Source: an uncultured Fibrobacterota bacterium (GTDB lineage Bacteria; Fibrobacterota; Chitinivibrionia; Chitinivibrionales; FEN-1185). Taken from it: a DNA stretch of 64,000 bases. Shown here one piece after another: positions 1-64,000 of the stretch. Position 1 is the stretch's first letter. Each line of letters begins with the position of its first letter. The position numbers were made by a program, and so were the translations under genes. The DNA is taken from assembly GCA_963729895.1 (NCBI GenBank), contig CAVSQB010000013.1, positions 5,051 to 69,050 of the forward strand. The letters run 5' to 3'. The notes under the pieces are model-generated. The model was not told the origin of the DNA. It did not search any database and saw only the letters and a program-made list of their open reading frames with translations.

Positions 1-524
1 CCGTCAAATATGAAGAATTCGCCGATTAGAAGAAGGGTTTTGCACCTCCAGCTAAGAAGCGCCGGGAAGGCAAATCCGTAGTAGTGCTCGGACACCTCAC
101 CGTCTCTGATCTTTGCGCCTTCAAGAGCCAAAGCATCCTGAAGCATGATGGCTTTCAACCTTGACGCTTGGAGAGAAGCCCCCAGCTTCCAAATCTCCGC
201 GTTTTGCTTCATTTTTCGGTTGGTTCGAATAATCAGTGATTTCAATGCTTGATACTCCGCCCGCAGTTTCCGGGCAATTCGATATTTCATACGTATGTCT
301 TCCGGTTTGTGTCCCGGATGCTGTTCTTCCGCCTGTTTGTTCAGGGCAAAGAAGGGCTTCGCGAATGGCGGTTCGTCGCTAGTCCGATAGTTCAAGAACG
401 AATAAAGAAATTCGTCTTCGGACGGATACTTCCGTATTTCGTCCGCAAGCTTTATGGCCCACTCCTTCGGGGTAAGTTTAGTTTCCACATTGTCAATGCG
501 TTTTAAAAATGAGCTTGTTATCAT
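1..524 (-). CDS. Hypothetical protein, runs off the window edge (MITSSFLKRIDNVETKLTPKEWAIKLADEIRK...)
   Basis: Translated by hand; open from ATG 524-522 to base 1; TAATG overlap with the stop of the upstream ORF; absent from the ORF track. Confidence 0.75.
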   Translation of the reverse strand, partial: MITSSFLKRIDNVETKLTPKEWAIKLADEIRKYPSEDEFLYSFLNYRTSDEPPFAKPFFALNKQAEEQHPGHKPEDIRMKYRIARKLRAEYQALKSLIIRTNRKMKQNAEIWKLGASLQASRLKAIMLQDALALEGAKIRDGEVSEHYYGFAFPALLSWRCKTLLLIGEFFIFD

Positions 525-946
525 TAGTCAAGTCCTTGTATAGTAAGCTCCGATGTCGGTCTGTTCGTTTTTACAGCCGCTTCGATTGCTTCAATGCGTT
601 TCTCGATGTCGCTTTGTTCTACGGCCTTGATAATCACGTTTGCAAGATATCCGACTGCGTTGGCGACCCGTGGGTCGATTTCGCCTTTCCTGACTTGGTT
701 AATGGTTTCCGACAGAAGCGGAACGGTGTCTTGACAATTTTGAATCTTCACGTCCGGCGTGTCTTCGTCAAGCGTCTTCATGTGGTTGTGCCGCCCGCCC
801 AAGGATTGCGCTTCCCGCCTTCGTTCCGCCTTCGCGGGGTCGTGGAAGAAACAGTACTCCGATCCCGGCAGTGCGGCTGCCTGGCAATCCGAGCCGTCCG
901 GTTTCTTGGCCTTACAGGGGGTCTTGTCGGTTCGCTGATTTTCCAT
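524..946 (-). CDS. Small CCCH zinc-finger protein (HGGxSTG/DUF5763-like N-terminus), element-associated
   Basis: CKAKKPDGSDC-x10-CFFH motif followed by a helical region ending IEKRIEAIEAA. Confidence 0.6.
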   Translation of the reverse strand: MENQRTDKTPCKAKKPDGSDCQAAALPGSEYCFFHDPAKAERRREAQSLGGRHNHMKTLDEDTPDVKIQNCQDTVPLLSETINQVRKGEIDPRVANAVGYLANVIIKAVEQSDIEKRIEAIEAAVKTNRPTSELTIQGLD

Positions 947-1008
947 TTCTTGCCTACTCTAGTTACTTAACAAGGCCGGGGTGTATGCCGTCCAAGGTCC
1001 GCACGGTT

Positions 1009-1105
1009 TTCCTGTTTTCCAGTTCACCAACAAACTGACTGGTTTTTTGGAAAGCAAAAAACCGGAGAACTAGGAAAAACAGGTTCTTCTTCCTGTTTTC
1101 CAGTT
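1009..1105. repeat. Iteron-like repeats, putative replication origin
   Basis: TTCCTGTTTTCCAGTT at 1009-1024 and 1090-1105, plus an inverted variant at 1068-1083, directly downstream of the primase-helicase. Confidence 0.55.
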
Positions 1106-1146
1106 TTCCGTTTACTATAAGGGCACACACATCACTACTTAACGAA

Positions 1147-3012
1147 TTAAGCTGTCCGATAGTATGTTGCATTCTTTGCCCCCTTTTCTGTTGTCACGGT
1201 TCCAGAACTTTCCAATCGTTGCAAGGAGTTCGTCGTTCTCTGTCTGCTTATCTTCATCGCTGCCGTCTTGGCTATTACAACAGTTTGGTTGATCCGCCCG
1301 GTTTCCCTGATAACCTTCAACACAGTTTCGTCATCCTGGCCGGTGGTCGTTCCGTGTCTGCATGGCTCCTTTAGCGGCACGCTGTCAAGCATCGGATCAA
1401 CCTTGTGAAGCGGGTATTCCCATTGAAGAGACAGGGGCTTTTGTGGCTTGAAATCCCGGAGCGCAAATTCCATACGGTATGCCTCGTTCGCTTCTAATGC
1501 CGTAAGTGTGCAGATTGCGTCCGCGTCACGCATTGGAGCCCCGCTGCCCACTATGCGGTCGATTGCTTCCTTGCCGGTTGCAGAACCCTTTGCAAAGTGG
1601 GTGACAGTTACCGGGGAAATACCATTCCGAGAAAAATGCCGATCAATGAACCCATAGAGGTAGGCCATATCCGCCGAACTGTTCTCTGAAAAACTTGACC
1701 GTTGAGAGGATCGCAACAGCTTATACTGTGGGTCAATTATGGCGGCTGAAATGTTTTTCCCGTCAATTGCCGATGCAATAGCCGGGAACAACTCTTCGAT
1801 GTCCATTCCGTATCCGCGTAAATGATGATACGCGATATTCGCGGGCATAGGCCATTGCAAAGCATCGGCGATTGCCTTGACTCGATGCATGTATGATCCG
1901 TCGTCCAGCTCGAAATTGACGATGTAGACGTTCCCTTGTTTGCAGGGGATTCCGGGAAACCACTCGCGGCCCAAGGCTATTGCAAGGGCAAGGCGAATTG
2001 CAAGAAAACTCTTGAACGCTTTCGATGGCGCGCCGATAAGCAGCTTGTGGGACTGCCGGAGAATCCCGCCGATAAGTTCGGGCTTTAGGTTTGGAATACC
2101 ATTTTGGATATAGTGCGCGCCCCACACTATTTCCGGTAGGCTGCATGCTTCTTCCTGTTCTTGATTAGCCGTGGGCCTTTGATTGTCCGTCAAACCCCTT
2201 GCATAGCCGTCCCTTGCTGCTTCACTGGCTTCTCGTGGATCAAGGCCGCACAATTGCGCGCCGCATTCGAGTAATTTCCGGGAAACCCCTTCTTGAATTC
2301 GTTTTTGTCCCATTTCCCGCGCTGCCGCGTAAAGGGCATTATGCCTGCCTCCCGGTTCAACGAATCCGAGAAGACAATCAAGCGTTGCATTTGTTAAACT
2401 TATCGGTATTTTCTGGGGAAGGGTTGCAACTGCCTTCTCCCACGATCCGCTTATGAAGGTATCCCCTCTTGTTTGCGGGTTAGGATCGTTAGGAAGCCAA
2501 AACTGTGTAAGTTTTTCAGTCTTTGGGAATAGCTCAATCCGGCCAGTCCTATTGAAACCCCATGAGCGGATTATATTCAAGAAGTTTAGAATGTCCATCG
2601 ACTGATTCAACAGATAAACAGCCCGAATGCCTCGGCCACTCTTGCTATGAAATAGAACAGGCTCCGATTGAAGAAAGCGCGCCGTTTTCGCTTGCAAATG
2701 GACATTCGATTGCTGTCCCTCGTGGGCATCATGGTCCAGGGCAAAATATGACACCTTCCCGCCTTGATGCGGCACGATACCAAGACGTGTCGGATGTTCA
2801 AGGGTAAACGTTTTATTGGCCTTGTTTCGAGTTACGAAGGAAATGCCCGGCAGGGTGCCGCGATTCCAGCATTCTATCGCCCTTTTGCATTCCTCTCTTC
2901 CGTAAAGCCAGCCAAATACTAAATCGGAATTTTGCAGACAGACATTTCTTTCCTCAGACCAAGGAAGGAGTTTTTCGGCAAGCTGTAAACGGTCCATATC
3001 TAGTCCTGGCAT
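1147..3012 (-). CDS. AEP primase-PriCT-AAA_25 (RepA-like) helicase fusion
   Basis: DHD and SKSGRG AEP-like motifs; GGRHNAL PriCT-like segment; Walker A GAPSKAFKS; IIDP Walker B; HFAK and GSGA motifs; probable C-terminal wHTH. Confidence 0.8.
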   Translation of the reverse strand: MPGLDMDRLQLAEKLLPWSEERNVCLQNSDLVFGWLYGREECKRAIECWNRGTLPGISFVTRNKANKTFTLEHPTRLGIVPHQGGKVSYFALDHDAHEGQQSNVHLQAKTARFLQSEPVLFHSKSGRGIRAVYLLNQSMDILNFLNIIRSWGFNRTGRIELFPKTEKLTQFWLPNDPNPQTRGDTFISGSWEKAVATLPQKIPISLTNATLDCLLGFVEPGGRHNALYAAAREMGQKRIQEGVSRKLLECGAQLCGLDPREASEAARDGYARGLTDNQRPTANQEQEEACSLPEIVWGAHYIQNGIPNLKPELIGGILRQSHKLLIGAPSKAFKSFLAIRLALAIALGREWFPGIPCKQGNVYIVNFELDDGSYMHRVKAIADALQWPMPANIAYHHLRGYGMDIEELFPAIASAIDGKNISAAIIDPQYKLLRSSQRSSFSENSSADMAYLYGFIDRHFSRNGISPVTVTHFAKGSATGKEAIDRIVGSGAPMRDADAICTLTALEANEAYRMEFALRDFKPQKPLSLQWEYPLHKVDPMLDSVPLKEPCRHGTTTGQDDETVLKVIRETGRINQTVVIAKTAAMKISRQRTTNSLQRLESSGTVTTEKGAKNATYYRTA

Positions 3013-3221
3013 CCTACAATAGCCGCTAATTTTGAGGCTTCCGCATTGCTCATTGCTTTTTCAAGGATGCGTCTTTCCTCACTTGTTAATACAATAAACC
3101 CATTCAGCTTTGAAGACGCCACTCCCGGCGCAACGCCTATGGCGTTTCCTACTTCGCGGTTGGTCCATCCAATTTGCCGCTTGCGTTCAAGCAGGTCTGC
3201 CTGTTTTTCGAATATCATCAT
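3000..3221 (-). CDS. Cro/XRE-like HTH DNA-binding protein
   Basis: WTNREVGNAIGVAPGVASSKLNG HTH; RBS-like AAGGTGG before ATG 3221; overlaps the primase start. Confidence 0.7.
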   Translation of the reverse strand: MMIFEKQADLLERKRQIGWTNREVGNAIGVAPGVASSKLNGFIVLTSEERRILEKAMSNAEASKLAAIVGCQD

Positions 3222-3247
3222 TTCCACCTTTTCCAATTGTGCAACTA

Positions 3248-3288
3248 CAAACAAAAAACCCGCATTGCTTTGGGTAAACAATGCGGGT
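3248..3288 (-). terminator. Rho-independent terminator
   Basis: Perfect 10-bp stem ACCCGCATTG/CAATGCGGGT followed by TTTTT on the - strand, downstream of the 526-aa gene. Confidence 0.7.
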
Positions 3289-3331
3289 ATCAGATACCGC
3301 CCTTATTAAAAAATGTCGGTTTTAAGCAGAA

Positions 3332-4912
3332 TTAAGCATTTTCGTGTTCCATTTCGTCATTGTATCCGTTACCATATTGCATTTCTTTTGCCTCGTCTTT
3401 GCATTCTGCCTCTGTCATGCCTGAATAATTGGGGTTGTATCTTGTCGTTTGCCGGTCTAGCGCGTCCTTTTTGATTACCTTGATGCCGCCCGGAAGTGGA
3501 TTCCCATGTATTCCAGGAAATAACATCCTAAGTGCTTTATTTGCCCTCGCCAAATCATTCTTGTCAAAGGTGTCTCTGTCACCTTCGTTGAAAGCATAAA
3601 ATCTGATTGCTTTCCATATTTTTGTTGGTCTTGCGGCGCTATTCTTCCGATTGTCTCCAAGGTGTAATTCAACAAAAGAATAATCACGCCCCTTCTTGCC
3701 GTTTTTGCTGATGTAAATTGATAGCGTGCTTGTATTACTCAAACACAATTCATTCCACTTTGTAATAATTGGCAAGCTGGACATCGGTTCCGCCTTACTC
3801 TCTGTCCTCTCTAGCTTTGGTCGTGCGTCAATACCTACTAATGCTAATTTGTCAATCATATCTATGGGGCACTCACGCTTCAAAGTGCTTAATGACGATA
3901 GCTTCGCCCACAGTATTTGCAGTAAAGCTAACCGCACTTCCACTTCATGGTTCTTTTTTACAGCTATTTTATGCACAAGATCAAAGTCCCGCGCTCCCAT
4001 AGATCCCGCCCTATTGGCGCGATCCTTCCTCTTTATTTCTTCTTCCCAAAATCGTGTTGTTTGTTCAGCATAATTCAGAAATTGCTTTTCTTTGTCCTGC
4101 GTATAAGGGTTGGGGAAAATCCATTCCCCAAATCCCCCAAATCCATCGCCTATATCTTGCGTTTTGTGCGGGCTATCCGCCTGCCTTAATTTGTCTTCCC
4201 AAAAGCGTATTGCTTCTTTGACATAATCCGGAAGTTCCGGCGTACCACTTCCAAGATAGTTGTTGGGGAGAAACCAATCCTTTAACCCTCTGCCTTGCGG
4301 TATGTTTGTAGATTCCATCTTATGCCCCCATCCGGGCGTTCCGCTTTGTGGCAGGGTGAAAGGCAGGTTGTCTTCGCCCGCCTCGGACTCCGACGCGCAC
4401 TTTGCTTTCCAGTATTCTATTTCCGCTTCGATACTCTTGACCACATACCTAAAATCCTTATGGAGACTTTTTCCCAATACGGCTCTTTTCCCCAAAGGCG
4501 AAAGGGATTCAATTTTCGCCGCCCGTTGCTTTGCCTCCCTTAACAACCAGCTAAGGTATTCGTTCACATGAACCGGGCTATTCAATGATTCGTAAAACTT
4601 CCTTATCTTGTCCAAGTTAAAATCGAATGTTTTGAAATTGGTCTTCGTCATCCTTTTCCCACTCCGGGGATTCACCTTTTCGATAGATTTTATTAGTTCG
4701 ATTTTCTCGGTAAGGCGCTCAATACGCCTGTAATCTTTTGGTTCATTTTCAATGGATAATAAGAATTCGGGAGTAGCGCCCAAGGTTTTCGCTTTTGCGT
4801 ACAATTTATGATACCGCTCCTTCTCCTCTTTCTGCATTGCCACTTGATGTTTGAAAAATGGTCGCGCGTTCCTAAAGGCTTCGAGAAGGGCTGCTTCCTG
4901 TTGCGGGTCCAT
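3332..4912 (-). CDS. Hypothetical protein with an internal repeat and possible C-terminal wHTH
   Basis: 526-aa ORF starting 5 bp after the R-M gene stop. Confidence 0.65.
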   Translation of the reverse strand: MDPQQEAALLEAFRNARPFFKHQVAMQKEEKERYHKLYAKAKTLGATPEFLLSIENEPKDYRRIERLTEKIELIKSIEKVNPRSGKRMTKTNFKTFDFNLDKIRKFYESLNSPVHVNEYLSWLLREAKQRAAKIESLSPLGKRAVLGKSLHKDFRYVVKSIEAEIEYWKAKCASESEAGEDNLPFTLPQSGTPGWGHKMESTNIPQGRGLKDWFLPNNYLGSGTPELPDYVKEAIRFWEDKLRQADSPHKTQDIGDGFGGFGEWIFPNPYTQDKEKQFLNYAEQTTRFWEEEIKRKDRANRAGSMGARDFDLVHKIAVKKNHEVEVRLALLQILWAKLSSLSTLKRECPIDMIDKLALVGIDARPKLERTESKAEPMSSLPIITKWNELCLSNTSTLSIYISKNGKKGRDYSFVELHLGDNRKNSAARPTKIWKAIRFYAFNEGDRDTFDKNDLARANKALRMLFPGIHGNPLPGGIKVIKKDALDRQTTRYNPNYSGMTEAECKDEAKEMQYGNGYNDEMEHENA

Positions 4913-4917
4913 AGGGG

Positions 4918-7848
4918 TCAGTTCTTTGTTGACTCTTCCACGATCTTTATTTCTTCGGGCGTAAGGCCGTACAGCTCGTAGACAAGTTCGTCAATTCGGC
5001 GGTCGGCGGATTCGATTTGTCGCTGGATAAATGTCTTATCCTGGTCAGTTTTGGCCTGGGGCAGTGTTTTATTGAGGTCAGTCATTGTCGCAACCAAAGA
5101 AACTATCCTATCGTAATTGGACTTCTCTGTGACACTCTCAAAGTCAACCGGATGAATCGGCAGCGCTGCGAGCTCGTAAATTCTAATTTCTGGAAATGTT
5201 TTGTTAACCCTGTTGTATTTCTTCTTAAAGTAATATGCAATCAACTTAGAGTTTAGTATACCCAATAGATATTTGGCGATTCCATCATTCTTCGGCTTCA
5301 CAATTTGCAGTAGTTGGCTTGTTACATATTTATCTTCGGTAAATGTTCCAATTAATCTTTCGCCAACAATGCGTCGAATCAGTAATCGCTTGCCCTCAAA
5401 TAAAGACGCCGCACGTGGTGCTGCTAGATTTTCGCCGTATTTTAACCACCGTTTCTTCCACTCGATGGAATATCGGTTAACATCCTTCCCTTCCAAATAC
5501 TTCCTGTAGGTTGAGTCCGCTCTTTGATTACTCTCGAAAATATGGTTTTGAGCGTCTGATGGTTTTTGTGGAGGTATGCCTTTGCCTGTCTCATATACCT
5601 TGATGCCAAATTTTACTTCCGCAAGAGATTCTAAAGAACAAGATTGGGCTTCTATCCGCAAGCGCAGGTTCGCATCCTCACTCCTCAAGTTGAAATTTAT
5701 GATTTTGCTTTCGTCGTGTAGCCACAATCTTTGCGGTACACTCTGTGACAAAAGAAGCCCCTGGTCTGTCGGCCTGAGTATTGCCGTTTGGCAATTTTCG
5801 TCAATCATCTTCTTGAGAATAGTAATAATTGGCAAAACCACCACTTTCCCAAAGACTGAAACATTAGAATAATCCGCAATGCTTATAATAGAAGTGTTTT
5901 GGAGAATATGAGTTCTGAGTTTTAGATTACTTTGATTGTTCAACCATGTATTTGGTGTAATAAAACCTATAACCCCATTTTCCCGCAGTAATGAAATGCC
6001 CTTTTCCCAGAATAGAGCGTACATGTCAAATTGATATTCGGCAACTTTGTACTTGTTTATGAAATACTCATATTTATTGCCGTTAGATTCTTTCCATTCT
6101 CTGCCTCCTAAATACGGCGGATTTCCTATCACCGCATCGAATCCCCCGTCTCTCATTATCTCCGGGAACCTTGCCTGCCAGTCGAAGGAATTTATTTCCC
6201 TTACTTCTTCCTTGTTGTTTTCATACAAAGCCATTTCCTCTTGAACCCCCACATAAAAATCCGGTTCAATGAGCGAATTCCCGCACTGAATATTTCTATT
6301 GAGCGACGGCAGCACAGTTTCACCGCTTTCCGCTCTCAGGGAGGCGGCAGTCGTGCCCAGGGTTTCGTTCTCCAACAACTTCAAGTATAGGGATAGCTGG
6401 GAGACTTCGACGGCTTGCTGGTCTATGTCCACTCCGTAAATGTTGTTGAGCAGGATTTCCCGTTTCTTGTGTAGGGTAAGGCATAGCGCGCCTTCGCGTT
6501 CGACACAATCCCGCGCCGTGGCCTGCTTCGGGTTCTTGTTGTAGTGGCTGGCGTGGTATCGTATCAAGCAGTCATAAGCCCCTAGAAGGAAGGAGCCGCT
6601 TCCACAAGCGATATCAGCGAATCGCATCCCGGTAATTTCTTCCGGCGTTTTGTCTTCAATCAGCTTGCCGATTGTGTTCTCAACGATGTACCGGACTATG
6701 TACTCAGGCGTGTAAAAAACCCCGCCTGCTTTTTTTACCTCGGGCTTTTCTTCCACCTTGGCGCGCTTTGCCGTCGTGGTGATGATCTTTCCCAGGAAAC
6801 GCTCGTAAATGCTTCCAAGAATGTGAATGGGGATTTTGTCGAAGTCGTAAGGAGTGTTCTTGCTGGAAAGCTTCTCACAAATATCCGCAAATGCGTCTTC
6901 ATCGAATTTGAAATCCGGCGCGTCAAGAATGCTATGCTTTTTGTATATGGTGCCGTTGTATACCTTGTCGAGTTTTCGGCACGTCGAAACGAAATCTTTC
7001 CAAGGGCTGTCATTTCTTGCCCCAAAATTGGAAATAATGTCTTCGGGTTCAATCAGCTTATCTTCCAGAAACCGGATGAACACGAGGCGGTCTATGGTCC
7101 GCTGCACAATCTCGGTGAGCGCCCAATGGTCCAGTTCCGCGTTTCCGTTCTTGAATGCGTGCGCAAGTGTGTTGCGGTAGCCGTCAAGCTCGTCGAGAAG
7201 CGCCTCGTCAATAGGCTTGTAACCACCCTTGAATAGCCCAAGCTGCACGGCCCCGCCCCGCGCTTTGGGAAGCTCCAACGTTCTTTTTTCAATGGAGCCG
7301 CCCGCCACTGCTTCGCGGGAAAACAGATAATAGATTTCGGCGAACTTCTCTTTATTCAGGTAGTCTTGATATGTGTATTTCTTTACAAAACGGTCAAGGG
7401 CCGTATCTATGGAAGGCGTATAGCGGCAATCAAGGACGTGAAGCTGTTCAAAATCGGTGAGGATTGCGAGCGGCGTTTCGCTACTATATCCATAGCGGAT
7501 AGTCTGGAAGTAGTCGTCGGCGTTGGCTATGTCCACCGAAGGCTTCTTCGCTTCGGCGTAAAATGCCACGTCCCGGAAGTTCGGCGCGACGTAGAAAGCA
7601 TAGTCGGCGCGCTTTCTCTTCCCTTGCGCGTTCACATTTGATTCAATGTGCGCTTCTTGCTCGTAAGGGTTCTTGTCGGTCTCGTGGTTCACGTCCCAGC
7701 CCAGGGCAATAAAGAATTTGTCTATGAAGTCGTGCCGGGCTGCTTGTTCGGAATAGGCCGGGGTGAGGTAGTAATCTTTGTTGGCGTCGAAGTCTTCGAC
7801 AAGCTTCTTGACGGTGTCGAAGGCGGTTTCAAGAGTGGTTTGAAGCAC
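4918..7848 (-). CDS. Type IIG restriction-modification enzyme (nuclease + N6-adenine MTase + TaqI-C-like specificity domain)
   Basis: ADY...EAKKP PD-(D/E)xK nuclease; GVFYTP; DIACGSGSFL motif I; GNPPY motif IV; C-terminal IDELVYELYGLT. Confidence 0.9.
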   Translation of the reverse strand: MLQTTLETAFDTVKKLVEDFDANKDYYLTPAYSEQAARHDFIDKFFIALGWDVNHETDKNPYEQEAHIESNVNAQGKRKRADYAFYVAPNFRDVAFYAEAKKPSVDIANADDYFQTIRYGYSSETPLAILTDFEQLHVLDCRYTPSIDTALDRFVKKYTYQDYLNKEKFAEIYYLFSREAVAGGSIEKRTLELPKARGGAVQLGLFKGGYKPIDEALLDELDGYRNTLAHAFKNGNAELDHWALTEIVQRTIDRLVFIRFLEDKLIEPEDIISNFGARNDSPWKDFVSTCRKLDKVYNGTIYKKHSILDAPDFKFDEDAFADICEKLSSKNTPYDFDKIPIHILGSIYERFLGKIITTTAKRAKVEEKPEVKKAGGVFYTPEYIVRYIVENTIGKLIEDKTPEEITGMRFADIACGSGSFLLGAYDCLIRYHASHYNKNPKQATARDCVEREGALCLTLHKKREILLNNIYGVDIDQQAVEVSQLSLYLKLLENETLGTTAASLRAESGETVLPSLNRNIQCGNSLIEPDFYVGVQEEMALYENNKEEVREINSFDWQARFPEIMRDGGFDAVIGNPPYLGGREWKESNGNKYEYFINKYKVAEYQFDMYALFWEKGISLLRENGVIGFITPNTWLNNQSNLKLRTHILQNTSIISIADYSNVSVFGKVVVLPIITILKKMIDENCQTAILRPTDQGLLLSQSVPQRLWLHDESKIINFNLRSEDANLRLRIEAQSCSLESLAEVKFGIKVYETGKGIPPQKPSDAQNHIFESNQRADSTYRKYLEGKDVNRYSIEWKKRWLKYGENLAAPRAASLFEGKRLLIRRIVGERLIGTFTEDKYVTSQLLQIVKPKNDGIAKYLLGILNSKLIAYYFKKKYNRVNKTFPEIRIYELAALPIHPVDFESVTEKSNYDRIVSLVATMTDLNKTLPQAKTDQDKTFIQRQIESADRRIDELVYELYGLTPEEIKIVEESTKN

Positions 7849-7928
7849 GGCTCTCCCTTGTTAATGTCAAAAGGAAAACATCTAATGGAGGAAGTCCTTG
7901 CCCTATTTGTGTTTTTATGGTCATGTTC

Positions 7929-8972
7929 CTACTGTAAAATCCTCAAATGATTTTGATTAACGTATTTAGTTCTGAATTCATCTGTACATAGACACAAAAT
8001 ATTGCTCAAGTCATCAACGGTGTAGCTCAACTTATTGAAGTAAAGATCAATTATTTCATTAAGAAGATGGGGGGGTTCCTTGGGAATATCTATAGGCTCT
8101 CTTAAGCGGTATCCCGCCGAACTCATTTTCATGCAGATGTATTTGTATTTCTCAGCATCAATTTTGTTGAGTTTTTTTGCTCTCATTGCGATAGCCAACA
8201 TTGATGATTTCCAATATTCTTTAAGGTTCGCTAACCTGGAAAGAGTAAGATCAAATAAATCATCCTTTATATCGTAACCGGGCATTAAGAATTCGGAGGC
8301 AAACTCATTGGCCTCTTCTTCCATGCTGTTCGTCCAGGTTTGGTGCATTAATATATGTGCCAGTTCATGAGCGATTGTAAACCTGCACCGATCGGTTGGC
8401 ATGTTATTATTAATAAATAATAGAGGATACTTTTCTCCGTGATATAAAGAAAACCCAGAAACATAACGGGTACCAAAATCCATGGAAATGATAATAATGC
8501 CAACTGCCTCAACTACTTTCGAAAGGTTTGTTATTGGCCCTCTTGGGAGCTTCCAATCAAAACGTACCGCTCTTGCTATATCGGATATTCCCTCAAATTC
8601 ATCTAAATGGTAAGTCTTGAAACTCGTTTCAAGTTCTACATCTTGAAGAAGTCGGTTGACATGAATCCTTGTGATGTTGGCATTTGCTTCAATCCTCTTC
8701 TGATCCAAAGCCTTTAGCATTGATCCTTTTCTGTACTGAAATGCGGAGGACATGGGGACGATTTGTCCAGGTAAAAAGAAGAAGGATTCTGGATAGTTCA
8801 ATTCTTCCGAAAGCTTTTTTAATGTAACTTGAGAAATATCGGTCTTAGTACCGTGTTCTATTCTTGATAATACGGCCTGCGCTATGCCTAATTTTTCCGC
8901 AAGATTTGTCTGGCTTATTCCGCGAGATTCTCTGGCCAGGACGACGGAGTTATTATTAAGCTTGGGCTGCAT
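7929..8972 (-). CDS. XRE-HTH + ImmA/IrrE (peptidase M78) metallopeptidase; RmrA-like antitoxin candidate
   Basis: N-terminal SQTNLAEKLGIAQAVLSRIEHG HTH; RFTIAHELAH (HExxH); EEEANEFASEFLMP. Confidence 0.88.
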   Translation of the reverse strand: MQPKLNNNSVVLARESRGISQTNLAEKLGIAQAVLSRIEHGTKTDISQVTLKKLSEELNYPESFFFLPGQIVPMSSAFQYRKGSMLKALDQKRIEANANITRIHVNRLLQDVELETSFKTYHLDEFEGISDIARAVRFDWKLPRGPITNLSKVVEAVGIIIISMDFGTRYVSGFSLYHGEKYPLLFINNNMPTDRCRFTIAHELAHILMHQTWTNSMEEEANEFASEFLMPGYDIKDDLFDLTLSRLANLKEYWKSSMLAIAMRAKKLNKIDAEKYKYICMKMSSAGYRLREPIDIPKEPPHLLNEIIDLYFNKLSYTVDDLSNILCLCTDEFRTKYVNQNHLRILQ

Positions 8973-9549
8973 TTTGTTCCTTTTCTTTGATCTTAAGTTT
9001 TGGAGAAGTAACCGATACGTCTGCATCTTGAATTGCGGTCATAGGAATAATCGATTTCATGTATTCATCGTTTGTCAAATGGTGAACCCACCTATTTCCG
9101 TATGGCGATGGGCATGTAAGAAGTATTGATTCAATTTTTCGAAACAGCAAATCAGTTTGATATCCGCAATAAAGATGTACCGTATGCGGCATGTCGTCCA
9201 TTTCCATTTGCTGTACATATGCGTTATTTCTTTTTGTACGTACATTAGATGTTCGGCCATCCTGTCGGTGCTTTTTAAATTTTAGTGAGACCGTTTCTTT
9301 GAGGACGACTACAAGGGTTTCATTGAAATCTTCAATGATTCTTGTATCGTCTCTATCTGCGAATCGTGCCCTTGCAAGGCGTATCGTACTATCATAGATC
9401 AGCCTACTTCGAACGCTCGTACCGTGCAAATGCAAAAGGTTGGCGTATATTTCAAAATAATCTTCCCAACCGCCTTGAACGCAGTAGACCAAATCATCCC
9501 GGATAGGTTCGATAATTCTTTTCACCTCCTCGTAGTCGATCGCAGCCAT
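8956..9549 (-). CDS. Hypothetical partner of the HTH-IrrE protein (candidate toxin)
   Basis: RBS AAGGAG before ATG 9549; overlaps the IrrE gene start by 17 bp; FKK...SNVRT...LYCGY motif. Confidence 0.65.
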   Translation of the reverse strand: MAAIDYEEVKRIIEPIRDDLVYCVQGGWEDYFEIYANLLHLHGTSVRSRLIYDSTIRLARARFADRDDTRIIEDFNETLVVVLKETVSLKFKKHRQDGRTSNVRTKRNNAYVQQMEMDDMPHTVHLYCGYQTDLLFRKIESILLTCPSPYGNRWVHHLTNDEYMKSIIPMTAIQDADVSVTSPKLKIKEKEQNAAQA

Positions 9550-9758
9550 ACAAACTCCTTTTAGGAATGTTTTTGAAATATTCATACGCCCATAACAATA
9601 CATTAATTAACTGAAAAATGCAATTAAAATATTCAAAAACAATCCAAAATGGTATTTTTGAGCTAATTTAGTGGGTAGCTTCTGAAAAGTGTGGCAGATT
9701 TATTCATGCTTGAGTGGTCATTGGTTGCGCTATAAACGCATGCTGAAGACCAGATTCT

Positions 9759-10136
9759 TCATTTCCAAATCGCATCATGAATCTCTTCCCAGGATACCAA
9801 TTTTCGTATAGCCCCTGACTTTTGCATCATAGTATTGCCTTTAGTAGAAGCAAGTCGCGCAGCTTTCAATAAATTTGAATTTACCTTTGTTGCTTCAATG
9901 AGCCAGAGCAGCATCTTCGGCTCAACGATATGGTTGTACGCAAACTTGGCATCATGATTTCCACCAGTTCTTCCGTAAGCGCCAGGGCCGTTGTATTCGT
10001 GCAACCAGCCAAGCCAATGTTCTTTCTGTGTTCGATACCAAACGTCTGGATTGTTATTAGGCTTGTCAGACGGCAATTGTCGAATTGCACGAATGAATTT
10101 GGCTATACTGATTTGTTTTTCCACAACCCTCTTCAT
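9759..10136 (-). CDS. Hypothetical protein, Trp-rich (WYRTQKEHWLGWL...GPGAYGR)
   Basis: 125-aa ORF, co-oriented with neighbours, protein-like composition. Confidence 0.65.
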   Translation of the reverse strand: MKRVVEKQISIAKFIRAIRQLPSDKPNNNPDVWYRTQKEHWLGWLHEYNGPGAYGRTGGNHDAKFAYNHIVEPKMLLWLIEATKVNSNLLKAARLASTKGNTMMQKSGAIRKLVSWEEIHDAIWK

Positions 10137-10503
10137 TTTTGAAGCATCCCACCGCGTGCGCGTGGTGCCCGGTCAAATCATCAATCCTTTACGAAAGCGT
10201 TAGAAGTCTGGTTGTTTTCAGTATACATTTTTCGCATTTCCGCGTCCAAATTTCACGGGTTATTCCTTGCCCTTACTGCTGTACACGCAAGATTGTCCGC
10301 CTTCACTATTTTCTCAGGGTGATTTTCCAAAGACCTTCAACATTAAATCTGTCCGAAGGGTTGGAACTACGGCTTTTCTCCCACCAGGAACCCTCAAAAA
10401 TCACTTTATCCTCGGTATGTAAAGTTGCCTCTCCTTCAATGGAAGACGTTACAGCCGTAAGATGATAATGGCCTTCTTTCTTTGCTTCACCAGCATAGAT
10501 ATA

Positions 10504-11404
10504 GGTGATTATAAAACATCTTGCACAGGAATTATCTTGTGCATATGGGCTTTAGTCAATTAGAAACCTTTGAATTCATAGGGAAAACTGAAAACAGGGC
10601 AAAATTGTTCCTCAGAAAGTTCTGTTGGAAAAATGGCCATGTTTTCTGCATCAATTGTAACAGCCATAAAATCTATCGTTTAAAAGGTAAAAAGTTCAGG
10701 TGCAAACGATGCGGAAATACCTTTCATGACTTCTCGAATCGGTGGATTGGTCAGTGCCGCGTCCCTCTGAAAAAGCTGCTGTGGATCATTAAGCTCTTTG
10801 AACTGGAAGTCTCAGCACGCAGGATAGCAACTCAGATCGGTTTGAGCTATCCCACGGTCTTGCGGATGTGTAATCTCATCCGAAGGGCCTTGATGGTCGC
10901 TGAAAGCGATTTCTGGCTCTCTGGAGAGGTTGAGCTCGATGAATCCTACTTCGGCGGCAGGCGTAAAGGTAAACGTGGCCGGGGTGCTGCCGGAAAGGTT
11001 CCCGTCTTTGGTATCCTGGAGAGACACGGAAAAGTGAAGGTGACAGTAGTAAAAAACGTCACTGCCGAAAGCCTGTTGACTGAGACTGTGAAAATGGTCA
11101 GACGAGGCTCCATCATTTACACTGACAAATTCCGCGGCTATGACGCCCTGATGTTCTGCGGTTATCGGCATTTGAGAGTCGACCATGGGAAAAGATTTGC
11201 CACAGGCAAAGTTTATATTAACGGTTTGGAAGGCTTCTGGAGCTATGCTAAGGAACGTCTTGCAAAGTTCCATGGAGTCTCCAAAGAATACTTTCCAGGG
11301 TATCTGAACGAAATGGCTTTTCGGTACAATCATCGTCATGAAAATTTCTTTGAAAAACTTGTCAAAATGATCACTAATTTGGTGCAAGATCCTTTATAAT
11401 TACC
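10504..11404 (+). mobile_element. IS1595-family insertion sequence, 901 bp
   Basis: 23-bp imperfect IRs (GGTGATTATAAAACATCTTGCAC vs GGTAATTATAAAGGATCTTGCAC); 8-bp TSD TAGATATA at 10496-10503 and 11405-11412. Confidence 0.95.
10545..11399 (+). CDS. IS1595-family transposase
   Basis: CxxC...CxxC Zn ribbon, HTH, ELDESYFGG, YTD, INGLEGFWS, FRYN. Confidence 0.95.
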   Translation: MGFSQLETFEFIGKTENRAKLFLRKFCWKNGHVFCINCNSHKIYRLKGKKFRCKRCGNTFHDFSNRWIGQCRVPLKKLLWIIKLFELEVSARRIATQIGLSYPTVLRMCNLIRRALMVAESDFWLSGEVELDESYFGGRRKGKRGRGAAGKVPVFGILERHGKVKVTVVKNVTAESLLTETVKMVRRGSIIYTDKFRGYDALMFCGYRHLRVDHGKRFATGKVYINGLEGFWSYAKERLAKFHGVSKEYFPGYLNEMAFRYNHRHENFFEKLVKMITNLVQDPL

Positions 11405-11689
11405 TAGATATAAGTTGCCTTTTGATAAACGTACTTGACTTCAATCCGATTCTCTATTAAAGTGACTATGCAATCGTCGCCTCTATATTGACCCTGGGTA
11501 GCTGAGATCATCTCACCTTTGAAGACTAATCTCTTTTGTGGTATCAAGGACTGTGGGCTTTTCGGCGAACGTGACGCCGGCGTTTTGAGCACGGCGCTTG
11601 CGAATCGGGTAAATGCCGCTGGTGTCTCGTTTCATTTGCGAACTCCTTGTTGTGTGCAGCTCTGATGTCCCGCTGTCTTGGGACATTTG

Positions 11690-11768
11690 ACTGATAGGAA
11701 GTTTGATTTTTCGCAAGCGGGTTGTCACTGAACTGATAGGAAGTTTGATTTTTCGCAAGCGGGTTGTC
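11690..11768. repeat. Tandem 37-bp duplication of an ISCR/IS91-type oriIS end
   Basis: ACTGATAGGAAGTTTGATTTTTCGCAAGCGGGTTGTC at 11690-11726 and 11732-11768; ATAGGAAGTT core resembles ISCR oriIS. Confidence 0.75.
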
Positions 11769-11854
11769 GTATAAGGAAGATTTTTTTGCGGAAGCTCAAT
11801 TCTTCCCCCACTTTCCCGCTTCCGTCGTCCGCATCTTGAACGGCCTCAAGGCAA

Positions 11855-11884
11855 AATATAGACATTGCCGGCCACAATTGTCAA
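11855..11884 (-). promoter_or_regulatory. Outward-facing sigma70-like promoter between the transposase and oriIS
   Basis: TTGACA-18 bp-TATATT on the - strand. Confidence 0.45.
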
Positions 11885-11939
11885 ATCCGGGAATACATGT
11901 CTCGTGGCTTCGGTGAAAGCAAAAAAATAGTCGGGGTTG

Positions 11940-13364
11940 TCAAGCGCAGGTCCGCTCGAAGAACTCATAATCGAGCGTAGGTTCTGCGGCGACGAGTGGC
12001 AGCTTCTCTTCCGGAGGCGGGCGCGGCGACTGTTCCTTCCAAAGACCACAGTGCTTCAGAATCTTCTGTATTATCGCGTCCTCATCGATGAATGAAATGA
12101 TCCTCATCTCACCTCCGCACTTCGGACATTTCAGCGGGTCTGCCTCGTAAACGCACTTGATGAGCGCAGCCCATGTCATGCGGCATTTTCGCCTGAAAGC
12201 GGTGTCAGGTTCAGGCTGTCCGGGAAGGGCAACAGGCTTCCCGTCCTTCTCACGCATCCCCCGTTTCTTGTTCGAGTAAAAACCGTAATACCTGATCTGG
12301 TGCTCGCCCTTATTGGGAATATGCTGCGTGACTTCTGCTAAAAAGTCGAGCGGGTCAAACACCTCGAAGTTTCTGGGTATGCCTTCCATGAGCGTCTGGA
12401 TCGGCGGCGTGCAGCGCTCCGGCAAAACAGGGTCGCCTGTGTGCGGGAACGGGAAGCACTTCCCCTTTGATGCGCGGTACACTATCCTGCCGTCGGCATT
12501 GAGCGTGACCATGCGGGCGAGGCTGAACGGGCACCGGGAGATGTACTCCACCAGACGCTGCATGCCTTCGTGGTCGCCCGCCTCAATCCGAACGGAGTTG
12601 TCGACATTGAACCCGCTGTGTTTCCACTGCCGCATGTTTGCCGCAGTGTCCAGGTCTATCTTGAACTCATCAAGCAGCAGATCAAAAACCTTCTCCTGCC
12701 AGATGTCGGCCGCCCTGTGCCGCCAGATGTCGGGAATGTGCACAAAGTGCCCCGTGTCCGTGAATACGCCCTCGGGCACGATGGCGTGGATATGGGAATG
12801 CCAGTGTATGAGATCGCCGAACGTCTGCACCGCGCCTACCATTGCGGGAACGCCGCAATCTCCGTCGATCTCCAGCGCGTAAACGTCGCATACCGTATCA
12901 TAGGCAGCGCGGCAGAGCTTGCCCAAAAGGCTCCGGTCGTAGCGAAAGTAAACCCGCAGCCGCTTCGGAATGGTAAAAACCCATTGGAGATGCGGCACTT
13001 CGGCAAGCACCTCCTCCTTGAGCCGATGGCCCAGCAGCAAGGCCCGCTTCTGATCGCAGGATGGACAGCACGACCGCTGGCGGCAGGAGAACGCGACAAA
13101 AAATTCTTCCCCGCAGTCCTTGCACCTGACGCGAGCGAAACCTTCTTTGAGATCGCCGCATTTGAGGAACTTTTCGATGGACGAGCGAATCACCGGTCGC
13201 CAAAAGCCGTATCGCTGCTGATAACGTTCCGGGTACACACGCTCGAAATCGTCAAAGCAATCGCGCACAACCTTGAAAAACGGCGAGGCATCATGGTCAC
13301 GCGGACGGTAGAACTTGCGGGGCAGGCCATACGTGCGGGTCTGAGTCAACCGCATCGGTATCAT
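11940..13364 (-). CDS. IS91/ISCR-like rolling-circle (HUH) transposase
   Basis: CKDC..FSCRQRSCCPSC Zn domain; WVFTIPKRLR; HWHSHIH HUH motif; HSGFNVD; RLVEYISR; IRYYGFYSN; CPKCGGEM; exact start uncertain. Confidence 0.92.
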   Translation of the reverse strand: MIPMRLTQTRTYGLPRKFYRPRDHDASPFFKVVRDCFDDFERVYPERYQQRYGFWRPVIRSSIEKFLKCGDLKEGFARVRCKDCGEEFFVAFSCRQRSCCPSCDQKRALLLGHRLKEEVLAEVPHLQWVFTIPKRLRVYFRYDRSLLGKLCRAAYDTVCDVYALEIDGDCGVPAMVGAVQTFGDLIHWHSHIHAIVPEGVFTDTGHFVHIPDIWRHRAADIWQEKVFDLLLDEFKIDLDTAANMRQWKHSGFNVDNSVRIEAGDHEGMQRLVEYISRCPFSLARMVTLNADGRIVYRASKGKCFPFPHTGDPVLPERCTPPIQTLMEGIPRNFEVFDPLDFLAEVTQHIPNKGEHQIRYYGFYSNKKRGMREKDGKPVALPGQPEPDTAFRRKCRMTWAALIKCVYEADPLKCPKCGGEMRIISFIDEDAIIQKILKHCGLWKEQSPRPPPEEKLPLVAAEPTLDYEFFERTCA

Positions 13365-13479
13365 AAACTTTACTATCTATGATTTGCTTCATAGGTATAA
13401 CCTCCTTCTCCTTTAGATTCAAGAAATCGGTACACATAACTGTGACAGTTTTCAGTATACATTTCCTTGGTGTTCAATG

Positions 13480-14037
13480 CTATTTCTTCCCCTTCCCGAA
13501 CCCCATCTTTTTCCCATCATCCGGGGAATAGTGCTTCACTGACGCAATCTGCGGCACCGGTTTCGACTGAAAAAGGCTTTCCAACGCGTCAAAGGCAATC
13601 TGTATCTGCCGGTCATGGATATTGAGCCGCTTTTCGATATTCACAATGGCCTTCCGCACTTCCGAATTATCCGCCACGAGGTTTCGTATCCGAACAAGGG
13701 CGCGCATGATTTGAATATTAATTGTCACCGCCCGTTCGGAATTCAAAACCGATGATAACATAGCGACACCTTGCTCAGTAAATGCGAACGGCAATTATTT
13801 AATATTCTGGCCTCGCTTCAAGGTCACAAATTGTGACCTTAATGATTCCGCCTCATCTAAGGTCAGCTGAAACATGAAATCCTCTGGAAACCTTCCAATA
13901 TTCCGCTTTACCGCTTGATTAAGCGCCTTGGTCTGCACGTCGTACAGTTCCGCAAGGTCTCTATCAAGAATGACTTTTTTCCCCCTGATAAGATGAATCC
14001 GGCTTTCTATTGAAACCTGTGGTATGATTTCTTGCAT
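13480..14037 (-). pseudogene. ORF6N-domain DNA-binding protein with an in-frame premature TAA
   Basis: [16 protein letters not shown]...[10 protein letters not shown]...GQNIK*LPFAFTEQGVAMLSSVL; TAA at 13797-13795 replaces the usual Tyr of KYLPxAFTEQG. Confidence 0.85.
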
Positions 14038-14268
14038 TATGACAATCCTTTCTTTTCAAGTGAAAAATATAGATTCCGTCCGCTCTTGAACAAAGCGCGG
14101 CAACGGCCTTAAAACCGCGCCAGGCTTCGGACGTGCAAACGGTCGCCCAGCCTGCCGATCCGCTGTTAGCCGCGCGCCCGTGTCTCGTTCATCCAAACAA
14201 AACAGGAAATTGAATTATTCTTTTTGTGTGTTGATACCCGTGGATTTTTGAAGTGGTTTTTCCGGCAA

Positions 14269-14312
14269 AGTGTACCAATGAGTGTACCAATTTACTTGTA
14301 CAGTGTACCAAT
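14269..14312. repeat. Three AGTGTACCAAT direct repeats (integrase arm-type sites)
   Basis: Exact copies at 14269, 14281 and 14302, about 115-160 bp from the tRNA 3' end. Confidence 0.7.
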
Positions 14313-14367
14313 TTTCGTACTATTTGGTAGTATTTTGGAGATTGAAATTGATAGGAGGAGAATAAAA

Positions 14368-14420
14368 AAAGGCTCTAAAAACGTTGAAATTAGCTTGATT
14401 TCGCGGTATTTAGAGCCTTT
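14368..14420 (-). terminator. Stem-loop downstream of tRNA-Ala (terminator or att-associated)
   Basis: 12-bp IR AAAGGCTCTAAA/TTTAGAGCCTTT followed by a T-run on the - strand. Confidence 0.6.
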
Positions 14421-14427
14421 ATTAAAG

Positions 14428-14500
14428 TGGAGCTGGTCGGGATCGAACCGACGACCCCCAGACTGCCAGCCTGATGCTCTCCCAACTGAGCTACAGCCCC
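14428..14500 (-). tRNA. tRNA-Ala(GGC), CCA not encoded
   Basis: GGGGCTG/CAGCTCC acceptor stem with G3:U70; TAGCTCAGTTGGGAGAGC D arm; loop CTGGCAG; GGTTCGATCC T arm; upstream TTGACT-17-TAATTT. Confidence 0.96.
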
Positions 14501-14649
14501 ACTAAAATTCTTTTTAGAAATTACTTCTGAGGACGGACAAAGTCAAACTCTTTTCCCGAGACGCGGCATTGCGTTGCGCTCCTCACAGTGAATCTTGGTT
14601 CCGGAAGATCAACCGCAGATTGCAATAAATGGCTTCGTGATGAAACTTC

Positions 14650-16368
14650 CTACAGGTGTTTCTTTTGTATCTTCGCCCAGGTGTCTTTGAGCGATACGGT
14701 CCTGTTGAACACCAGATTTCCCGGTTTGCAATCCACACTGTCGGCGCAGAAATAGCCTACCCTCTCGAACTGGTACTTATCGCCCGCCTTCGCGCTCGCC
14801 AAGCCCGGTTCCAATCGGACATTCTTCACAACACGCAAGGATTTTTCATTAATGATAGACTTGAAATCCATGCCTTCCGGAACATCGTTCGGATCTTCTT
14901 TGGCGAGAAGATAGTCGTACAACCGCACTTCCGCGGGAACGGAATGTTCGGCCGACACCCAGTGCATTGTTGACTTAGGCGACCTTCCATCCGGCGACGA
15001 ACCGCCGCGCGTGGCGGGGTCGTAGGTGCAGTGGAGCGCGGTGATCTCCCCCGTCGCCGAATCTTTGTCCACGCCCGTGCAGGTGATGAAATACGCGTAG
15101 CGCAACCGCACCTCGCGTCCGGGTGAGAGCCGGAAAAACTTTTTGGGCGGGTCCGCCATAAAATCGTCCTTTTCGATAAAAAGGGTCTTTGAAAAAGGAA
15201 CATTTCGGCCGCCCATCGACGGGTCTTCGGGATTGTTCACCGCGTCAAGCTCCTCAACCCGTCCTTCAGGATAATTGTCGATGATCACTTTGAGCGGGTT
15301 GAGCACTGCCATGACGCGCGGCGCCCGTTTGTTAAGATCCTCCCGCACGCAATGTTCGAGCAGCGCCACTTCCACCATGCTGTCGCGCTTGGCAACTCCG
15401 ATTTTCTCGCAGAAGTTGCGGATCGCTTCGGGCGTATACCCTCTGCGCCGCATGCCGCATATCGTGGGCATGCGCGGATCGTCCCAGCCGTCAACCAAAC
15501 CTTCCTGCACGAGTTCCAGCAGTTTGCGCTTGCTCATGACCGTGTAGGTAAGGTTAAGCCGGGCAAATTCGATTTGCCGCGGCACGCACGGCACGGGGGC
15601 CTGCCTCAGGAACCAGTCGTACAGCGGCCGGTGGTTCTCGAATTCGAGCGAACATAACGAATATGTAACGCCTTCTATGGCGTCTTCGTTGCCTTGTGCC
15701 CAGTCGTACATCGGGTAGATGCACCACGCGTCGCCCTGGCGATGGTGCGGCTTCTTGACAATGCGGTACATCGCGGGATCGCGCAAGTTAAGGTTGGGCG
15801 ATGCCATGTCGATTTTGGCGCGCAGGGTGCGCGACCCGTCTTCGAACTCCCCTTTGCGCATGCGTTCGAACAGGTCGAGATTCTCCTCAATGGACCGGTT
15901 GCGGTACGGGCTGTCCTTACCGGGTTGTGTCAGCGTGCCCCGATACTCCCGCATTTGGTCTGCGTTGAGATCGCACACGTACGCTTTGCCGGCCTTGATC
16001 ATGTACACGGCCCATTCGTACATTTGTTGAAAGTAGTCGGAAGCATAGTACAGGTGTTTGCCCCAATCGTAGCCAAGCCATCTAACGTCGCGCTGAATGG
16101 CTTCCACGTATTCCTGATCTTCCTTACTTGGGTTGGTGTCGTCGTAACGCAAATGGCACTCGCCGCCGAATTCCATTGCCATCCCAAAGTCGATGCTTAT
16201 GGCCTTGGCGTGGCCGATATGCAAATAGCCGTTAGGTTCGGGCGGGAACCGGGTCACCACATTCTTCGTCTTGCCGGACGCAATGTCTTCCAGAATGAAA
16301 TCGCGGATGAAGTTGGCTGGTTTTTCGGCTTGCAGTTCAGGATAGTCTCTTCTGATGTCTTCCGTCAT
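14650..16368 (-). CDS. glnS: Glutamine--tRNA ligase
   Basis: [30 protein letters not shown]. Confidence 0.97.
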
Positions 16369-16378
16369 GGGTACCTCT

Positions 16379-17848
16379 TTAATTGATTTTGCTGATTGCC
16401 GTTTTGATTCGCCGAGTGACGGCCTCTTTGCCGAGCAATTCCATCATTTCGAACAACCCCGGCCCAAAGCTCACGCCGCTGACGGCGAGGCGCGTCGGAT
16501 GAACAAGCTCGCCTATGGAGATTCCGGTTCGCGCCGCGTGCCCGCGATACAACGCATCGATTTCTTCATGCGTAAAATTCTCCATCGCCTCGAGCTTCCC
16601 GAGAAGCTCCCGCAGCACCGAGCCGGTTCCCGTTTTGAAATGCTTTCGAACCGCCTTTTCTTCGTACGTTTCCGGATCTTTGAAAAAGTACACCGAGTTG
16701 TCGGCAATCTCGTTTATGCGTTTGGATCTGTCTTTGAACATTTTAATCACCGAAAGCAAGTAGTGATCGTTGTCGTGGCTACCTGCAGAAACCATCCCTT
16801 TTTCTTTCCAGAGCCCGATTACCTCCGGGGCCAGGCGCTCAGCCGTGGATTCCATAAGGTAAAGTCCGTTCATCCAGTCGAGTTTTTGTTCGTCGAGCAC
16901 GGCCCCTTTGGGCGATATCTGTTCTATGGCAAAAGCATCGACAATGTCCTGCCTCGACATCTTCTCCCGCATGTCGCCACCGCCGGGTGACCAGCCGAGC
17001 AGGGCAAGAAAATTGAACAGCGCGTCCGAAAGTATTCCCCGGTTCTTGTAGTCCATGACCGACGCGGCACCCTTGCGTTTCGAAAGCTTGCCGCCCGATG
17101 GATCGAGAATCACGGGCATGTGAGCAAAGTGCGGCGGAGCCCAGCCGAAGGCTTCGTACAGTAAAATGTGACGCGGGGTCGAGGAAATCCATTCGTCACC
17201 GCGGAGCACATGCGATATCTTCATTTCGTGATCGTCAACTACATTAGCCAGATGATACGTTGGAAAACCATCCGACTTGAGAATCACCAGATCATCGAGT
17301 ACCTCGGTTTTATACTCGATGGCGCCGCGGATCATGTCGGTGAACACAACCGTGCGGTCCTCGGGAACTTTAAAGCGCACCACGAAGGATTTTCCCTCGC
17401 CGAACAGCCGCTGCTGCTCCTCCCGGGACAGGTTCCGGCAATGCCTGTCGTAGCCGGTAAGCATTTTGGCCTTTTCGCGGGCGAGCCTCACCTCCTCAAG
17501 ACGGGCCGCGGTGCAAAAACATCGGTATGCATGCCCTTTGTCAAGCAGTTCCCCAGCATACCGTTCGTAAAGCGCCAGGCGCTCCGACTGCACATACGGA
17601 CCCGCCGGGCCGCCCGCCTCCGGCCCTTCGTCCCACCAAAGCCCCAGCCAGTTGAGGCTCTGGTAAATCTCGGCAAGCGCGCCCTCAACAAACCTTGTTC
17701 TGTCCGTATCTTCGATACGGAGAATGAACGTGCCGCCGGTGTGCTTTGCGTAAAGAAAGTTGAACAAAGCCGTGCGTGCACCGCCGACATGCAAATATCC
17801 GGTCGGAGAAGGGGCAAATCGGACACGGACGGGTGGAGGCATTGTCAT
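16379..17848 (-). CDS. gltX: Glutamate--tRNA ligase
   Basis: [31 protein letters not shown]; start moved to MTMPPP. Confidence 0.96.
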
Positions 17849-17882
17849 TCCCTGTGAAAGCATCTCTCGTGCTCGTGCGAAA

Positions 17883-18845
17883 TCACGCCCTGGCATTCGG
17901 GTTGACCACAACCAGGATCTTTCCCAGCCGTGCGACCGCTTTTTTTCCGAACACATGTTTGAATTCGTCAAGTTTGTTCTTCATGTATTCCGTTTTCCCG
18001 TGGCAATCTTGTTTGAAGGCGGTCAATTCCCTGCGTTTTTTGGAGAATTGGCGCAATTCACCGAGCACGTGCGCCTTGAGCAGCGACAGCATTGTCATGG
18101 TGGAATTATCCGCCCGCCTCGCATCCAAAAAATCAAGGGCCTCGGTAAATTGTTTTTCTCTGCACAAATGATATGCCTTTATCACAATTTCAATCTCATT
18201 GAATCTCTTGTTGATGAAGGTCAGCCGCTTGCGGAGCAGTTCCACATCCAGATGCGGCTGCTGCGTTTCGTAATGCGTGATAAGCTTATGCAAGGCCTGG
18301 ATGTTGTCCGGATCGCGCGACAACAGGTCTTCGAGGCCCGCTTCCTCCTTCTCAAAATCGCCTTGCTGTTCATACAGATCGGCAAGCTTGAGACGGGAAA
18401 AATAGTTGCCGGGTTCAAGAGTTATTTCCCGCTCGAGGCACTTGACCGCATTCTTGCCATCGCCCAATTCCAAGTAGGATGTCGCGAGATTGTGATACGG
18501 CATGGCATAACGGCCAAAGACCGAGCATGCTTTCTTGAACCACCCGATGCTCTGCCGGAAACACCCCACATATTGGTTCACCTCGCCTATCAGAATGTAG
18601 ATGTCCGCCAGATCGCGGCGATCCTCTTCGTTCTTATTTTTCATTGCCTCGAAGAACGCCGCGACACGTCTGAGTGCGCCCGTGGCCGCCTTGCATTTTC
18701 CGCCTATACAAAGGGCATAAGTCCTGTTTTCAATAAACTCCGAGACATCCTTAAAATCGACGGATTTGGCGATTACAAGCTCGCAAAGCTGGGCGAGAGA
18801 CAATTCCTCGTATGTGTTGATGGACGCTATTTTCAATGCCGTCAT
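17883..18845 (-). CDS. Tetratricopeptide-repeat protein
   Basis: TPR-like helices (PYHNLATSYLELGDGKNAVKCLEREITLEPGN). Confidence 0.8.
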   Translation of the reverse strand: MTALKIASINTYEELSLAQLCELVIAKSVDFKDVSEFIENRTYALCIGGKCKAATGALRRVAAFFEAMKNKNEEDRRDLADIYILIGEVNQYVGCFRQSIGWFKKACSVFGRYAMPYHNLATSYLELGDGKNAVKCLEREITLEPGNYFSRLKLADLYEQQGDFEKEEAGLEDLLSRDPDNIQALHKLITHYETQQPHLDVELLRKRLTFINKRFNEIEIVIKAYHLCREKQFTEALDFLDARRADNSTMTMLSLLKAHVLGELRQFSKKRRELTAFKQDCHGKTEYMKNKLDEFKHVFGKKAVARLGKILVVVNPNARA

Positions 18846-18855
18846 GATGAAATGT

Positions 18856-20130
18856 CTATCGTTTGCGGAATGCGGTTACCTTGCCCAATTGGTTGCAATA
18901 CGCCGTCGTCGTTCCCTCAACTGACACCGACGCCATGGAAGAAAGCCGGTCGCACGCATCCAGAAGCCCCGCGGCGCCGCTCCCAGAAAATAATACCCAG
19001 TTTCCGATGAGATAATAACCTTTTGGCAAATCGCGCACGGCAAGTCGGAACCCGCATTGGCCGATGCCGCCCCGATCCGAGGGCATTGTCACGCGATACC
19101 CGCTTCCGGAAAGCAAGCGATTATCGATGTCAGCGTCGAGCACCCACCCGTAGCCAAGGAGGCCGTTATGTGCGGTCATGCAGGTATGATTCGGGTTTGT
19201 CTCGACCAGCGTATCGAGCCTCAGGGCCGAACCGAGTGGAAACGAAATACCGCGCGATGCGACATCAAACGAAAAGCCCGCCGCCTCCTGCCTGAACACC
19301 GGAGTCATTTCGATGTACGCCACTTTGAACAAAGTTCTGAATTTCATCGGAAGGTGAATATACACCGGCACCCGCACGAGCTGCGGATAGCAAATCTGGT
19401 TCACGGCGGCATGGCTTCCCTTAAAAAACAGGCCCAGGTTGAGATGAAAATCTCCCCTGCGGATAAGCCGGATTGGCCCGGTCTTATAACGCTTTACAAG
19501 GCAGACCATGTTGTCTTCGGAATAGGTGATGGGCAGAATTCCCCAGAGCGCCTTGAGGACGATCCTGACCCGGAGCTCGTTGGTCAGATTGAGATAGCTG
19601 TTCGTTGAAAAGTTCTTGACCCCTGCATGTGTAAAATGAAACCGGTCATGGCCGAAATTCGCGTAAAAATACGGCGTCGTTATCAGCTCTTTAGAACTGT
19701 CGTAATCGATATAGGAAACCGGAGAAAGAGGAATGGAAGGGTTGTCGGTAATGTACACAAACCTGTTTTCCGATTCGCGGCCAATTGTCACACAGGTGCG
19801 GCCCTTCACTCTTGCCGTTTCACCCGTCAATTCCATGTGTTGCCCAAGGCCAACCGTATCCGCGTCTTCCCACAAAAACACGATTTCGTCTGCGGTATCG
19901 AGCATACCGCTTCCCTTATTGGGTTCCTTGCCATTGGGACATATATAGTCGGCGCTGTCCACCTGGTCGATTTGAAACGGAATGCAGGCGCCTGCGTGAT
20001 TTGTAACGCGCAAATCCACAATGTTCTTTCCCAGAAATGCGGGTATCATCTTACCGGTAATGACAATGGGTTCGGCGCATGCCAGGCCGGGCAGCAGCAC
20101 GAATACGAGAAGGATGATTCTTGATTTCAT
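18856..20130 (-). CDS. Secreted hypothetical protein
   Basis: Signal-peptide-like N-terminus; IPFQID...LDTADEIVF motif; 424 aa. Confidence 0.7.
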   Translation of the reverse strand: MKSRIILLVFVLLPGLACAEPIVITGKMIPAFLGKNIVDLRVTNHAGACIPFQIDQVDSADYICPNGKEPNKGSGMLDTADEIVFLWEDADTVGLGQHMELTGETARVKGRTCVTIGRESENRFVYITDNPSIPLSPVSYIDYDSSKELITTPYFYANFGHDRFHFTHAGVKNFSTNSYLNLTNELRVRIVLKALWGILPITYSEDNMVCLVKRYKTGPIRLIRRGDFHLNLGLFFKGSHAAVNQICYPQLVRVPVYIHLPMKFRTLFKVAYIEMTPVFRQEAAGFSFDVASRGISFPLGSALRLDTLVETNPNHTCMTAHNGLLGYGWVLDADIDNRLLSGSGYRVTMPSDRGGIGQCGFRLAVRDLPKGYYLIGNWVLFSGSGAAGLLDACDRLSSMASVSVEGTTTAYCNQLGKVTAFRKR

Positions 20131-20333
20131 TGGGATTTGAACTCTTCTTGCTTGCTCAGCACTGGAGCATTAAGCCGGGAGCAGCGACCAAGGTTGATAA
20201 AATACGTCTACGGGGTACAGAATGAAAGGAGGGACCGTGAAAGCGGTTGGAATGATTTCGCTTTTGGGCATGCCATAGGGTACGGATCGGCGTTTCGGAG
20301 TCTAAACCGGGACCGGTGTCCGTTGTTCTTGTC

Positions 20334-22019
20334 TTACATTTTCTTCCTCACCATGATCGACAGCAGCAACCCAAATCCCATGATTGCGGCCACGACGAAT
20401 CCGACAATCCCTATGACGGGAATATCGTGGAATCTGGGCGGAATCCTTGAAAGCACCACCAGCGAAGAGCCGATGATGAGTGAAGCGAGGATGACGGTGA
20501 ATGCAAGCCGGTCAACCAACTGCTCGTGCGTACGTAACATGGGCTCCAGCCCGCGATGTTCGAATTCGATGCGAACCCTTCCGGCTTTGACAAGCCGCAT
20601 GACGTCGCGAAGGTCGTAGGGAAGGTTTCTCACGATGGCGCCCAGGTCGAGACCCGACGCAACTAGACCTGACAAATGCGATAATGGGTTGAGCCGTTCG
20701 GCCATCAACTTCTTTGCAAACGGTTTCACATATTCGACAAGGGTGAAATCAGGGTCAAGGCTGAAGCCAACGCCTTCGATGGTAATCATCGCCTTCACAA
20801 GCAGATAGAAGCCGGGCAGTATTCTTATCTTGTGCGTAATAATAAGTTTTGTGATGCGCGTCATGAGATCGCCGATGTTGACGTCCTTGAGGGAAAGGAG
20901 AACATAGTCTTCAAGCAACTCGGTAACGTCGTATTCGAGCATTTGGACATCCGCAATAGGCTGCCGGCTCTGTTCAACGAGCGTTCGAGCGATCTTACCG
21001 GGGTCTCTGTCGACAACACCGAGCATAATTGAGACAAGGTATTCCTTGAGCGATGGGGACAAGATACCCATTATTCCGAAATCAAGGAAACAGATGACTC
21101 CACTTTCAAGTATCAGGATGTTGCCCGGGTGCGGGTCGGCATGGAAGAAGCCATGTTCGAAGATCTGCTTGAACAGAAGCGTGGTACCACGCTCTGCAAT
21201 TTGCTTCAAATCAAGCCCGGCTGATTTTAGCTTGCCAACATCAGAAGCTCTTATTCCGTCAACGAATTCCGTCGTGAGGACTCGTTTTGTGGTCAAATGG
21301 CGGTATACCGCCGGCACATACACCGTGGCGTCGCCGCGGAAGTTCTCCGCAAAACGCTCGATATGGGACGCTTCATTGAGAAAATTGAGTTCCTTGCGTA
21401 TGCTGCGCACGAATTCCTCGTGGATTCGCACGGGACTCACATACTTGGCGAATTCAACATGCTTTTCGATAATTGAAGCGACCTGAAACAGGATGTCGAT
21501 ATCAGTCTCTATAACTTCCTCAAGTCTTGGCCGTTGAACCTTGACGGCAACCTGGGTGCCGTTTGCAAGCGCGGCACGATGCACCTGGGCAATGGAAGCA
21601 GAGGCAAAGGGGTCTTTGGAAAAATCAGAAAAGATCTCGGTCACCGGCTTGCCGAATTCTTTTTCAAGGATTCGAACGGATTCTTCGGCGGGAAAAGGCT
21701 CAACTGAGTCCTGTAATTGCCTCAGCGCCGTTATGATCTCCTGCGGCAGCACGTCGGGACGGTTGCTCATGAACTGGCCCAGCTTTATGAATGTGGGCCC
21801 CAACTCCGTAAATGCCAGGCGGAGGCGGTCGCCGTGCGACAGATGGTGCAAGCTTGCGTCAGACCTGGCAGCGGGCCTTAGTCCCGGCGGCAGATACCGC
21901 TCGAGGCGCAGGGTGGCGAGCAAGTCGCCCAGCCCGTACTTAATAAAGACGGACATTATCTCGCCGTACCTGGCGATCTGGCGGTAGGTACGGCCGATGG
22001 TGGGAATTCTTCGGAACAT
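20334..22019 (-). CDS. AarF/UbiB/ABC1-family atypical kinase
   Basis: ELGPTFIKLGQ, ASASIAQVH, VAVKVQRP, FFHADPHPGN, LDFG, two C-terminal TMs. Confidence 0.93.
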   Translation of the reverse strand: MFRRIPTIGRTYRQIARYGEIMSVFIKYGLGDLLATLRLERYLPPGLRPAARSDASLHHLSHGDRLRLAFTELGPTFIKLGQFMSNRPDVLPQEIITALRQLQDSVEPFPAEESVRILEKEFGKPVTEIFSDFSKDPFASASIAQVHRAALANGTQVAVKVQRPRLEEVIETDIDILFQVASIIEKHVEFAKYVSPVRIHEEFVRSIRKELNFLNEASHIERFAENFRGDATVYVPAVYRHLTTKRVLTTEFVDGIRASDVGKLKSAGLDLKQIAERGTTLLFKQIFEHGFFHADPHPGNILILESGVICFLDFGIMGILSPSLKEYLVSIMLGVVDRDPGKIARTLVEQSRQPIADVQMLEYDVTELLEDYVLLSLKDVNIGDLMTRITKLIITHKIRILPGFYLLVKAMITIEGVGFSLDPDFTLVEYVKPFAKKLMAERLNPLSHLSGLVASGLDLGAIVRNLPYDLRDVMRLVKAGRVRIEFEHRGLEPMLRTHEQLVDRLAFTVILASLIIGSSLVVLSRIPPRFHDIPVIGIVGFVVAAIMGFGLLLSIMVRKKM

Positions 22020-22160
22020 GGCGACACTCGGGATTTCTACTTGACTACGAGAAAGACGTAGACGGGCGCGATGCTACGACCTTGCTCTTTCGCCTGCGGG
22101 CAGAAAGGTTCTTCTGCCTCACACGCACGCATCCGGCCGCTTTCGTTCCCGCTCGTTCGT

Positions 22161-22451
22161 TCACTTCTTTCCTTCAAGCTCCCGTATCCTGGCCTCGAGC
22201 TTCTTTATATCGGCACGAGTGGGGATGTCAAGCTTTGTGACGGCGGTGTGCACTGCAGTGTCGACAAGCTTCTCCACGCTTTTTCTGGCCTCCTCGGACT
22301 TCTTCAAAAGATCATCGACGAATTTCTTTCCCTCGCCTTCCGCAATCTTGGCTTCCCGCACGATCTTCTTCGCAGCCACCTCGGCCTTCTCCTTTGTCAT
22401 GAACGCGAGTCCGACTCCCGCCAGGACCGTCTTCTTGATCAGTTCTACCAT
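22161..22451 (-). CDS. Phasin-like small protein upstream of the ABC1 kinase
   Basis: LAGVGLAFMTKEKAE...LDIPTRADIKKLEARI. Confidence 0.8.
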   Translation of the reverse strand: MVELIKKTVLAGVGLAFMTKEKAEVAAKKIVREAKIAEGEGKKFVDDLLKKSEEARKSVEKLVDTAVHTAVTKLDIPTRADIKKLEARIRELEGKK

Positions 22452-22505
22452 GGGACCCTCCTTGTGCTGATGTGTTCCAAAGAATTCGTATATGGAAAGA
22501 ATATA

Positions 22506-23960
22506 TTACGCGTTGTAACTTCCTGAAGAGGTTTGCCCTCCCCGGCCCGTCCAATCGGTGTGGAAGAAGCGCCCGCGCGGGCTGTCGGTTCTTTCGTAGG
22601 TATGCGCTCCGAAGTAGTCACGCTGTGCCTGAAGAAGGTTTGCAGGAAGCCGGTTGCAACGATAACCATCGTAAAATGCAAGCCCTGCGCTCAGCGCCGG
22701 AACGGGGATTCCGGCAAGAGCGGCGGCAGCAACCGTTTTTCTCCAGCCATCCTGACATCGCGCAACCGCGTCCCTGAAATATCCGTCGAGAAGGAGTGAC
22801 GGAAGGCTCTTGTCCCTGTTGAAAGCCTCCTTTATTCTGTCGAGAAACACGCTCCGAATAATGCATCCTGCGCGCCACACGAGGGCGATGTTGCCCAGGT
22901 CCAGGTTCCACGAATACTCGGCAGCCGCCTGCCGCAGAAGCATGAAGCCCTGGGTATAGCTGATTATTTTTGAAGCGAACAAGGCGTCCCGCAGGTTTGA
23001 AATGCATTCCTGTTTTTCCGCCGGAATCTTCATGTTGGGACCGACAAGCGCCTTGGAGGCAAGAACGCGCTCGTCCTTAATGGCCGACAAACACCTGCTG
23101 AATACCGCTTCGGCAATAAGCGTGACCGGAACGCCCAAATCCAGGGAACTCACGCTGGCCCACTTTCCGGTCCCCTTCTGGCCCGACACGTCAAGAATCT
23201 TGTCAACAAGGAACGATTCGTTTCGGTCGCGGAATTCGAGGATAGTGGCGGTGATTTCCACCAGGTAACTGTTGAGCTCTCCCCTGTTCCATTCGGCCCA
23301 GACCCTGGACATTTCCGCCGGTTCCAGCCCCAGACCGTCGCGCAGAAATTGGTACGATTCGCCGATCAACTGTAGATCGCCGTATTCGATTCCGTTGTGC
23401 GTCATCTTGACAAAATGGCCTGCCCCGTTCTCGCCGATCCAATCGCAGCACGGGATTCCATCCGGGGTTTTTGCGCAAATCGATTGAAAAATGGGCTTCA
23501 CCAGCTGCCATGCCGCTGCGCTGCCGCCCGGCATCAGAGATGGCCCATTCCGCGCGCCTTCTTCCCCGCCGGAAACGCCGCATCCAACATACAAGAGTCC
23601 TGCGGCTTCCACGAGCTTCGCGCGGCGAATTGAGTCTGTAAAGTGTGAGTTGCCCCCATCAATGATGCAATCGCCGGGTTGAAGAGAGCGAAGCAGAACG
23701 TCGGTCAAATCGTCCACCGGGGATCCTGCCTTTACCATGAGCATGATTTTGCGAGGCCGTTCAAGATAGCCGATCATTTCTTCAAACGAACGGGCGCCTA
23801 TAATGCTTTTCCCGCGTGCCGGGCCGGAAAGAAACTCGTTTGTTTTTGCCGCCGTCCTGTTGTGAACAACCACACTGAAGCCGTGGTCAGCCATGTTGAG
23901 GGCAAGATTGGCGCCCATCACCGCCAGGCCCGCAACCCCTATGTCGGCATGCGTGTTCAT
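22506..23960 (-). CDS. gnd: 6-phosphogluconate dehydrogenase (NADP, decarboxylating)
   Basis: GLAVMG, GVSGGEEGARNGPSLMPGG, VKMTHNGIEY, QAQRDYFGAHTY. Confidence 0.97.
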   Translation of the reverse strand: MNTHADIGVAGLAVMGANLALNMADHGFSVVVHNRTAAKTNEFLSGPARGKSIIGARSFEEMIGYLERPRKIMLMVKAGSPVDDLTDVLLRSLQPGDCIIDGGNSHFTDSIRRAKLVEAAGLLYVGCGVSGGEEGARNGPSLMPGGSAAAWQLVKPIFQSICAKTPDGIPCCDWIGENGAGHFVKMTHNGIEYGDLQLIGESYQFLRDGLGLEPAEMSRVWAEWNRGELNSYLVEITATILEFRDRNESFLVDKILDVSGQKGTGKWASVSSLDLGVPVTLIAEAVFSRCLSAIKDERVLASKALVGPNMKIPAEKQECISNLRDALFASKIISYTQGFMLLRQAAAEYSWNLDLGNIALVWRAGCIIRSVFLDRIKEAFNRDKSLPSLLLDGYFRDAVARCQDGWRKTVAAAALAGIPVPALSAGLAFYDGYRCNRLPANLLQAQRDYFGAHTYERTDSPRGRFFHTDWTGRGGQTSSGSYNA

Positions 23961-25144
23961 TCTGTCAACCCTCTCTCATTCATTGCCTGTTGTACCTCGG
24001 TCACGGAAAATCCAAGGTTCACCAACGCGGCCTTCGCTGAACTGGGAATCTTCTTAGCTACCGCCACCGCATAGTTTTTGAATTCGAGGCGTTTTGGATA
24101 ATTGCTCCGCACTGCGCCGAAATACTTGCCGCGCCTTGAAGAATCCAGCAAAACGATCTTTCGAAACAACGAATCGTCTTTCAAAATAGGGTATGCTTTC
24201 AAAACAGCTTCGGCAAGCGTATCCATTTCGCCATTCAGCACGATTTGCCTGGATTGGTAATTGTCGCGGGCCAGCGGGGGCCGCCATCTTCTTTGCTGGG
24301 AGAAGAAAGCGCAGGCAGCCTCATAGATCATTTCGGTACCCCTCACCTTGCCGTCGTAAGAATAGCCGGCGATGTGCGGCGTGGCAAGATCGCATACCGC
24401 AATGGTTTCAGGGGCCGGTTCCGGTTCGTTATTCCATACGTCGAGTACCACGCAACCCAGGCTTTTTCTGTCGCTTATGAGCGAGGCTTCGTGGAGAACA
24501 TCGCCTCGGCTCGTGTTCACGAGGAACGCCCCCTTTTTCATGGACGCAATGAATTCGGCGTTCACCATGCGGTACGTTGCGTCCGGGCCCTCGGTGGTAA
24601 GCGGCACGTGAATGGTGACAACATCCGACTCCTTGAGAACAGAGGTGAGCGGCAGATACAGATCGCTGCCCGAAAGAGCTTTCTTGGGCGGATCGTTGAG
24701 CAGGCAACGCATTCCCAAGGCGCGGCCTAGAGAAAGTACCCTGGTTCCCACGTCGCCAACGCCGACAATTCCGAGCGTTTTGCCCCCAAGTTTTGTGCCT
24801 CTCTTTCCCGCACAGTGGAGGAGTGCGGCGACAACGTATTCGGCCACCGAATTCGCATTTGATCCCGGTGCATGAGCAAACCCCCTGCGGCTGTCTCTCA
24901 GGTATGCGAGATCCACATGGTCGGTGCCGGTTGTTGCGCTTGCCACGAACTTGACGGATGTGCCATCGAGAAGATCTCGATTGACAGGCGTAACCGACCG
25001 TACCAGGAGCACATCGATGTCTTTGAGCCTGTCCCGGGTTATATCGCACCCTTCTACGGCAGACACTTCTCCGAACTGGCCAAAAGCCTCCTTACCGAAA
25101 AGGATATTCACATCAGCGAGAATTTTCATGAGGTCCCGTGACAC
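23957..25144 (-). CDS. pdxB: 4-phosphoerythronate dehydrogenase
   Basis: LLVRSVT, ATTGTDHVD, GSNANSVAEY, TPHIAGYSYDGK. Confidence 0.92.
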   Translation of the reverse strand: MSRDLMKILADVNILFGKEAFGQFGEVSAVEGCDITRDRLKDIDVLLVRSVTPVNRDLLDGTSVKFVASATTGTDHVDLAYLRDSRRGFAHAPGSNANSVAEYVVAALLHCAGKRGTKLGGKTLGIVGVGDVGTRVLSLGRALGMRCLLNDPPKKALSGSDLYLPLTSVLKESDVVTIHVPLTTEGPDATYRMVNAEFIASMKKGAFLVNTSRGDVLHEASLISDRKSLGCVVLDVWNNEPEPAPETIAVCDLATPHIAGYSYDGKVRGTEMIYEAACAFFSQQRRWRPPLARDNYQSRQIVLNGEMDTLAEAVLKAYPILKDDSLFRKIVLLDSSRRGKYFGAVRSNYPKRLEFKNYAVAVAKKIPSSAKAALVNLGFSVTEVQQAMNERGLTE

Positions 25145-25313
25145 TGCCCCTATTCAGGAGGTGCGGAAAAGAGCCGGGGAACAATCTTTTGTAAAAATAA
25201 ACGATTGTTCCTCTGCGCAAACAGATTTATCCTGAACGCAAAAACATATATTTCTGTCGGGCGCGGGTGATGTCCCGGCTGCCCCACACGGCCCTCGCGG
25301 ACAAACTCACACT

Positions 25314-27074
25314 ATGAATGCAGCACAAACGATGCCAACCACTCCCGCTCCTTTGTACGATCCAAATAGCCCGTCCTCGCTTGAAAAGTACTCGTCGGCC
25401 ATCACGTTGTCCGACATGGAAGTTTTTATTTTCCCCGAGCTCCTTTTCGCGCTTGTGCTTGCCAACATCATGTCTCCTGCACTGTGGAGGTGGAAAGACG
25501 ATTCCTGGTTTGCCGGCGTTGATGCGCTCAACCAATACCGGAGACTTTTACGCGCGAAACAATATATTATCGACAAATTCTCGTTTAACCTCGATCTCGA
25601 CACCTGGGGCCTCACAACCAAGGAAAAAGAACTTGCGCGGTTTTCTTCGTTCATAAGCCAGGAAGCGCTTGCACAAAGCAATGCGTTGTTCGGGTATGAA
25701 GGCGACAAATACTATTTCAACATCGATATCCGCCGGCACTTCGGGCTCGACAAATACACATCGGACGTAATTCCCTATTGGAAGACGGAAACCATTGAAG
25801 CCATGGAGGCTTTTCGCCACAAGCAGGGATATTCCGGAGGGGCGGGCGAATGCGTGTCGTTGTCAACGCTTTATGCGAGCGCACTGTTCGTGGTGGCGCG
25901 CGTTCCCCTCGAACAGATATACCTCATGGCAACGCCCCTTCATTCGCAAAACTTCGTTGACATCAATGATGGCATAATTACAAACAACCGGCGGATCGTC
26001 ACCAGGAACATGTGGTTTAACGGGACCGAACTCAGCGAAAAATCGCGGCGTGCGCTCTTGCACGAACGCGTTACCGTTGTGGCGCACCACACGGGACACA
26101 TTCACACGCTTTACGATAAGGCAACCATGTCCCGGCCGGCCTACGCTCATTTCAAGGATAAACTATCCAAGTTTCTCACAACAGACATCGATTTCGAAAT
26201 CCTCGCGAACTTTCTGCGGCAAAACAGCAACCTTCAAAAGTGTTTCCAAATCATCCACCACCTTGGAGGCAGGCCTCGTTACATTCAGGCCGAAAAAGTT
26301 TATTCGTACGAACATAACAGTAAGTTCAAGGTAAGCGACAACACCAGATCGCGTCTCCTCCAGGAAATAGACGAGGATGAATTCTATCCCGAGCCGCTTC
26401 CGGGTCGCCTGATGCTCCATGAAGTTGAGGATTATTTCAAGTCGAATCAGATATCCATCGATCGCGTTTCATCGCTTGACGGCCTTCGCGATCATCTGAG
26501 GCACAGTTGTTTCAATACGGAGGAGGTCATGAATGACCTAGTGGCTTTTTGCCGTATTGTACCCAAGCTTCCTGCAGAAGACAAGACATGGGCCGATCAA
26601 CGGCCGATTGAGATCGACGTCACCTGGGGACGGGAACGAATCGTTGAGTATCTCGAATCAATTCGCTCCGATAATCCCGTTGCCGATCTCGCGTTTGCCG
26701 CATTTCGTGACTTAAAACGCAGCCCGTGGAAGCCCTTTCTCAAGGCCGCCCTCGAACGAAATCCCGTGAGTATTTCCGGCGCATCGAACCTTGACATTCA
26801 GGATGCGGCGCTGGCCCTGTCTCGAATGTCCAACGAGTCCATTTACGACGGAAGTCGCATGGCACAACCGGATGAGGTATGGAACTATGGCCGGGGCGAC
26901 GGAATGGAAAAAGCGATTTGCCTTCTCAACATCATCCGCAGCAGGCGGCCGGGCAGGAACTCGCTAATTCGCGGGGACGGAAAGCGGATGCTAGTTTCGG
27001 ACGGAAACAAAGAATACGAGTTTGAGAGCGTCAAAGGACTTGACCTGCCTCAAGAGAAAGATTTTGTTTGGTGA
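25314..27074 (+). CDS. Hypothetical protein, putative transglutaminase-like fold
   Basis: 586 aa; GECVSLSTLYASAL, LHSQN, TNN; second repeat QPDEVWNYGRGDGMEKA. Confidence 0.6.
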   Translation: MNAAQTMPTTPAPLYDPNSPSSLEKYSSAITLSDMEVFIFPELLFALVLANIMSPALWRWKDDSWFAGVDALNQYRRLLRAKQYIIDKFSFNLDLDTWGLTTKEKELARFSSFISQEALAQSNALFGYEGDKYYFNIDIRRHFGLDKYTSDVIPYWKTETIEAMEAFRHKQGYSGGAGECVSLSTLYASALFVVARVPLEQIYLMATPLHSQNFVDINDGIITNNRRIVTRNMWFNGTELSEKSRRALLHERVTVVAHHTGHIHTLYDKATMSRPAYAHFKDKLSKFLTTDIDFEILANFLRQNSNLQKCFQIIHHLGGRPRYIQAEKVYSYEHNSKFKVSDNTRSRLLQEIDEDEFYPEPLPGRLMLHEVEDYFKSNQISIDRVSSLDGLRDHLRHSCFNTEEVMNDLVAFCRIVPKLPAEDKTWADQRPIEIDVTWGRERIVEYLESIRSDNPVADLAFAAFRDLKRSPWKPFLKAALERNPVSISGASNLDIQDAALALSRMSNESIYDGSRMAQPDEVWNYGRGDGMEKAICLLNIIRSRRPGRNSLIRGDGKRMLVSDGNKEYEFESVKGLDLPQEKDFVW

Positions 27075-27086
27075 ATGGAGACCGCC

Positions 27087-29372
27087 TCACTTTGCTGCTT
27101 TGGAAAGCATTTCCCCCAATTCTTTCTGGTTCTTAACCGCAAGAACCTCTCTGTTATTGACAAGAGCTTCAATCGGCTCTTTCATGCCAAGTTCCTCGAC
27201 GTCCTTCCGGTGCTCGGCAAGCAGCGAGGAACTTTTCTCGACCAGCTGCACGAATTGGTCAACGTTTATCCCGAGTTTCTTGCAGTCTGTAAACCAGTAC
27301 GACATGGTGGTGCGTTCGGCAAAAAGCTCCAAGTACCGGTGGAACAATGCCGGGTACTTGCGCAACATCACAAGCCACCGAAGCGCCTCCTCGCTGCGTA
27401 ACGATTCTTCCGCCTGTGCGCCGACGCTGTCCGATGCACCGAAGTCAAGCGGCAGAACCCGGATCCTGGCATTGTTCTTTGCAGCGGCAAGAACGATCCT
27501 GATTGCGTCCCTGGTGCCCGGAAATACCGGGTCCGCATAGAGGGTAAACAACGGCGCTTCCAGCGTGCGCTTATAAAAATACGACGGCTTCACCATGCCT
27601 TTCTTGAATGCAAACTTGTCCCGCGCTGGTACGAGCGCGGGCTCGATGCTGGGGTAATTAGCCGTTTTGATGACGGCTCTATCGAAGATAAAAAAGGGCA
27701 AAAACGAAGGGTCATAATCGGCAAGGAATGCCTTCCCCTTCGCCGAGCCCACGCGGACCGTGTCGACAACCACGCCGGGGAATTCGTCGGCAATGCCGGC
27801 CAGAACGCTGGTTTCCGGATGAGAAAGCGCGGAATCGGCCACAAGCGCCGTGAGCGTGAACCGTACCGCGTCTGCATATTCGCACACGGCCTTGGTGCCT
27901 TTGCGCGAAACGCATGCTCCGGTCTTGCCGGGCTTCTTGCAGTCCTGATCGGAAAAACACTCCGGAATCGAATCGCAGTACCTTGAGGCGCCTTCTTTGC
28001 TTCTGCACAGAAGTTTTGCAAGCCGCGGTTTCGAAATCTCGCCGGAAAAAGATGCATTGTTGATCAACAGGGTCGGCGAGGCATTAATGCCCATGCGCAT
28101 CGACCGGGTATAATGCAACGCAAGTTCGGCGCGTCCTTTCCTGGCAGCCCACGCTTTGATCCTGGGCAAATCGAGCCCCAGTGATCGAATGACCGCTTCG
28201 GTCTTAACACTCTCCGAAAACGAGCGTGCCTTAAGAAATTCGAGCCACGCACCCGGATAAACAGCCTGCACCGACAGCCACAAAAGCTCATCGTCAAGCT
28301 CGTCGGCACCATGCAAGGATGACATGGAGCCATCTATGGAAACCGTTCCGATAAACCAGACATGCCACTCGACGGCGGGAAACATCGTGACAATGGAAAC
28401 CAAGTCCCTAAGCGCGGCGCACCCGAATTGGCATTGCGACATGATGTACAAGTCGAACACAGTCTTCGTGCGGGAACCCTCGCCCTGCGACGGCAGCGTA
28501 ATCAGATTTTCGACAACCGGATCGTCCGGGATTTCCGGTCCCACGTCAAGCCAGCCGTTGCGCGTAATCCCGAGCCCTTTGCTGTCCCTGCCGATTTCCG
28601 CAAAGGAAAGCGCCTTGCCCTGGAACCCGAACTGCAGCATCACCTGCCCCTGCGGCGTGATGAATTCCTCGGTAGAGCTTTTTCTGTGCCCGTTTACAAC
28701 AAGTCCGCATTCCGGAAAGGTGTCGAGCAATTCGCGGCTCAACTCCTCTCCAAGATGAGCAAGTATGATCTGGAAATCGGATTTTCCCCTGAGCTCCTTC
28801 CATATCTTCCGGATCGCGGAAACCGGCTGCTGGACAATAACGGAATCGTCTCGAGATACCAGGCGTTCCTGCGTTGTCACCCCGGTTATGCCGAGCGAGT
28901 ACGCGCCTCTCCGGACAATAACATAAGGCGCCGCAAGAGAACGGCCGTCCGGCAGGAAACAGTTGGCGGAAACGAGCGGAACTCTTGCAGCAGCGGCCTG
29001 TGATGCCAGCCAGCGCGTGCCGAATTGAAGATCGTCGTCGCCGATGCACACGGCGTCATACTTCATGTATCCCATGGCGCGAAGCGCGGCAAGAGTCCTG
29101 AGGGAATCGCCTGCTCTGCCGCGTGTGTACGAATCGTACAAACCCCCGCCCGAGAAGCCTCCCGCGTCGACAAGAACGATGTCGTCCGAGTCCCGCAACG
29201 CGGAAATCAGGCTCGCGCGTTTTGCAAAACCGCCTCCCGGCGACGTCGGACAATCGCATGCGTCAAGAGTTGCGTGCGTTTCGCCCGATGCAACAACGGT
29301 CACTTTCTTTTGCACCCCTGCAGGAGAAAGGGCGCCGACTAGAATAGTGAAAAGGACGACCAGACGCTGCAT
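27087..29372 (-). CDS. Secreted UshA/5'-nucleotidase-like metallophosphoesterase fused to thioredoxin/GILT-like and Cys-rich domains
   Basis: HATLDACDC..GGFAKR, LVDAGG, YDAVCIGDDD, NGH; FDLYIMSQCQFG; ASPTLLIN; ECFSDQDC. Confidence 0.65.
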   Translation of the reverse strand: MQRLVVLFTILVGALSPAGVQKKVTVVASGETHATLDACDCPTSPGGGFAKRASLISALRDSDDIVLVDAGGFSGGGLYDSYTRGRAGDSLRTLAALRAMGYMKYDAVCIGDDDLQFGTRWLASQAAAARVPLVSANCFLPDGRSLAAPYVIVRRGAYSLGITGVTTQERLVSRDDSVIVQQPVSAIRKIWKELRGKSDFQIILAHLGEELSRELLDTFPECGLVVNGHRKSSTEEFITPQGQVMLQFGFQGKALSFAEIGRDSKGLGITRNGWLDVGPEIPDDPVVENLITLPSQGEGSRTKTVFDLYIMSQCQFGCAALRDLVSIVTMFPAVEWHVWFIGTVSIDGSMSSLHGADELDDELLWLSVQAVYPGAWLEFLKARSFSESVKTEAVIRSLGLDLPRIKAWAARKGRAELALHYTRSMRMGINASPTLLINNASFSGEISKPRLAKLLCRSKEGASRYCDSIPECFSDQDCKKPGKTGACVSRKGTKAVCEYADAVRFTLTALVADSALSHPETSVLAGIADEFPGVVVDTVRVGSAKGKAFLADYDPSFLPFFIFDRAVIKTANYPSIEPALVPARDKFAFKKGMVKPSYFYKRTLEAPLFTLYADPVFPGTRDAIRIVLAAAKNNARIRVLPLDFGASDSVGAQAEESLRSEEALRWLVMLRKYPALFHRYLELFAERTTMSYWFTDCKKLGINVDQFVQLVEKSSSLLAEHRKDVEELGMKEPIEALVNNREVLAVKNQKELGEMLSKAAK

Positions 29373-29525
29373 AGCATGTTTTCCGTGGGGAGGTTCCGAC
29401 GCACTTGAAAATATCGACATACAAAAATAACTCTGCTGCCGGCTCCCATGCCATCACTATTGAGCCATGTCTTGCCGTGCTCGCGTTGTGTACAGGCTGC
29501 GGGCTCCGCCGGTAACTGATTCTCT

Positions 29526-29553
29526 TGACATTATGACCCGGTAAACTATTTTA
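29526..29553 (+). promoter_or_regulatory. Putative sigma70 promoter of trpB2
   Basis: TTGACA-16 bp-TATTTT. Confidence 0.45.
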
Positions 29554-29608
29554 TTGCTGTCATGTCCGCTTCGCACATCCGTTCAAATGAACCATAAAAG
29601 GAGAGCGT

Positions 29609-31009
29609 ATGCCGATCAAACTGCCCGTAAAAATTCTTCTGAATGACGATGAAATCCCCCGCCAATGGTACAACCTGGCTGCCGATCTTCCTTCTCCAAT
29701 GCAGCCTCCGCTCGGACCGGACGGAAACCCGCTCACACCCGAAGCCCTCGGCGCGGTATTCCCCATGAACCTTATCGAGCAGGAGGTGAGCCAGGAGCGC
29801 TGGATCACTATTCCCGCGGAGATTATCGACATCCTTTACAGATGGCGTCCCTCGCCCCTCAAACGGGCGGTATACCTCGAACAGGCGCTCGGGACTCCGG
29901 CAAAAATCTACTACAAGGACGAAAGCGTTTCCCCTGCCGGAAGCCACAAGCCGAATACGGCAGTTCCCCAGGTCTGGTACAACAAGCAATTCGGCACAAA
30001 GACCATCACGACCGAAACCGGGGCCGGTCAATGGGGCAGCGCACTGGCGTTTTCCTGCTCCCTGCTCGGGTTGAAGTGCAAAGTATTCATGGTGCGCATC
30101 AGTTTCGAGCAGAAGCCGTTCAGAAAGATCATGATGGAAACATGGGGCGGGAAATGCATCGCAAGCCCGAGTTCCGAAACGGAGGCGGGTAGAAGTTTTC
30201 TCAAGAAAGACCCGAACACGCCCGGCAGCCTTGGAATTGCCATCAGTGAAGCAGTGGAGGCCGCGGTGACCGACAAAACGGGGTCCACCAAGTATTCGCT
30301 GGGCAGCGTGCTCAATCATGTGCTTCTGCATCAAACCATTATCGGGCTCGAAGCGAAGAAACAGCTGCAGAAAGTGGGGATCAAGAAGCCCGACGTGGTG
30401 ATCGCCTGCGCGGGCGGCGGAAGTAATTTCGGCGGTCTCGCATTCCCGTTTGTCGCCGACAAGATCGCGGGCGCCGCTATCGACATCATCCCCGTGGAGC
30501 CTGCCTCCTGCCCCACCATGACGCGAGGCATTTTCACCTATGATTTCGGTGATTCCGCCGGCATGACGCCGCTGCTTCCCATGCACACGCTCGGCCACAA
30601 TTTTATTCCCGAACCCATCCACGCAGGCGGGCTGCGCTACCACGGCATGGCTCCGCTCGTTTCTCAGGCGATAGTGGAAGGCTTGGTGCGACCGAGGGCC
30701 ATCAACCAGACCGAGTGCTTCAAGGCGGCCATGAAATGGGCCAACACCGAGGGAATGATCATCGCCCCGGAAACAAGCCATGCCGTCGCCGCCGTGATTC
30801 AGGAGGCGCTCAAGGCAAAAGAGGAAGGCAAAGAAAAGGTCATTCTTTTCAACTTAAGCGGTCACGGCCACATGGACCTCATGGGCTATTCGAAATTTAT
30901 GGAAGGCAAACTTTCGGATTGGGAGCTTCCCCAGAAGAATATCGAAGATGCGGAGAAAGATCTAAAGGAACTGCCGAAAGCGAAGGCCGTGAAAACGGGG
31001 AAGTGGTAA
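29609..31009 (+). CDS. trpB2: TrpB2-type tryptophan synthase beta-like PLP enzyme
   Basis: GSHKPNTA, TETGAGQWG, GGGSNFGG, IHAGGLRYHG, LSGHG; stand-alone, no trpA nearby. Confidence 0.95.
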   Translation: MPIKLPVKILLNDDEIPRQWYNLAADLPSPMQPPLGPDGNPLTPEALGAVFPMNLIEQEVSQERWITIPAEIIDILYRWRPSPLKRAVYLEQALGTPAKIYYKDESVSPAGSHKPNTAVPQVWYNKQFGTKTITTETGAGQWGSALAFSCSLLGLKCKVFMVRISFEQKPFRKIMMETWGGKCIASPSSETEAGRSFLKKDPNTPGSLGIAISEAVEAAVTDKTGSTKYSLGSVLNHVLLHQTIIGLEAKKQLQKVGIKKPDVVIACAGGGSNFGGLAFPFVADKIAGAAIDIIPVEPASCPTMTRGIFTYDFGDSAGMTPLLPMHTLGHNFIPEPIHAGGLRYHGMAPLVSQAIVEGLVRPRAINQTECFKAAMKWANTEGMIIAPETSHAVAAVIQEALKAKEEGKEKVILFNLSGHGHMDLMGYSKFMEGKLSDWELPQKNIEDAEKDLKELPKAKAVKTGKW

Positions 31010-31038
31010 GGAAGTAGCAGCTGGTAAGCCGTATGATT

Positions 31039-31078
31039 ACGGAAGAGGCAACCGGGCAGAGCCGGTTGCCTCTTCCGT
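31039..31078. terminator. Hairpin between convergent trpB2 and ugd
   Basis: 17-bp perfect stem ACGGAAGAGGCAACCGG/CCGGTTGCCTCTTCCGT. Confidence 0.75.
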
Positions 31079-31091
31079 CTTGTTAAGCAGA

Positions 31092-32477
31092 CTAATAATG
31101 CGTGAGCGGCCTCTTCCCCACCGGAAATACACTGAACCCAATCTCATGCAGCCGCCGGTGGTCCAGCACGTTGCGTCCGTCAAATATAAACGCAGGCTTC
31201 TCCATAGATTTGAATATCCGCTGGTAATCGAGTTTCTTGTATTCTTCCCATTCCGTGCACACCGCAATGGCGTGGGCTCCCCTTACCGCAATGTACGGAT
31301 CGCGTTCGTATTCGATTTCGCCTTTGCAATCCGCAAGATCGATCTTGGCATTTGCCAGCGCCTTGGGATCGCTGATCACCACATGGGCCTGTTCTTCCAA
31401 GAGCTTTTTAGTAACGTAGATGGCGGGTGATTCGCGGGTATCGCCGGTGTTTGCTTTGAACGCAAACCCGAGCACGGCGATGCGTTTCTTGGCAATGGTA
31501 TTAAACATTGCATGAATCATACCTCTCACAAAACGCGTCATCTGATAATCGTTGATTTTGACGACGTATTCCCAGTAATGGGCGACTTCGGAGAGGCCGT
31601 AATGCTCGCACAAGTAAACCAGATTCAGAATGTCCTTCTTAAAGCATGACCCGCCGAACCCAACGCTTGCACTCAGGAACTTGGAGCCGATACGGCTATC
31701 CTCGCCAATTGCATAGCCAACCTCGGCCACGTCTGCCTCGGTCTTCTCGCACAGCGCCGACATACTGTTGATGGAAGATATCCGTTGAGCAAGGAAAGCA
31801 TTGGCGGCAAGTTTTGAAAGCTCTGCGCTCCACACGTTGCTCGTAATAATATTCTTTCTGTCAACCCAGTGGGCGTAGAGGTCAACCAGTTCTTTTCTGG
31901 CTGCAAGCCCTGTTGGAGTCTCCTGGGTTCCGATTAGCACACGATCCGGATCCAGGAGGTCTTTCACCGCACTCCCTTCAGCGAGGAATTCCGGGTTAGA
32001 CGCCACTTCAAAATGGATGCCCTTGTTGTTCGCATTGAGAATTCGCTCCATCGCGTGTGCGGTGCGAACCGGAAGCGTGCTTTTCTCCACGATGATCTTG
32101 TCGGACTGCGACGCCTTGACAATGTTTCTCGCAGTTTTCTCCCAGTACTGGAGATCCGGGGCCTTGCCCGCTCCTTCGCCGAAAGTCTTGGTAGGGGTAT
32201 TGACCGAAACGAACAGGATGTCGGCCGTGCGGATTGCCGCGTCGATGTCGGTGGAAAAGAACAGGTTCCTGCCGCGGGCCTTCTTCACCATGTCGAGCAA
32301 GCCGGGTTCGTAGATTGGGAGGTCGTCGCTCTCCCACGCGGCGACACGCGAAGCATTGACGTCCACGACGGCTACCTTGATATCAGGACACTTCGCCGCA
32401 ATCACCGCCATAGTGGGCCCGCCAACATAGCCGGCGCCAATGCAGGTAACGTGTTTCCTAAATGTCTTTCTTGCCAT
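31092..32477 (-). CDS. ugd: UDP-glucose 6-dehydrogenase
   Basis: [37 protein letters not shown]. Confidence 0.96.
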
Positions 32478-32504
32478 GTGCGAATCTCCCTCTGAAGTGG
32501 CAGC

Positions 32505-33566
32505 CTATCGATTGAGAGCGCAAAAAACGATATCGGCAACGTCCCGCCGTACGGCGTCTATTGCCTGCGAATCCGGTCTCCTTTTCGGGAATGTGCAATT
32601 GGATAACAAAACCATTGCGGCCTGGCCGGGAATATTGCACATGCAAACGCACCCCGTAAATCCGGTCTTGCCGATCGTGCTCTTCGGGCAACGTCTGCCC
32701 ATATACCGATTCTGTTCGAGTTCCCAGCCAAGGCCGCCTTGCAATCCAAGATGGGCTATCTGGTTTGTTTGCATCTGTTCAATGCAATGGCTGGAAAAAT
32801 ACCTTTTGCCTGCCCAAACACCATTGTTTAGGAGCATGTTCAAGAACCGCATGATGTCGGGAGCCGTGGAAAACAATCCTGCAGATCCAGCCACCATGAT
32901 TTTTCGAAGAACAAAGGCGCTTTCGTCGTGGACCTCCCCTTGCACCGCCTTTCCGCGCCATGGATCAATTTCCGTGGGAACAATCTCCTCTTTCGGAAAT
33001 TGCTCGGGGAAAAACGATGTTCTTGCCATTCCAAGCGGCCCAAAGAATTTCCGCTGAGCGGTGACGGCCAGGCATTCACCGTATATTTTTTCCACCACCA
33101 TTCCAAGAAGTATGCTTGTCGCATTGGCATAGAAGAATGTCGAGCCTGGTTCGTCTGGAAATTCGGTCGACAGAATGGCGTCAAGGATGCCTTGGGGGCC
33201 GCCGTCCTTGAGTGCGGAAAGCCGGAAATTGTAGTTGAGCGTCTGGGCAAGCAGATGACGGATGAGCACCTTTTCTCTATGAGAATTGCTGAATTCCGGC
33301 ACATATTTTATCAGCGTATCGTTTAGATGAAGCCGGCCCCGGTCCAGACAACGCAGCGCCAGGCTCGATGTTGGAATAGCCTTTGTGACCGAGGCAACGT
33401 CGAAGATTGAATTCTCCCTCATTGGACGGGAATCCGCGTCGAACGTGTGGCGCCCGAAAGCCATCACCTTCGGCTCTTCCCGGTTCGCAACAAAACCTAC
33501 CACGCACCCTGGGAATACCTTCTCTTCTATTGCCCGTAATATCCTTTCTGCGATTTGTTGGTTCAT
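32505..33566 (-). CDS. Beta-lactamase-fold serine hydrolase
   Basis: FDVASVTK (SxxK), YAN, GEVHDE, AGLFS, GKTGFTG; start moved to MNQQ. Confidence 0.88.
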   Translation of the reverse strand: MNQQIAERILRAIEEKVFPGCVVGFVANREEPKVMAFGRHTFDADSRPMRENSIFDVASVTKAIPTSSLALRCLDRGRLHLNDTLIKYVPEFSNSHREKVLIRHLLAQTLNYNFRLSALKDGGPQGILDAILSTEFPDEPGSTFFYANATSILLGMVVEKIYGECLAVTAQRKFFGPLGMARTSFFPEQFPKEEIVPTEIDPWRGKAVQGEVHDESAFVLRKIMVAGSAGLFSTAPDIMRFLNMLLNNGVWAGKRYFSSHCIEQMQTNQIAHLGLQGGLGWELEQNRYMGRRCPKSTIGKTGFTGCVCMCNIPGQAAMVLLSNCTFPKRRPDSQAIDAVRRDVADIVFCALNR

Positions 33567-33690
33567 GATGTGATTGGCACACATCGTTTGTGCTCTGTAA
33601 TCCGCAGAAGCAAAGCGAGGCACATCGACGGCAATTCCCGTGCAGGATTCAACAGAGTGAAAGTGGTTTCTTGTGAAAAGGCTGCAATGG

Positions 33691-34515
33691 TCAAACAGTG
33701 CCGGGCGGGATTGGTTCCTGGAGAGGAGCATCCGCCGCAGGCTCAGGCATGGTTTCCGGAAGCAAGGCCCCTTGTTGCTGGTCCGCAAGCGTTGTTTCCC
33801 GCGCAGGCTCTTTTATTTGCTGTGCGGATGTCGATTGTTCCTGCGCGGCATCCCCTGAAATATCTTCCTCTGCGTCGTCTTGAGCTAGCGCTTCATCGTA
33901 GGGAGACAGGCGCTTTGTCTCAGCCACATAGGAGTCGAGCATGTTCGGTTTTGAATTGAGATGTGAAAGGAGCTCCGAAGTGCTTTCGGGGGTGAGCATA
34001 ATGCGGAGTTGTTTCGACACCTTGGCGTTGAATCCCCATACCTTAAGCCGGTCCGGCGAAACCTCAAACGCATCCTCCAAGGCCACAAATACCACCTTGT
34101 CGGCCCGCAGGGCGATGCACGTTGCAGAATCGATGCAGGAGTATTCGTTCAGATAACGCAAATGGAGCTTCTGCACGTCGGCGGTTTTCGCAATGTGGTA
34201 GTATCCGGTGATCAGCATTTTGTCTTTGAATCCGTCCTTCGTTCCCGCGTATCTGGTGAGGAAGAACATATACCGGATCTTGCTCTTTGCAAATGCTCCC
34301 CTGATCTTCGTCCTGGAGCATCCATAAAACCCGTACGTGCCCGATTCATAGTTGGGTTCCGGGACCACCGGAGAGTCGGCGTCGTCGGGAATCTCCCTGA
34401 TCGGAATCTCGGAAATGGGGTCCGACGAATAGTAAACAATCATTCCCGTGTTGGCCGCTCGATAGTCCTGCCAGAGAATGCTGTCTGGAGATTTCTGCAT
34501 CATACCCGCGCTCAT
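33691..34515 (-). CDS. Hypothetical protein, possibly Nmad2/3-like (nucleotide-modification-associated)
   Basis: EPNYESGTYGFYGC..R..YMFFLT..ITGYY; acidic low-complexity tail. Confidence 0.55.
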   Translation of the reverse strand: MSAGMMQKSPDSILWQDYRAANTGMIVYYSSDPISEIPIREIPDDADSPVVPEPNYESGTYGFYGCSRTKIRGAFAKSKIRYMFFLTRYAGTKDGFKDKMLITGYYHIAKTADVQKLHLRYLNEYSCIDSATCIALRADKVVFVALEDAFEVSPDRLKVWGFNAKVSKQLRIMLTPESTSELLSHLNSKPNMLDSYVAETKRLSPYDEALAQDDAEEDISGDAAQEQSTSAQQIKEPARETTLADQQQGALLPETMPEPAADAPLQEPIPPGTV

Positions 34516-34678
34516 GGTTCGTATCCTTTCAAATTGTCCTTAAGGTCTGCACGTGCACCGCACAAACGGAAAAGGTTCATCCGGTGTGCGTGCTGCAGAG
34601 CGAAGCTGATTTGCAATGATCGACGTGGTGGTGATTCTAACAGCGAGCGAATATCGTTTCTTTGAATGCGTCGTAGTC

Positions 34679-34716
34679 AAAAAATGAAGCCCGCTAAGCC
34701 GGAAGCGCGCGGGCTT
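34679..34716 (-). terminator. Rho-independent terminator downstream of queA
   Basis: AAGCCCGC/GCGGGCTT stem followed by CATTTTTT on the - strand. Confidence 0.6.
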
Positions 34717-34803
34717 GTCATGCACTCGAATCATAAAATAAGTGGCGGCAGATTTATTGTCAACATCAAGAATTCTTTTCGCCTTCAAGAAATGTCGAGC
34801 ATG

Positions 34804-35844
34804 TCATGCAATCAGCATCGCGTCCCCGTAGCTGAAGAAACGATAGCCCTGCGCTACGGCATGACTGTATGCACGCAACACACGTTCCCGCCCGGCAAAG
34901 GCGCTTACCAGCATGATAAGCGTTGACTTCGGCACATGGAAGTTGGTTACCATTCCGTCGACGACCTTGAATTCGTATCCTGGAAGAATCTTGAGGCCGG
35001 TCCTGCCTCCGGACGGAACGGGAAGGCCATCGCGACGGCTGCAATGCTCCAGGACACGAACCGAGGTTGTGCCCACCGCGATTACCCTGCCGCCGCATTT
35101 CTTGGTGCGAAGTATTTCTTCGGCAGTTTCTTCTGTCAACTCATACGTTTCCTCGTGCATAACATGGTCGACAGGATCACTAACCTTTACCGGGCGGAAA
35201 GTGCCGATGCCCACATGCAGGGTCACATACGACATGTCTACGCCGCGCAATGACAGTCTCTTCATGAGCTCCGGTGTAAAATGAAGGCCCGCTGTCGGAG
35301 ATGCAATGGCTCCTTCGCGTTTGGCAAATAGGGTTTGATATGCCGTTGCATCTTCCCGAGTTGACGGCCTCTTGATGTAGTGAGGAAGCGCCATTACTCC
35401 ATACCGGCCAAGCAATTCCAAAAGGTCTTTCACCGGGGAGCCTGGAACGAGAAACACCTCGCGAGATCCATCGGAATTAACCGCGCGTACCTCAATGGAA
35501 ATGTCCAAAGCTGCGCATACCCGCACTCTGGTCCCCACGCCAAGTCCACGGCCGGGACGTATAAGACTCTTCCAACAGCCGTTGGCCCCTTGTTCCACAA
35601 GCAGCAATTCCACCCTTCCTCCCGACTGTTTTTGGCAAAGAAGCCTGGCAGGTATGACCCTGGTATTGTTAAAGATAAGCCTATCGCCAGAAAAAAGAAG
35701 GTTAGGGAGTTCCAAAAAACAGTGATCCGTCACGGCGCCGGATTCTCTTGCAAGGTACAGCAACTTGCATTCGTCCCGCTTCGCGCAAGGGTACTGGGCC
35801 ACAAGGTCGGGCGGCACGGCAAAATCGAAGTCCTCTGTTCTCAT
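34804..35844 (-). CDS. queA: S-adenosylmethionine:tRNA ribosyltransferase-isomerase
   Basis: NNTRVIPARL, LPHYIKR, SPTAGLHFT, LHVGIGTF, TNFHVPKSTL, FFSYGDAM. Confidence 0.97.
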   Translation of the reverse strand: MRTEDFDFAVPPDLVAQYPCAKRDECKLLYLARESGAVTDHCFLELPNLLFSGDRLIFNNTRVIPARLLCQKQSGGRVELLLVEQGANGCWKSLIRPGRGLGVGTRVRVCAALDISIEVRAVNSDGSREVFLVPGSPVKDLLELLGRYGVMALPHYIKRPSTREDATAYQTLFAKREGAIASPTAGLHFTPELMKRLSLRGVDMSYVTLHVGIGTFRPVKVSDPVDHVMHEETYELTEETAEEILRTKKCGGRVIAVGTTSVRVLEHCSRRDGLPVPSGGRTGLKILPGYEFKVVDGMVTNFHVPKSTLIMLVSAFAGRERVLRAYSHAVAQGYRFFSYGDAMLIA

Positions 35845-35884
35845 TCTTGTGTCCGTTCATTAAGGAGAATCTATATTAAAATGA

Positions 35885-37501
35885 ATGCTTCCCTTTTCCG
35901 CTCCGCTCCATCCTGTCTTTCTTTACGCCGAAACCCATTTTCGGTTCTTTCCCGCATTTCCAAGTCTTCTCTTCAAAAAAGAACCTGAGATTGTTTTCGA
36001 TCTACCCTGCCGTTGCGATCCCCGCAAGGATCTTCCCGTTGTGCTGATTGTCAACGACGTCCACAGGTTCAACGCCGCCGTTGTCGACGTCGCCGTCACG
36101 GTTTCACAGGAGGGAATGGCGCCGCTCGCGTTCAAATTCAACGATCCGACTGCACATTTTGTCAATCACCCTTTTCGCGAACACGCTCATGTGTTTGTCT
36201 TCCTCATTGCTAGATCTGCTCTCCCGAATGGAAGAATATTCGTAAATTGCAGGGCAACTCTGCAGAACAACAAACGGCGATGGATCGTGCTTAACGATAA
36301 TTTCTTTTCAACCTCCAAACTCCCGTTTTCATGTTACCTATCCGATGAACCGCTTCCAGGCCACAACAGGTGTTCATTTGGCGATCTGCACGTGCATTCT
36401 CAATACTCCCAGAGTCAAGTGGAATTCGGCCCTCCCATAAATATAATCGATCTAATATCAAATACTTGCGGATTGGACTTCGTTGGAATAACCGACCATT
36501 CCTATGATCTTGCCTGCTCTATGGCTGATTACCTCCAAAAGGACGATACGTTGGCCCGCTGGAATTCACTCGTTGAAGCAACATTCACGCCTGACGCCTT
36601 CAAAAATATTATTCTTTTGGGAGAAGAGATTTCAACTCTTAATGCCCATGGCAAAGCAATTCATCTCTGCGGATTAGGCCTCACCAAATTTATTCCGGGA
36701 TCGGTTGACGGAGCAAGATCGAAGAAATTTGAAACAATGAATTTAGACGAAGCAATCAGGGAAATTCATAGCCAAGGAGGGCTTGCAATGGCCGCCCACC
36801 CGGGCTCAAGGTTCGGGTTGCTTCAGCGAATGTTCTTGAAACGCGGCCCTTGGACGCAAAAAGAAATGGCTGCAGATCTTGATGCCGTTCAAGCGGTCAA
36901 TGATGGATTTGGCACTACTTGGCTTGCAGGCAAGCAATTGTGGATAAATGAACTGCTAAAAGGGCGACACCTCCCGGTTATTGCCGGAAACGATTCTCAC
37001 GGCGATTTTAACAGGTATCGTTATTTGAGCGCTCCATTTCTTTCCGTTTCAGAGAATTTTAACCGCCATCTTTCCTTTGCAAGAACGGGAATTTACTGCA
37101 ATGCAAGGTCTGGAGGAGACGTTCTTTTGGCGATACAAAGAGGAGCGACATTTGTGACGAGCGGACCATATCTCGCCATCACCCAATCATCTTCATTGGA
37201 TGAGGACGCCGGTTCAGCTCAACGAGCCGCCGTTGCAAAGGGCTCAATAACCGCCACCATCAAAAGCAGTTATGAATTTGGAACTCCGAAACGTCTTGAC
37301 ATATTTATCGGCCAGGTTGGTGAAAAGAAGGAGCGAATCGTCTTTTCAAGGGCTTACAACGGTCAAAACACGATTGTTCAGGAGATCCCTCTTGGTTTGT
37401 ACACGAATGATGCGTATGCCCGGGCAGAAGTTTCTTGTGCAAGGCAGGACGGAACAAAAACTTTTGCCGCAACAAGCCCGCTATATTTCGCGACACAATG
37501 A
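35885..37501 (+). CDS. PHP-domain metallohydrolase (CehA/McbA-like)
   Basis: GDLHVHS, ITDH, GEE, AHP, GNDSHG. Confidence 0.82.
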   Translation: MLPFSAPLHPVFLYAETHFRFFPAFPSLLFKKEPEIVFDLPCRCDPRKDLPVVLIVNDVHRFNAAVVDVAVTVSQEGMAPLAFKFNDPTAHFVNHPFREHAHVFVFLIARSALPNGRIFVNCRATLQNNKRRWIVLNDNFFSTSKLPFSCYLSDEPLPGHNRCSFGDLHVHSQYSQSQVEFGPPINIIDLISNTCGLDFVGITDHSYDLACSMADYLQKDDTLARWNSLVEATFTPDAFKNIILLGEEISTLNAHGKAIHLCGLGLTKFIPGSVDGARSKKFETMNLDEAIREIHSQGGLAMAAHPGSRFGLLQRMFLKRGPWTQKEMAADLDAVQAVNDGFGTTWLAGKQLWINELLKGRHLPVIAGNDSHGDFNRYRYLSAPFLSVSENFNRHLSFARTGIYCNARSGGDVLLAIQRGATFVTSGPYLAITQSSSLDEDAGSAQRAAVAKGSITATIKSSYEFGTPKRLDIFIGQVGEKKERIVFSRAYNGQNTIVQEIPLGLYTNDAYARAEVSCARQDGTKTFAATSPLYFATQ

Positions 37502-37544
37502 AACGCGCAGGCACTTCAACGCCACTTTTCAATCCTACACAAAA

Positions 37545-38816
37545 TCAAGTATTCCGGCAGGGCGATATGCCGATTTTCTTCATCGCCTCCCCGACAGTAT
37601 AGAACGATCCAACAACACATACAACCTTCTCCGGTGATTTAAATGCTTTTACGACAGCGCCACTCACCGCCTGTATTTCACACACTTCTCCCGGGAACCA
37701 TGCGGGGATGTTTGATCGCAGGATTGCGGTTTCAGCGCTTCTGTCAACATTCGGCCTGGTCAAAATGATGCGCGAGGCTCTTTTGCAATACCATTCAAAC
37801 ATGCCTGAGGCATCTTTGTCCTTCATTATCCCCGTCACGAGACAAACGGCGGAGTCCGGAAACAGCAGTGTCAGGGTTTCCGTAAACGATTGGGCCGCGT
37901 TCGGATTGTGTCCAACGTCGAGTATGACAGTCTTTCCGTTTGATTGAACGATCTGAAACCTTGCCGCAATGAACGCCGAACGAATTCCTCTGGCAATGAC
38001 CTCCATGTCTTTGAACCCGGCAGCCAAAAGCGCTCGGATGGCGACCAGCGCGTTTTCCACCTGATACCTGCCCGCAAACGGAACTTCAAATCTCCGGTCG
38101 TGGTACACAAACGACGGCCTTTCCACCGTGCAGCGGACATCGCCGGCCAGGGTTTCGGATACAAATTGACATTTGGATCCTTTGCGCAGGCACCGGCTTA
38201 TGGCAAGGTTCCGGATATTCCGATCATCTGGTTCCGCCATGACAAGCGGCACACCTCGTTTGACGATACCGAGTTTTTCCCTCGCGATGGACAGAAGGTC
38301 GTCGCCCAAATACATCATGTGATCCATTGCAATCCGCGTGACGACGCTCACGTTAGGGAGAAGGATGTTCGTTGCATCGAGCCGCCCGCCCAAACCGGTT
38401 TCAAAAACCGCCCACTCTACGTGATTGCGTTTGAAAAGCTCAAACGCAATGAGCGTTGATGCTTCGAAAAAGGTGAGATCCAGTTCATCAATTGTCGGTT
38501 GAAGGTCCCGGTACACGTCGACCCACCGGGCGCCGGACACCGCCTCTCCGCCTACCGTGAACCTCTCCTTGAAATCAACGATGTGCGGCGAAGTGAAGAG
38601 TCCTGTTTTGAACCCCATGGTGCGCAGGCATGATTCCAGGTACGCGCACACCGAACCTTTGCCGTTGGTTCCGGCAACATGCAGCGAAAAATACGCCCTT
38701 TGTGGATTGTCAATACGGTCGGCTGCGGATTGCATCCGTTTCAGCCCAAGTTTAATGCCTTGGCTCGTACGGGAGAAAAGGCGCTCAGCGATGCGGTCGG
38801 CAGTGTCCATCTTCAT
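37545..38816 (-). CDS. folC: Folylpolyglutamate/dihydrofolate synthase
   Basis: HVAGTNGKGS, FTSPH, ETGLGGRLDATN, LDVGHN. Confidence 0.95.
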   Translation of the reverse strand: MKMDTADRIAERLFSRTSQGIKLGLKRMQSAADRIDNPQRAYFSLHVAGTNGKGSVCAYLESCLRTMGFKTGLFTSPHIVDFKERFTVGGEAVSGARWVDVYRDLQPTIDELDLTFFEASTLIAFELFKRNHVEWAVFETGLGGRLDATNILLPNVSVVTRIAMDHMMYLGDDLLSIAREKLGIVKRGVPLVMAEPDDRNIRNLAISRCLRKGSKCQFVSETLAGDVRCTVERPSFVYHDRRFEVPFAGRYQVENALVAIRALLAAGFKDMEVIARGIRSAFIAARFQIVQSNGKTVILDVGHNPNAAQSFTETLTLLFPDSAVCLVTGIMKDKDASGMFEWYCKRASRIILTRPNVDRSAETAILRSNIPAWFPGEVCEIQAVSGAVVKAFKSPEKVVCVVGSFYTVGEAMKKIGISPCRNT

Positions 38817-38822
38817 GACGGG

Positions 38823-39479
38823 TTAGGATGCAAAAAGTCCATCGAGGCGGTCCATGGAAATTCGTTCGAGGCTGTCCACAACAATGTCCGCATTCCCCAG
38901 TTCCTCGGGCGGATAGGTGTTGGTGACCGCCACTACCTTCATTTTGGCGGCCTTTGCCCCTGCCACGCCCACCTTTGCGTCCTCAAACACAACGCACTCC
39001 TGCGGCTCTCTGCCCATCCGGCGCGCTGCTTCGAGGAAGATCTGTGGCGACGGCTTGCCGAGCTCCACGTCTTCGCCTGAGACCACGGAAACAAAATAAC
39101 GACCCAATTTAAGGATATCAAGACCTGTGACTATGTTCGCCTTGGGTGCCGAAGAGCCGATCCCACAAGGGATTGCGTGGGACGCGGCCGAGCCAAGCAG
39201 CGCTTTTACCCCGGGCAATGCCACGCACCCGAGTTCCTTCATCATTTCGCGATACACACCTTCCTTCTTCCTGTCTATGCGGCGAATCTGGGAAGGATCG
39301 TTCGTCCATTTCCACAACTTGGGGATTATTTCCTCATTTTTCATCCCGAAACTTTGTTTGAACAGATGTTCGGGGAAGACGAGGCCTTCCTCTTTTGCAA
39401 GGCGTTTCCAGGCTTCGATATGATGCTGAGACGAATCGATGATGATACCGTCCCAGTCGAAGATGCACGAGAAGTTCAT
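38823..39479 (-). CDS. HAD-family phosphatase (beta-PGM/CbbY-like)
   Basis: FDWDG, GKPSP, FEDAKVG. Confidence 0.9.
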   Translation of the reverse strand: MNFSCIFDWDGIIIDSSQHHIEAWKRLAKEEGLVFPEHLFKQSFGMKNEEIIPKLWKWTNDPSQIRRIDRKKEGVYREMMKELGCVALPGVKALLGSAASHAIPCGIGSSAPKANIVTGLDILKLGRYFVSVVSGEDVELGKPSPQIFLEAARRMGREPQECVVFEDAKVGVAGAKAAKMKVVAVTNTYPPEELGNADIVVDSLERISMDRLDGLFAS

Positions 39480-39560
39480 AGCGGCAGTTTTCCGGGTTGT
39501 GCAGATGGGGAACCCGAAGGGTTTCAGACCGTCTTGAAGGTTCAGCCCTGTACAGGATTA

Positions 39561-40142
39561 TCAATGTACAAATAGCATCATTACGCCTTTTCTCACCATC
39601 ATGACGCCGATCGCAGCAAGCAACAAACTGGCGAGTTTTGACACCGTTTTTGCGCCCGTCTTGCCAAGCGTCCGGATTATTGCCTGCGAGAACCACAGCA
39701 CAACGCCCGCAAAGGCTACGTTGACAACGACGGCTGTGATCGTGGGGGCAAGTCCATATTGACGGAGAAGAAGAATGGTAGTGGTAAGGACCGCCGGTCC
39801 AACAATGAGCGGCACCCCTACAGGAACGGCTCCGAGGCTCTGAACGTCCACTTTATGTTGATGTTTGTCAAACGATATGAGGTCATATAGTGACAGCGCA
39901 AAAAGCAATACGCCGCCCGCGATCATGAAATCGGATACGGTTATGCCCAGCAGGTTAAGAATGATTTCGCCGATAGCGCAGAAGACCATGGCAACCGCAA
40001 GGGCGGTGATTACCGACTGGAAAACGATCTTTCGAACCCGCAGAGGGTTCACACCGTGCGTGAGATTCATGAACAGCGGTAGAACCCCGATGGCGTCTAC
40101 CGCAACAAACAGAGGAACAAAACAAAGCCAGTAGTTCCGCAT
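39561..40142 (-). CDS. MarC-family membrane protein
   Basis: FMIAGGVLL, VPVGVPLIVGP; multiple TMs. Confidence 0.92.
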   Translation of the reverse strand: MRNYWLCFVPLFVAVDAIGVLPLFMNLTHGVNPLRVRKIVFQSVITALAVAMVFCAIGEIILNLLGITVSDFMIAGGVLLFALSLYDLISFDKHQHKVDVQSLGAVPVGVPLIVGPAVLTTTILLLRQYGLAPTITAVVVNVAFAGVVLWFSQAIIRTLGKTGAKTVSKLASLLLAAIGVMMVRKGVMMLFVH

Positions 40143-40163
40143 CCGCCGTTTCCCTTGCCTCGC

Positions 40164-42023
40164 TCACTTCTCCTCGAAGTCGTACGAAATGTGATACATG
40201 TCTTCCATCTTCTTCGTCGAGACTTTGAATCCGGAATTGTAGAACACCGCAAGCATGGGTTGGTTCTGCTCCAGCACCTCAGCCTCAAACCCGACAATAT
40301 CCCGTTTCCGAGCAATATCCGTGAGCATGTCCAAAAGATCGGTGCCGATGCCCTTGGCCTGCCACTCGTCCCGCACCAGAAACGACACCTCCGCCTTGTT
40401 GGTGGCCTTGTTGAGGTGATAGCTGCCCAAGCCAACCATCTGTTCACCACCCATATCCTGGATCAGGCCTACAATTACCATGTCCTTGGAAAAATCACAA
40501 TTTGTGAAGTCCTGGACAAAACGGTGCGGAAATGCCTTGATGGGCTTGAAAAATCTGAATGCAATGGACCGCTCCGAAAGCGCATAGCACATATCACGCA
40601 AGAGTTTGTCGTCGGTCGGACGGATGGGGCGGAAATACAATTGCGTTCCGTCCGAAAGAGGCTTCACATTATCAAATTCGCCCGGCGACGGAGCACCCGT
40701 GGAGGGAAGCTCTTTCTGGTGAGCGTAGATGTAATTGCGCGCTTTTGCCTCCTTCAGGATTTCGTTGCGATAGTCCGGGTGAGCAACCTGCGCAAGCGCG
40801 AGCACGCGTTCGCGTATGTTTTTGCCGAACAATTCGGCAATGCCGTACTCGGTAACGACGTAGTGCACGTCGGCGCGCGTGAGCACCACTCCTGCGCCCT
40901 CCGTGAGCCGGGGCACAATTCGCGACACCGTGCCGTTCTTTGCAGTTGACGGAAGGGCGATGATCGCTTTCCCATCCTTGGCGCGGACCGCGCCGCGGTT
41001 GAAATCTACCTGTCCGCCCACCCCGCTGTAGAAATTGAACCCGATGGAGTCCGAGCATACCTGGCCGGTCATGTCCACTTCGATCGCAACATTGATGGCA
41101 ACCATCTTGTTGTGCTGGGCGATAACAAAAGGATCATTGACATATTCGGAAGGACGAAATTCGAAAAGAGTGTTTTCGTGGATGTAATCGTAAAGTTTGC
41201 GGGTCCCGAGACAAAAGCTCGCCGTCACCCTTCCGCGATTGATCGTCTTGCGGTTGCCGTTAATCACTCCCTTTTCGACCAGCGGAACTATCGCGTCGTT
41301 GAACATTTCGGTGTGGATTCCTATGTCATTCTTTTCGCCAAAGTACCGCAGCACCGCCTGAGGAATGGTGCCGATACCAACCTCCACGGTGGAACCGTCC
41401 TCCACGAGCGACGACACGTTCCGGGCGATGGCATCGATAGTTGCGTCCGATTCGGGAAGCCGGTATTCCAGTATGTCGCTACCGCTGAGCACCATCGCGT
41501 CCACGAGGTCGGCAGGTATGAAGGAATCACCGTAGGTGCGCGGCATCTTTTCGTTGATTTCCGCGATAACCAAGAGGCTGTTTTCAGCCGCGGCCTTCAC
41601 AATGTCAACCGATATGCCAAGACTCAGGTTGCCGTTTTTGTCCGGCGGGCTGGTTTGGATGAGCGCCACGTCGAGGGGAATCCTGCCAAGCTTGAAAAGG
41701 GAGGGGATTTCCGACAGAAAAATCGGAACGTAGTCGCCGCGTCCGCTTACGATCCCCTCGCGAACGTTGGGCGCCAAAAAGAAACTGCATGTTCTGAATT
41801 TTTTGCTGTATTCTTCACTGATATAGGGCGCTTCACCCTGCGTAAGGAGGTGATATATTTCCGCGTCGATGATCTCGTTGTTGCTGGATACCAGCTCCGA
41901 TACGAGCGTTTGCGGCTGACCGCATCCCGTACCGATGAAGATACGGGCGCCCGGGCGAATCCGCGATATGGCCGTATTGGCAGTTGTCAATTTGTTCTTA
42001 TACCGTTCTTTCCAGTCGGTCAT
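40164..42023 (-). CDS. Acetyl-CoA hydrolase/CoA-transferase - GNAT acetyltransferase fusion
   Basis: GIHTEM catalytic Glu, GVGGQVDF, YVVTEYG; C-terminal RPIRPTD...RFF and WQAKGIG GNAT motif A. Confidence 0.9.
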   Translation of the reverse strand: MTDWKERYKNKLTTANTAISRIRPGARIFIGTGCGQPQTLVSELVSSNNEIIDAEIYHLLTQGEAPYISEEYSKKFRTCSFFLAPNVREGIVSGRGDYVPIFLSEIPSLFKLGRIPLDVALIQTSPPDKNGNLSLGISVDIVKAAAENSLLVIAEINEKMPRTYGDSFIPADLVDAMVLSGSDILEYRLPESDATIDAIARNVSSLVEDGSTVEVGIGTIPQAVLRYFGEKNDIGIHTEMFNDAIVPLVEKGVINGNRKTINRGRVTASFCLGTRKLYDYIHENTLFEFRPSEYVNDPFVIAQHNKMVAINVAIEVDMTGQVCSDSIGFNFYSGVGGQVDFNRGAVRAKDGKAIIALPSTAKNGTVSRIVPRLTEGAGVVLTRADVHYVVTEYGIAELFGKNIRERVLALAQVAHPDYRNEILKEAKARNYIYAHQKELPSTGAPSPGEFDNVKPLSDGTQLYFRPIRPTDDKLLRDMCYALSERSIAFRFFKPIKAFPHRFVQDFTNCDFSKDMVIVGLIQDMGGEQMVGLGSYHLNKATNKAEVSFLVRDEWQAKGIGTDLLDMLTDIARKRDIVGFEAEVLEQNQPMLAVFYNSGFKVSTKKMEDMYHISYDFEEK

Positions 42024-44131
42024 GATTGCCCGGGCTCCTTTGTAAGAATTATCCTTGCATCAACTACCACGGCGCCGTCTCCCTCCTGCCCCACTTTGAG
42101 CGGATTGATGTCGACCTCCTCGATCTCCGGGAAATCCATTACCAGTTGTGAAAGCCTCTGCAGGTTGAGCACTATGGCATCCACGTCGACCGGTTTTTCA
42201 CCCCGGACGCCCTTGAGGAGGCGGTAGGTCTTGACGGATTCAATCATCGACATGCATTCTTCCGCGGTGACCGGCGCGAGGCCGAACGTTACGTCCTTGA
42301 GCACTTCCACAAAGATGCCGCCCAGGCCGAACATAAGCATGGGCCCAAACTGCACATCGCGCTTCATCCCCAGAATAACTTCCCTTCCTCCCATCGCCAT
42401 CTTTTCGAGCAGCACTCCCCGTATCTCGGCGTCAGGCATTTTGCGTTTTATCCGCAACATCATGAGTTCGAACGCATCTTCCACTGCGGAGGCGCTTGCC
42501 AAGCCGATGCGCACGCCGCCGACGTCGGATTTATGAAGTATGTCCGGGCTGGAAATCTTCATGGCAAGAGGAAACCCTGCTTCGTTTGCGAAGCGCACCG
42601 CCTCGCCGGCCGTGGTGGCAAGTATGCCACGCGGCACGTCGAAGTTGTAGGCCTTCATCACGGCCTTTGCGTCGAATTCCCCTATTTCGAACATCTTCCT
42701 GTACCGGTATGAACGCAGGATTTTGATGACCGGATTTCTGTTGACCGCGAACCGTTCCACCATGCGGAGCTGCCGCACCTTGTAACGCGCGTAGGCAACC
42801 ATTTCGTTCATTGTTTTTGCCGCGCGCTCCGGAATCGGATACTGCGGTATCCGGTTCGCCTGGAGGATGGCCACGCCTTTTGAAATGATGTCTGCTCCCA
42901 TAAAGCAAGTCAACACCGGCTTGTTGTATTTCCCGGTTACCCGGACAATTTCCTTGGCCGTTCCCACGTCATCGGTCATTTTCTGCGGAGTAAGTATGAT
43001 CACGAGACCGTCGACGGATTCGCTCGCAAGCAGGATGTCGATGGCTTTGCCGTATGTTTCACCGCTTGCATCACCCAGCACGTCGACGGGGTTGTGCACC
43101 GAGGCGGCAGGCGGCAGCAGTTTCTGGAGCTTGGCGCTTGTATCGTCGTCGAGCTTTGCAACTTTGAGGCCGGCCATTTCGAGTGCATCCGACATCATGA
43201 TGCCGGGGCCGCCGGCGTTGGTTACAATTGCGATCCGGTCGCCCGCGGGCAGGGGCTGGTACGCAAGCGCGGTTGACACATCGAAAAGATGCTCGATGGA
43301 ATTGGCGCGTATGACGCCGGTTCGCTCAAAAGCGCTGTCGTATGCCGCGTCAGCGCCTGCGAGGCTGCCCGTATGCGACGACGCAGCGCGCGCGCCTGCC
43401 AGGGTGCGGCCTGCCTTGAGGATGACGATCGGCTTTTGTTTGCCCACGCGTTCGGCCACGCGCATGAAGTCCTGGCCGCGTGAGATGTCTTCGAGGTAGG
43501 CGGCAATTACTTTGGTGTTGTCATCGTTGCGCAGGGTCTCAATCAGTTGCACCTCGTCAAGAGCTGCCTTGTTGCCCATCGAAACAAGCAGCGAAAATCC
43601 GATCCCGTTGTTGGCGGCAATATCCTGGATCGCGGTGATGAGAGCGCCCGACTGCGAAATAAAGGCGATATGCCCCGGTTCTCCCATGGGCTGCCCGAAC
43701 GATGCATTGAACCGGTGCACGGGGTTGATGAGGCCGAGACAGTTAGGCCCCAGCAGCGTAATGCCCGCTTGGCGGGCCATCTGGGAAATTTCGCGTTGAA
43801 GTTTTCTTCCTTCGTCACCCGTTTCACCGAACCCCGCGGTGATTATGATGACTCCCTTTACCCCCTTGTCGATGGACTCCTTGAGAACCTGAATCACCTG
43901 CTCGCGTTTTACAACAATCACGGCACATTCAATTTCCCCCGCAATCTCGGCCAAGGTCTTATGGCACTTTAGTCCCAGGATCTCGTCGGATTTCGGATTT
44001 ACCGGATAGATTGATCCGGGGAAATTGCCCGTAACGATGTTATTAAGTACTGCATACCCTACTTTGTCCGGATTGGCGGAGGCCCCGATCACGGCCACCG
44101 ATGCCGGAGAGAGTAACTTGTCGAAACTCAT
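42020..44131 (-). CDS. ADP-forming acetate--CoA ligase, alpha-beta fusion
   Basis: VAVIGAS, GPNCLG, ISQSGA, SHTGSL (phospho-His), NPVDVLGDA, HKSDVGGV, DINPL. Confidence 0.9.
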   Translation of the reverse strand: MSFDKLLSPASVAVIGASANPDKVGYAVLNNIVTGNFPGSIYPVNPKSDEILGLKCHKTLAEIAGEIECAVIVVKREQVIQVLKESIDKGVKGVIIITAGFGETGDEGRKLQREISQMARQAGITLLGPNCLGLINPVHRFNASFGQPMGEPGHIAFISQSGALITAIQDIAANNGIGFSLLVSMGNKAALDEVQLIETLRNDDNTKVIAAYLEDISRGQDFMRVAERVGKQKPIVILKAGRTLAGARAASSHTGSLAGADAAYDSAFERTGVIRANSIEHLFDVSTALAYQPLPAGDRIAIVTNAGGPGIMMSDALEMAGLKVAKLDDDTSAKLQKLLPPAASVHNPVDVLGDASGETYGKAIDILLASESVDGLVIILTPQKMTDDVGTAKEIVRVTGKYNKPVLTCFMGADIISKGVAILQANRIPQYPIPERAAKTMNEMVAYARYKVRQLRMVERFAVNRNPVIKILRSYRYRKMFEIGEFDAKAVMKAYNFDVPRGILATTAGEAVRFANEAGFPLAMKISSPDILHKSDVGGVRIGLASASAVEDAFELMMLRIKRKMPDAEIRGVLLEKMAMGGREVILGMKRDVQFGPMLMFGLGGIFVEVLKDVTFGLAPVTAEECMSMIESVKTYRLLKGVRGEKPVDVDAIVLNLQRLSQLVMDFPEIEEVDINPLKVGQEGDGAVVVDARIILTKEPGQS

Positions 44132-44316
44132 TTTCCTCGTCCTTTTAACATGCGATTTGGGTATATTTTATCATATTTGTCGATCATTTTCCCGACATTC
44201 CAGCTTTGGGAAACCGTAAAAAATACATTCTGCGCGGGTCTATTTTGTTTTTCTTGACTGTCCTGCGGGATGCCGCCACGCAAACCGTGTCGGTCAAAAC
44301 CTATCCGTAAACTATC

Positions 44317-45453
44317 ATGGAACAGACACGCTACGCATACATTCATTCAAGCGAAATCGAAAAGTATCATTATCCCTCCTCGTGCCCATTCAAGACCGAA
44401 CGGGCCGCTCTCACCAAAGCGATTCTCACGTCGAGTGGTTCCTATACCGGCGGCAACCGCGCCGAAGTTGCTCCGGTATCGCTCACCCATGACGAACTTA
44501 CCCTGTTCCACACCCCTGAATACATTGAGCGGCTGCAACGGGTATCGGCCGGATCCTTCGAAGTTTCGGATCTGCATGCGGGCCTGGGCACTCAGGATAC
44601 GCCGATATTCGCCGACCTCTTCACTTATGCGACTCTCGCGGCCGGAGGAACCGTCACCGCCGCGCGCCTTGTTCTGGATTCCGGTTTCCGGGCGGCTTTT
44701 AATCCATCGGGCGGCTACCACCATGCATATGCCGATAGAGCCGGAGGTTTCTGCTATGTCAATGATGTCGCCATCGCAGGTTTCGTTCTCGCCAATGCGG
44801 GCAAGAAGGTGTTCTGCCTGGACCTCGATGTGCATCACGGAAACGGCACCCAGGCCGCGTTTTACAAGGACCCGCGGGTCTTTACCGTGTCGTTCCACGA
44901 AAGTGGAAAGACGCTTTTCCCCTGGGGCGGGTTCGAAAACGAAATCGGCGACGGTGATGGCCTCGGTTTCAACGTCAACGTTCCCCTGCCTGCGGGCACC
45001 GACGACGCAATTTACTGCACGGCCTTCAAGGACATTGTTCCCCCGCTCCTGTCGGCATTCGCACCGGACGTTGTCGTTCTGGTACTCGGCATGGATGTGT
45101 TGTCGACCGACCCGCTGGCCCATCTTAAAATGACCAACAACGCCTTTGCGGATATTCTTCCCCTTGTCGCGCAACTCGGAGCGCCCATTGTGGCGGTGGG
45201 CGGCGGCGGCTACCACCCGGAAAACACGGCCAGGGGCTGGGCGCTTTTGTGGACCGTCCTGTGCGGTGTGGAGCCGGAATCCGACATGTCAATTGGGATG
45301 GGGGGCGTTTTTCTGGGAAATTCGGAATGGAACGCGGGACTGCGCGACATGAGGATCTATGCAATGGGCGACGAGAAGGAGAATATCCTGCGGGAAGTAA
45401 CGGCCACAGTTGAATATGTCAAGAAGACGGTATTCCCCCTTCACGGGATCTAA
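44317..45453 (+). CDS. AcuC/HDAC-family Zn-dependent deacetylase
   Basis: GGYHHA, GFCY, DLDVHHGNG, SFHE, DPL, GGGGY. Confidence 0.92.
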   Translation: MEQTRYAYIHSSEIEKYHYPSSCPFKTERAALTKAILTSSGSYTGGNRAEVAPVSLTHDELTLFHTPEYIERLQRVSAGSFEVSDLHAGLGTQDTPIFADLFTYATLAAGGTVTAARLVLDSGFRAAFNPSGGYHHAYADRAGGFCYVNDVAIAGFVLANAGKKVFCLDLDVHHGNGTQAAFYKDPRVFTVSFHESGKTLFPWGGFENEIGDGDGLGFNVNVPLPAGTDDAIYCTAFKDIVPPLLSAFAPDVVVLVLGMDVLSTDPLAHLKMTNNAFADILPLVAQLGAPIVAVGGGGYHPENTARGWALLWTVLCGVEPESDMSIGMGGVFLGNSEWNAGLRDMRIYAMGDEKENILREVTATVEYVKKTVFPLHGI

Positions 45454-46941
45454 CGAGCCTGTAGAAAAACCCTGTTTTCAATAAAATCGGATTTCCCTTG
45501 TTCTCTGTCAAGTCAATTCGCGCTTTGTGCGGAAAGGTAAGAATGCAGGTTCAGAATTGTGGGGCGAGTGGCGTTTTTAGGTGAATCTGAGGCCTTGTGC
45601 GCCCTATAGTGAGGGACAAGCCGGCCCCCGGGCTCTTGCTAATGCCCATAGGAAGGCCCGAACCGGTAAATCTTGAAAATGTTGTGCACCATCGAGTACA
45701 GCTTCCATTGCGTATCGGCCTTTGTCCTGGTGCGCACGGTAATCCTATCGAGGCCGAGCGTCCGGCAGATGTTGGCGAACACCGGTTCCACCGTGCCCAT
45801 TCGCCTGCTGTATATGTACCTGCCGAAGGCGGAGTCGAATTTCTCGATCATCCGTTTGGTATAGGCCCCCGTTGATCGTGGGCCGGATTGATCGAACTTC
45901 ACCACCTGTCTGCGCTCCGTATGGTCAAGCCGCAAACATTTCTTCCGAATTTCACATGCAAGGCAGTCGGCTTTTCTCCCGGCATAGGCGATCCCGTGTT
46001 CGCCACGCGTCCCGACATAGTTCTTGTTCAACACGTAAAGCTTGTTGCCTGCAGGGCAGGTAAGCGTGCCGTCGGATTCATTCAGGATAAAATCACTTGG
46101 GGTAAAGTAGTGCTTTGACCGTACCGGCGTCTTGTTGCGGTCAATCGGATTTTTGTGCCGGTCCGCATCCGCAAACTGCGGGTCGCGCTTGCGGAATTTA
46201 TTGTCCGCAACGTACCCGTCCACTCCTTCTTCCGCAAGCATCTGCATGTTCGCTTCGCTATGAAAACCGCTGTCCGCAGTCACTTTCGCCTGAGTAAAAA
46301 TGTCGGGCTCGCCTATGGCCTCAAAGTTCTCCCGCACACCGTCGATCATCGGCTTCAAAAGCGCGTTGTCCGTCCCCTCGCTGAATGCCTCGGCATGAAC
46401 GATCACCTGGCGCTTTTCATCAACCGCCGCGGCGCCGTTGTAGCCCTGGATCACGCCGTGTGAGCTCGGCATCTTCGCGCTCTCGTTGTCCGTGATGTTG
46501 CTCTTCTTCGCCTGTCCCTTAGCCCCGCGCTTATCCTCGTTTTTCCGCATCCAACGGTTGATCTTGCGCACCTTCGAACGAAGGTGGTTGATCGCCTTCC
46601 GTTCCTTCTTCCGTATGTCCTCGCCAAGTTCACGCTCATCGCACTCGCGGTGCTTGCGCAAAAGAAAACGAACCTGGTACTCTATCTTCTTCTTCCGCTT
46701 CTCGAAATCCTCGAGTGTGCCGCTCCACTCCTTGGCGCAGTTCGAAGACATCTTGCAGCCATCGATCGCAAACATTTGCCGGCTGATCAATCCCTCCTCC
46801 GCGCAATACAACAGGATGTCTCGGAACAGCGGCGTGATCTCCACATGCATCGACGAAATAAAATGTGCAATCGTCGTAAAATGCGGCTTCGTATCGGCCG
46901 AGAGTGCCATGAACATCACGTTCTCCTCGCAGCAGCGCTGG

Positions 46942-47799
46942 CTATACCCCAATTACTTTCTCAGTCGAAATGGGAGTTTTCTCTTTGAATTGACCTCTGT
47001 ATTCTTCAGGTGTTTTCCCCTTTAGTGATCCGTGTGGCCGTATCCGGTTGTAAATGTTCTTCCAATGTTCGATTATTCTTTCTGCGTCCTCTAATGAGAT
47101 GAACCAGTTTTCATTCAAGCATTGGTCCCTGAATATCGAATTGAATGATTCTACAAAAGCATTCTGGCTGGGCTTGCCGGGCTGAATGAATTCCTGCCTT
47201 ACCTGGTTTCGTATTGCCCAGAGCATGAGTTCTTTGCTCCGGAATTCCGGGCCGTTATCAGTCAACAGAGCTTCCGGCTTTCCGTACCTGGCCACCAGGT
47301 GGTCTAGAACTTGGCAGACTCCTAGTGCTGGAATAGAACGTGCTACCTTGATTGCAAGAGCCTCACGGGTGCAGTCATCGACAACATTCAGGCATTTCAG
47401 CTTGCGCTTGTCGGAAGTACTGTCGAATATGAAATCCATTGACCAGCGACGGCTTGGCCGATCCGGCAGCGTCAACGGCATCCGTTGGCTATTGCGTTTC
47501 TGACGCCTCCTCCGCTTGCTTTTCTGAAGCGATTCTTCCTTGTAGAGCCGATGCACACGTTTGTGATTTACTATGTACCCAAGGTTGCGGAGATACCAAT
47601 AAAGCGTCGGAAAGCCCCATGAACGGAACGATGAAATGGTTTCATGCATTTTTGTTTTCAACTCGCTGTTCAAAGCCGATTCCTGCGGTCGATAGCGGTA
47701 CCCTGCCGGTGTCATACCCAGAAGTCCGCATGCTTTCCGTTGACTCAGGCCTTGCCGCATTAGTGCGTCCACAGTCAGCCTACGCTGAGGACGCTTCAC
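46942..47799 (-). CDS. IS3 transposase OrfB (DDE)
   Basis: WSMDF, TDNGPEF, QNAFVESFN, YNRIRPHGSL. Confidence 0.94.
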   Translation of the reverse strand: MKRPQRRLTVDALMRQGLSQRKACGLLGMTPAGYRYRPQESALNSELKTKMHETISSFRSWGFPTLYWYLRNLGYIVNHKRVHRLYKEESLQKSKRRRRQKRNSQRMPLTLPDRPSRRWSMDFIFDSTSDKRKLKCLNVVDDCTREALAIKVARSIPALGVCQVLDHLVARYGKPEALLTDNGPEFRSKELMLWAIRNQVRQEFIQPGKPSQNAFVESFNSIFRDQCLNENWFISLEDAERIIEHWKNIYNRIRPHGSLKGKTPEEYRGQFKEKTPISTEKVIGV

Positions 47800-48062
47800 T
47801 ATTTTCTTTGCAGCACTTCCTTCATTGCATCGATCTGAAGTGCCTGGTCTGCAACAATCCGCTTGAGCCGGCTGTTTTCGCCCTCGATCTCCTTCATCCT
47901 TTTCAGATCAGAGAGCTCAAGTCCGCTGTATTTGCTCTTCCAACGGAAGTACGTGTTCTCTGAAATACCATATTGACGACAAAGATCAGCGACTTTGGCT
48001 CCGCGGTCGCCCTCTTGCAGGATCCGAAAAATCTGCTCTTCACTGTAGCGCTTGCCTTTCAT
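47799..48062 (-). CDS. IS3 transposase OrfA (HTH)
   Basis: RYSEEQI..LCRQYGISENTYFRWKSKY; OrfB lies in the -1 frame across AAAGAAAATAGTG. Confidence 0.94.
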   Translation of the reverse strand: MKGKRYSEEQIFRILQEGDRGAKVADLCRQYGISENTYFRWKSKYSGLELSDLKRMKEIEGENSRLKRIVADQALQIDAMKEVLQRK

Positions 48063-48536
48063 GAGTCCTCCTAGTTAGTTTAAAATAACTCGGAAAACTC
48101 CCTTCTCAAATGAGCAAGTTTTCGGGGGTATAGCCAGCGCGCTATGTCCCGGCTGTGCATGATGCCCCGGGAATACGCGTAGAGAACAATCTTCAGCATC
48201 ACGCGCGGGTCGTACGCGGGCGCACCGGTCTCGTCGTTGGTAAACCGGCCCTCGAAAACAGAAAGGTCCAGCACATTATCCACGATCTCGCTCAACGCGA
48301 ACTCGAAACTGCCCGGAATGATCTGCTCGCGAAACGTGATGGGGATAAGCTTGCCTTGTTCGTAGGAATACTCTTTGTAGCGGGCCATCGGCCTTCCTTC
48401 CTGCTGAGTTTACAAATAATATAAGGAAAAAAGACCGGAATTTCAGGTAAAAGTGGCGGGAAAGGGACTTTTTCTACAGGCTCAACGGAACGCTATCCGC
48501 CTCTTTCTGAGGCCCGCAACCATGCCCGCGAACTTC

Positions 48537-49148
48537 CTATGGGCGCCCAAAAAGAAACTCGCGCTCGCCGTTGGTGCACAGATATGAAGTTCGCTGCTCC
48601 AGCGGCCGCATCACGATCTCGATATCGCGGTTAGACCGGTGAAAGTACGCCAACTCCTTTGCACGAATTTCCTGAAGTTGCACCGTTGTGCCGCGGACAA
48701 CCCGTGCGATATGCAAATACGGCTGCGGCGTGGACGACGGACCGGCCATCATGACGAGCAGGCCGTTTGGCTTCAACATGGCACACCACGTTTTCACAAG
48801 GTCTGTCAGCAACCATGTTTCGAGGTGATCCGGAATGTCCCATACGTTGATACCGTCGAACCGACAATCGCGGTAGTCAATTATTGCGAGGGCTCTCTCC
48901 AGCTCCTGCCCAGGCACTTGCATCTTATTAGTCAATCGTAGCACAAAATCGCATACGCTCAATTTTGCGCCAAGGCTGAGAAAAACCGAAATGTTATTGC
49001 CCGATATCGGACCGATATCGAGAATCTCCGGTCTTTCACACTTGGCAAGATGCGCAAAATATCGCTGCAACATTCTGCTTTCGTATTCGCCTGCTTCCCG
49101 TTCATTACTTCCGCGAGGGGCGCGGTTCTCAACGGCGCTCAAATGCAT
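48537..49148 (-). CDS. Class I SAM-methyltransferase-like protein (degenerate motif I)
   Basis: ILDIGP, FDGINVWDIPDHL, LKPNG. Confidence 0.65.
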   Translation of the reverse strand: MHLSAVENRAPRGSNEREAGEYESRMLQRYFAHLAKCERPEILDIGPISGNNISVFLSLGAKLSVCDFVLRLTNKMQVPGQELERALAIIDYRDCRFDGINVWDIPDHLETWLLTDLVKTWCAMLKPNGLLVMMAGPSSTPQPYLHIARVVRGTTVQLQEIRAKELAYFHRSNRDIEIVMRPLEQRTSYLCTNGEREFLFGRP

Positions 49149-49153
49149 TTGGA

Positions 49154-49669
49154 CTATACCGGAGGCATCGACGGCGGCTCATCGCCTTCCGGTGTCCCTT
49201 GGGCGTCAGCAGGTTGCTCGGCAATGGTCTGCTCGGAGGCCAGGGCCTTTTTGGGCTCCTCTTTTTCCAGCTCAATGGTTGCCTTGATAAAGGCCCCGTC
49301 TTCAATTGCAATGCGCTTTGCAGTGATCAGACCCGTAAAATCAGCCTCTTTGTTGATCTGCACCTTGTTACGCGCGATGATGTTGCCTGCCATCATGCCG
49401 CTAATTATCACGTCTTGGGCATCCACATCAGCTTCGATATGTCCTTTGAGTCCGATGGTTATACAATGCGATTTGGTCTCGATGGTCCCCTTCATCCGAC
49501 CTTCAATAATGATGTCCTCATCGGCAAGCACGGTCCCTTCGATTGAAATGTGTTCCCCAATGACCGTTTCCTCCGATGATCTCGACGTGGCACCGGCGTT
49601 TGAGCTCTCATGAACGTGCCTGAAGTCGCTGCCGGTATCTTTCTCCTCACGATTTCCCATTTTAAGCAT
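49154..49669 (-). CDS. Bactofilin (polymer-forming cytoskeletal protein)
   Basis: TVIGEHISIEGTV...IIEGRMKG...IAIEDGAFIKA beta-helix repeats; start uncertain (track gives 49810). Confidence 0.88.
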   Translation of the reverse strand: MLKMGNREEKDTGSDFRHVHESSNAGATSRSSEETVIGEHISIEGTVLADEDIIIEGRMKGTIETKSHCITIGLKGHIEADVDAQDVIISGMMAGNIIARNKVQINKEADFTGLITAKRIAIEDGAFIKATIELEKEEPKKALASEQTIAEQPADAQGTPEGDEPPSMPPV

Positions 49670-49858
49670 TTGCAGTTCCTTTCCGCTGACAGTTGGTTCC
49701 TGTAAAACGACGGCCGTGTTGCCCTCGTGGCCTCGCCCGCGGACTATTTCCTGCCGCAAACGGGTCACAAGGTTTTTCATCCAGATAGTAGATCGTTCCG
49801 CCTTCGTCAATTTGCTTCACCTTTCTTAACCATATTTCTATTAATCAACCAGAATCGT

Positions 49859-50899
49859 TCAAGTTTTGCTTTGTCCGCCTGCCTGTCGCGAATCCGGATT
49901 CTGCCGGTCGACCATCCAACCAAGATATTCGGGCGGCAACGCGCTCGCTTCGTCGAGCAATTTGACATGCTCGGGATCAAGTTGGACATCGGTTGACGCA
50001 AGATTATCGTCGAGCTGCTCGCGGGTCCTTGCACCGATTATGACGCTGGTAACGAACCGGCGACTTAGAAGCCACGCGAGCGCGACGCGTGCCACCGATA
50101 TGCCAACGGCTTGTGCTACGGTTCGCATCGTCCTTATCACGGTCGCCGCTCGAAGCCGGTCAACGGGCGGAAAATCGAAGGCGCTGCGCCTGCTGCCCGC
50201 GGGTCCGGGTTGCTCCAGGTCGAACTTTCCGGACAACAAGCCTCCGGCAAGCGGGCTCCACGGAAACAAAGCGAGACGTTGGTCTAAAGCAAGAGGCACG
50301 ACCTCGCGTTCGATGTCTCGTCCCGCAATGGAGTAATACATTTGTGCGCTTTGAAAACGGGCCAAACCGTTGGCGTCGGCAAAAGCGAGCGCCTTCATGG
50401 CTTGCCAAGCAGGAAGATTGCAATAGCCGATGTAACGCGCCTTGCCCGAACGGACCACCTCGTCCAACGCTTGAACCGTTTCCTCGATGGGCGTGTCCAG
50501 ATCAACGCCGTGGATCTGGTACAGGTCTACATAGTCCAGCCCCAAACGTCTCAAACTGGCCTCTATCGACGAATGAATATGTTTTCGCGATAATCCGACC
50601 TGGTTGACGCCCGGCCCCGTGCGACCGCGCACTTTTGTTGCAATGATAAGGTCTTCGCGCGGCCGGGAAAGCGTTACAAGAGTTTCACCTAAAATACGCT
50701 CCGCTTCACCCTCGGAATATACGTCGGCAGTATCAATAAAGTTGACACCCGCGTCGATTGAGGCCCCGACGAGCTTCCCGGCCTCCGAGCCGGTAACCGT
50801 GCCTATGGTTTGCCAAAATCCCTTGCCGCCGAATGTCATGGTGCCGAGGCACAATTCAGATACCTGCAGGCCGGTTCCGCCAAAAGGACGATAACGCAC
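49859..50899 (-). CDS. Aldo/keto reductase
   Basis: LCLGTMTFG, DTADVYS, IATK, DLYQIH, WSPLAGG; probable GTG start at 50899. Confidence 0.94.
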   Translation of the reverse strand: MRYRPFGGTGLQVSELCLGTMTFGGKGFWQTIGTVTGSEAGKLVGASIDAGVNFIDTADVYSEGEAERILGETLVTLSRPREDLIIATKVRGRTGPGVNQVGLSRKHIHSSIEASLRRLGLDYVDLYQIHGVDLDTPIEETVQALDEVVRSGKARYIGYCNLPAWQAMKALAFADANGLARFQSAQMYYSIAGRDIEREVVPLALDQRLALFPWSPLAGGLLSGKFDLEQPGPAGSRRSAFDFPPVDRLRAATVIRTMRTVAQAVGISVARVALAWLLSRRFVTSVIIGARTREQLDDNLASTDVQLDPEHVKLLDEASALPPEYLGWMVDRQNPDSRQAGGQSKT

Positions 50900-51365
50900 G
50901 AGCAGCCCCTTTCGCAATGAAACTGATTTCAAGAGCAGGCGAATGGTGATGATGGCTGATCAAAAATCGAGCCAGCACAGATCCTGGGAAAAGGTTCGTT
51001 TTCTTATCGTGCGCAAGGGCCATTACCCCACGAATTCTTAATTTTGAAAAGAAATTCCGAAAGTGATAATCTTGTGCAAACAGGGAATGAAGGGGGCGGG
51101 TCCCGGCACCGAACTCATCTTTTCGAGCTAAGACACGCACACGAATTGGCAGCGGCATATTTGCAGCCTACTCGTCCACGACGGCAGGACCCGTTTTATG
51201 AATGCCTATCGATAATGCGCTCGATTGTACTCACGCCTGATCCAATCAAAGCGTCAGCCGAATTGCTTTGGCCGCTTGGGAGGTAGGGCACGTCACTCAT
51301 CTTTCCAAAGAGTCCTTGCCCGACCTCCTTGCGTAAACGGGTCTCCCTTGTCACGGCATTACCGG

Positions 51366-51956
51366 CTACTTATTCGCCGGCCCAAGCGGAAGCACAGTTT
51401 TGCCGTAAATCTCGTTGAGCACCTGCGCAATGCCGGCATACATGGCCGAAAGCCCGCAGAAAATCCCTTCGTATCCCGCGAAGGTCTTGACCGCAACGCT
51501 TCCTGTGCCATGATCAATGGCAAGCAGAAAGAACAGGATTGTAAGGGACCCGAATACAACCTGGAGGGCCTTGTTGATTTTGAGCGTCCCGACAAAGAGA
51601 AGCAGGGTGAAGATACCCCACATTGTCAAGTAACAAACCATACCCTTGTCGGAGGTCTTGTCGATCCATCCGAGCTTCGGTAAGACGATCAGCGCAACAA
51701 GCGTTAACCAGAACGCTCCGTACGACGTAAAAGCAAGTGTGCCAAAGGTGTTCTTTTTTTTCCACTCCATAATCCCCGCAATAAGCTGGGCCATTCCACC
51801 ATAAAAAATCCCCATGGCCAGTATCATCGAACCAAGCTCGATGATACCTGCATTGCAAATATTGAGAAGTACGGTGGTCATGCCGAAACCGAACAACCCG
51901 AGCGGCGCCGGATTGGCGGTTGTGTCCTTGATTTCGAAAGGCGCGTTTTCGTTCAT
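51366..51956 (-). CDS. satP: Acetate uptake transporter (GPR1/FUN34/YaaH)
   Basis: [35 protein letters not shown]. Confidence 0.95.
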
Positions 51957-51983
51957 TTCTTCCTCCTCGGTCTGAAATAATTG

Positions 51984-53963
51984 TTACTGACGATTCTTTA
52001 CAAGCGAATCCACAACGCTCGGATCCGCAAGCGTCGATGTATCCCCCAAGCTGCCGATGTCGTTCTCCGCGATTTTGCGCAGAATGCGGCGCATTATCTT
52101 GCCCGAGCGGGTCTTGGGCAGGCCCGGGGCAAACTGGATCTTGTCGGGCACGGCGATGGGGCCGATCTCCTTACGGACGTGGTTCATGAGTTCTTTCTTC
52201 AGTTCGTTGCTTTCAGCGACTCCGTCTACAAGCGTAACAAACGCGTACAAGCCCTGTCCCTTGATCTCATGCGGCATGGGCGTGACTGCCGCTTCAGCGA
52301 CCTTCGGGTGGCTCACAAGCGCGCTCTCCACCTCCGCGGTGCCGATACGATGTCCGGACACATTGACTACATCGTCGATGCGTCCCATGAGCCAGTAATC
52401 TCCTTCCTCATCAACTCGACAACCGTCGCCCGTAAAGTACAAGTCGTTGTACATGGAGAAATACGTGTCGATGAATCGGTTGTGATCACCCCACATTGTG
52501 CGCATCATCCCCGGCCAGGGTTTCTTGATGCATAATTTGCCGCCTTCGTTTACGGCGCATTCGGTGCCGTCGTCGCGAAGGACAACGGGATCAACGCCGA
52601 AGAACGGCCTGTTGGCGCTGCCCGGCTTGAGCGTGTGCGCGCCCGGCAGCGGGGTGATGAGAATGCCGCCGGTTTCGGTCTGCCACCAGGTGTCGACAAT
52701 GGGGCATTTCTTGTGGCCGATGTTTTCGTAGTACCAGATCCATGCTTCCGGGTTGATAGGCTCCCCAACGCTGCCGAGCACACGCAAAGAGTCCATTTTG
52801 TATTTTGCCGGCCATGCTTCGCCTTCGCGCATGAGCGCTCGTATTGCGGTTGGCGCGGTGTAGAACACGGTTACCTTGAATTTGTCAATAATATGCCAGA
52901 AGCGGCCGGCATCCGGATATGTAGGCACACCCTCAAACATGAGCGACGTCGCGCCGTTGGCCAGAGGTCCGTACACAATATAAGAGTGCCCGGTTACCCA
53001 GCCGATGTCGGCCGTGCACCAATACACGTCATCGTCGTGAATGTCGAAAATGTACTTATGCGATATCGCGGCATGAAGGAGGTAGCCTGCAGTCGTATGC
53101 ACGACGCCCTTGGGTTTACCAGTTGAACCGGAGGTGTACAGAATGAACAGGTTGTCTTCGGCGTTCATGGTCTCAGGCTTGCAGTCGGCAGAGGCCTTTG
53201 CAATCTCCTCGTGATACCATGAGTCGCGCCCCGACGCCATGTTGCACGGCTCGTCTGTAACCTTTACCACAATTACCTTCTCAATGGTCGGAGCATTCTT
53301 GAGCGCCTCGTCGGCAATATCCTTAAGCTTGATGTGTTTCCCGGACCTCAGAGACACGTTGGAGGTCACCAGAAGTTTACACTGGGAGTCGTTGATCCTG
53401 CCCTTGAGAGAATCCGCGGAAAACCCGCCAAACACGATGGAATGAATTGCGCCGATACGGGCACAGGCGAGCATCGCCACTGGAAGTTCCGGAACCATGG
53501 GCATATAAATGGCAACGCGGTCGCCCTTTTTCACGCCCTTGGACTTTAGCACATTGGCAAATTTGCAGACCTGTTCGTGGAGTTCCTTGTAGGTAATTTT
53601 GCGGACATTGTTCTCTTCCTCCCCCTGAAAGAGAATGGCCACCTTGTTCGCCGTTGCTGTTTTCAGATGACGGTCCAGGCAGTTGTACGATACGTTAAGC
53701 TGGCCGTCGGCAAACCAAGTGTGCTGTATTTTGCGGCCCTTTGTGTTCCAATCGTACTCAAGAGCTTTGGTGGGGTTCTTGACCCACGTAATTATCTTTG
53801 CCTGTTCGAGCCAGAACGCGTCCGGGTCTTTTATCGATTTTTCCCACATGTTCTTGTAGGAATCGAAGCCCTTAACGTGCGCGCGCTCCTGCACCTCCGC
53901 CGACGGAGGGAATCTCCGCTTTTCCACCATAAGAGATTTCATCGCGTTTGGTTGATCCGCCAT
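51984..53963 (-). CDS. acs: Acetyl-CoA synthetase (AMP-forming)
   Basis: [31 protein letters not shown]. Confidence 0.97.
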
Positions 53964-54264
53964 AGCATACTCCCTTCATAGATCGTTATTCGTGATTGAA
54001 TATTTACAAAAAGCAACAGTGCTAACGCGTTATCATCCGGCAAGATGGATTGACCACTTGCGCTGCAACACAAGCGCAAAGTGAAATAATATATATCGAA
54101 TGGAATTGTCCGATCAAGCAGTATTGTGAACAAAATCCCATGAGCGGGTCCCACGTAAGGAGGTTCACTACGATTTTCCACTGGATGCATGAAGACCTTA
54201 AGCCCTCGAAATTCGGCACATCGTAGATCCGCAACGCGGAGTTGGCTGCACTGTGCCGCCAAAT

Positions 54265-54297
54265 GCAAAAGGGGCGGTACGGTGCCGCCCCTTTTGC
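54265..54297. terminator. Bidirectional-type terminator hairpin after the PpiD/SurA-like gene
   Basis: GCAAAAGGGGCGGTAC-G-GTGCCGCCCCTTTTGC. Confidence 0.75.
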
Positions 54298-54319
54298 GCG
54301 CATCAAACAATCCTGTTTG

Positions 54320-56137
54320 TCAGTCAAGGTAGAATTGGTTCACATTGTCAATCACGTTTGCCGAATTCTTGTACTGTACATACCAATCGTCGAAATTTTT
54401 TTCCACGCTTTCACCAATCAGTTTACGTTGAATGGCGATGACCTCCGGGCTCCCCCACGGCACCGTTGCAGACGCGTTCTTGTGCCAGACGGGTTTTACT
54501 ACGCAAAAAGAACCTGCCGCATCGATAATGTCGGAAACTTTTCCATCCGGCAACACAAACGCCGTGGCAACGGCCTGGTTGTTATAACCCACCGGAGTAT
54601 ACTGCAAGCGTCCAACCGTGTCGGTGACGCCGGAAATGATAAGTGAGTCCGATTTTGAGTAGCGGGCTACATCACCTTTGTCGGTCGTTTTCTGGCAAAA
54701 ATCCGCAAGGTGCTTCTTTGCTTTTTCAAGCCTGCTTTCCTCGGCCAGAGTCCGCACGATACGCTCGCGAGCAACGTCCAGCGGCAGGATTCCTTTCTTC
54801 ACTTTGAGTTTCACCTGAAGAATGAAATACCCTTCGTCGTTCTCCAAGAGGTCGGAGATTTCATTTTCGGCCCGGTTGAATGCAAACGAGGCCGCGCCGG
54901 CCACGCTCCCGATTTTGGGAATCATGTCCCCGCGTTTGAAAAGGCCCGTGGAATCAACCACCACGGAAGAAATCTTCTTTGACACGTTCTTGATGCCATC
55001 CGAAACAATAAGCCCGTGTACGCTGTCGGCAAGGGCGTTGAGTTTGTCAATTGTCTCGCCCGAGGGAGATATTTTCCTCAGAATATGCCGCACATGCGCC
55101 ATTTGCTTCCCATCCTTTATCTCCCGCTGTTCCACCAGAATAAGGTGGTAGCCGAATCGGGTTCGCACAGGCATGGAAATCTGATTGAGCGGGATCGAAA
55201 AGACAACCGAATCGAATTCAGGCACCATCGACCCTTTGGCGACCCAGCCGAGGTCGCCGCCCTGGGCAGCGGTGCTTTCGTCGTCCGATTCCAGCTTGGC
55301 TTCCTCGGAGAATGAAGAGTCGCCCATCTTAATCTTTCCGCGCAGGTTCGCAAGTTCATCGTAGGTGGCTTTAATGTCGGCGGGCGTGGCGACTTTCGGA
55401 ATCTTTGCATAGTAGAGATCAACCTGTTCGTCCGTCACAAACGAATCCGGGTGCGCCTGATAATATCCGGTGACGGCTGCGTCGGAGGGTTTGTCCGGCT
55501 GGAAGGCTTGTACGTTCACCTTTGCGTATTCAAAAACGGCCTTTTCGTTTTGCATTCGATATTCATAGCTCACCTCGGCCTTTGTGGGAAAGTCCTGAAC
55601 GGAGAGCAGCAGCCGTAGGGTTTGCAGCGGGACCGAAAACTCCTGAATGGTCTTTTCGAATTCCAGCATTCCCTGATTCTCGTAGATTTCTGGTTTGTTG
55701 AGGAAGGCGACGAACTTTGCAGTATCAAAAACGCCCTCAGTCTGAAACTGCTTTGCAGAAACAACTTCCTGAGGAGGATTCCTCTTTATAAACTCATACA
55801 CTTCGTCAGTTGAAGCGCCGATCTTCATCTTGCGGAAAACTTCCCCGAGAAGAATCCTGCTCACCTCGGTTTCCCACACCTGCCGGGGGACCATGCGGCT
55901 TTGTGCGTCGGGAATTTCGGCGCCCGCGTAGCGCTCTCGTTCTTTTTCCCTCTCTGCGGTCACCATTCGCTCGAAGGTTTGCAGGGAAATCTCAGTGCCG
56001 TTCACCTTTCCAATCACGTTCTTAACGCGGTTGCGGCTGGAAAGGTCCATTCCCCATGCAAACACAATAGTTGCGATAAAGGCGACGATCACAACCCACA
56101 TTATGATTGCGGCATTGTTCCGTAACGATTGAATCAT
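54320..56137 (-). CDS. PpiD/SurA-like membrane-anchored parvulin PPIase
   Basis: N-terminal TM, SurA_N-like region, GGDLGW...MVPEF...TRFGYHLI. Confidence 0.88.
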   Translation of the reverse strand: MIQSLRNNAAIIMWVVIVAFIATIVFAWGMDLSSRNRVKNVIGKVNGTEISLQTFERMVTAEREKERERYAGAEIPDAQSRMVPRQVWETEVSRILLGEVFRKMKIGASTDEVYEFIKRNPPQEVVSAKQFQTEGVFDTAKFVAFLNKPEIYENQGMLEFEKTIQEFSVPLQTLRLLLSVQDFPTKAEVSYEYRMQNEKAVFEYAKVNVQAFQPDKPSDAAVTGYYQAHPDSFVTDEQVDLYYAKIPKVATPADIKATYDELANLRGKIKMGDSSFSEEAKLESDDESTAAQGGDLGWVAKGSMVPEFDSVVFSIPLNQISMPVRTRFGYHLILVEQREIKDGKQMAHVRHILRKISPSGETIDKLNALADSVHGLIVSDGIKNVSKKISSVVVDSTGLFKRGDMIPKIGSVAGAASFAFNRAENEISDLLENDEGYFILQVKLKVKKGILPLDVARERIVRTLAEESRLEKAKKHLADFCQKTTDKGDVARYSKSDSLIISGVTDTVGRLQYTPVGYNNQAVATAFVLPDGKVSDIIDAAGSFCVVKPVWHKNASATVPWGSPEVIAIQRKLIGESVEKNFDDWYVQYKNSANVIDNVNQFYLD

Positions 56138-56191
56138 GACTATGCTCCCGTTTACGCTGTCTCGAGTAAGGCGCGCAAACTGTTGCGCCTG

Positions 56192-58042
56192 CTATTGTTT
56201 CATTTTCGGCTTGAGCAAATTCTGGTACATCAATTTGTTCGAAATAATGGCGAGTGCGCTCTTGAACTGGGCGTCGTCGAGAAGCTTGATCCGGTACACG
56301 GCCTCGTTGTCTTGTCCCAAGTCCCGCACCATAAGCGCCTCGCGCAGGTAATTCCGGATTTCCGGGTCATTTTTCGACACTTCGCGCTTGCTTTCATCTG
56401 CGAGGATCTTCGCCATTTGCTGCGAAATCTTCTTGAGCACGTCCATTTCTTCTTTTGTCCATTCCGGCTTCTTAACAAGTGAAAAAGCGGATGAATCGGC
56501 GCCCGAATTCTTCGTGGTATCTTTCGTGGAATCAAGTATGCCCGCCCGGGTCTTGAATTCGTCGAACACGAGCTGGGCATAGCTTTGGTATTTAAACGCG
56601 ATAGAATCGAGAAAATGATTGTAGTCCTTCATGATGGGTTCCGTAATGGTAAACCTCTCGTCGATCTTGACATGTTTGGCCGAAAGCCGAGGATATTCGT
56701 AATTTGCAAAGGAAAAAAACACGTCTTTGAGGAACAGCGATCGGATGACGAAATCCGGCATTTTCTGTTCGATAATAGTATCGGGAATAATGCCGCCCTC
56801 GCCGTGCACGATTCGCATGTTTTTTGTGCGAAAGCTGGTGGTGTCCTTGCCTGCGATTTTCGAAGTGTCGGTTGCCTTGCCCGTCGAATCCTTCCCTTCC
56901 GCATTTTCTTCTTCGTCCTCATCCGATTTTTTGGTTTTGCCGCGAATGCCGTTTTCCGGCTTGTTAATACAGCGGCCAGACGGCGTGTAATAAAATGCCG
57001 TGGTAAGCTTCAGGTGGGTATCGTCGTCTATTTGAAGAATACTTTGAACCGATCCCTTGCCGAAGGTGGTGTCGCCCACAATCAGGCCGCGGTCCCAATC
57101 TTGTATGGCGCCCGAAACGATTTCGGAGGCGCTTGCGCTCGCGTTATTGACAAGCACGATAAGCGGAATGTCAAGAGGCAATACGGGATTTGACGACACA
57201 TAGTATTCCTTGTTCTGCCCCTGGACCCGCCCCCTGGTGTACACCACCAGCGATTTCTTTTGCAGGAACTTGTCGGCCACCTCAATTGCCTCGGGCAGGA
57301 GCCCGCCCGGGTTAAATCGCAGGTCAAAGATAACGCCCTTGATGTTGCGCTTGAGCAGTTCCCTTAGTGCTTTTTCGACTTCGGTGCCTGCATCCTGAGA
57401 AAACGTTTTGAGCGAGAGATACCCGATGCCTTCGCCGAAAACACCGTAGTAGGGGACCGATTTGATACGGATTATGGCACGGGTAATCTTGTACTCCAGG
57501 TCTTTGGGCTCTCCACGTCTGCGAATGGTGATGTTGACGTCGGTGTCCGGTGCGCCTCGCAGTTTGCCCACCGCTTCGTCAATTGTTATGCGATCGGTTG
57601 ATTTGCCGTTTATCTTCAGAATCTGGTCGCCGGACTGGATGCCCGCCCGCTCCGCTGGCGTTCCCGGTATGGGCGTCATGACGGTAAGGACCTTGTCGCG
57701 GATGGAAATTTGAATGCCAAGGCCGCCAAACTTTCCTTCGGTTTGAATCAGCAGTTCGTCGAATTGCTTCTTCTCAAAGTAATTGCTGTGGGGATCGAGA
57801 ATCGAAAGCATTCCCTCAATGGCGTTGTCGATAAGCTTCTTTGACTCGATGCTTTCAACATAGTTCTGGTGGATCTTGGTGAAGACGCGGTCAAATCGCT
57901 GTACATCTTCATAGAAATTATCATTGTCTGCCTTTGTCACATCAAAGGCAAGACCGCCGATCACCACAACCAAAACGATCACACCCAGAAAGGGTATCCT
58001 GCCTGAAAGCATTTTTGATTCGTTTCCCGAAGTATTCTTCAT
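56192..58042 (-). CDS. ctpA: Carboxy-terminal processing protease (S41A, PDZ)
   Basis: LDPHSNY, GLGI, DLRFNPGGLL, SASASEIVSG, TFGKGSVQ; RBS GGAGGAG before ATG 58042. Confidence 0.9.
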   Translation of the reverse strand: MKNTSGNESKMLSGRIPFLGVIVLVVVIGGLAFDVTKADNDNFYEDVQRFDRVFTKIHQNYVESIESKKLIDNAIEGMLSILDPHSNYFEKKQFDELLIQTEGKFGGLGIQISIRDKVLTVMTPIPGTPAERAGIQSGDQILKINGKSTDRITIDEAVGKLRGAPDTDVNITIRRRGEPKDLEYKITRAIIRIKSVPYYGVFGEGIGYLSLKTFSQDAGTEVEKALRELLKRNIKGVIFDLRFNPGGLLPEAIEVADKFLQKKSLVVYTRGRVQGQNKEYYVSSNPVLPLDIPLIVLVNNASASASEIVSGAIQDWDRGLIVGDTTFGKGSVQSILQIDDDTHLKLTTAFYYTPSGRCINKPENGIRGKTKKSDEDEEENAEGKDSTGKATDTSKIAGKDTTSFRTKNMRIVHGEGGIIPDTIIEQKMPDFVIRSLFLKDVFFSFANYEYPRLSAKHVKIDERFTITEPIMKDYNHFLDSIAFKYQSYAQLVFDEFKTRAGILDSTKDTTKNSGADSSAFSLVKKPEWTKEEMDVLKKISQQMAKILADESKREVSKNDPEIRNYLREALMVRDLGQDNEAVYRIKLLDDAQFKSALAIISNKLMYQNLLKPKMKQ

Positions 58043-58159
58043 GACAACTCCTCCGCAAGAACGTTTCGCTGCGGCGCTCAACGGTGAAAATAGACGGCAC
58101 GAAACCGTATAAAATACATTAGAGTTCCGCACTCCCCCACTTTTTATTTGGTAAGAAAA

Positions 58160-58792
58160 TCACCGTTGGCGAAGCAACCGCAGCGAAATTGTCTTCCACA
58201 CGGAACGCGTCAGATCCTCTTCAGCCGTATTTCCGTTCAAAACCACAATCCTCTCTGGGTACAGCGAAGCAAGTTCGAGGTAGCCTTTCCGCACTTTTTC
58301 GTAGAATTCCCTCCCGTTACCTTCAAGGCGGTCCGGGTGCTTCTTTGTCTTTGCCAAACGCGCAAAAGCGGTATTCACGTCCAGGTCGAAGAGAAATGTG
58401 ACCGAAGGAACCATGCCGCCTGTTGCAAATTCGTTGAGCCTTTTCAGCGTCTCCATCGCAATCCCCCTGGCGAACCCCTGGTACGCGAAAGTCGCTTCCA
58501 TGAACCTGTCGCACAACACAATGTTGCCTTTGTCAATTTCAGGGGCAATTTTCTCGCATACGTGTTGTGCTCGCGCAGCAAGGTACAGGAGCACTTCGCA
58601 TGCGTTGCACATGCTGTTATTTGCAGGAGAAAGCAGAATACCCCGGATGTCTTCGCTGATGCGGGTGCCCCCCGGCTCTCGCGTAACCACACAAGGGATT
58701 CCCTTTTTCGCAAGAATTTGCTGCGTGCGCGCAACCTGCGTACTTTTGCCGCATCCGTCAATACCCTCGAAAGTGACGAACAATCCGCTCAT
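58160..58792 (-). CDS. tmk: Thymidylate kinase
   Basis: [22 protein letters not shown]; ATGA overlap with the secA stop. Confidence 0.96.
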
Positions 58793-61700
58793 GCGGTTGC
58801 CCCGTGGCATTTTTTGTATTTTTTGCCGCTTCCACACGGGCAGGGATCATTGCGGCCTACCGCAGGAGTGGTGCGCACGACGGGCATTCGACGCACCGGT
58901 CCCTCGGCTTGCTGCCCCCTGTTGGCGACCAACTGGCCTGTCGGGCGAGGCTGCGCTTCGCCCGACTCGGCTTGCGCCTGGCCCGAAGAAGAGAAAATGT
59001 CGAACGCCCCATGCATGGTTTGCGCCCGGTTGAGCCCCATCCGGTCTTCTTCCGCGCTTACCGCTTCAAGCCGGAAAATAAAGGAGGTGACATCGCGTGC
59101 AATGCTGCTGCGGAGCTCTTCAAACATCTTTACGCCTTCACGCTGGTATTCGTAAAGAGGATTCTTTTGGCCATACGCTCGATATTGCACGCCGCCTTTG
59201 AGATGGTCCATCTCGTACAGATGATCTTTCCACAGATTATCGATAACCATGAGAAACACCCCGCGCTCGAACTGACGCATTATCTGGGGCGTAAGCCGCT
59301 GTTCCTTTTCCTCGTACCGGGCCTTGACCAGCTTCCATATGCCGTCGAACAGCGTGTCCTGAGTAATCTGTGATGCGGCATCCTGGGGCGGCGCATAGGA
59401 CACCCCCATGGTTGTTTGAATTTCTTTGCTCAGGTCTTTGAGGTCCCACTGCTCGGAGTAGCGTCCTTCCGAGGTATACTTGAAAATGATTTCTTCGAGC
59501 GAACCGGCGAGTTGATCCAGGATCTCATCCTTTATATCTTCACCTTTGAGAATCCTCTGGCGCAACCCGTAAATCTCCTTTCGCTGAAGGTTCATGACGT
59601 CGTCGTACTCTTTGAGGTGCTTTCGGATTTCGAAGTTCCGCGCCTCAACGCGTTTTTGCGCATTGCCGATGGCGCTCGTCACAAAGGGATGGGAAATAAC
59701 TTCCCCTTCCTGAGCGCCGAGGCGGTCCATGATTGACGCGATTCTTTCCGAACCGAAGATTCGCATGAGATCGTCGTCGAGCGAAAGAAAGAATTTGGAT
59801 GAACCAGGGTCGCCTTGCCGGCCCGACCGGCCACGCAGCTGGTTGTCTATGCGACGCGCCTCGTGGCGTTCGGTACCAACAATGTGAAGCCCGCCCAGTT
59901 CCACCACTGTATTATGCTCATCTTCAAGCTGTTTAAACAGCTTGGCGAACCGCTGTCGTTTCTCCTCAAGACTCAGATCCTCAACAGCGATTCCCTCCTT
60001 GAGCAATTCGTTGTTTGCGGTGGCCTCGAAATTTCCGCCAAGAACGATGTCGGTTCCACGGCCGGCCATGTTCGTGGCAATGGTGACGGCCTTGAGCCGC
60101 CCAGCCTGCGCCACGATCTGCGCTTCCCTGGCGTGCTGCTTCGCATTGAGCACTTCGTGGACAATCCCGGCCCGCATCAGGAGCTTGGAGAGCAATTCCG
60201 ATTTCTCGATCGATGTGGTGCCCACGAGTACCGGGCGGCCCTTTTCGTACATGTCGGTGATTTCTTTGACGACCGCGGCATATTTCTCCCGGTTGGTGCG
60301 GTAAATCTCGTCCTCGTGATCCTCACGCCTCATTGGACGGTAGGTTGGCACCGTGACAACGTCGAGTTTGTAAATTTCATTGAACTCGCCAGCCTCGGTA
60401 ATGGCCGTGCCGGTCATACCCGAAACCTTGGCGTACATCTTGAAGAAATTCTGGAATGTGATGGTGGCCAGAGTCTGGTTTTCACCGGCGATTTTCACGC
60501 CTTCCTTCGCTTCGACGGCCTGGTGCAATCCTTCGCTCCACCGCCTGCCGTGCAGGATGCGGCCCGTGAATTCATCCACGATAAGAATCTGGCCGTCCTG
60601 TACCACGTAGTCGACGTCGAGCTCAAAAAGCGAATAGGCGCGCAGCAGCTGGCTCACGCTGTGGATACGCTCGGAACGTTCGGAATACATACGGTGAGTC
60701 TCTTCCCTTTTTTCCGATTTCTCAAGCGGCGTGAGAGCGGGGTGGTTGTCTATCGTGTGCAGCAACTCCGACAGGTCGGGTACGATAAAAAAATCCGGAT
60801 TCGACTGGGAAACAAGAGTCCGGCCCTTTTCGGTCATTTCGGCGCTGTGACCCGATTCGTCAATAGTGTAGAACAGTTCTTCGTCAATTTCGTGCAGTTT
60901 CTTTTCGCGCAAATAATCGGTTTCCACCTGCTTCATGTATTTCGAAACGCCTTGTTCTTTAAGAAGCTTGATGAGTTTCTTGTTCTTGGGAGCCCCGCGT
61001 TTGACGACAAAAAGTTTGTATCCCAGTTCATATTCTTTTCCCTCTTTGCCTACAAGCTGTTCGATCTCATTGAGCACATTCTGGACATACTGAGCCTGCG
61101 CGTTCACGAGGCGTTCCACACGCGGCTTGAGTTCTTCGTATTCTCTGTTCGATTTGGTCACCGGCCCGGAAATAATGAGCGGCGTGCGGGCTTCGTCGAT
61201 GAGAATGTTGTCCACTTCGTCGATGATGGCGAAATTGAGTTCACGCTGCACGAGCTGGGAGGGTGAACTTGCCATGTTGTCGCGCAAGTAATCGAAACCG
61301 TATTCGTTGTTAGTTCCGTAGGTGATGTCGCATTCGTACGCCTGGCGCCGTTCCGGCGTGCCCGGCTCCGTATTGTCCAGGCACCCCACGGTAAGACCGA
61401 GAAATGAATGGATTCTTCCCATCCACTCACTGTCCCGTTTTGCAAGGTAATCGTTGACGGTGACGACATGTACGCCTTTTCCCGAAAGAGCATTGAGGTA
61501 AGCGGCCAAAACTGAAACCTGCGTCTTGCCCTCGCCGGTCTTCATTTCCGCGATTTTACCCTGGTGCAACACAATAGCGCCCATGACCTGAACGTCGAAA
61601 TGCGCCATGAACGGAATTTCCTTCTTGAAGTAGGGGTCAAACACCGTGCGGCGCTCGCCCAGCACCCGGTGCGTGGCCTCTCTGCAAACTGCAAATGCTT

Positions 61701-61899
61701 CAGGAAGTATGTCGTCGAGCGTTTCGCCCCTGGAAAGCCTGTCTTTGAATTCCGTCGTCTTTGCTTTTAATTGTTCGTCCGTAAGAGGGCACAGAGAGTC
61801 CTTGAAGCTGTTCACCTTGTCCACAATTGGACGAAGCTTTCTCATGTCCCTATCCTGCTTGGAACCAAAAACCGCGCCCAACACCTTCAAAATTAGCAT
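58789..61899 (-). CDS. secA: Preprotein translocase ATPase SecA
   Basis: [25 protein letters not shown]-terminal [19 protein letters not shown]. Confidence 0.98.
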
Positions 61900-62229
61900 A
61901 ACATTCCGCCTTCTCAAATCGTAACTATCTGAATTATATGTTTGTTGTATTTCCGACCTCAGAAATTACATCAGGACCAATTCAAATTCTCAGTACAACG
62001 GTCCCTGCACGAAATTGCGCCCGGAATCAACGAGGCGATTGCAATCTTGGCACTCCTGCGGGGAGCACCATCACCGGTTTCCGTAACGGAATGCTTCTGC
62101 GTTTCAGGGACCTTGACAGGCGCTGCGGCCGCAAAATAGGCCGCAGGGAATTGCAGTTGTTGTGCAGAACATCGCAGGCACTATGCGCAGAAATTCCGGC
62201 CGCCGCGCGCCAAACCTGCCCGTCATACA

Positions 62230-62553
62230 TTATCCCTCAATCGTGCACGATATCGGAACACCGCGGGAGAATTTGTCAACCAGTTCACTGAGGGCTTTCT
62301 GCTGGTCCGAACTCACCTCACAGAACTGCATGCCCACGCGAAACCCGTCGGAACGTTCCTGGCAGTAAACCACCTGAGCCTTCACCTGGAGCGCATTGAA
62401 CTTTGCGGAAGCAAACGCACCCTTTTCGAGCTTCTTTGCAGAGAAACAGCACACCCCGGTCTTACTCAAATCGAACAGCTTCGGTTCATTCGCCCCGTTC
62501 AGATTGAGAAACTCAATCCGTTCACTGGCCCTGTCCTTCATAAGTTTCTCCAT
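62230..62553 (-). CDS. Stand-alone PilZ-domain protein
   Basis: RASER (RxxxR) and DLSKTG (DxSxxG) c-di-GMP motifs. Confidence 0.85.
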   Translation of the reverse strand: MEKLMKDRASERIEFLNLNGANEPKLFDLSKTGVCCFSAKKLEKGAFASAKFNALQVKAQVVYCQERSDGFRVGMQFCEVSSDQQKALSELVDKFSRGVPISCTIEG

Positions 62554-62674
62554 GGTTTAAAGAAATGGAACGCATGCGCTTTGCCCCAGCCAAAAGAAGC
62601 CCGTTGACCGGGTGAAACCAACAGTCTCCTGCTTTACTTCTTTGGCGATCTTTGCGAAAGACTCATTCCGTCCA

Positions 62675-63742
62675 TCAAGCCTGAACCTCAAATACAAAGG
62701 GGTAAACGACCTCCACAGGGCTTCCGCCGTCCATTGCCTGAAAAGCCCATCGTTTGATATAGCGGACAAGCGTTTCGTCAAATTCCGTATTCTTCGTTGT
62801 GGAACTGACGATGGACACATTCGTCACGCTTCCATCGGGCATTATGGTGAACTTTATCTTGAGCTGACCCGCAAGCGATGGATCTCTCTTGAGCCATGTT
62901 TCGTACACGCGTTTGAGCCTGTTGCTCTCGAGATCAATTACCTTCTTTATTGACGCTTGGCTCCTGGCCTCTGCGTTTGTGGTGTTTCCGGTTACTTCGG
63001 GCACGGCCGACGAAATGGCAACGCCGCCGCCGGACGAAATGTGCTCAGCCCGAGCCCTTCCAACGCTCTCCCGTGCAATGTCGACGCCCTGTGTTATGGC
63101 GCCCCGTCTCGCCTTGAGTTCGCTTGCGTCAATATTCCTTGTTGCAAACGTTCCTTTCGACACCTTTATATTGCCCAAGTCGCCGATTCCCTCGCCGGTC
63201 GCGCCGAGCAGGTCCGATACGCTTCCGCCCGAAGAAGAACCTCCCTTGCTGCTGCCTGTGGAAGTTATGGCAGCGAAGATTCCAGCTGTTTGAACGGCAG
63301 CAGCCACTCTTTCCCGGACCGCCTGGCGCTGCTCACGCGTTGCTTCCTGCCGTTCCTTGCGCTGCACGAACGTCTCTTTCTCCCGGTCCACCTTCGCTTC
63401 CTTCGGCGCTTCTTTTTCTGCGGCCTTTCCGGTTTCGGCTGCTTTACCCTTTTCTTCTTTCTTGACTTCGGGGACTTTCGGCTTAGGCTGATTAAGCACA
63501 AGCTGGGCATAGCGCTCTTGAATCTTGACAATTTCCCTGTCGCTCACATTCTCCGAAACTTTAAACGAAGCAAGGATCGACACAATCACAAAAGCCACAA
63601 GAAGGAGCGAGCCGAAAATGAGAGAAAAACGCGGATCAATGCGCGAAAGCATGCTCCGTCGCAGGTCTTTCGGGAACACCTTGAGCGAGATTTCTCCCGC
63701 ATTGTGTAGGTAGAAAAGCCCGGATTGGCCTACGTTCGCCAT
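62675..63742 (-). CDS. AgmX/PglI(GltG)-like protein with TonB C-terminal domain
   Basis: Single TM, Lys/Glu-rich and Gly-rich linkers, YETWLKRDPSLAGQLKIKFTI...VVYPFVF; TAATG coupling at 63742. Confidence 0.8.
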   Translation of the reverse strand: MANVGQSGLFYLHNAGEISLKVFPKDLRRSMLSRIDPRFSLIFGSLLLVAFVIVSILASFKVSENVSDREIVKIQERYAQLVLNQPKPKVPEVKKEEKGKAAETGKAAEKEAPKEAKVDREKETFVQRKERQEATREQRQAVRERVAAAVQTAGIFAAITSTGSSKGGSSSGGSVSDLLGATGEGIGDLGNIKVSKGTFATRNIDASELKARRGAITQGVDIARESVGRARAEHISSGGGVAISSAVPEVTGNTTNAEARSQASIKKVIDLESNRLKRVYETWLKRDPSLAGQLKIKFTIMPDGSVTNVSIVSSTTKNTEFDETLVRYIKRWAFQAMDGGSPVEVVYPFVFEVQA

Positions 63743-64000
63743 TATGCCTTCCTGTAAACTACCAGATTCATTATCGGATATCCCGCCTGGCCGCACGTAT
63801 ACATGATTCTCGTGAGCACGTTGTAGGGAATCGCTACATCTCCCTGAATCGAAATCTTGCCGGAAAATTCGGTCTTGAAGATCTCCGACGATTTCTTGGC
63901 CTCCTCGCAATACTTTTTGAGCACGGTGTACAGGGGCTCTACGAGAAAGTCTTTCTGTGCAAGTACAGCCTGATACCCTTTTTCATCTATGACAATAGTG
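63742..64000 (-). CDS. ExbD/TolR (AglS-like) protein, 5' truncated by the window edge
   Basis: ISIQGDVAIPYNVLTRIMYTCGQAGY; frame open to the window end. Confidence 0.82.
   Translation of the reverse strand, partial: TIVIDEKGYQAVLAQKDFLVEPLYTVLKKYCEEAKKSSEIFKTEFSGKISIQGDVAIPYNVLTRIMYTCGQAGYPIMNLVVYRKA

Follow-up and report, generated by a model that had tools for sequence, protein, structure and literature searches.

A candidate bacterial protein-acetylation switch of apparently undescribed form, with a CoA-transferase-GNAT fusion encoded behind an ADP-forming acyl-CoA synthetase

Organization of the locus

The window analyzed here was a stretch of 64,000 nucleotides from a Fibrobacterota genome (G000, 96.7% complete). 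The following features were located in it:

39561-40142, minus strand: MarC/NAAT-family membrane protein (Pfam MarC and TIGR00427)
40164-42023, minus strand: CoA-transferase-GNAT fusion, 619 aa (Pfam domains)
40167-40676, minus strand: Pat-type GNAT domain, fusion residues ~450-619
40719-42023, minus strand: CoA-transferase domain, family I, 4-hydroxybutyrate CoA-transferase type, fusion residues 1-435
42020-44131, minus strand: ADP-forming acyl-CoA synthetase (the ligase), 703 aa (Pfam domains)
44132-44316, no strand: 185-bp spacer from which the ligase operon and the HDAC gene diverge (sequence)
44317-45453, plus strand: HDAC-type deacetylase, 378 aa (Pfam Hist_deacetyl)
45455-48483, minus strand: IS5/IS1182-like insertion sequence (inverted repeats; DDE_Tnp_1_6 and DUF772 pieces)
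46939-48136: nested IS3-family element (Pfam rve and HTH_Tnp_1)
51366-51956, minus strand: SatP/AceTr acetate uptake transporter (NF038013, 278 bits)
51984-53963, minus strand: Acs, AMP-forming acetyl-CoA synthetase (TIGR02188, 1015 bits)

The stop codon of the ligase gene overlapped the start codon of the fusion gene (ATGA), and the two genes are translationally coupled in one operon with the ligase gene first. The MarC-family gene lay 21 bp downstream of the fusion, occupied the same downstream place in 8 of 40 related loci, and was probably the last operon gene in this family. The 185-bp region contained one promoter-like site on the plus strand (44145-44174), which was a consensus match only.

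On the other side, 5.9 kb separated the HDAC stop codon (45453) from satP (51366). The IS5/IS1182-like element began 2 bp past this stop codon and was bounded by inverted repeats at 45455-45469 and 48469-48483. Its transposase was in pieces (45639-46952 and 48080-48388), split by the nested IS3-family element, of which G000 carried at least 18 full-length identical copies. These IS elements were recently inserted between the HDAC and acs-satP genes. The same stretch also carried three accessory genes, identified by Pfam as methyltransferase-like, bactofilin and aldo-keto reductase genes. The satP gene was directly downstream of acs, and the same acs-satP order was found in L001, L016 and L032. 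Thus, the layout described in the earlier note, from the genes and motifs to the overlap, the spacer, the nested IS elements and the acs-satP pair, was recovered in full.

Properties of the encoded proteins

The ligase was an alpha-beta fused protein with the Pfam domains CoA_binding, Succ_CoA_lig, Ligase_CoA_2 and ATP-grasp_5 and no Pfam GNAT domain, and it was the sole ATP-grasp_5 ligase in G000. Its best PDB match was the ADP-forming 4-hydroxybutyrate-CoA ligase 8wzu (563 bits); other matches were the ACD alpha subunits 2csu and 4xyl, and PatZ reached only 332 bits. The motifs SHTGS at 252 (His253) and HKSD at 533 (His533) aligned to those of known enzymes, and both phosphohistidines were invariant in 32 fusion-adjacent ligases. 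In PatZ, there was a gap at the SHTG position and the alpha histidine was missing, according to our alignment and the available part of PMC12184503. Moreover, five relatives (L175-L179) carried the ligase by itself at the syntenic position. Since it kept both catalytic histidines and occurred alone in some relatives, it was likely to be a real enzyme, and one that needed no partner. This was in line with the earlier claims that the architecture differs from Pat and that the ligase, as a separate gene product, stays enzymatic.

The fusion matched the N and C domains of AcetylCoA_hydro in Pfam at aa 19-426 and GNAT models at aa ~460-604. Residues 3-430 matched the PDB entries 9vag, 3eh7 and 3gk7 (437-371 bits) and included the motifs HTEM at 237 (Glu239) and GGQVDF. 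Glu239 aligned to residue 238 of AbfT (3gk7), and its spacing matched that of RipA Glu249 (PMC3180442, available part), so the transferase domain looked active, as had been proposed. It was the only AcetylCoA_hyd_C domain in G000. The NCBIfam equivalog cut-offs were missed by far by both the ligase (NF045493, 673 vs 1300 bits) and the transferase (270 vs 675 bits), and therefore the substrate could not be read from the 4-hydroxybutyrate names of their relatives.

The GNAT part of the fusion contained RPIRPTD at 465 and the P-loop QAKGIG at 555 and aligned to slPatA 4nxy (65 bits), PatZ 9it0 (50 bits) and MtPat 4ava. Its catalytic Glu545 aligned to PatZ E809, slPatA E123 and MtPat E235 (alignment and the available part of PMC12184503), which bore out its assignment to the Pat type; no other Pat-type GNAT was present in G000. 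An AF2 model of the fusion (pLDDT 95, pTM 0.92) had lower confidence, ~70, at the linker near residue 445 alone and was compatible with a fixed arrangement of the two domains.

The deacetylase matched Hist_deacetyl with 270 bits and the PDB structures HDLP (1c3p), Clr6, Rpd3 and HDAC8, and the HH, DxH, D and GGY motifs aligned to these homologues. It was probably a class-I/HDLP-like, AcuC-like Zn-dependent lysine deacetylase. Acs exceeded the TIGR02188 cut-off of 725 bits as the only such match in G000, and its conserved acetylation-site lysine was Lys622 in PKTRSGK. No sirtuin was found in G000 at its completeness of 96.7%. The same genome also encoded a cNMP-binding-AckA-PduL fusion, a second acetate-forming route, which counts against the switch proposed below.

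Conservation and linkage across related loci

The ligase gene was directly upstream of the fusion in all 39 related species loci that had upstream DNA (Fibrobacterota, Aminicenantes, WOR-3, Delongbacteria and Myxococcales), and it was beside none of 45 (33 + 12) unfused CoA-transferase loci in the flanking DNA examined. This adjacency was more than chance. Of 47 fusion loci sampled from Myxococcota, 30 had no ligase within 7 kb, and thus strict pairing was a property of the window's clade rather than of the whole family. Both gene orders, ligase-fusion and fusion-ligase, occurred in Myxococcota, as did one fusion-ligase-fusion locus. Additionally, we found direct ligase-GNAT fusions with both catalytic histidines in the same phylum (L182, L183) and two open reading frames that joined the ligase C-terminus to the transferase (P0263, P0194).

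Eleven of 40 loci had an HDAC gene near the ligase-fusion pair; for the 26 loci with 1.5 kb or more of DNA on each side, the count was 10. At eight loci it was divergent from the ligase across 52-352 bp, and at two (Delongbacteria and Myxococcales) it was directly downstream of the fusion on the same strand. Moreover, six single polypeptides from two phyla combined CoA-transferase, GNAT and HDAC (P0170, P0173, L168, L170, L180, L181). Acs was encoded 0.2-5.4 kb from the pair in eight loci, with three or more distinct arrangements. Within the flanking DNA examined, 29 of the 40 loci lacked HDAC and 32 lacked Acs. The conserved linkage expected in the earlier note was therefore upheld for the ligase (39/39) and only in part for HDAC (11/40) and Acs (8/40). 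Likewise, acs was indeed present 6 kb away in the window, but its linkage was looser than had been implied: among close relatives the HDAC-acs spacer varied from IS elements and three genes (the window) to a GH3 gene (L001), and L003 had no acs within 6.5 kb.

The active site of the transferase followed a mixed pattern. All 53 ligase-adjacent fusions had Glu239 and GG336-337; of the 31 fusions with no ligase next to them, five had lost these residues and two had partly lost them. Across the wider fused family, 41 of 72 rows retained Glu239 and 40 of 72 retained G337; for unfused transferases the values were 38/47 and 47/47. All six HDAC-fused forms had lost the catalytic glutamate, which fits a sensor role of the transferase, and its retention in the 53 ligase-adjacent fusions fits catalysis. 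On gating of the GNAT by the transferase, the comparative data thus pointed both ways.

Co-occurrence in Fibrobacterota genomes

We sampled 251 Fibrobacterota genomes and called Acs at E<=1e-200. The fusion was present in 27 and Acs in 26 of the 28 genomes with an HDAC ortholog. The 55 fusion-bearing genomes, 49 of which had the ligase, comprised 25 with both HDAC and Acs, 2 with HDAC only, 11 with Acs only and 17 with neither. At this threshold, 19 of the 55 lacked Acs, most of them 91-100% complete, so Acs was not the sole partner or target. Their GNAT domains were as conserved as their transferase domains (mean pairwise identity 66% vs 65%), which argued for some other role or substrate of the GNAT. 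Five such genomes that we checked encoded 2-7 other AMP-binding enzymes each.

In the fusion tree, all five Acs-less clades also lacked HDAC. All 19 fusions from genomes with Acs retained Glu545; of the 16 fusions from genomes without Acs and HDAC, 8 had Asp or Asn at this position. After correction for relatedness, the association between HDAC and Acs was not significant (sign-test median p 0.25): an average of 2.6 of the 4 independent pairs had HDAC going in the same direction, and no pair had it going in the opposite direction. Twenty genomes had the ligase without the fusion, and 19 of them also lacked HDAC; the exception (G460) was cut at a contig end.

A proposed switch and its alternatives

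We propose, with a probability of about 0.55, that the locus works as a reversible acetylation switch on Acs, in the manner of Pat or AcuA-AcuC, from within the acetate-forming operon. Pat-type GNATs acetylate the active-site lysine of Acs and require their regulatory domain for activity (available parts of PMC8556138 and PMC12184503). The related Chitinispirillum ferments mainly to acetate, and a one-step acetyl-CoA synthetase is considered responsible for forming it with a gain of ATP (PMC4814513, available part). From homology and gene distribution, we infer that Acs would be the GNAT target. Expression of the operon for the ATP-yielding ligase would bring the acetyltransferase with it, which would acetylate Lys622 and turn Acs off. 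This would prevent an ATP-wasting cycle in which the ligase converts acetyl-CoA into acetate and ATP, and Acs uses acetate and ATP to form acetyl-CoA, AMP and PPi. The deacetylase would restore Acs for acetate uptake. The CoA-transferase domain would stand in place of Pat's regulatory domain and most likely make acetyltransferase output depend on the pools of acyl-CoA and short-chain acids, either by binding ligands or by way of its glutamyl-CoA state. It would probably still be an enzyme alongside the ligase in this lineage as well. We found no published description of this fusion or operon architecture, and the parts of the switch have apparently not been described together before.

The conserved partner or target might instead be the ligase itself, either in a Pat-like holoenzyme formed in trans, where it would do the job of Pat's regulatory domain, or as an enzyme acetylated and controlled by the GNAT, with Acs a secondary, lineage-specific target. 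The PatZ CoA-binding and ligase-CoA domains help to form the Acs pocket (PMC12184503, available part), which is favorable to this explanation. So are the strict adjacency with ATGA overlap, the two gene orders and the fusion-ligase-fusion locus of Myxococcota, the presence of the ligase in 49 of 55 fusion-bearing genomes, the ligase-GNAT and ligase-transferase joinings, and the persistence of the pair with a conserved GNAT in the 17 genomes without Acs and HDAC. We nevertheless considered it doubtful: HDAC tracked Acs rather than the ligase, which lacked HDAC company in 19 of 20 fusion-less genomes, the ligase stood alone in L175-L179, and 30 of 47 Myxococcota fusions had no ligase nearby. To our knowledge, no ADP-forming acyl-CoA synthetase is controlled by acetylation, which also counts against a ligase target.

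It was unlikely that the pair is mainly metabolic, whether as a cycle modeled on acetate:succinate CoA-transferase and succinyl-CoA synthetase or for a specific acid such as 4-hydroxybutyrate, with the GNAT a minor or non-protein acetyltransferase. For both enzymes, the nearest characterized relatives do use 4-hydroxybutyrate (ligase: 8wzu and NF045493; transferase: 9vag, 3eh7 and 3gk7), and the transferase active site was intact in every ligase-adjacent fusion. However, both equivalog cut-offs were missed, the ligase appeared to work alone in relatives, and the transferase active site decayed across the wider fused family. The GNAT belonged to the Pat type, which acts on protein lysines, and had its catalytic Glu and P-loop. 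A purely metabolic role of the pair would also give little reason for fusion to, or co-occurrence with, a protein deacetylase. Finally, the HDAC and acs-satP neighborhood might be inherited synteny with no functional meaning, leaving the two-gene operon as the only unit. The spacer content that differed in each close relative, the lack of both HDAC and Acs at most loci and the non-significant corrected test would suit this explanation. It was very unlikely given the HDAC fusion proteins in two phyla, the Delongbacteria and Myxococcales loci where an HDAC gene directly follows the fusion, the three arrangements of Acs and the fusion in 27 of 28 HDAC-ortholog genomes.

Comparison with known systems

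The ligase shared its domains, both phosphohistidines and a full-length alignment with ACD and the Nitrosopumilus enzyme 8wzu, but it did not reach the equivalog cut-offs and its gene was translationally coupled to an acetyltransferase gene. Similarly, the transferase aligned over its full length with AbfT/Cat2 and RipA, and the catalytic Glu, the GGQxDF motif and the G-x-G gating loop 22 residues before this Glu were all conserved (PMC3180442, available part). Unlike these enzymes, it carried a C-terminal GNAT, and part of the fused family had lost the nucleophile and the GG motif.

The AcuA/AcuB/AcuC-AcsA system of Bacillus subtilis resembled the locus in pairing a GNAT writer with an eraser of the class-I HDAC type near acs, partly divergent from it, and it agreed with the proposed switch in that Acs is reversibly acetylated (PMC8556138, available part). 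However, AcuA is a stand-alone type IV GNAT rather than Pat-type, and the acu system has neither a CoA-transferase nor an ADP-forming ligase. Conversely, Pfam searches of the window revealed no AcuB-like CBS/ACT protein.

As in type III GNATs (the cAMP-GNAT MtPat, ACT-GNAT and NADP-binding MxKat), an N-terminal part preceded a Pat-related GNAT. Type III regulatory domains bind ligands and span 300-400 aa (PMC8556138, available part), whereas the N-terminus of the fusion appeared to be a complete 435-aa enzyme with its nucleophile Glu and was none of the sensor domains described so far. A CoA-transferase type was absent from the five-type classifications of 2021 and 2025, as given in the available parts of PMC8556138 and PMC12184503.

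Pat/PatZ (YfiQ) with CobB from Salmonella and E. coli had a homologous GNAT with aligned catalytic Glu and P-loop, an associated NDP-forming acyl-CoA synthetase module and the same expected substrate, the active-site lysine of Acs. The eraser here was of the HDAC type, unlike CobB. In Pat, the synthetase-like module is inactive, lacks the alpha His and is fused N-terminally (PMC12184503, available part), whereas here it was a separate gene with both histidines, and the domain fused to the GNAT was a CoA-transferase.

Organization of the locus

The genes considered here were arranged in the window as follows.

Features of the locus (window coordinates, strand)
51984-53963 (-): acs, encoding the AMP-forming acetyl-CoA synthetase (Acs), from Pfam/NCBIfam scans and translation
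51366-51956 (-): satP, after acs, from Pfam/NCBIfam scans
50932-48537 (-): aldo-keto reductase, bactofilin and methyltransferase-like genes, from Pfam/NCBIfam scans
48483-45455 (-): two nested insertion sequences (IS), between the methyltransferase-like gene and the HDAC gene
44317-45453 (+): HDAC-family deacetylase (HDAC), from Pfam/NCBIfam scans and translation
44131-42020 (-): ADP-forming acyl-CoA synthetase (the ligase), across 185 bp from the HDAC gene
42023-40164 (-): CoA-transferase–GNAT fusion, its start overlapping the ligase stop as ATGA
40142-39561 (-): MarC/NAAT membrane protein, followed by HAD and FolC genes
35885-37501 (+): 538-aa ORF without a Pfam match at E<=0.001

All the motifs quoted in the earlier note on this DNA were present in the translations, and their positions were located. 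The outer IS started 2 bp past the HDAC stop, and its transposase gene was interrupted by an IS3-family element (46939-48136, nested in 45455-48483) with GCGC flanks on both sides. The genome of the window carried 18 or more full-length copies of this element, all 100% identical, which points to a recent burst. Given this nesting and the identical copies, the 5.9-kb gap in the locus was partly recent. The MarC/NAAT gene lay 21 bp 3' of the fusion gene, occupied the same position in 8 of the 40 related loci, and could be a member of the operon. Between 39.3 and 45.6 kb, neither promoter-like sites (6 vs a shuffle mean of 3.9) nor terminator-like sites (6 vs 8.5) were above the shuffles. Pfam searches found neither an AcuA-type stand-alone GNAT nor an AcuB CBS/ACT protein within 35.9-58.1 kb of the window.

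Domains of the fusion, the ligase and the deacetylase

Residues 3-430 of the fusion aligned over the full length of 4-hydroxybutyrate CoA-transferases (371-437 bits), covering their two-domain fold. Glu239 aligned with residue 238 of 3gk7, at the position of the nucleophile (Glu238 in AbfT), which in this enzyme family forms the glutamyl-CoA thioester. The spacing of G-I217-G, E239 and N242 was identical to that of G-V227-G, E249 and N252 in RipA, whose catalytic residue is Glu249 according to the consulted part of its description (PMC3180442). The AF2 model of the fusion had a pLDDT of 95 and a pTM of 0.92.

The GNAT domain aligned with slPatA (4nxy), PatZ (9it0) and MtPat (4ava). Its Glu545 matched the Pat-type catalytic Glu (E809 of PatZ, E123 of slPatA and E235 of MtPat), and the P-loop Q-A-K-G-I-G at 555 fitted the Pat-type pattern R/Q-x-x-G-x-G/A. 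The consulted excerpt of PMC12184503 describes E809 as the key catalytic residue of PatZ. Pfam and PDB matches to the fusion polypeptide comprised the transferase and the GNAT alone, an NDP-forming acyl-CoA synthetase-like domain being absent. From the PKTRSGK motif and the gene distribution we infer that the active-site lysine of Acs (Lys622) is the putative substrate of this GNAT.

The ligase contained CoA-binding, flavodoxin-like, ligase-CoA and ATP-grasp domains, that is, the five-subdomain set of ACD enzymes (Pfam), and aligned end to end with 8wzu (563 bits) and with the ACD alpha subunits 2csu and 4xyl; its alignment with PatZ was weaker (332 bits). The alpha His253 (SHTG) matched the His of the enzymes, where PatZ has a four-residue gap, and the beta His533 (HKSD) was common to the ligase, the solved enzymes and PatZ. 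Both residues were invariant in 32 fusion-adjacent ligases. In the excerpt of PMC12184503, the catalytic His is reported as replaced in PatZ, abolishing ACD activity. With both phosphohistidines of an ACD present, the ligase looks functional and is predicted to be an active enzyme. It scored 556 against a TIGR02717 cut-off of 567, and 673 against 1300 for NF045493. The '4-hydroxybutyrate' in the names of the nearest homologues was considered as a guide to the substrate and rejected as such, because the scores fell far below the NCBIfam equivalog cut-offs.

The HDAC was closest to class I enzymes and to Aquifex HDLP. The HH, D-x-H, D and GGY motifs were kept at 132, 169, 258 and 295, so that the alignment included the catalytic HH, the D-H-D zinc ligands and the Tyr. 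The protein looks functional and is predicted to be a class-I-like deacetylase.

Size and variants of the fusion family

A word-indexed search with the fusion returned over 120 clusters, 63-93% identical, whose names went no further than 'GNAT family N-acetyltransferase' or 'acyl-CoA hydrolase/GNAT'. In an exhaustive HMMER search of 50%-identity cluster representatives, 71 of the best 150 were full-length fusions, with identities as low as about 30% (range among the aligned sequences, 31-53%). The architecture was found in Fibrobacterota, Aminicenantes, WOR-3, Delongbacteria and Myxococcota. Fusion-level matches occurred in 55 of 251 sampled Fibrobacterota genomes, including all 7 others of the family of the window and 0 of 113 in family f10, and 48 full-length matches came from about 36 of 301 sampled Myxococcota genomes.

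Several variants carried further domains. Single CoA-transferase–GNAT–HDAC chains, which combine writer and eraser on one polypeptide, were found among the representatives (P0170 and P0173) and, at about 1000 aa, at L168:5199-8216 and L170:7001-10024 in Myxococcota and L180:497-3502 and L181:5938-9018 in Fibrobacterota. Two frames, P0263 and P0194, had a ligase C-terminus joined to the transferase. A search for longer homologues found no ligase-transferase-GNAT chain, which is weak evidence; it returned only two nematode gene models combining transferase and ion-channel domains.

An extra N-terminal region of 330-550 aa was present in the representatives P0130 and P0137, where it had 4Fe-4S dicluster motifs, and, with ORF starts as predicted, at L150:5834-8884, L155:5681-8884 and L162 (to 3492); Gln replaced the transferase Glu in L150 and L155. 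Separately, Fibrobacterota had Pat-like ligase–GNAT fusions at L182:1107-3815 (902 aa) and L183:5422-8139 (905 aa) that, unlike PatZ, kept both synthetase catalytic His. In L182, an HDAC-family gene ended 1 bp before the ligase–GNAT fusion on the same strand.

Gene neighbourhoods

A pattern scan limited to a single genome for each species yielded 40 loci with the fusion and 34 with unfused transferases. The ligase was immediately 5' of the fusion in all 39 loci with upstream DNA (the remaining one, L038, began inside the fusion). It was beside none of 33 unfused transferases, nor beside any of 12 more from a metagenome scan with the triple fusion P0173, all of which were unfused transferases without ligase, HDAC or GNAT. 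In two ruminant-gut Clostridia genomes, unfused CoA-transferase genes formed tandem arrays of six to seven paralogues (L063:2224-12026 and L065:4848-13162).

HDAC was present in 11 of the 40 fusion loci, and in 10 of the 26 that extended 1.5 kb or more on each side. Of the 11, eight had the arrangement of the window, with 52-352 bp between the divergent HDAC and ligase genes, another was 2.9 kb downstream, and two were 13-17 bp downstream on the same strand (one Delongbacteria and one Myxococcales genome). Acs (>900 bits) was found in 8 of the 40 loci, 0.2-5.4 kb off and in at least three arrangements. Near relatives varied in the stretch between HDAC and acs, with a GH3 gene in L001 and no acs within 6.5 kb in L003. 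The 60 flanking ORFs of loci without HDAC and Acs were mixed (TauE, Mnh subunits, fumarase and others) and included no further conserved partner. The conserved linkage expected by the earlier note was therefore borne out for the ligase (39/39) and only in part for HDAC (11/40) and Acs (8/40).

In Myxococcota, where 47 fusion loci were viewed with 7 kb on each side, an adjacent ligase was found in 17 (before the fusion in 11, after it in 6), and 30 had no ligase within 7 kb. Two of the 47 were the transferase–GNAT–HDAC fusions L168 and L170, and L137 read ligase-fusion-HDAC. At the Myxococcota locus L127:6959-12891 the ligase had a fusion on either side, and a gene for an AMP-forming synthetase was 2.5 kb upstream.

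Phyletic patterns

The same 251 Fibrobacterota genomes were searched for all four genes.

Genomes with each gene among 251 Fibrobacterota genomes
Fusion (E<=1e-150): 55
Ligase (E<=1e-150): 69
Acs (TIGR02188, E<=1e-200): 72
HDAC ortholog (E<=1e-60): 28

The ligase was present in 49 of the 55 fusion genomes, and 20 genomes had it without a fusion. Five loci from ligase-only genera (L175-L179) had FolC directly after the ligase and no HDAC; their synteny was that of the window minus the fusion, MarC and HAD. Acs was present in 36 of the 55 fusion genomes (E<=1e-200). Out of 28 HDAC genomes, 27 carried the fusion, the exception being cut at a contig end, and 26 carried Acs. Fusion genomes comprised 25 with both HDAC and Acs, 2 with HDAC only, 11 with Acs only and 17 with neither.

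Relatedness was considered on a tree of 38 fusions, which is a gene tree and not a species tree. Acs changed state at least six times on this tree and HDAC at least eight, and HDAC was absent from all five Acs-less clades. Among independent pairs (n=4), HDAC went in the same direction in 2.6 on average and in the opposite direction in none, which was not significant (sign test, median p 0.25). Glu545 was kept in 19/19 fusions of Acs-bearing genomes, one row with a mis-extracted ORF having been dropped. Of the 16 fusions from genomes with neither Acs nor HDAC, eight had Asp or Asn in its place, and those eight belonged to two of the five clades. The GNAT was otherwise not decaying in such genomes, with a pairwise identity of 66% vs 65% for the transferase. 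Five of these genomes had 2-7 other AMP-binding enzymes each.

State of the transferase active site

Of 72 aligned fused proteins, 41 had Glu239 (15 had Asp there), 49 had G336 and 40 had G337. The 47 unfused rows all had G336, G337 and D340, and 38 of them had the Glu (7 had Gly). Context was known for 84 fusions: Glu and GG were both kept in 53/53 that were ligase-adjacent, and the 31 without an adjacent ligase had both kept in 24, Glu only in 2 and both lost in 5, all counts ignoring relatedness. The set of 31 included the second fusion of L127, which was actually ligase-adjacent and had been missed by the adjacency rule because of an over-extended ORF. The Glu was absent from all six HDAC-fused forms (P0170, P0173, L168, L170, L180 and L181). 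These patterns suggest two regimes, in which the transferase would be active beside a ligase and reduced to a ligand-binding remnant in the forms fused to the eraser.

The earlier note proposed that the transferase domain gates the GNAT. On this point the forms with a dead transferase argue that ligand sensing may be enough in some lineages, and the invariable presence of the nucleophile next to ligases argues for a role of catalysis here.

Other acetate genes of the genome

The genome of the window (4.41 Mb, 96.7% complete) encoded one ADP-forming ligase, one Pat-type GNAT, one CoA-transferase of the family of the fusion, one true Acs and two HDAC-family genes; neither a sirtuin nor a PTA_PTB phosphotransacetylase was found in it. 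Some 3 kb separated the second HDAC-family gene from an open frame of 905 aa that had an AMP-binding C-terminal match (contig C6:5037-5690 and C6:1783-2232). The only acetate kinase was part of a 773-aa chain on contig C28 (L087:997-3318, +) in the order cyclic-nucleotide-binding domain, acetate kinase and PduL-type phosphotransacylase, so that the genome has two acetate-node enzymes to which a regulatory domain is fused. The consulted part of the genome paper on the related Chitinispirillum (PMC4814513) gives acetate as the main product, and suggests a one-step acetyl-CoA synthetase as the enzyme that makes acetate from acetyl-CoA and gains ATP.

Discussion

For bacterial protein acetylation, the control of Acs by reversible modification of a lysine is the textbook example. 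The HDAC described here was linked to the fusion in three ways, namely by fused chains, adjacency in three phyla and co-occurrence in 27/28 genomes, and it was also associated with Acs (26/28 genomes). A writer–eraser pair acting on Acs would be the simplest account of these patterns. The writer would be made from the presumed acetate-forming operon, and its expression there would keep the ligase and Acs from running against each other in a futile cycle.

Alternatively, the ligase itself could be the partner or target of the acetyltransferase. The ligase and the fusion formed a strictly conserved unit in the pattern-scan loci; most Myxococcota fusion loci had no ligase nearby. A complex prediction for the ligase (703 aa) and GNAT residues 440-619, both given as alignments, scored 0.00 against a mark of 0.32 in a run without controls, and so speaks neither for nor against a complex. 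Since 19 of the 55 fusion genomes lacked Acs and the GNAT was nevertheless conserved, the writer must have at least one further role, with the ligase and further AMP-forming synthetases as obvious candidates.

We also considered a more far-reaching reading, which we regard as unlikely. It would make the CoA-transferase-GNAT proteins a sixth class of bacterial lysine acyltransferases, widespread and with a ping-pong enzyme as the regulatory domain. The covalent glutamyl-CoA state of this enzyme would signal how much acyl-CoA there is relative to free short-chain acid, or the enzyme would produce the acyl-CoA donor locally from a free acid, so that protein acylation would respond directly to acetate or other acids. 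Some lineages would have turned the transferase into a pure sensor with a fused eraser, so that one chain holds sensor, writer and eraser, and the pairing with an active synthetase would be the ancestral state of the dead domain of Pat.

The architecture itself represents a further candidate writer type beyond the five current domain types. Its putative regulatory domain is an enzyme of CoA-ester metabolism, and the writer gene belongs to the operon of the predicted ATP-yielding, acetate-forming enzyme, an arrangement that would offer fermenters a simple escape from the futile cycle of acetate excretion and uptake. The family spans forms from an apparently active transferase with an active synthetase to a dead transferase fused to a deacetylase, and a comparison along this series could reveal how an enzyme turns into an allosteric sensor domain, as happened in Pat. 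These proposals are accessible to ordinary enzyme assays.

In the consulted parts of two classifications (PMC8556138, PMC12184503), bacterial GNAT lysine acetyltransferases are divided into five types, none with a CoA-transferase domain, and both describe the synthetase-like domain of Pat as inactive. No description of a CoA-transferase-GNAT protein was found in the full-text literature searched, a coverage that left subscription journals largely outside. The locus shares with Pat-type systems a homologous GNAT with the catalytic Glu and the P-loop. In Pat the synthetase-like domain is on the same chain and dead, whereas here it is a separate upstream gene with both His present. The class-I HDAC-like deacetylase is common to this locus and AcuABC; however, the GNAT here is Pat-type and fused, and neither an AcuA-type GNAT nor AcuB was found with it in 35.9-58.1 kb. 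We class the locus as a variant of acetate-activation control of the Pat/AcuA-AcuC type, with the CoA-transferase–GNAT writer as its new feature.
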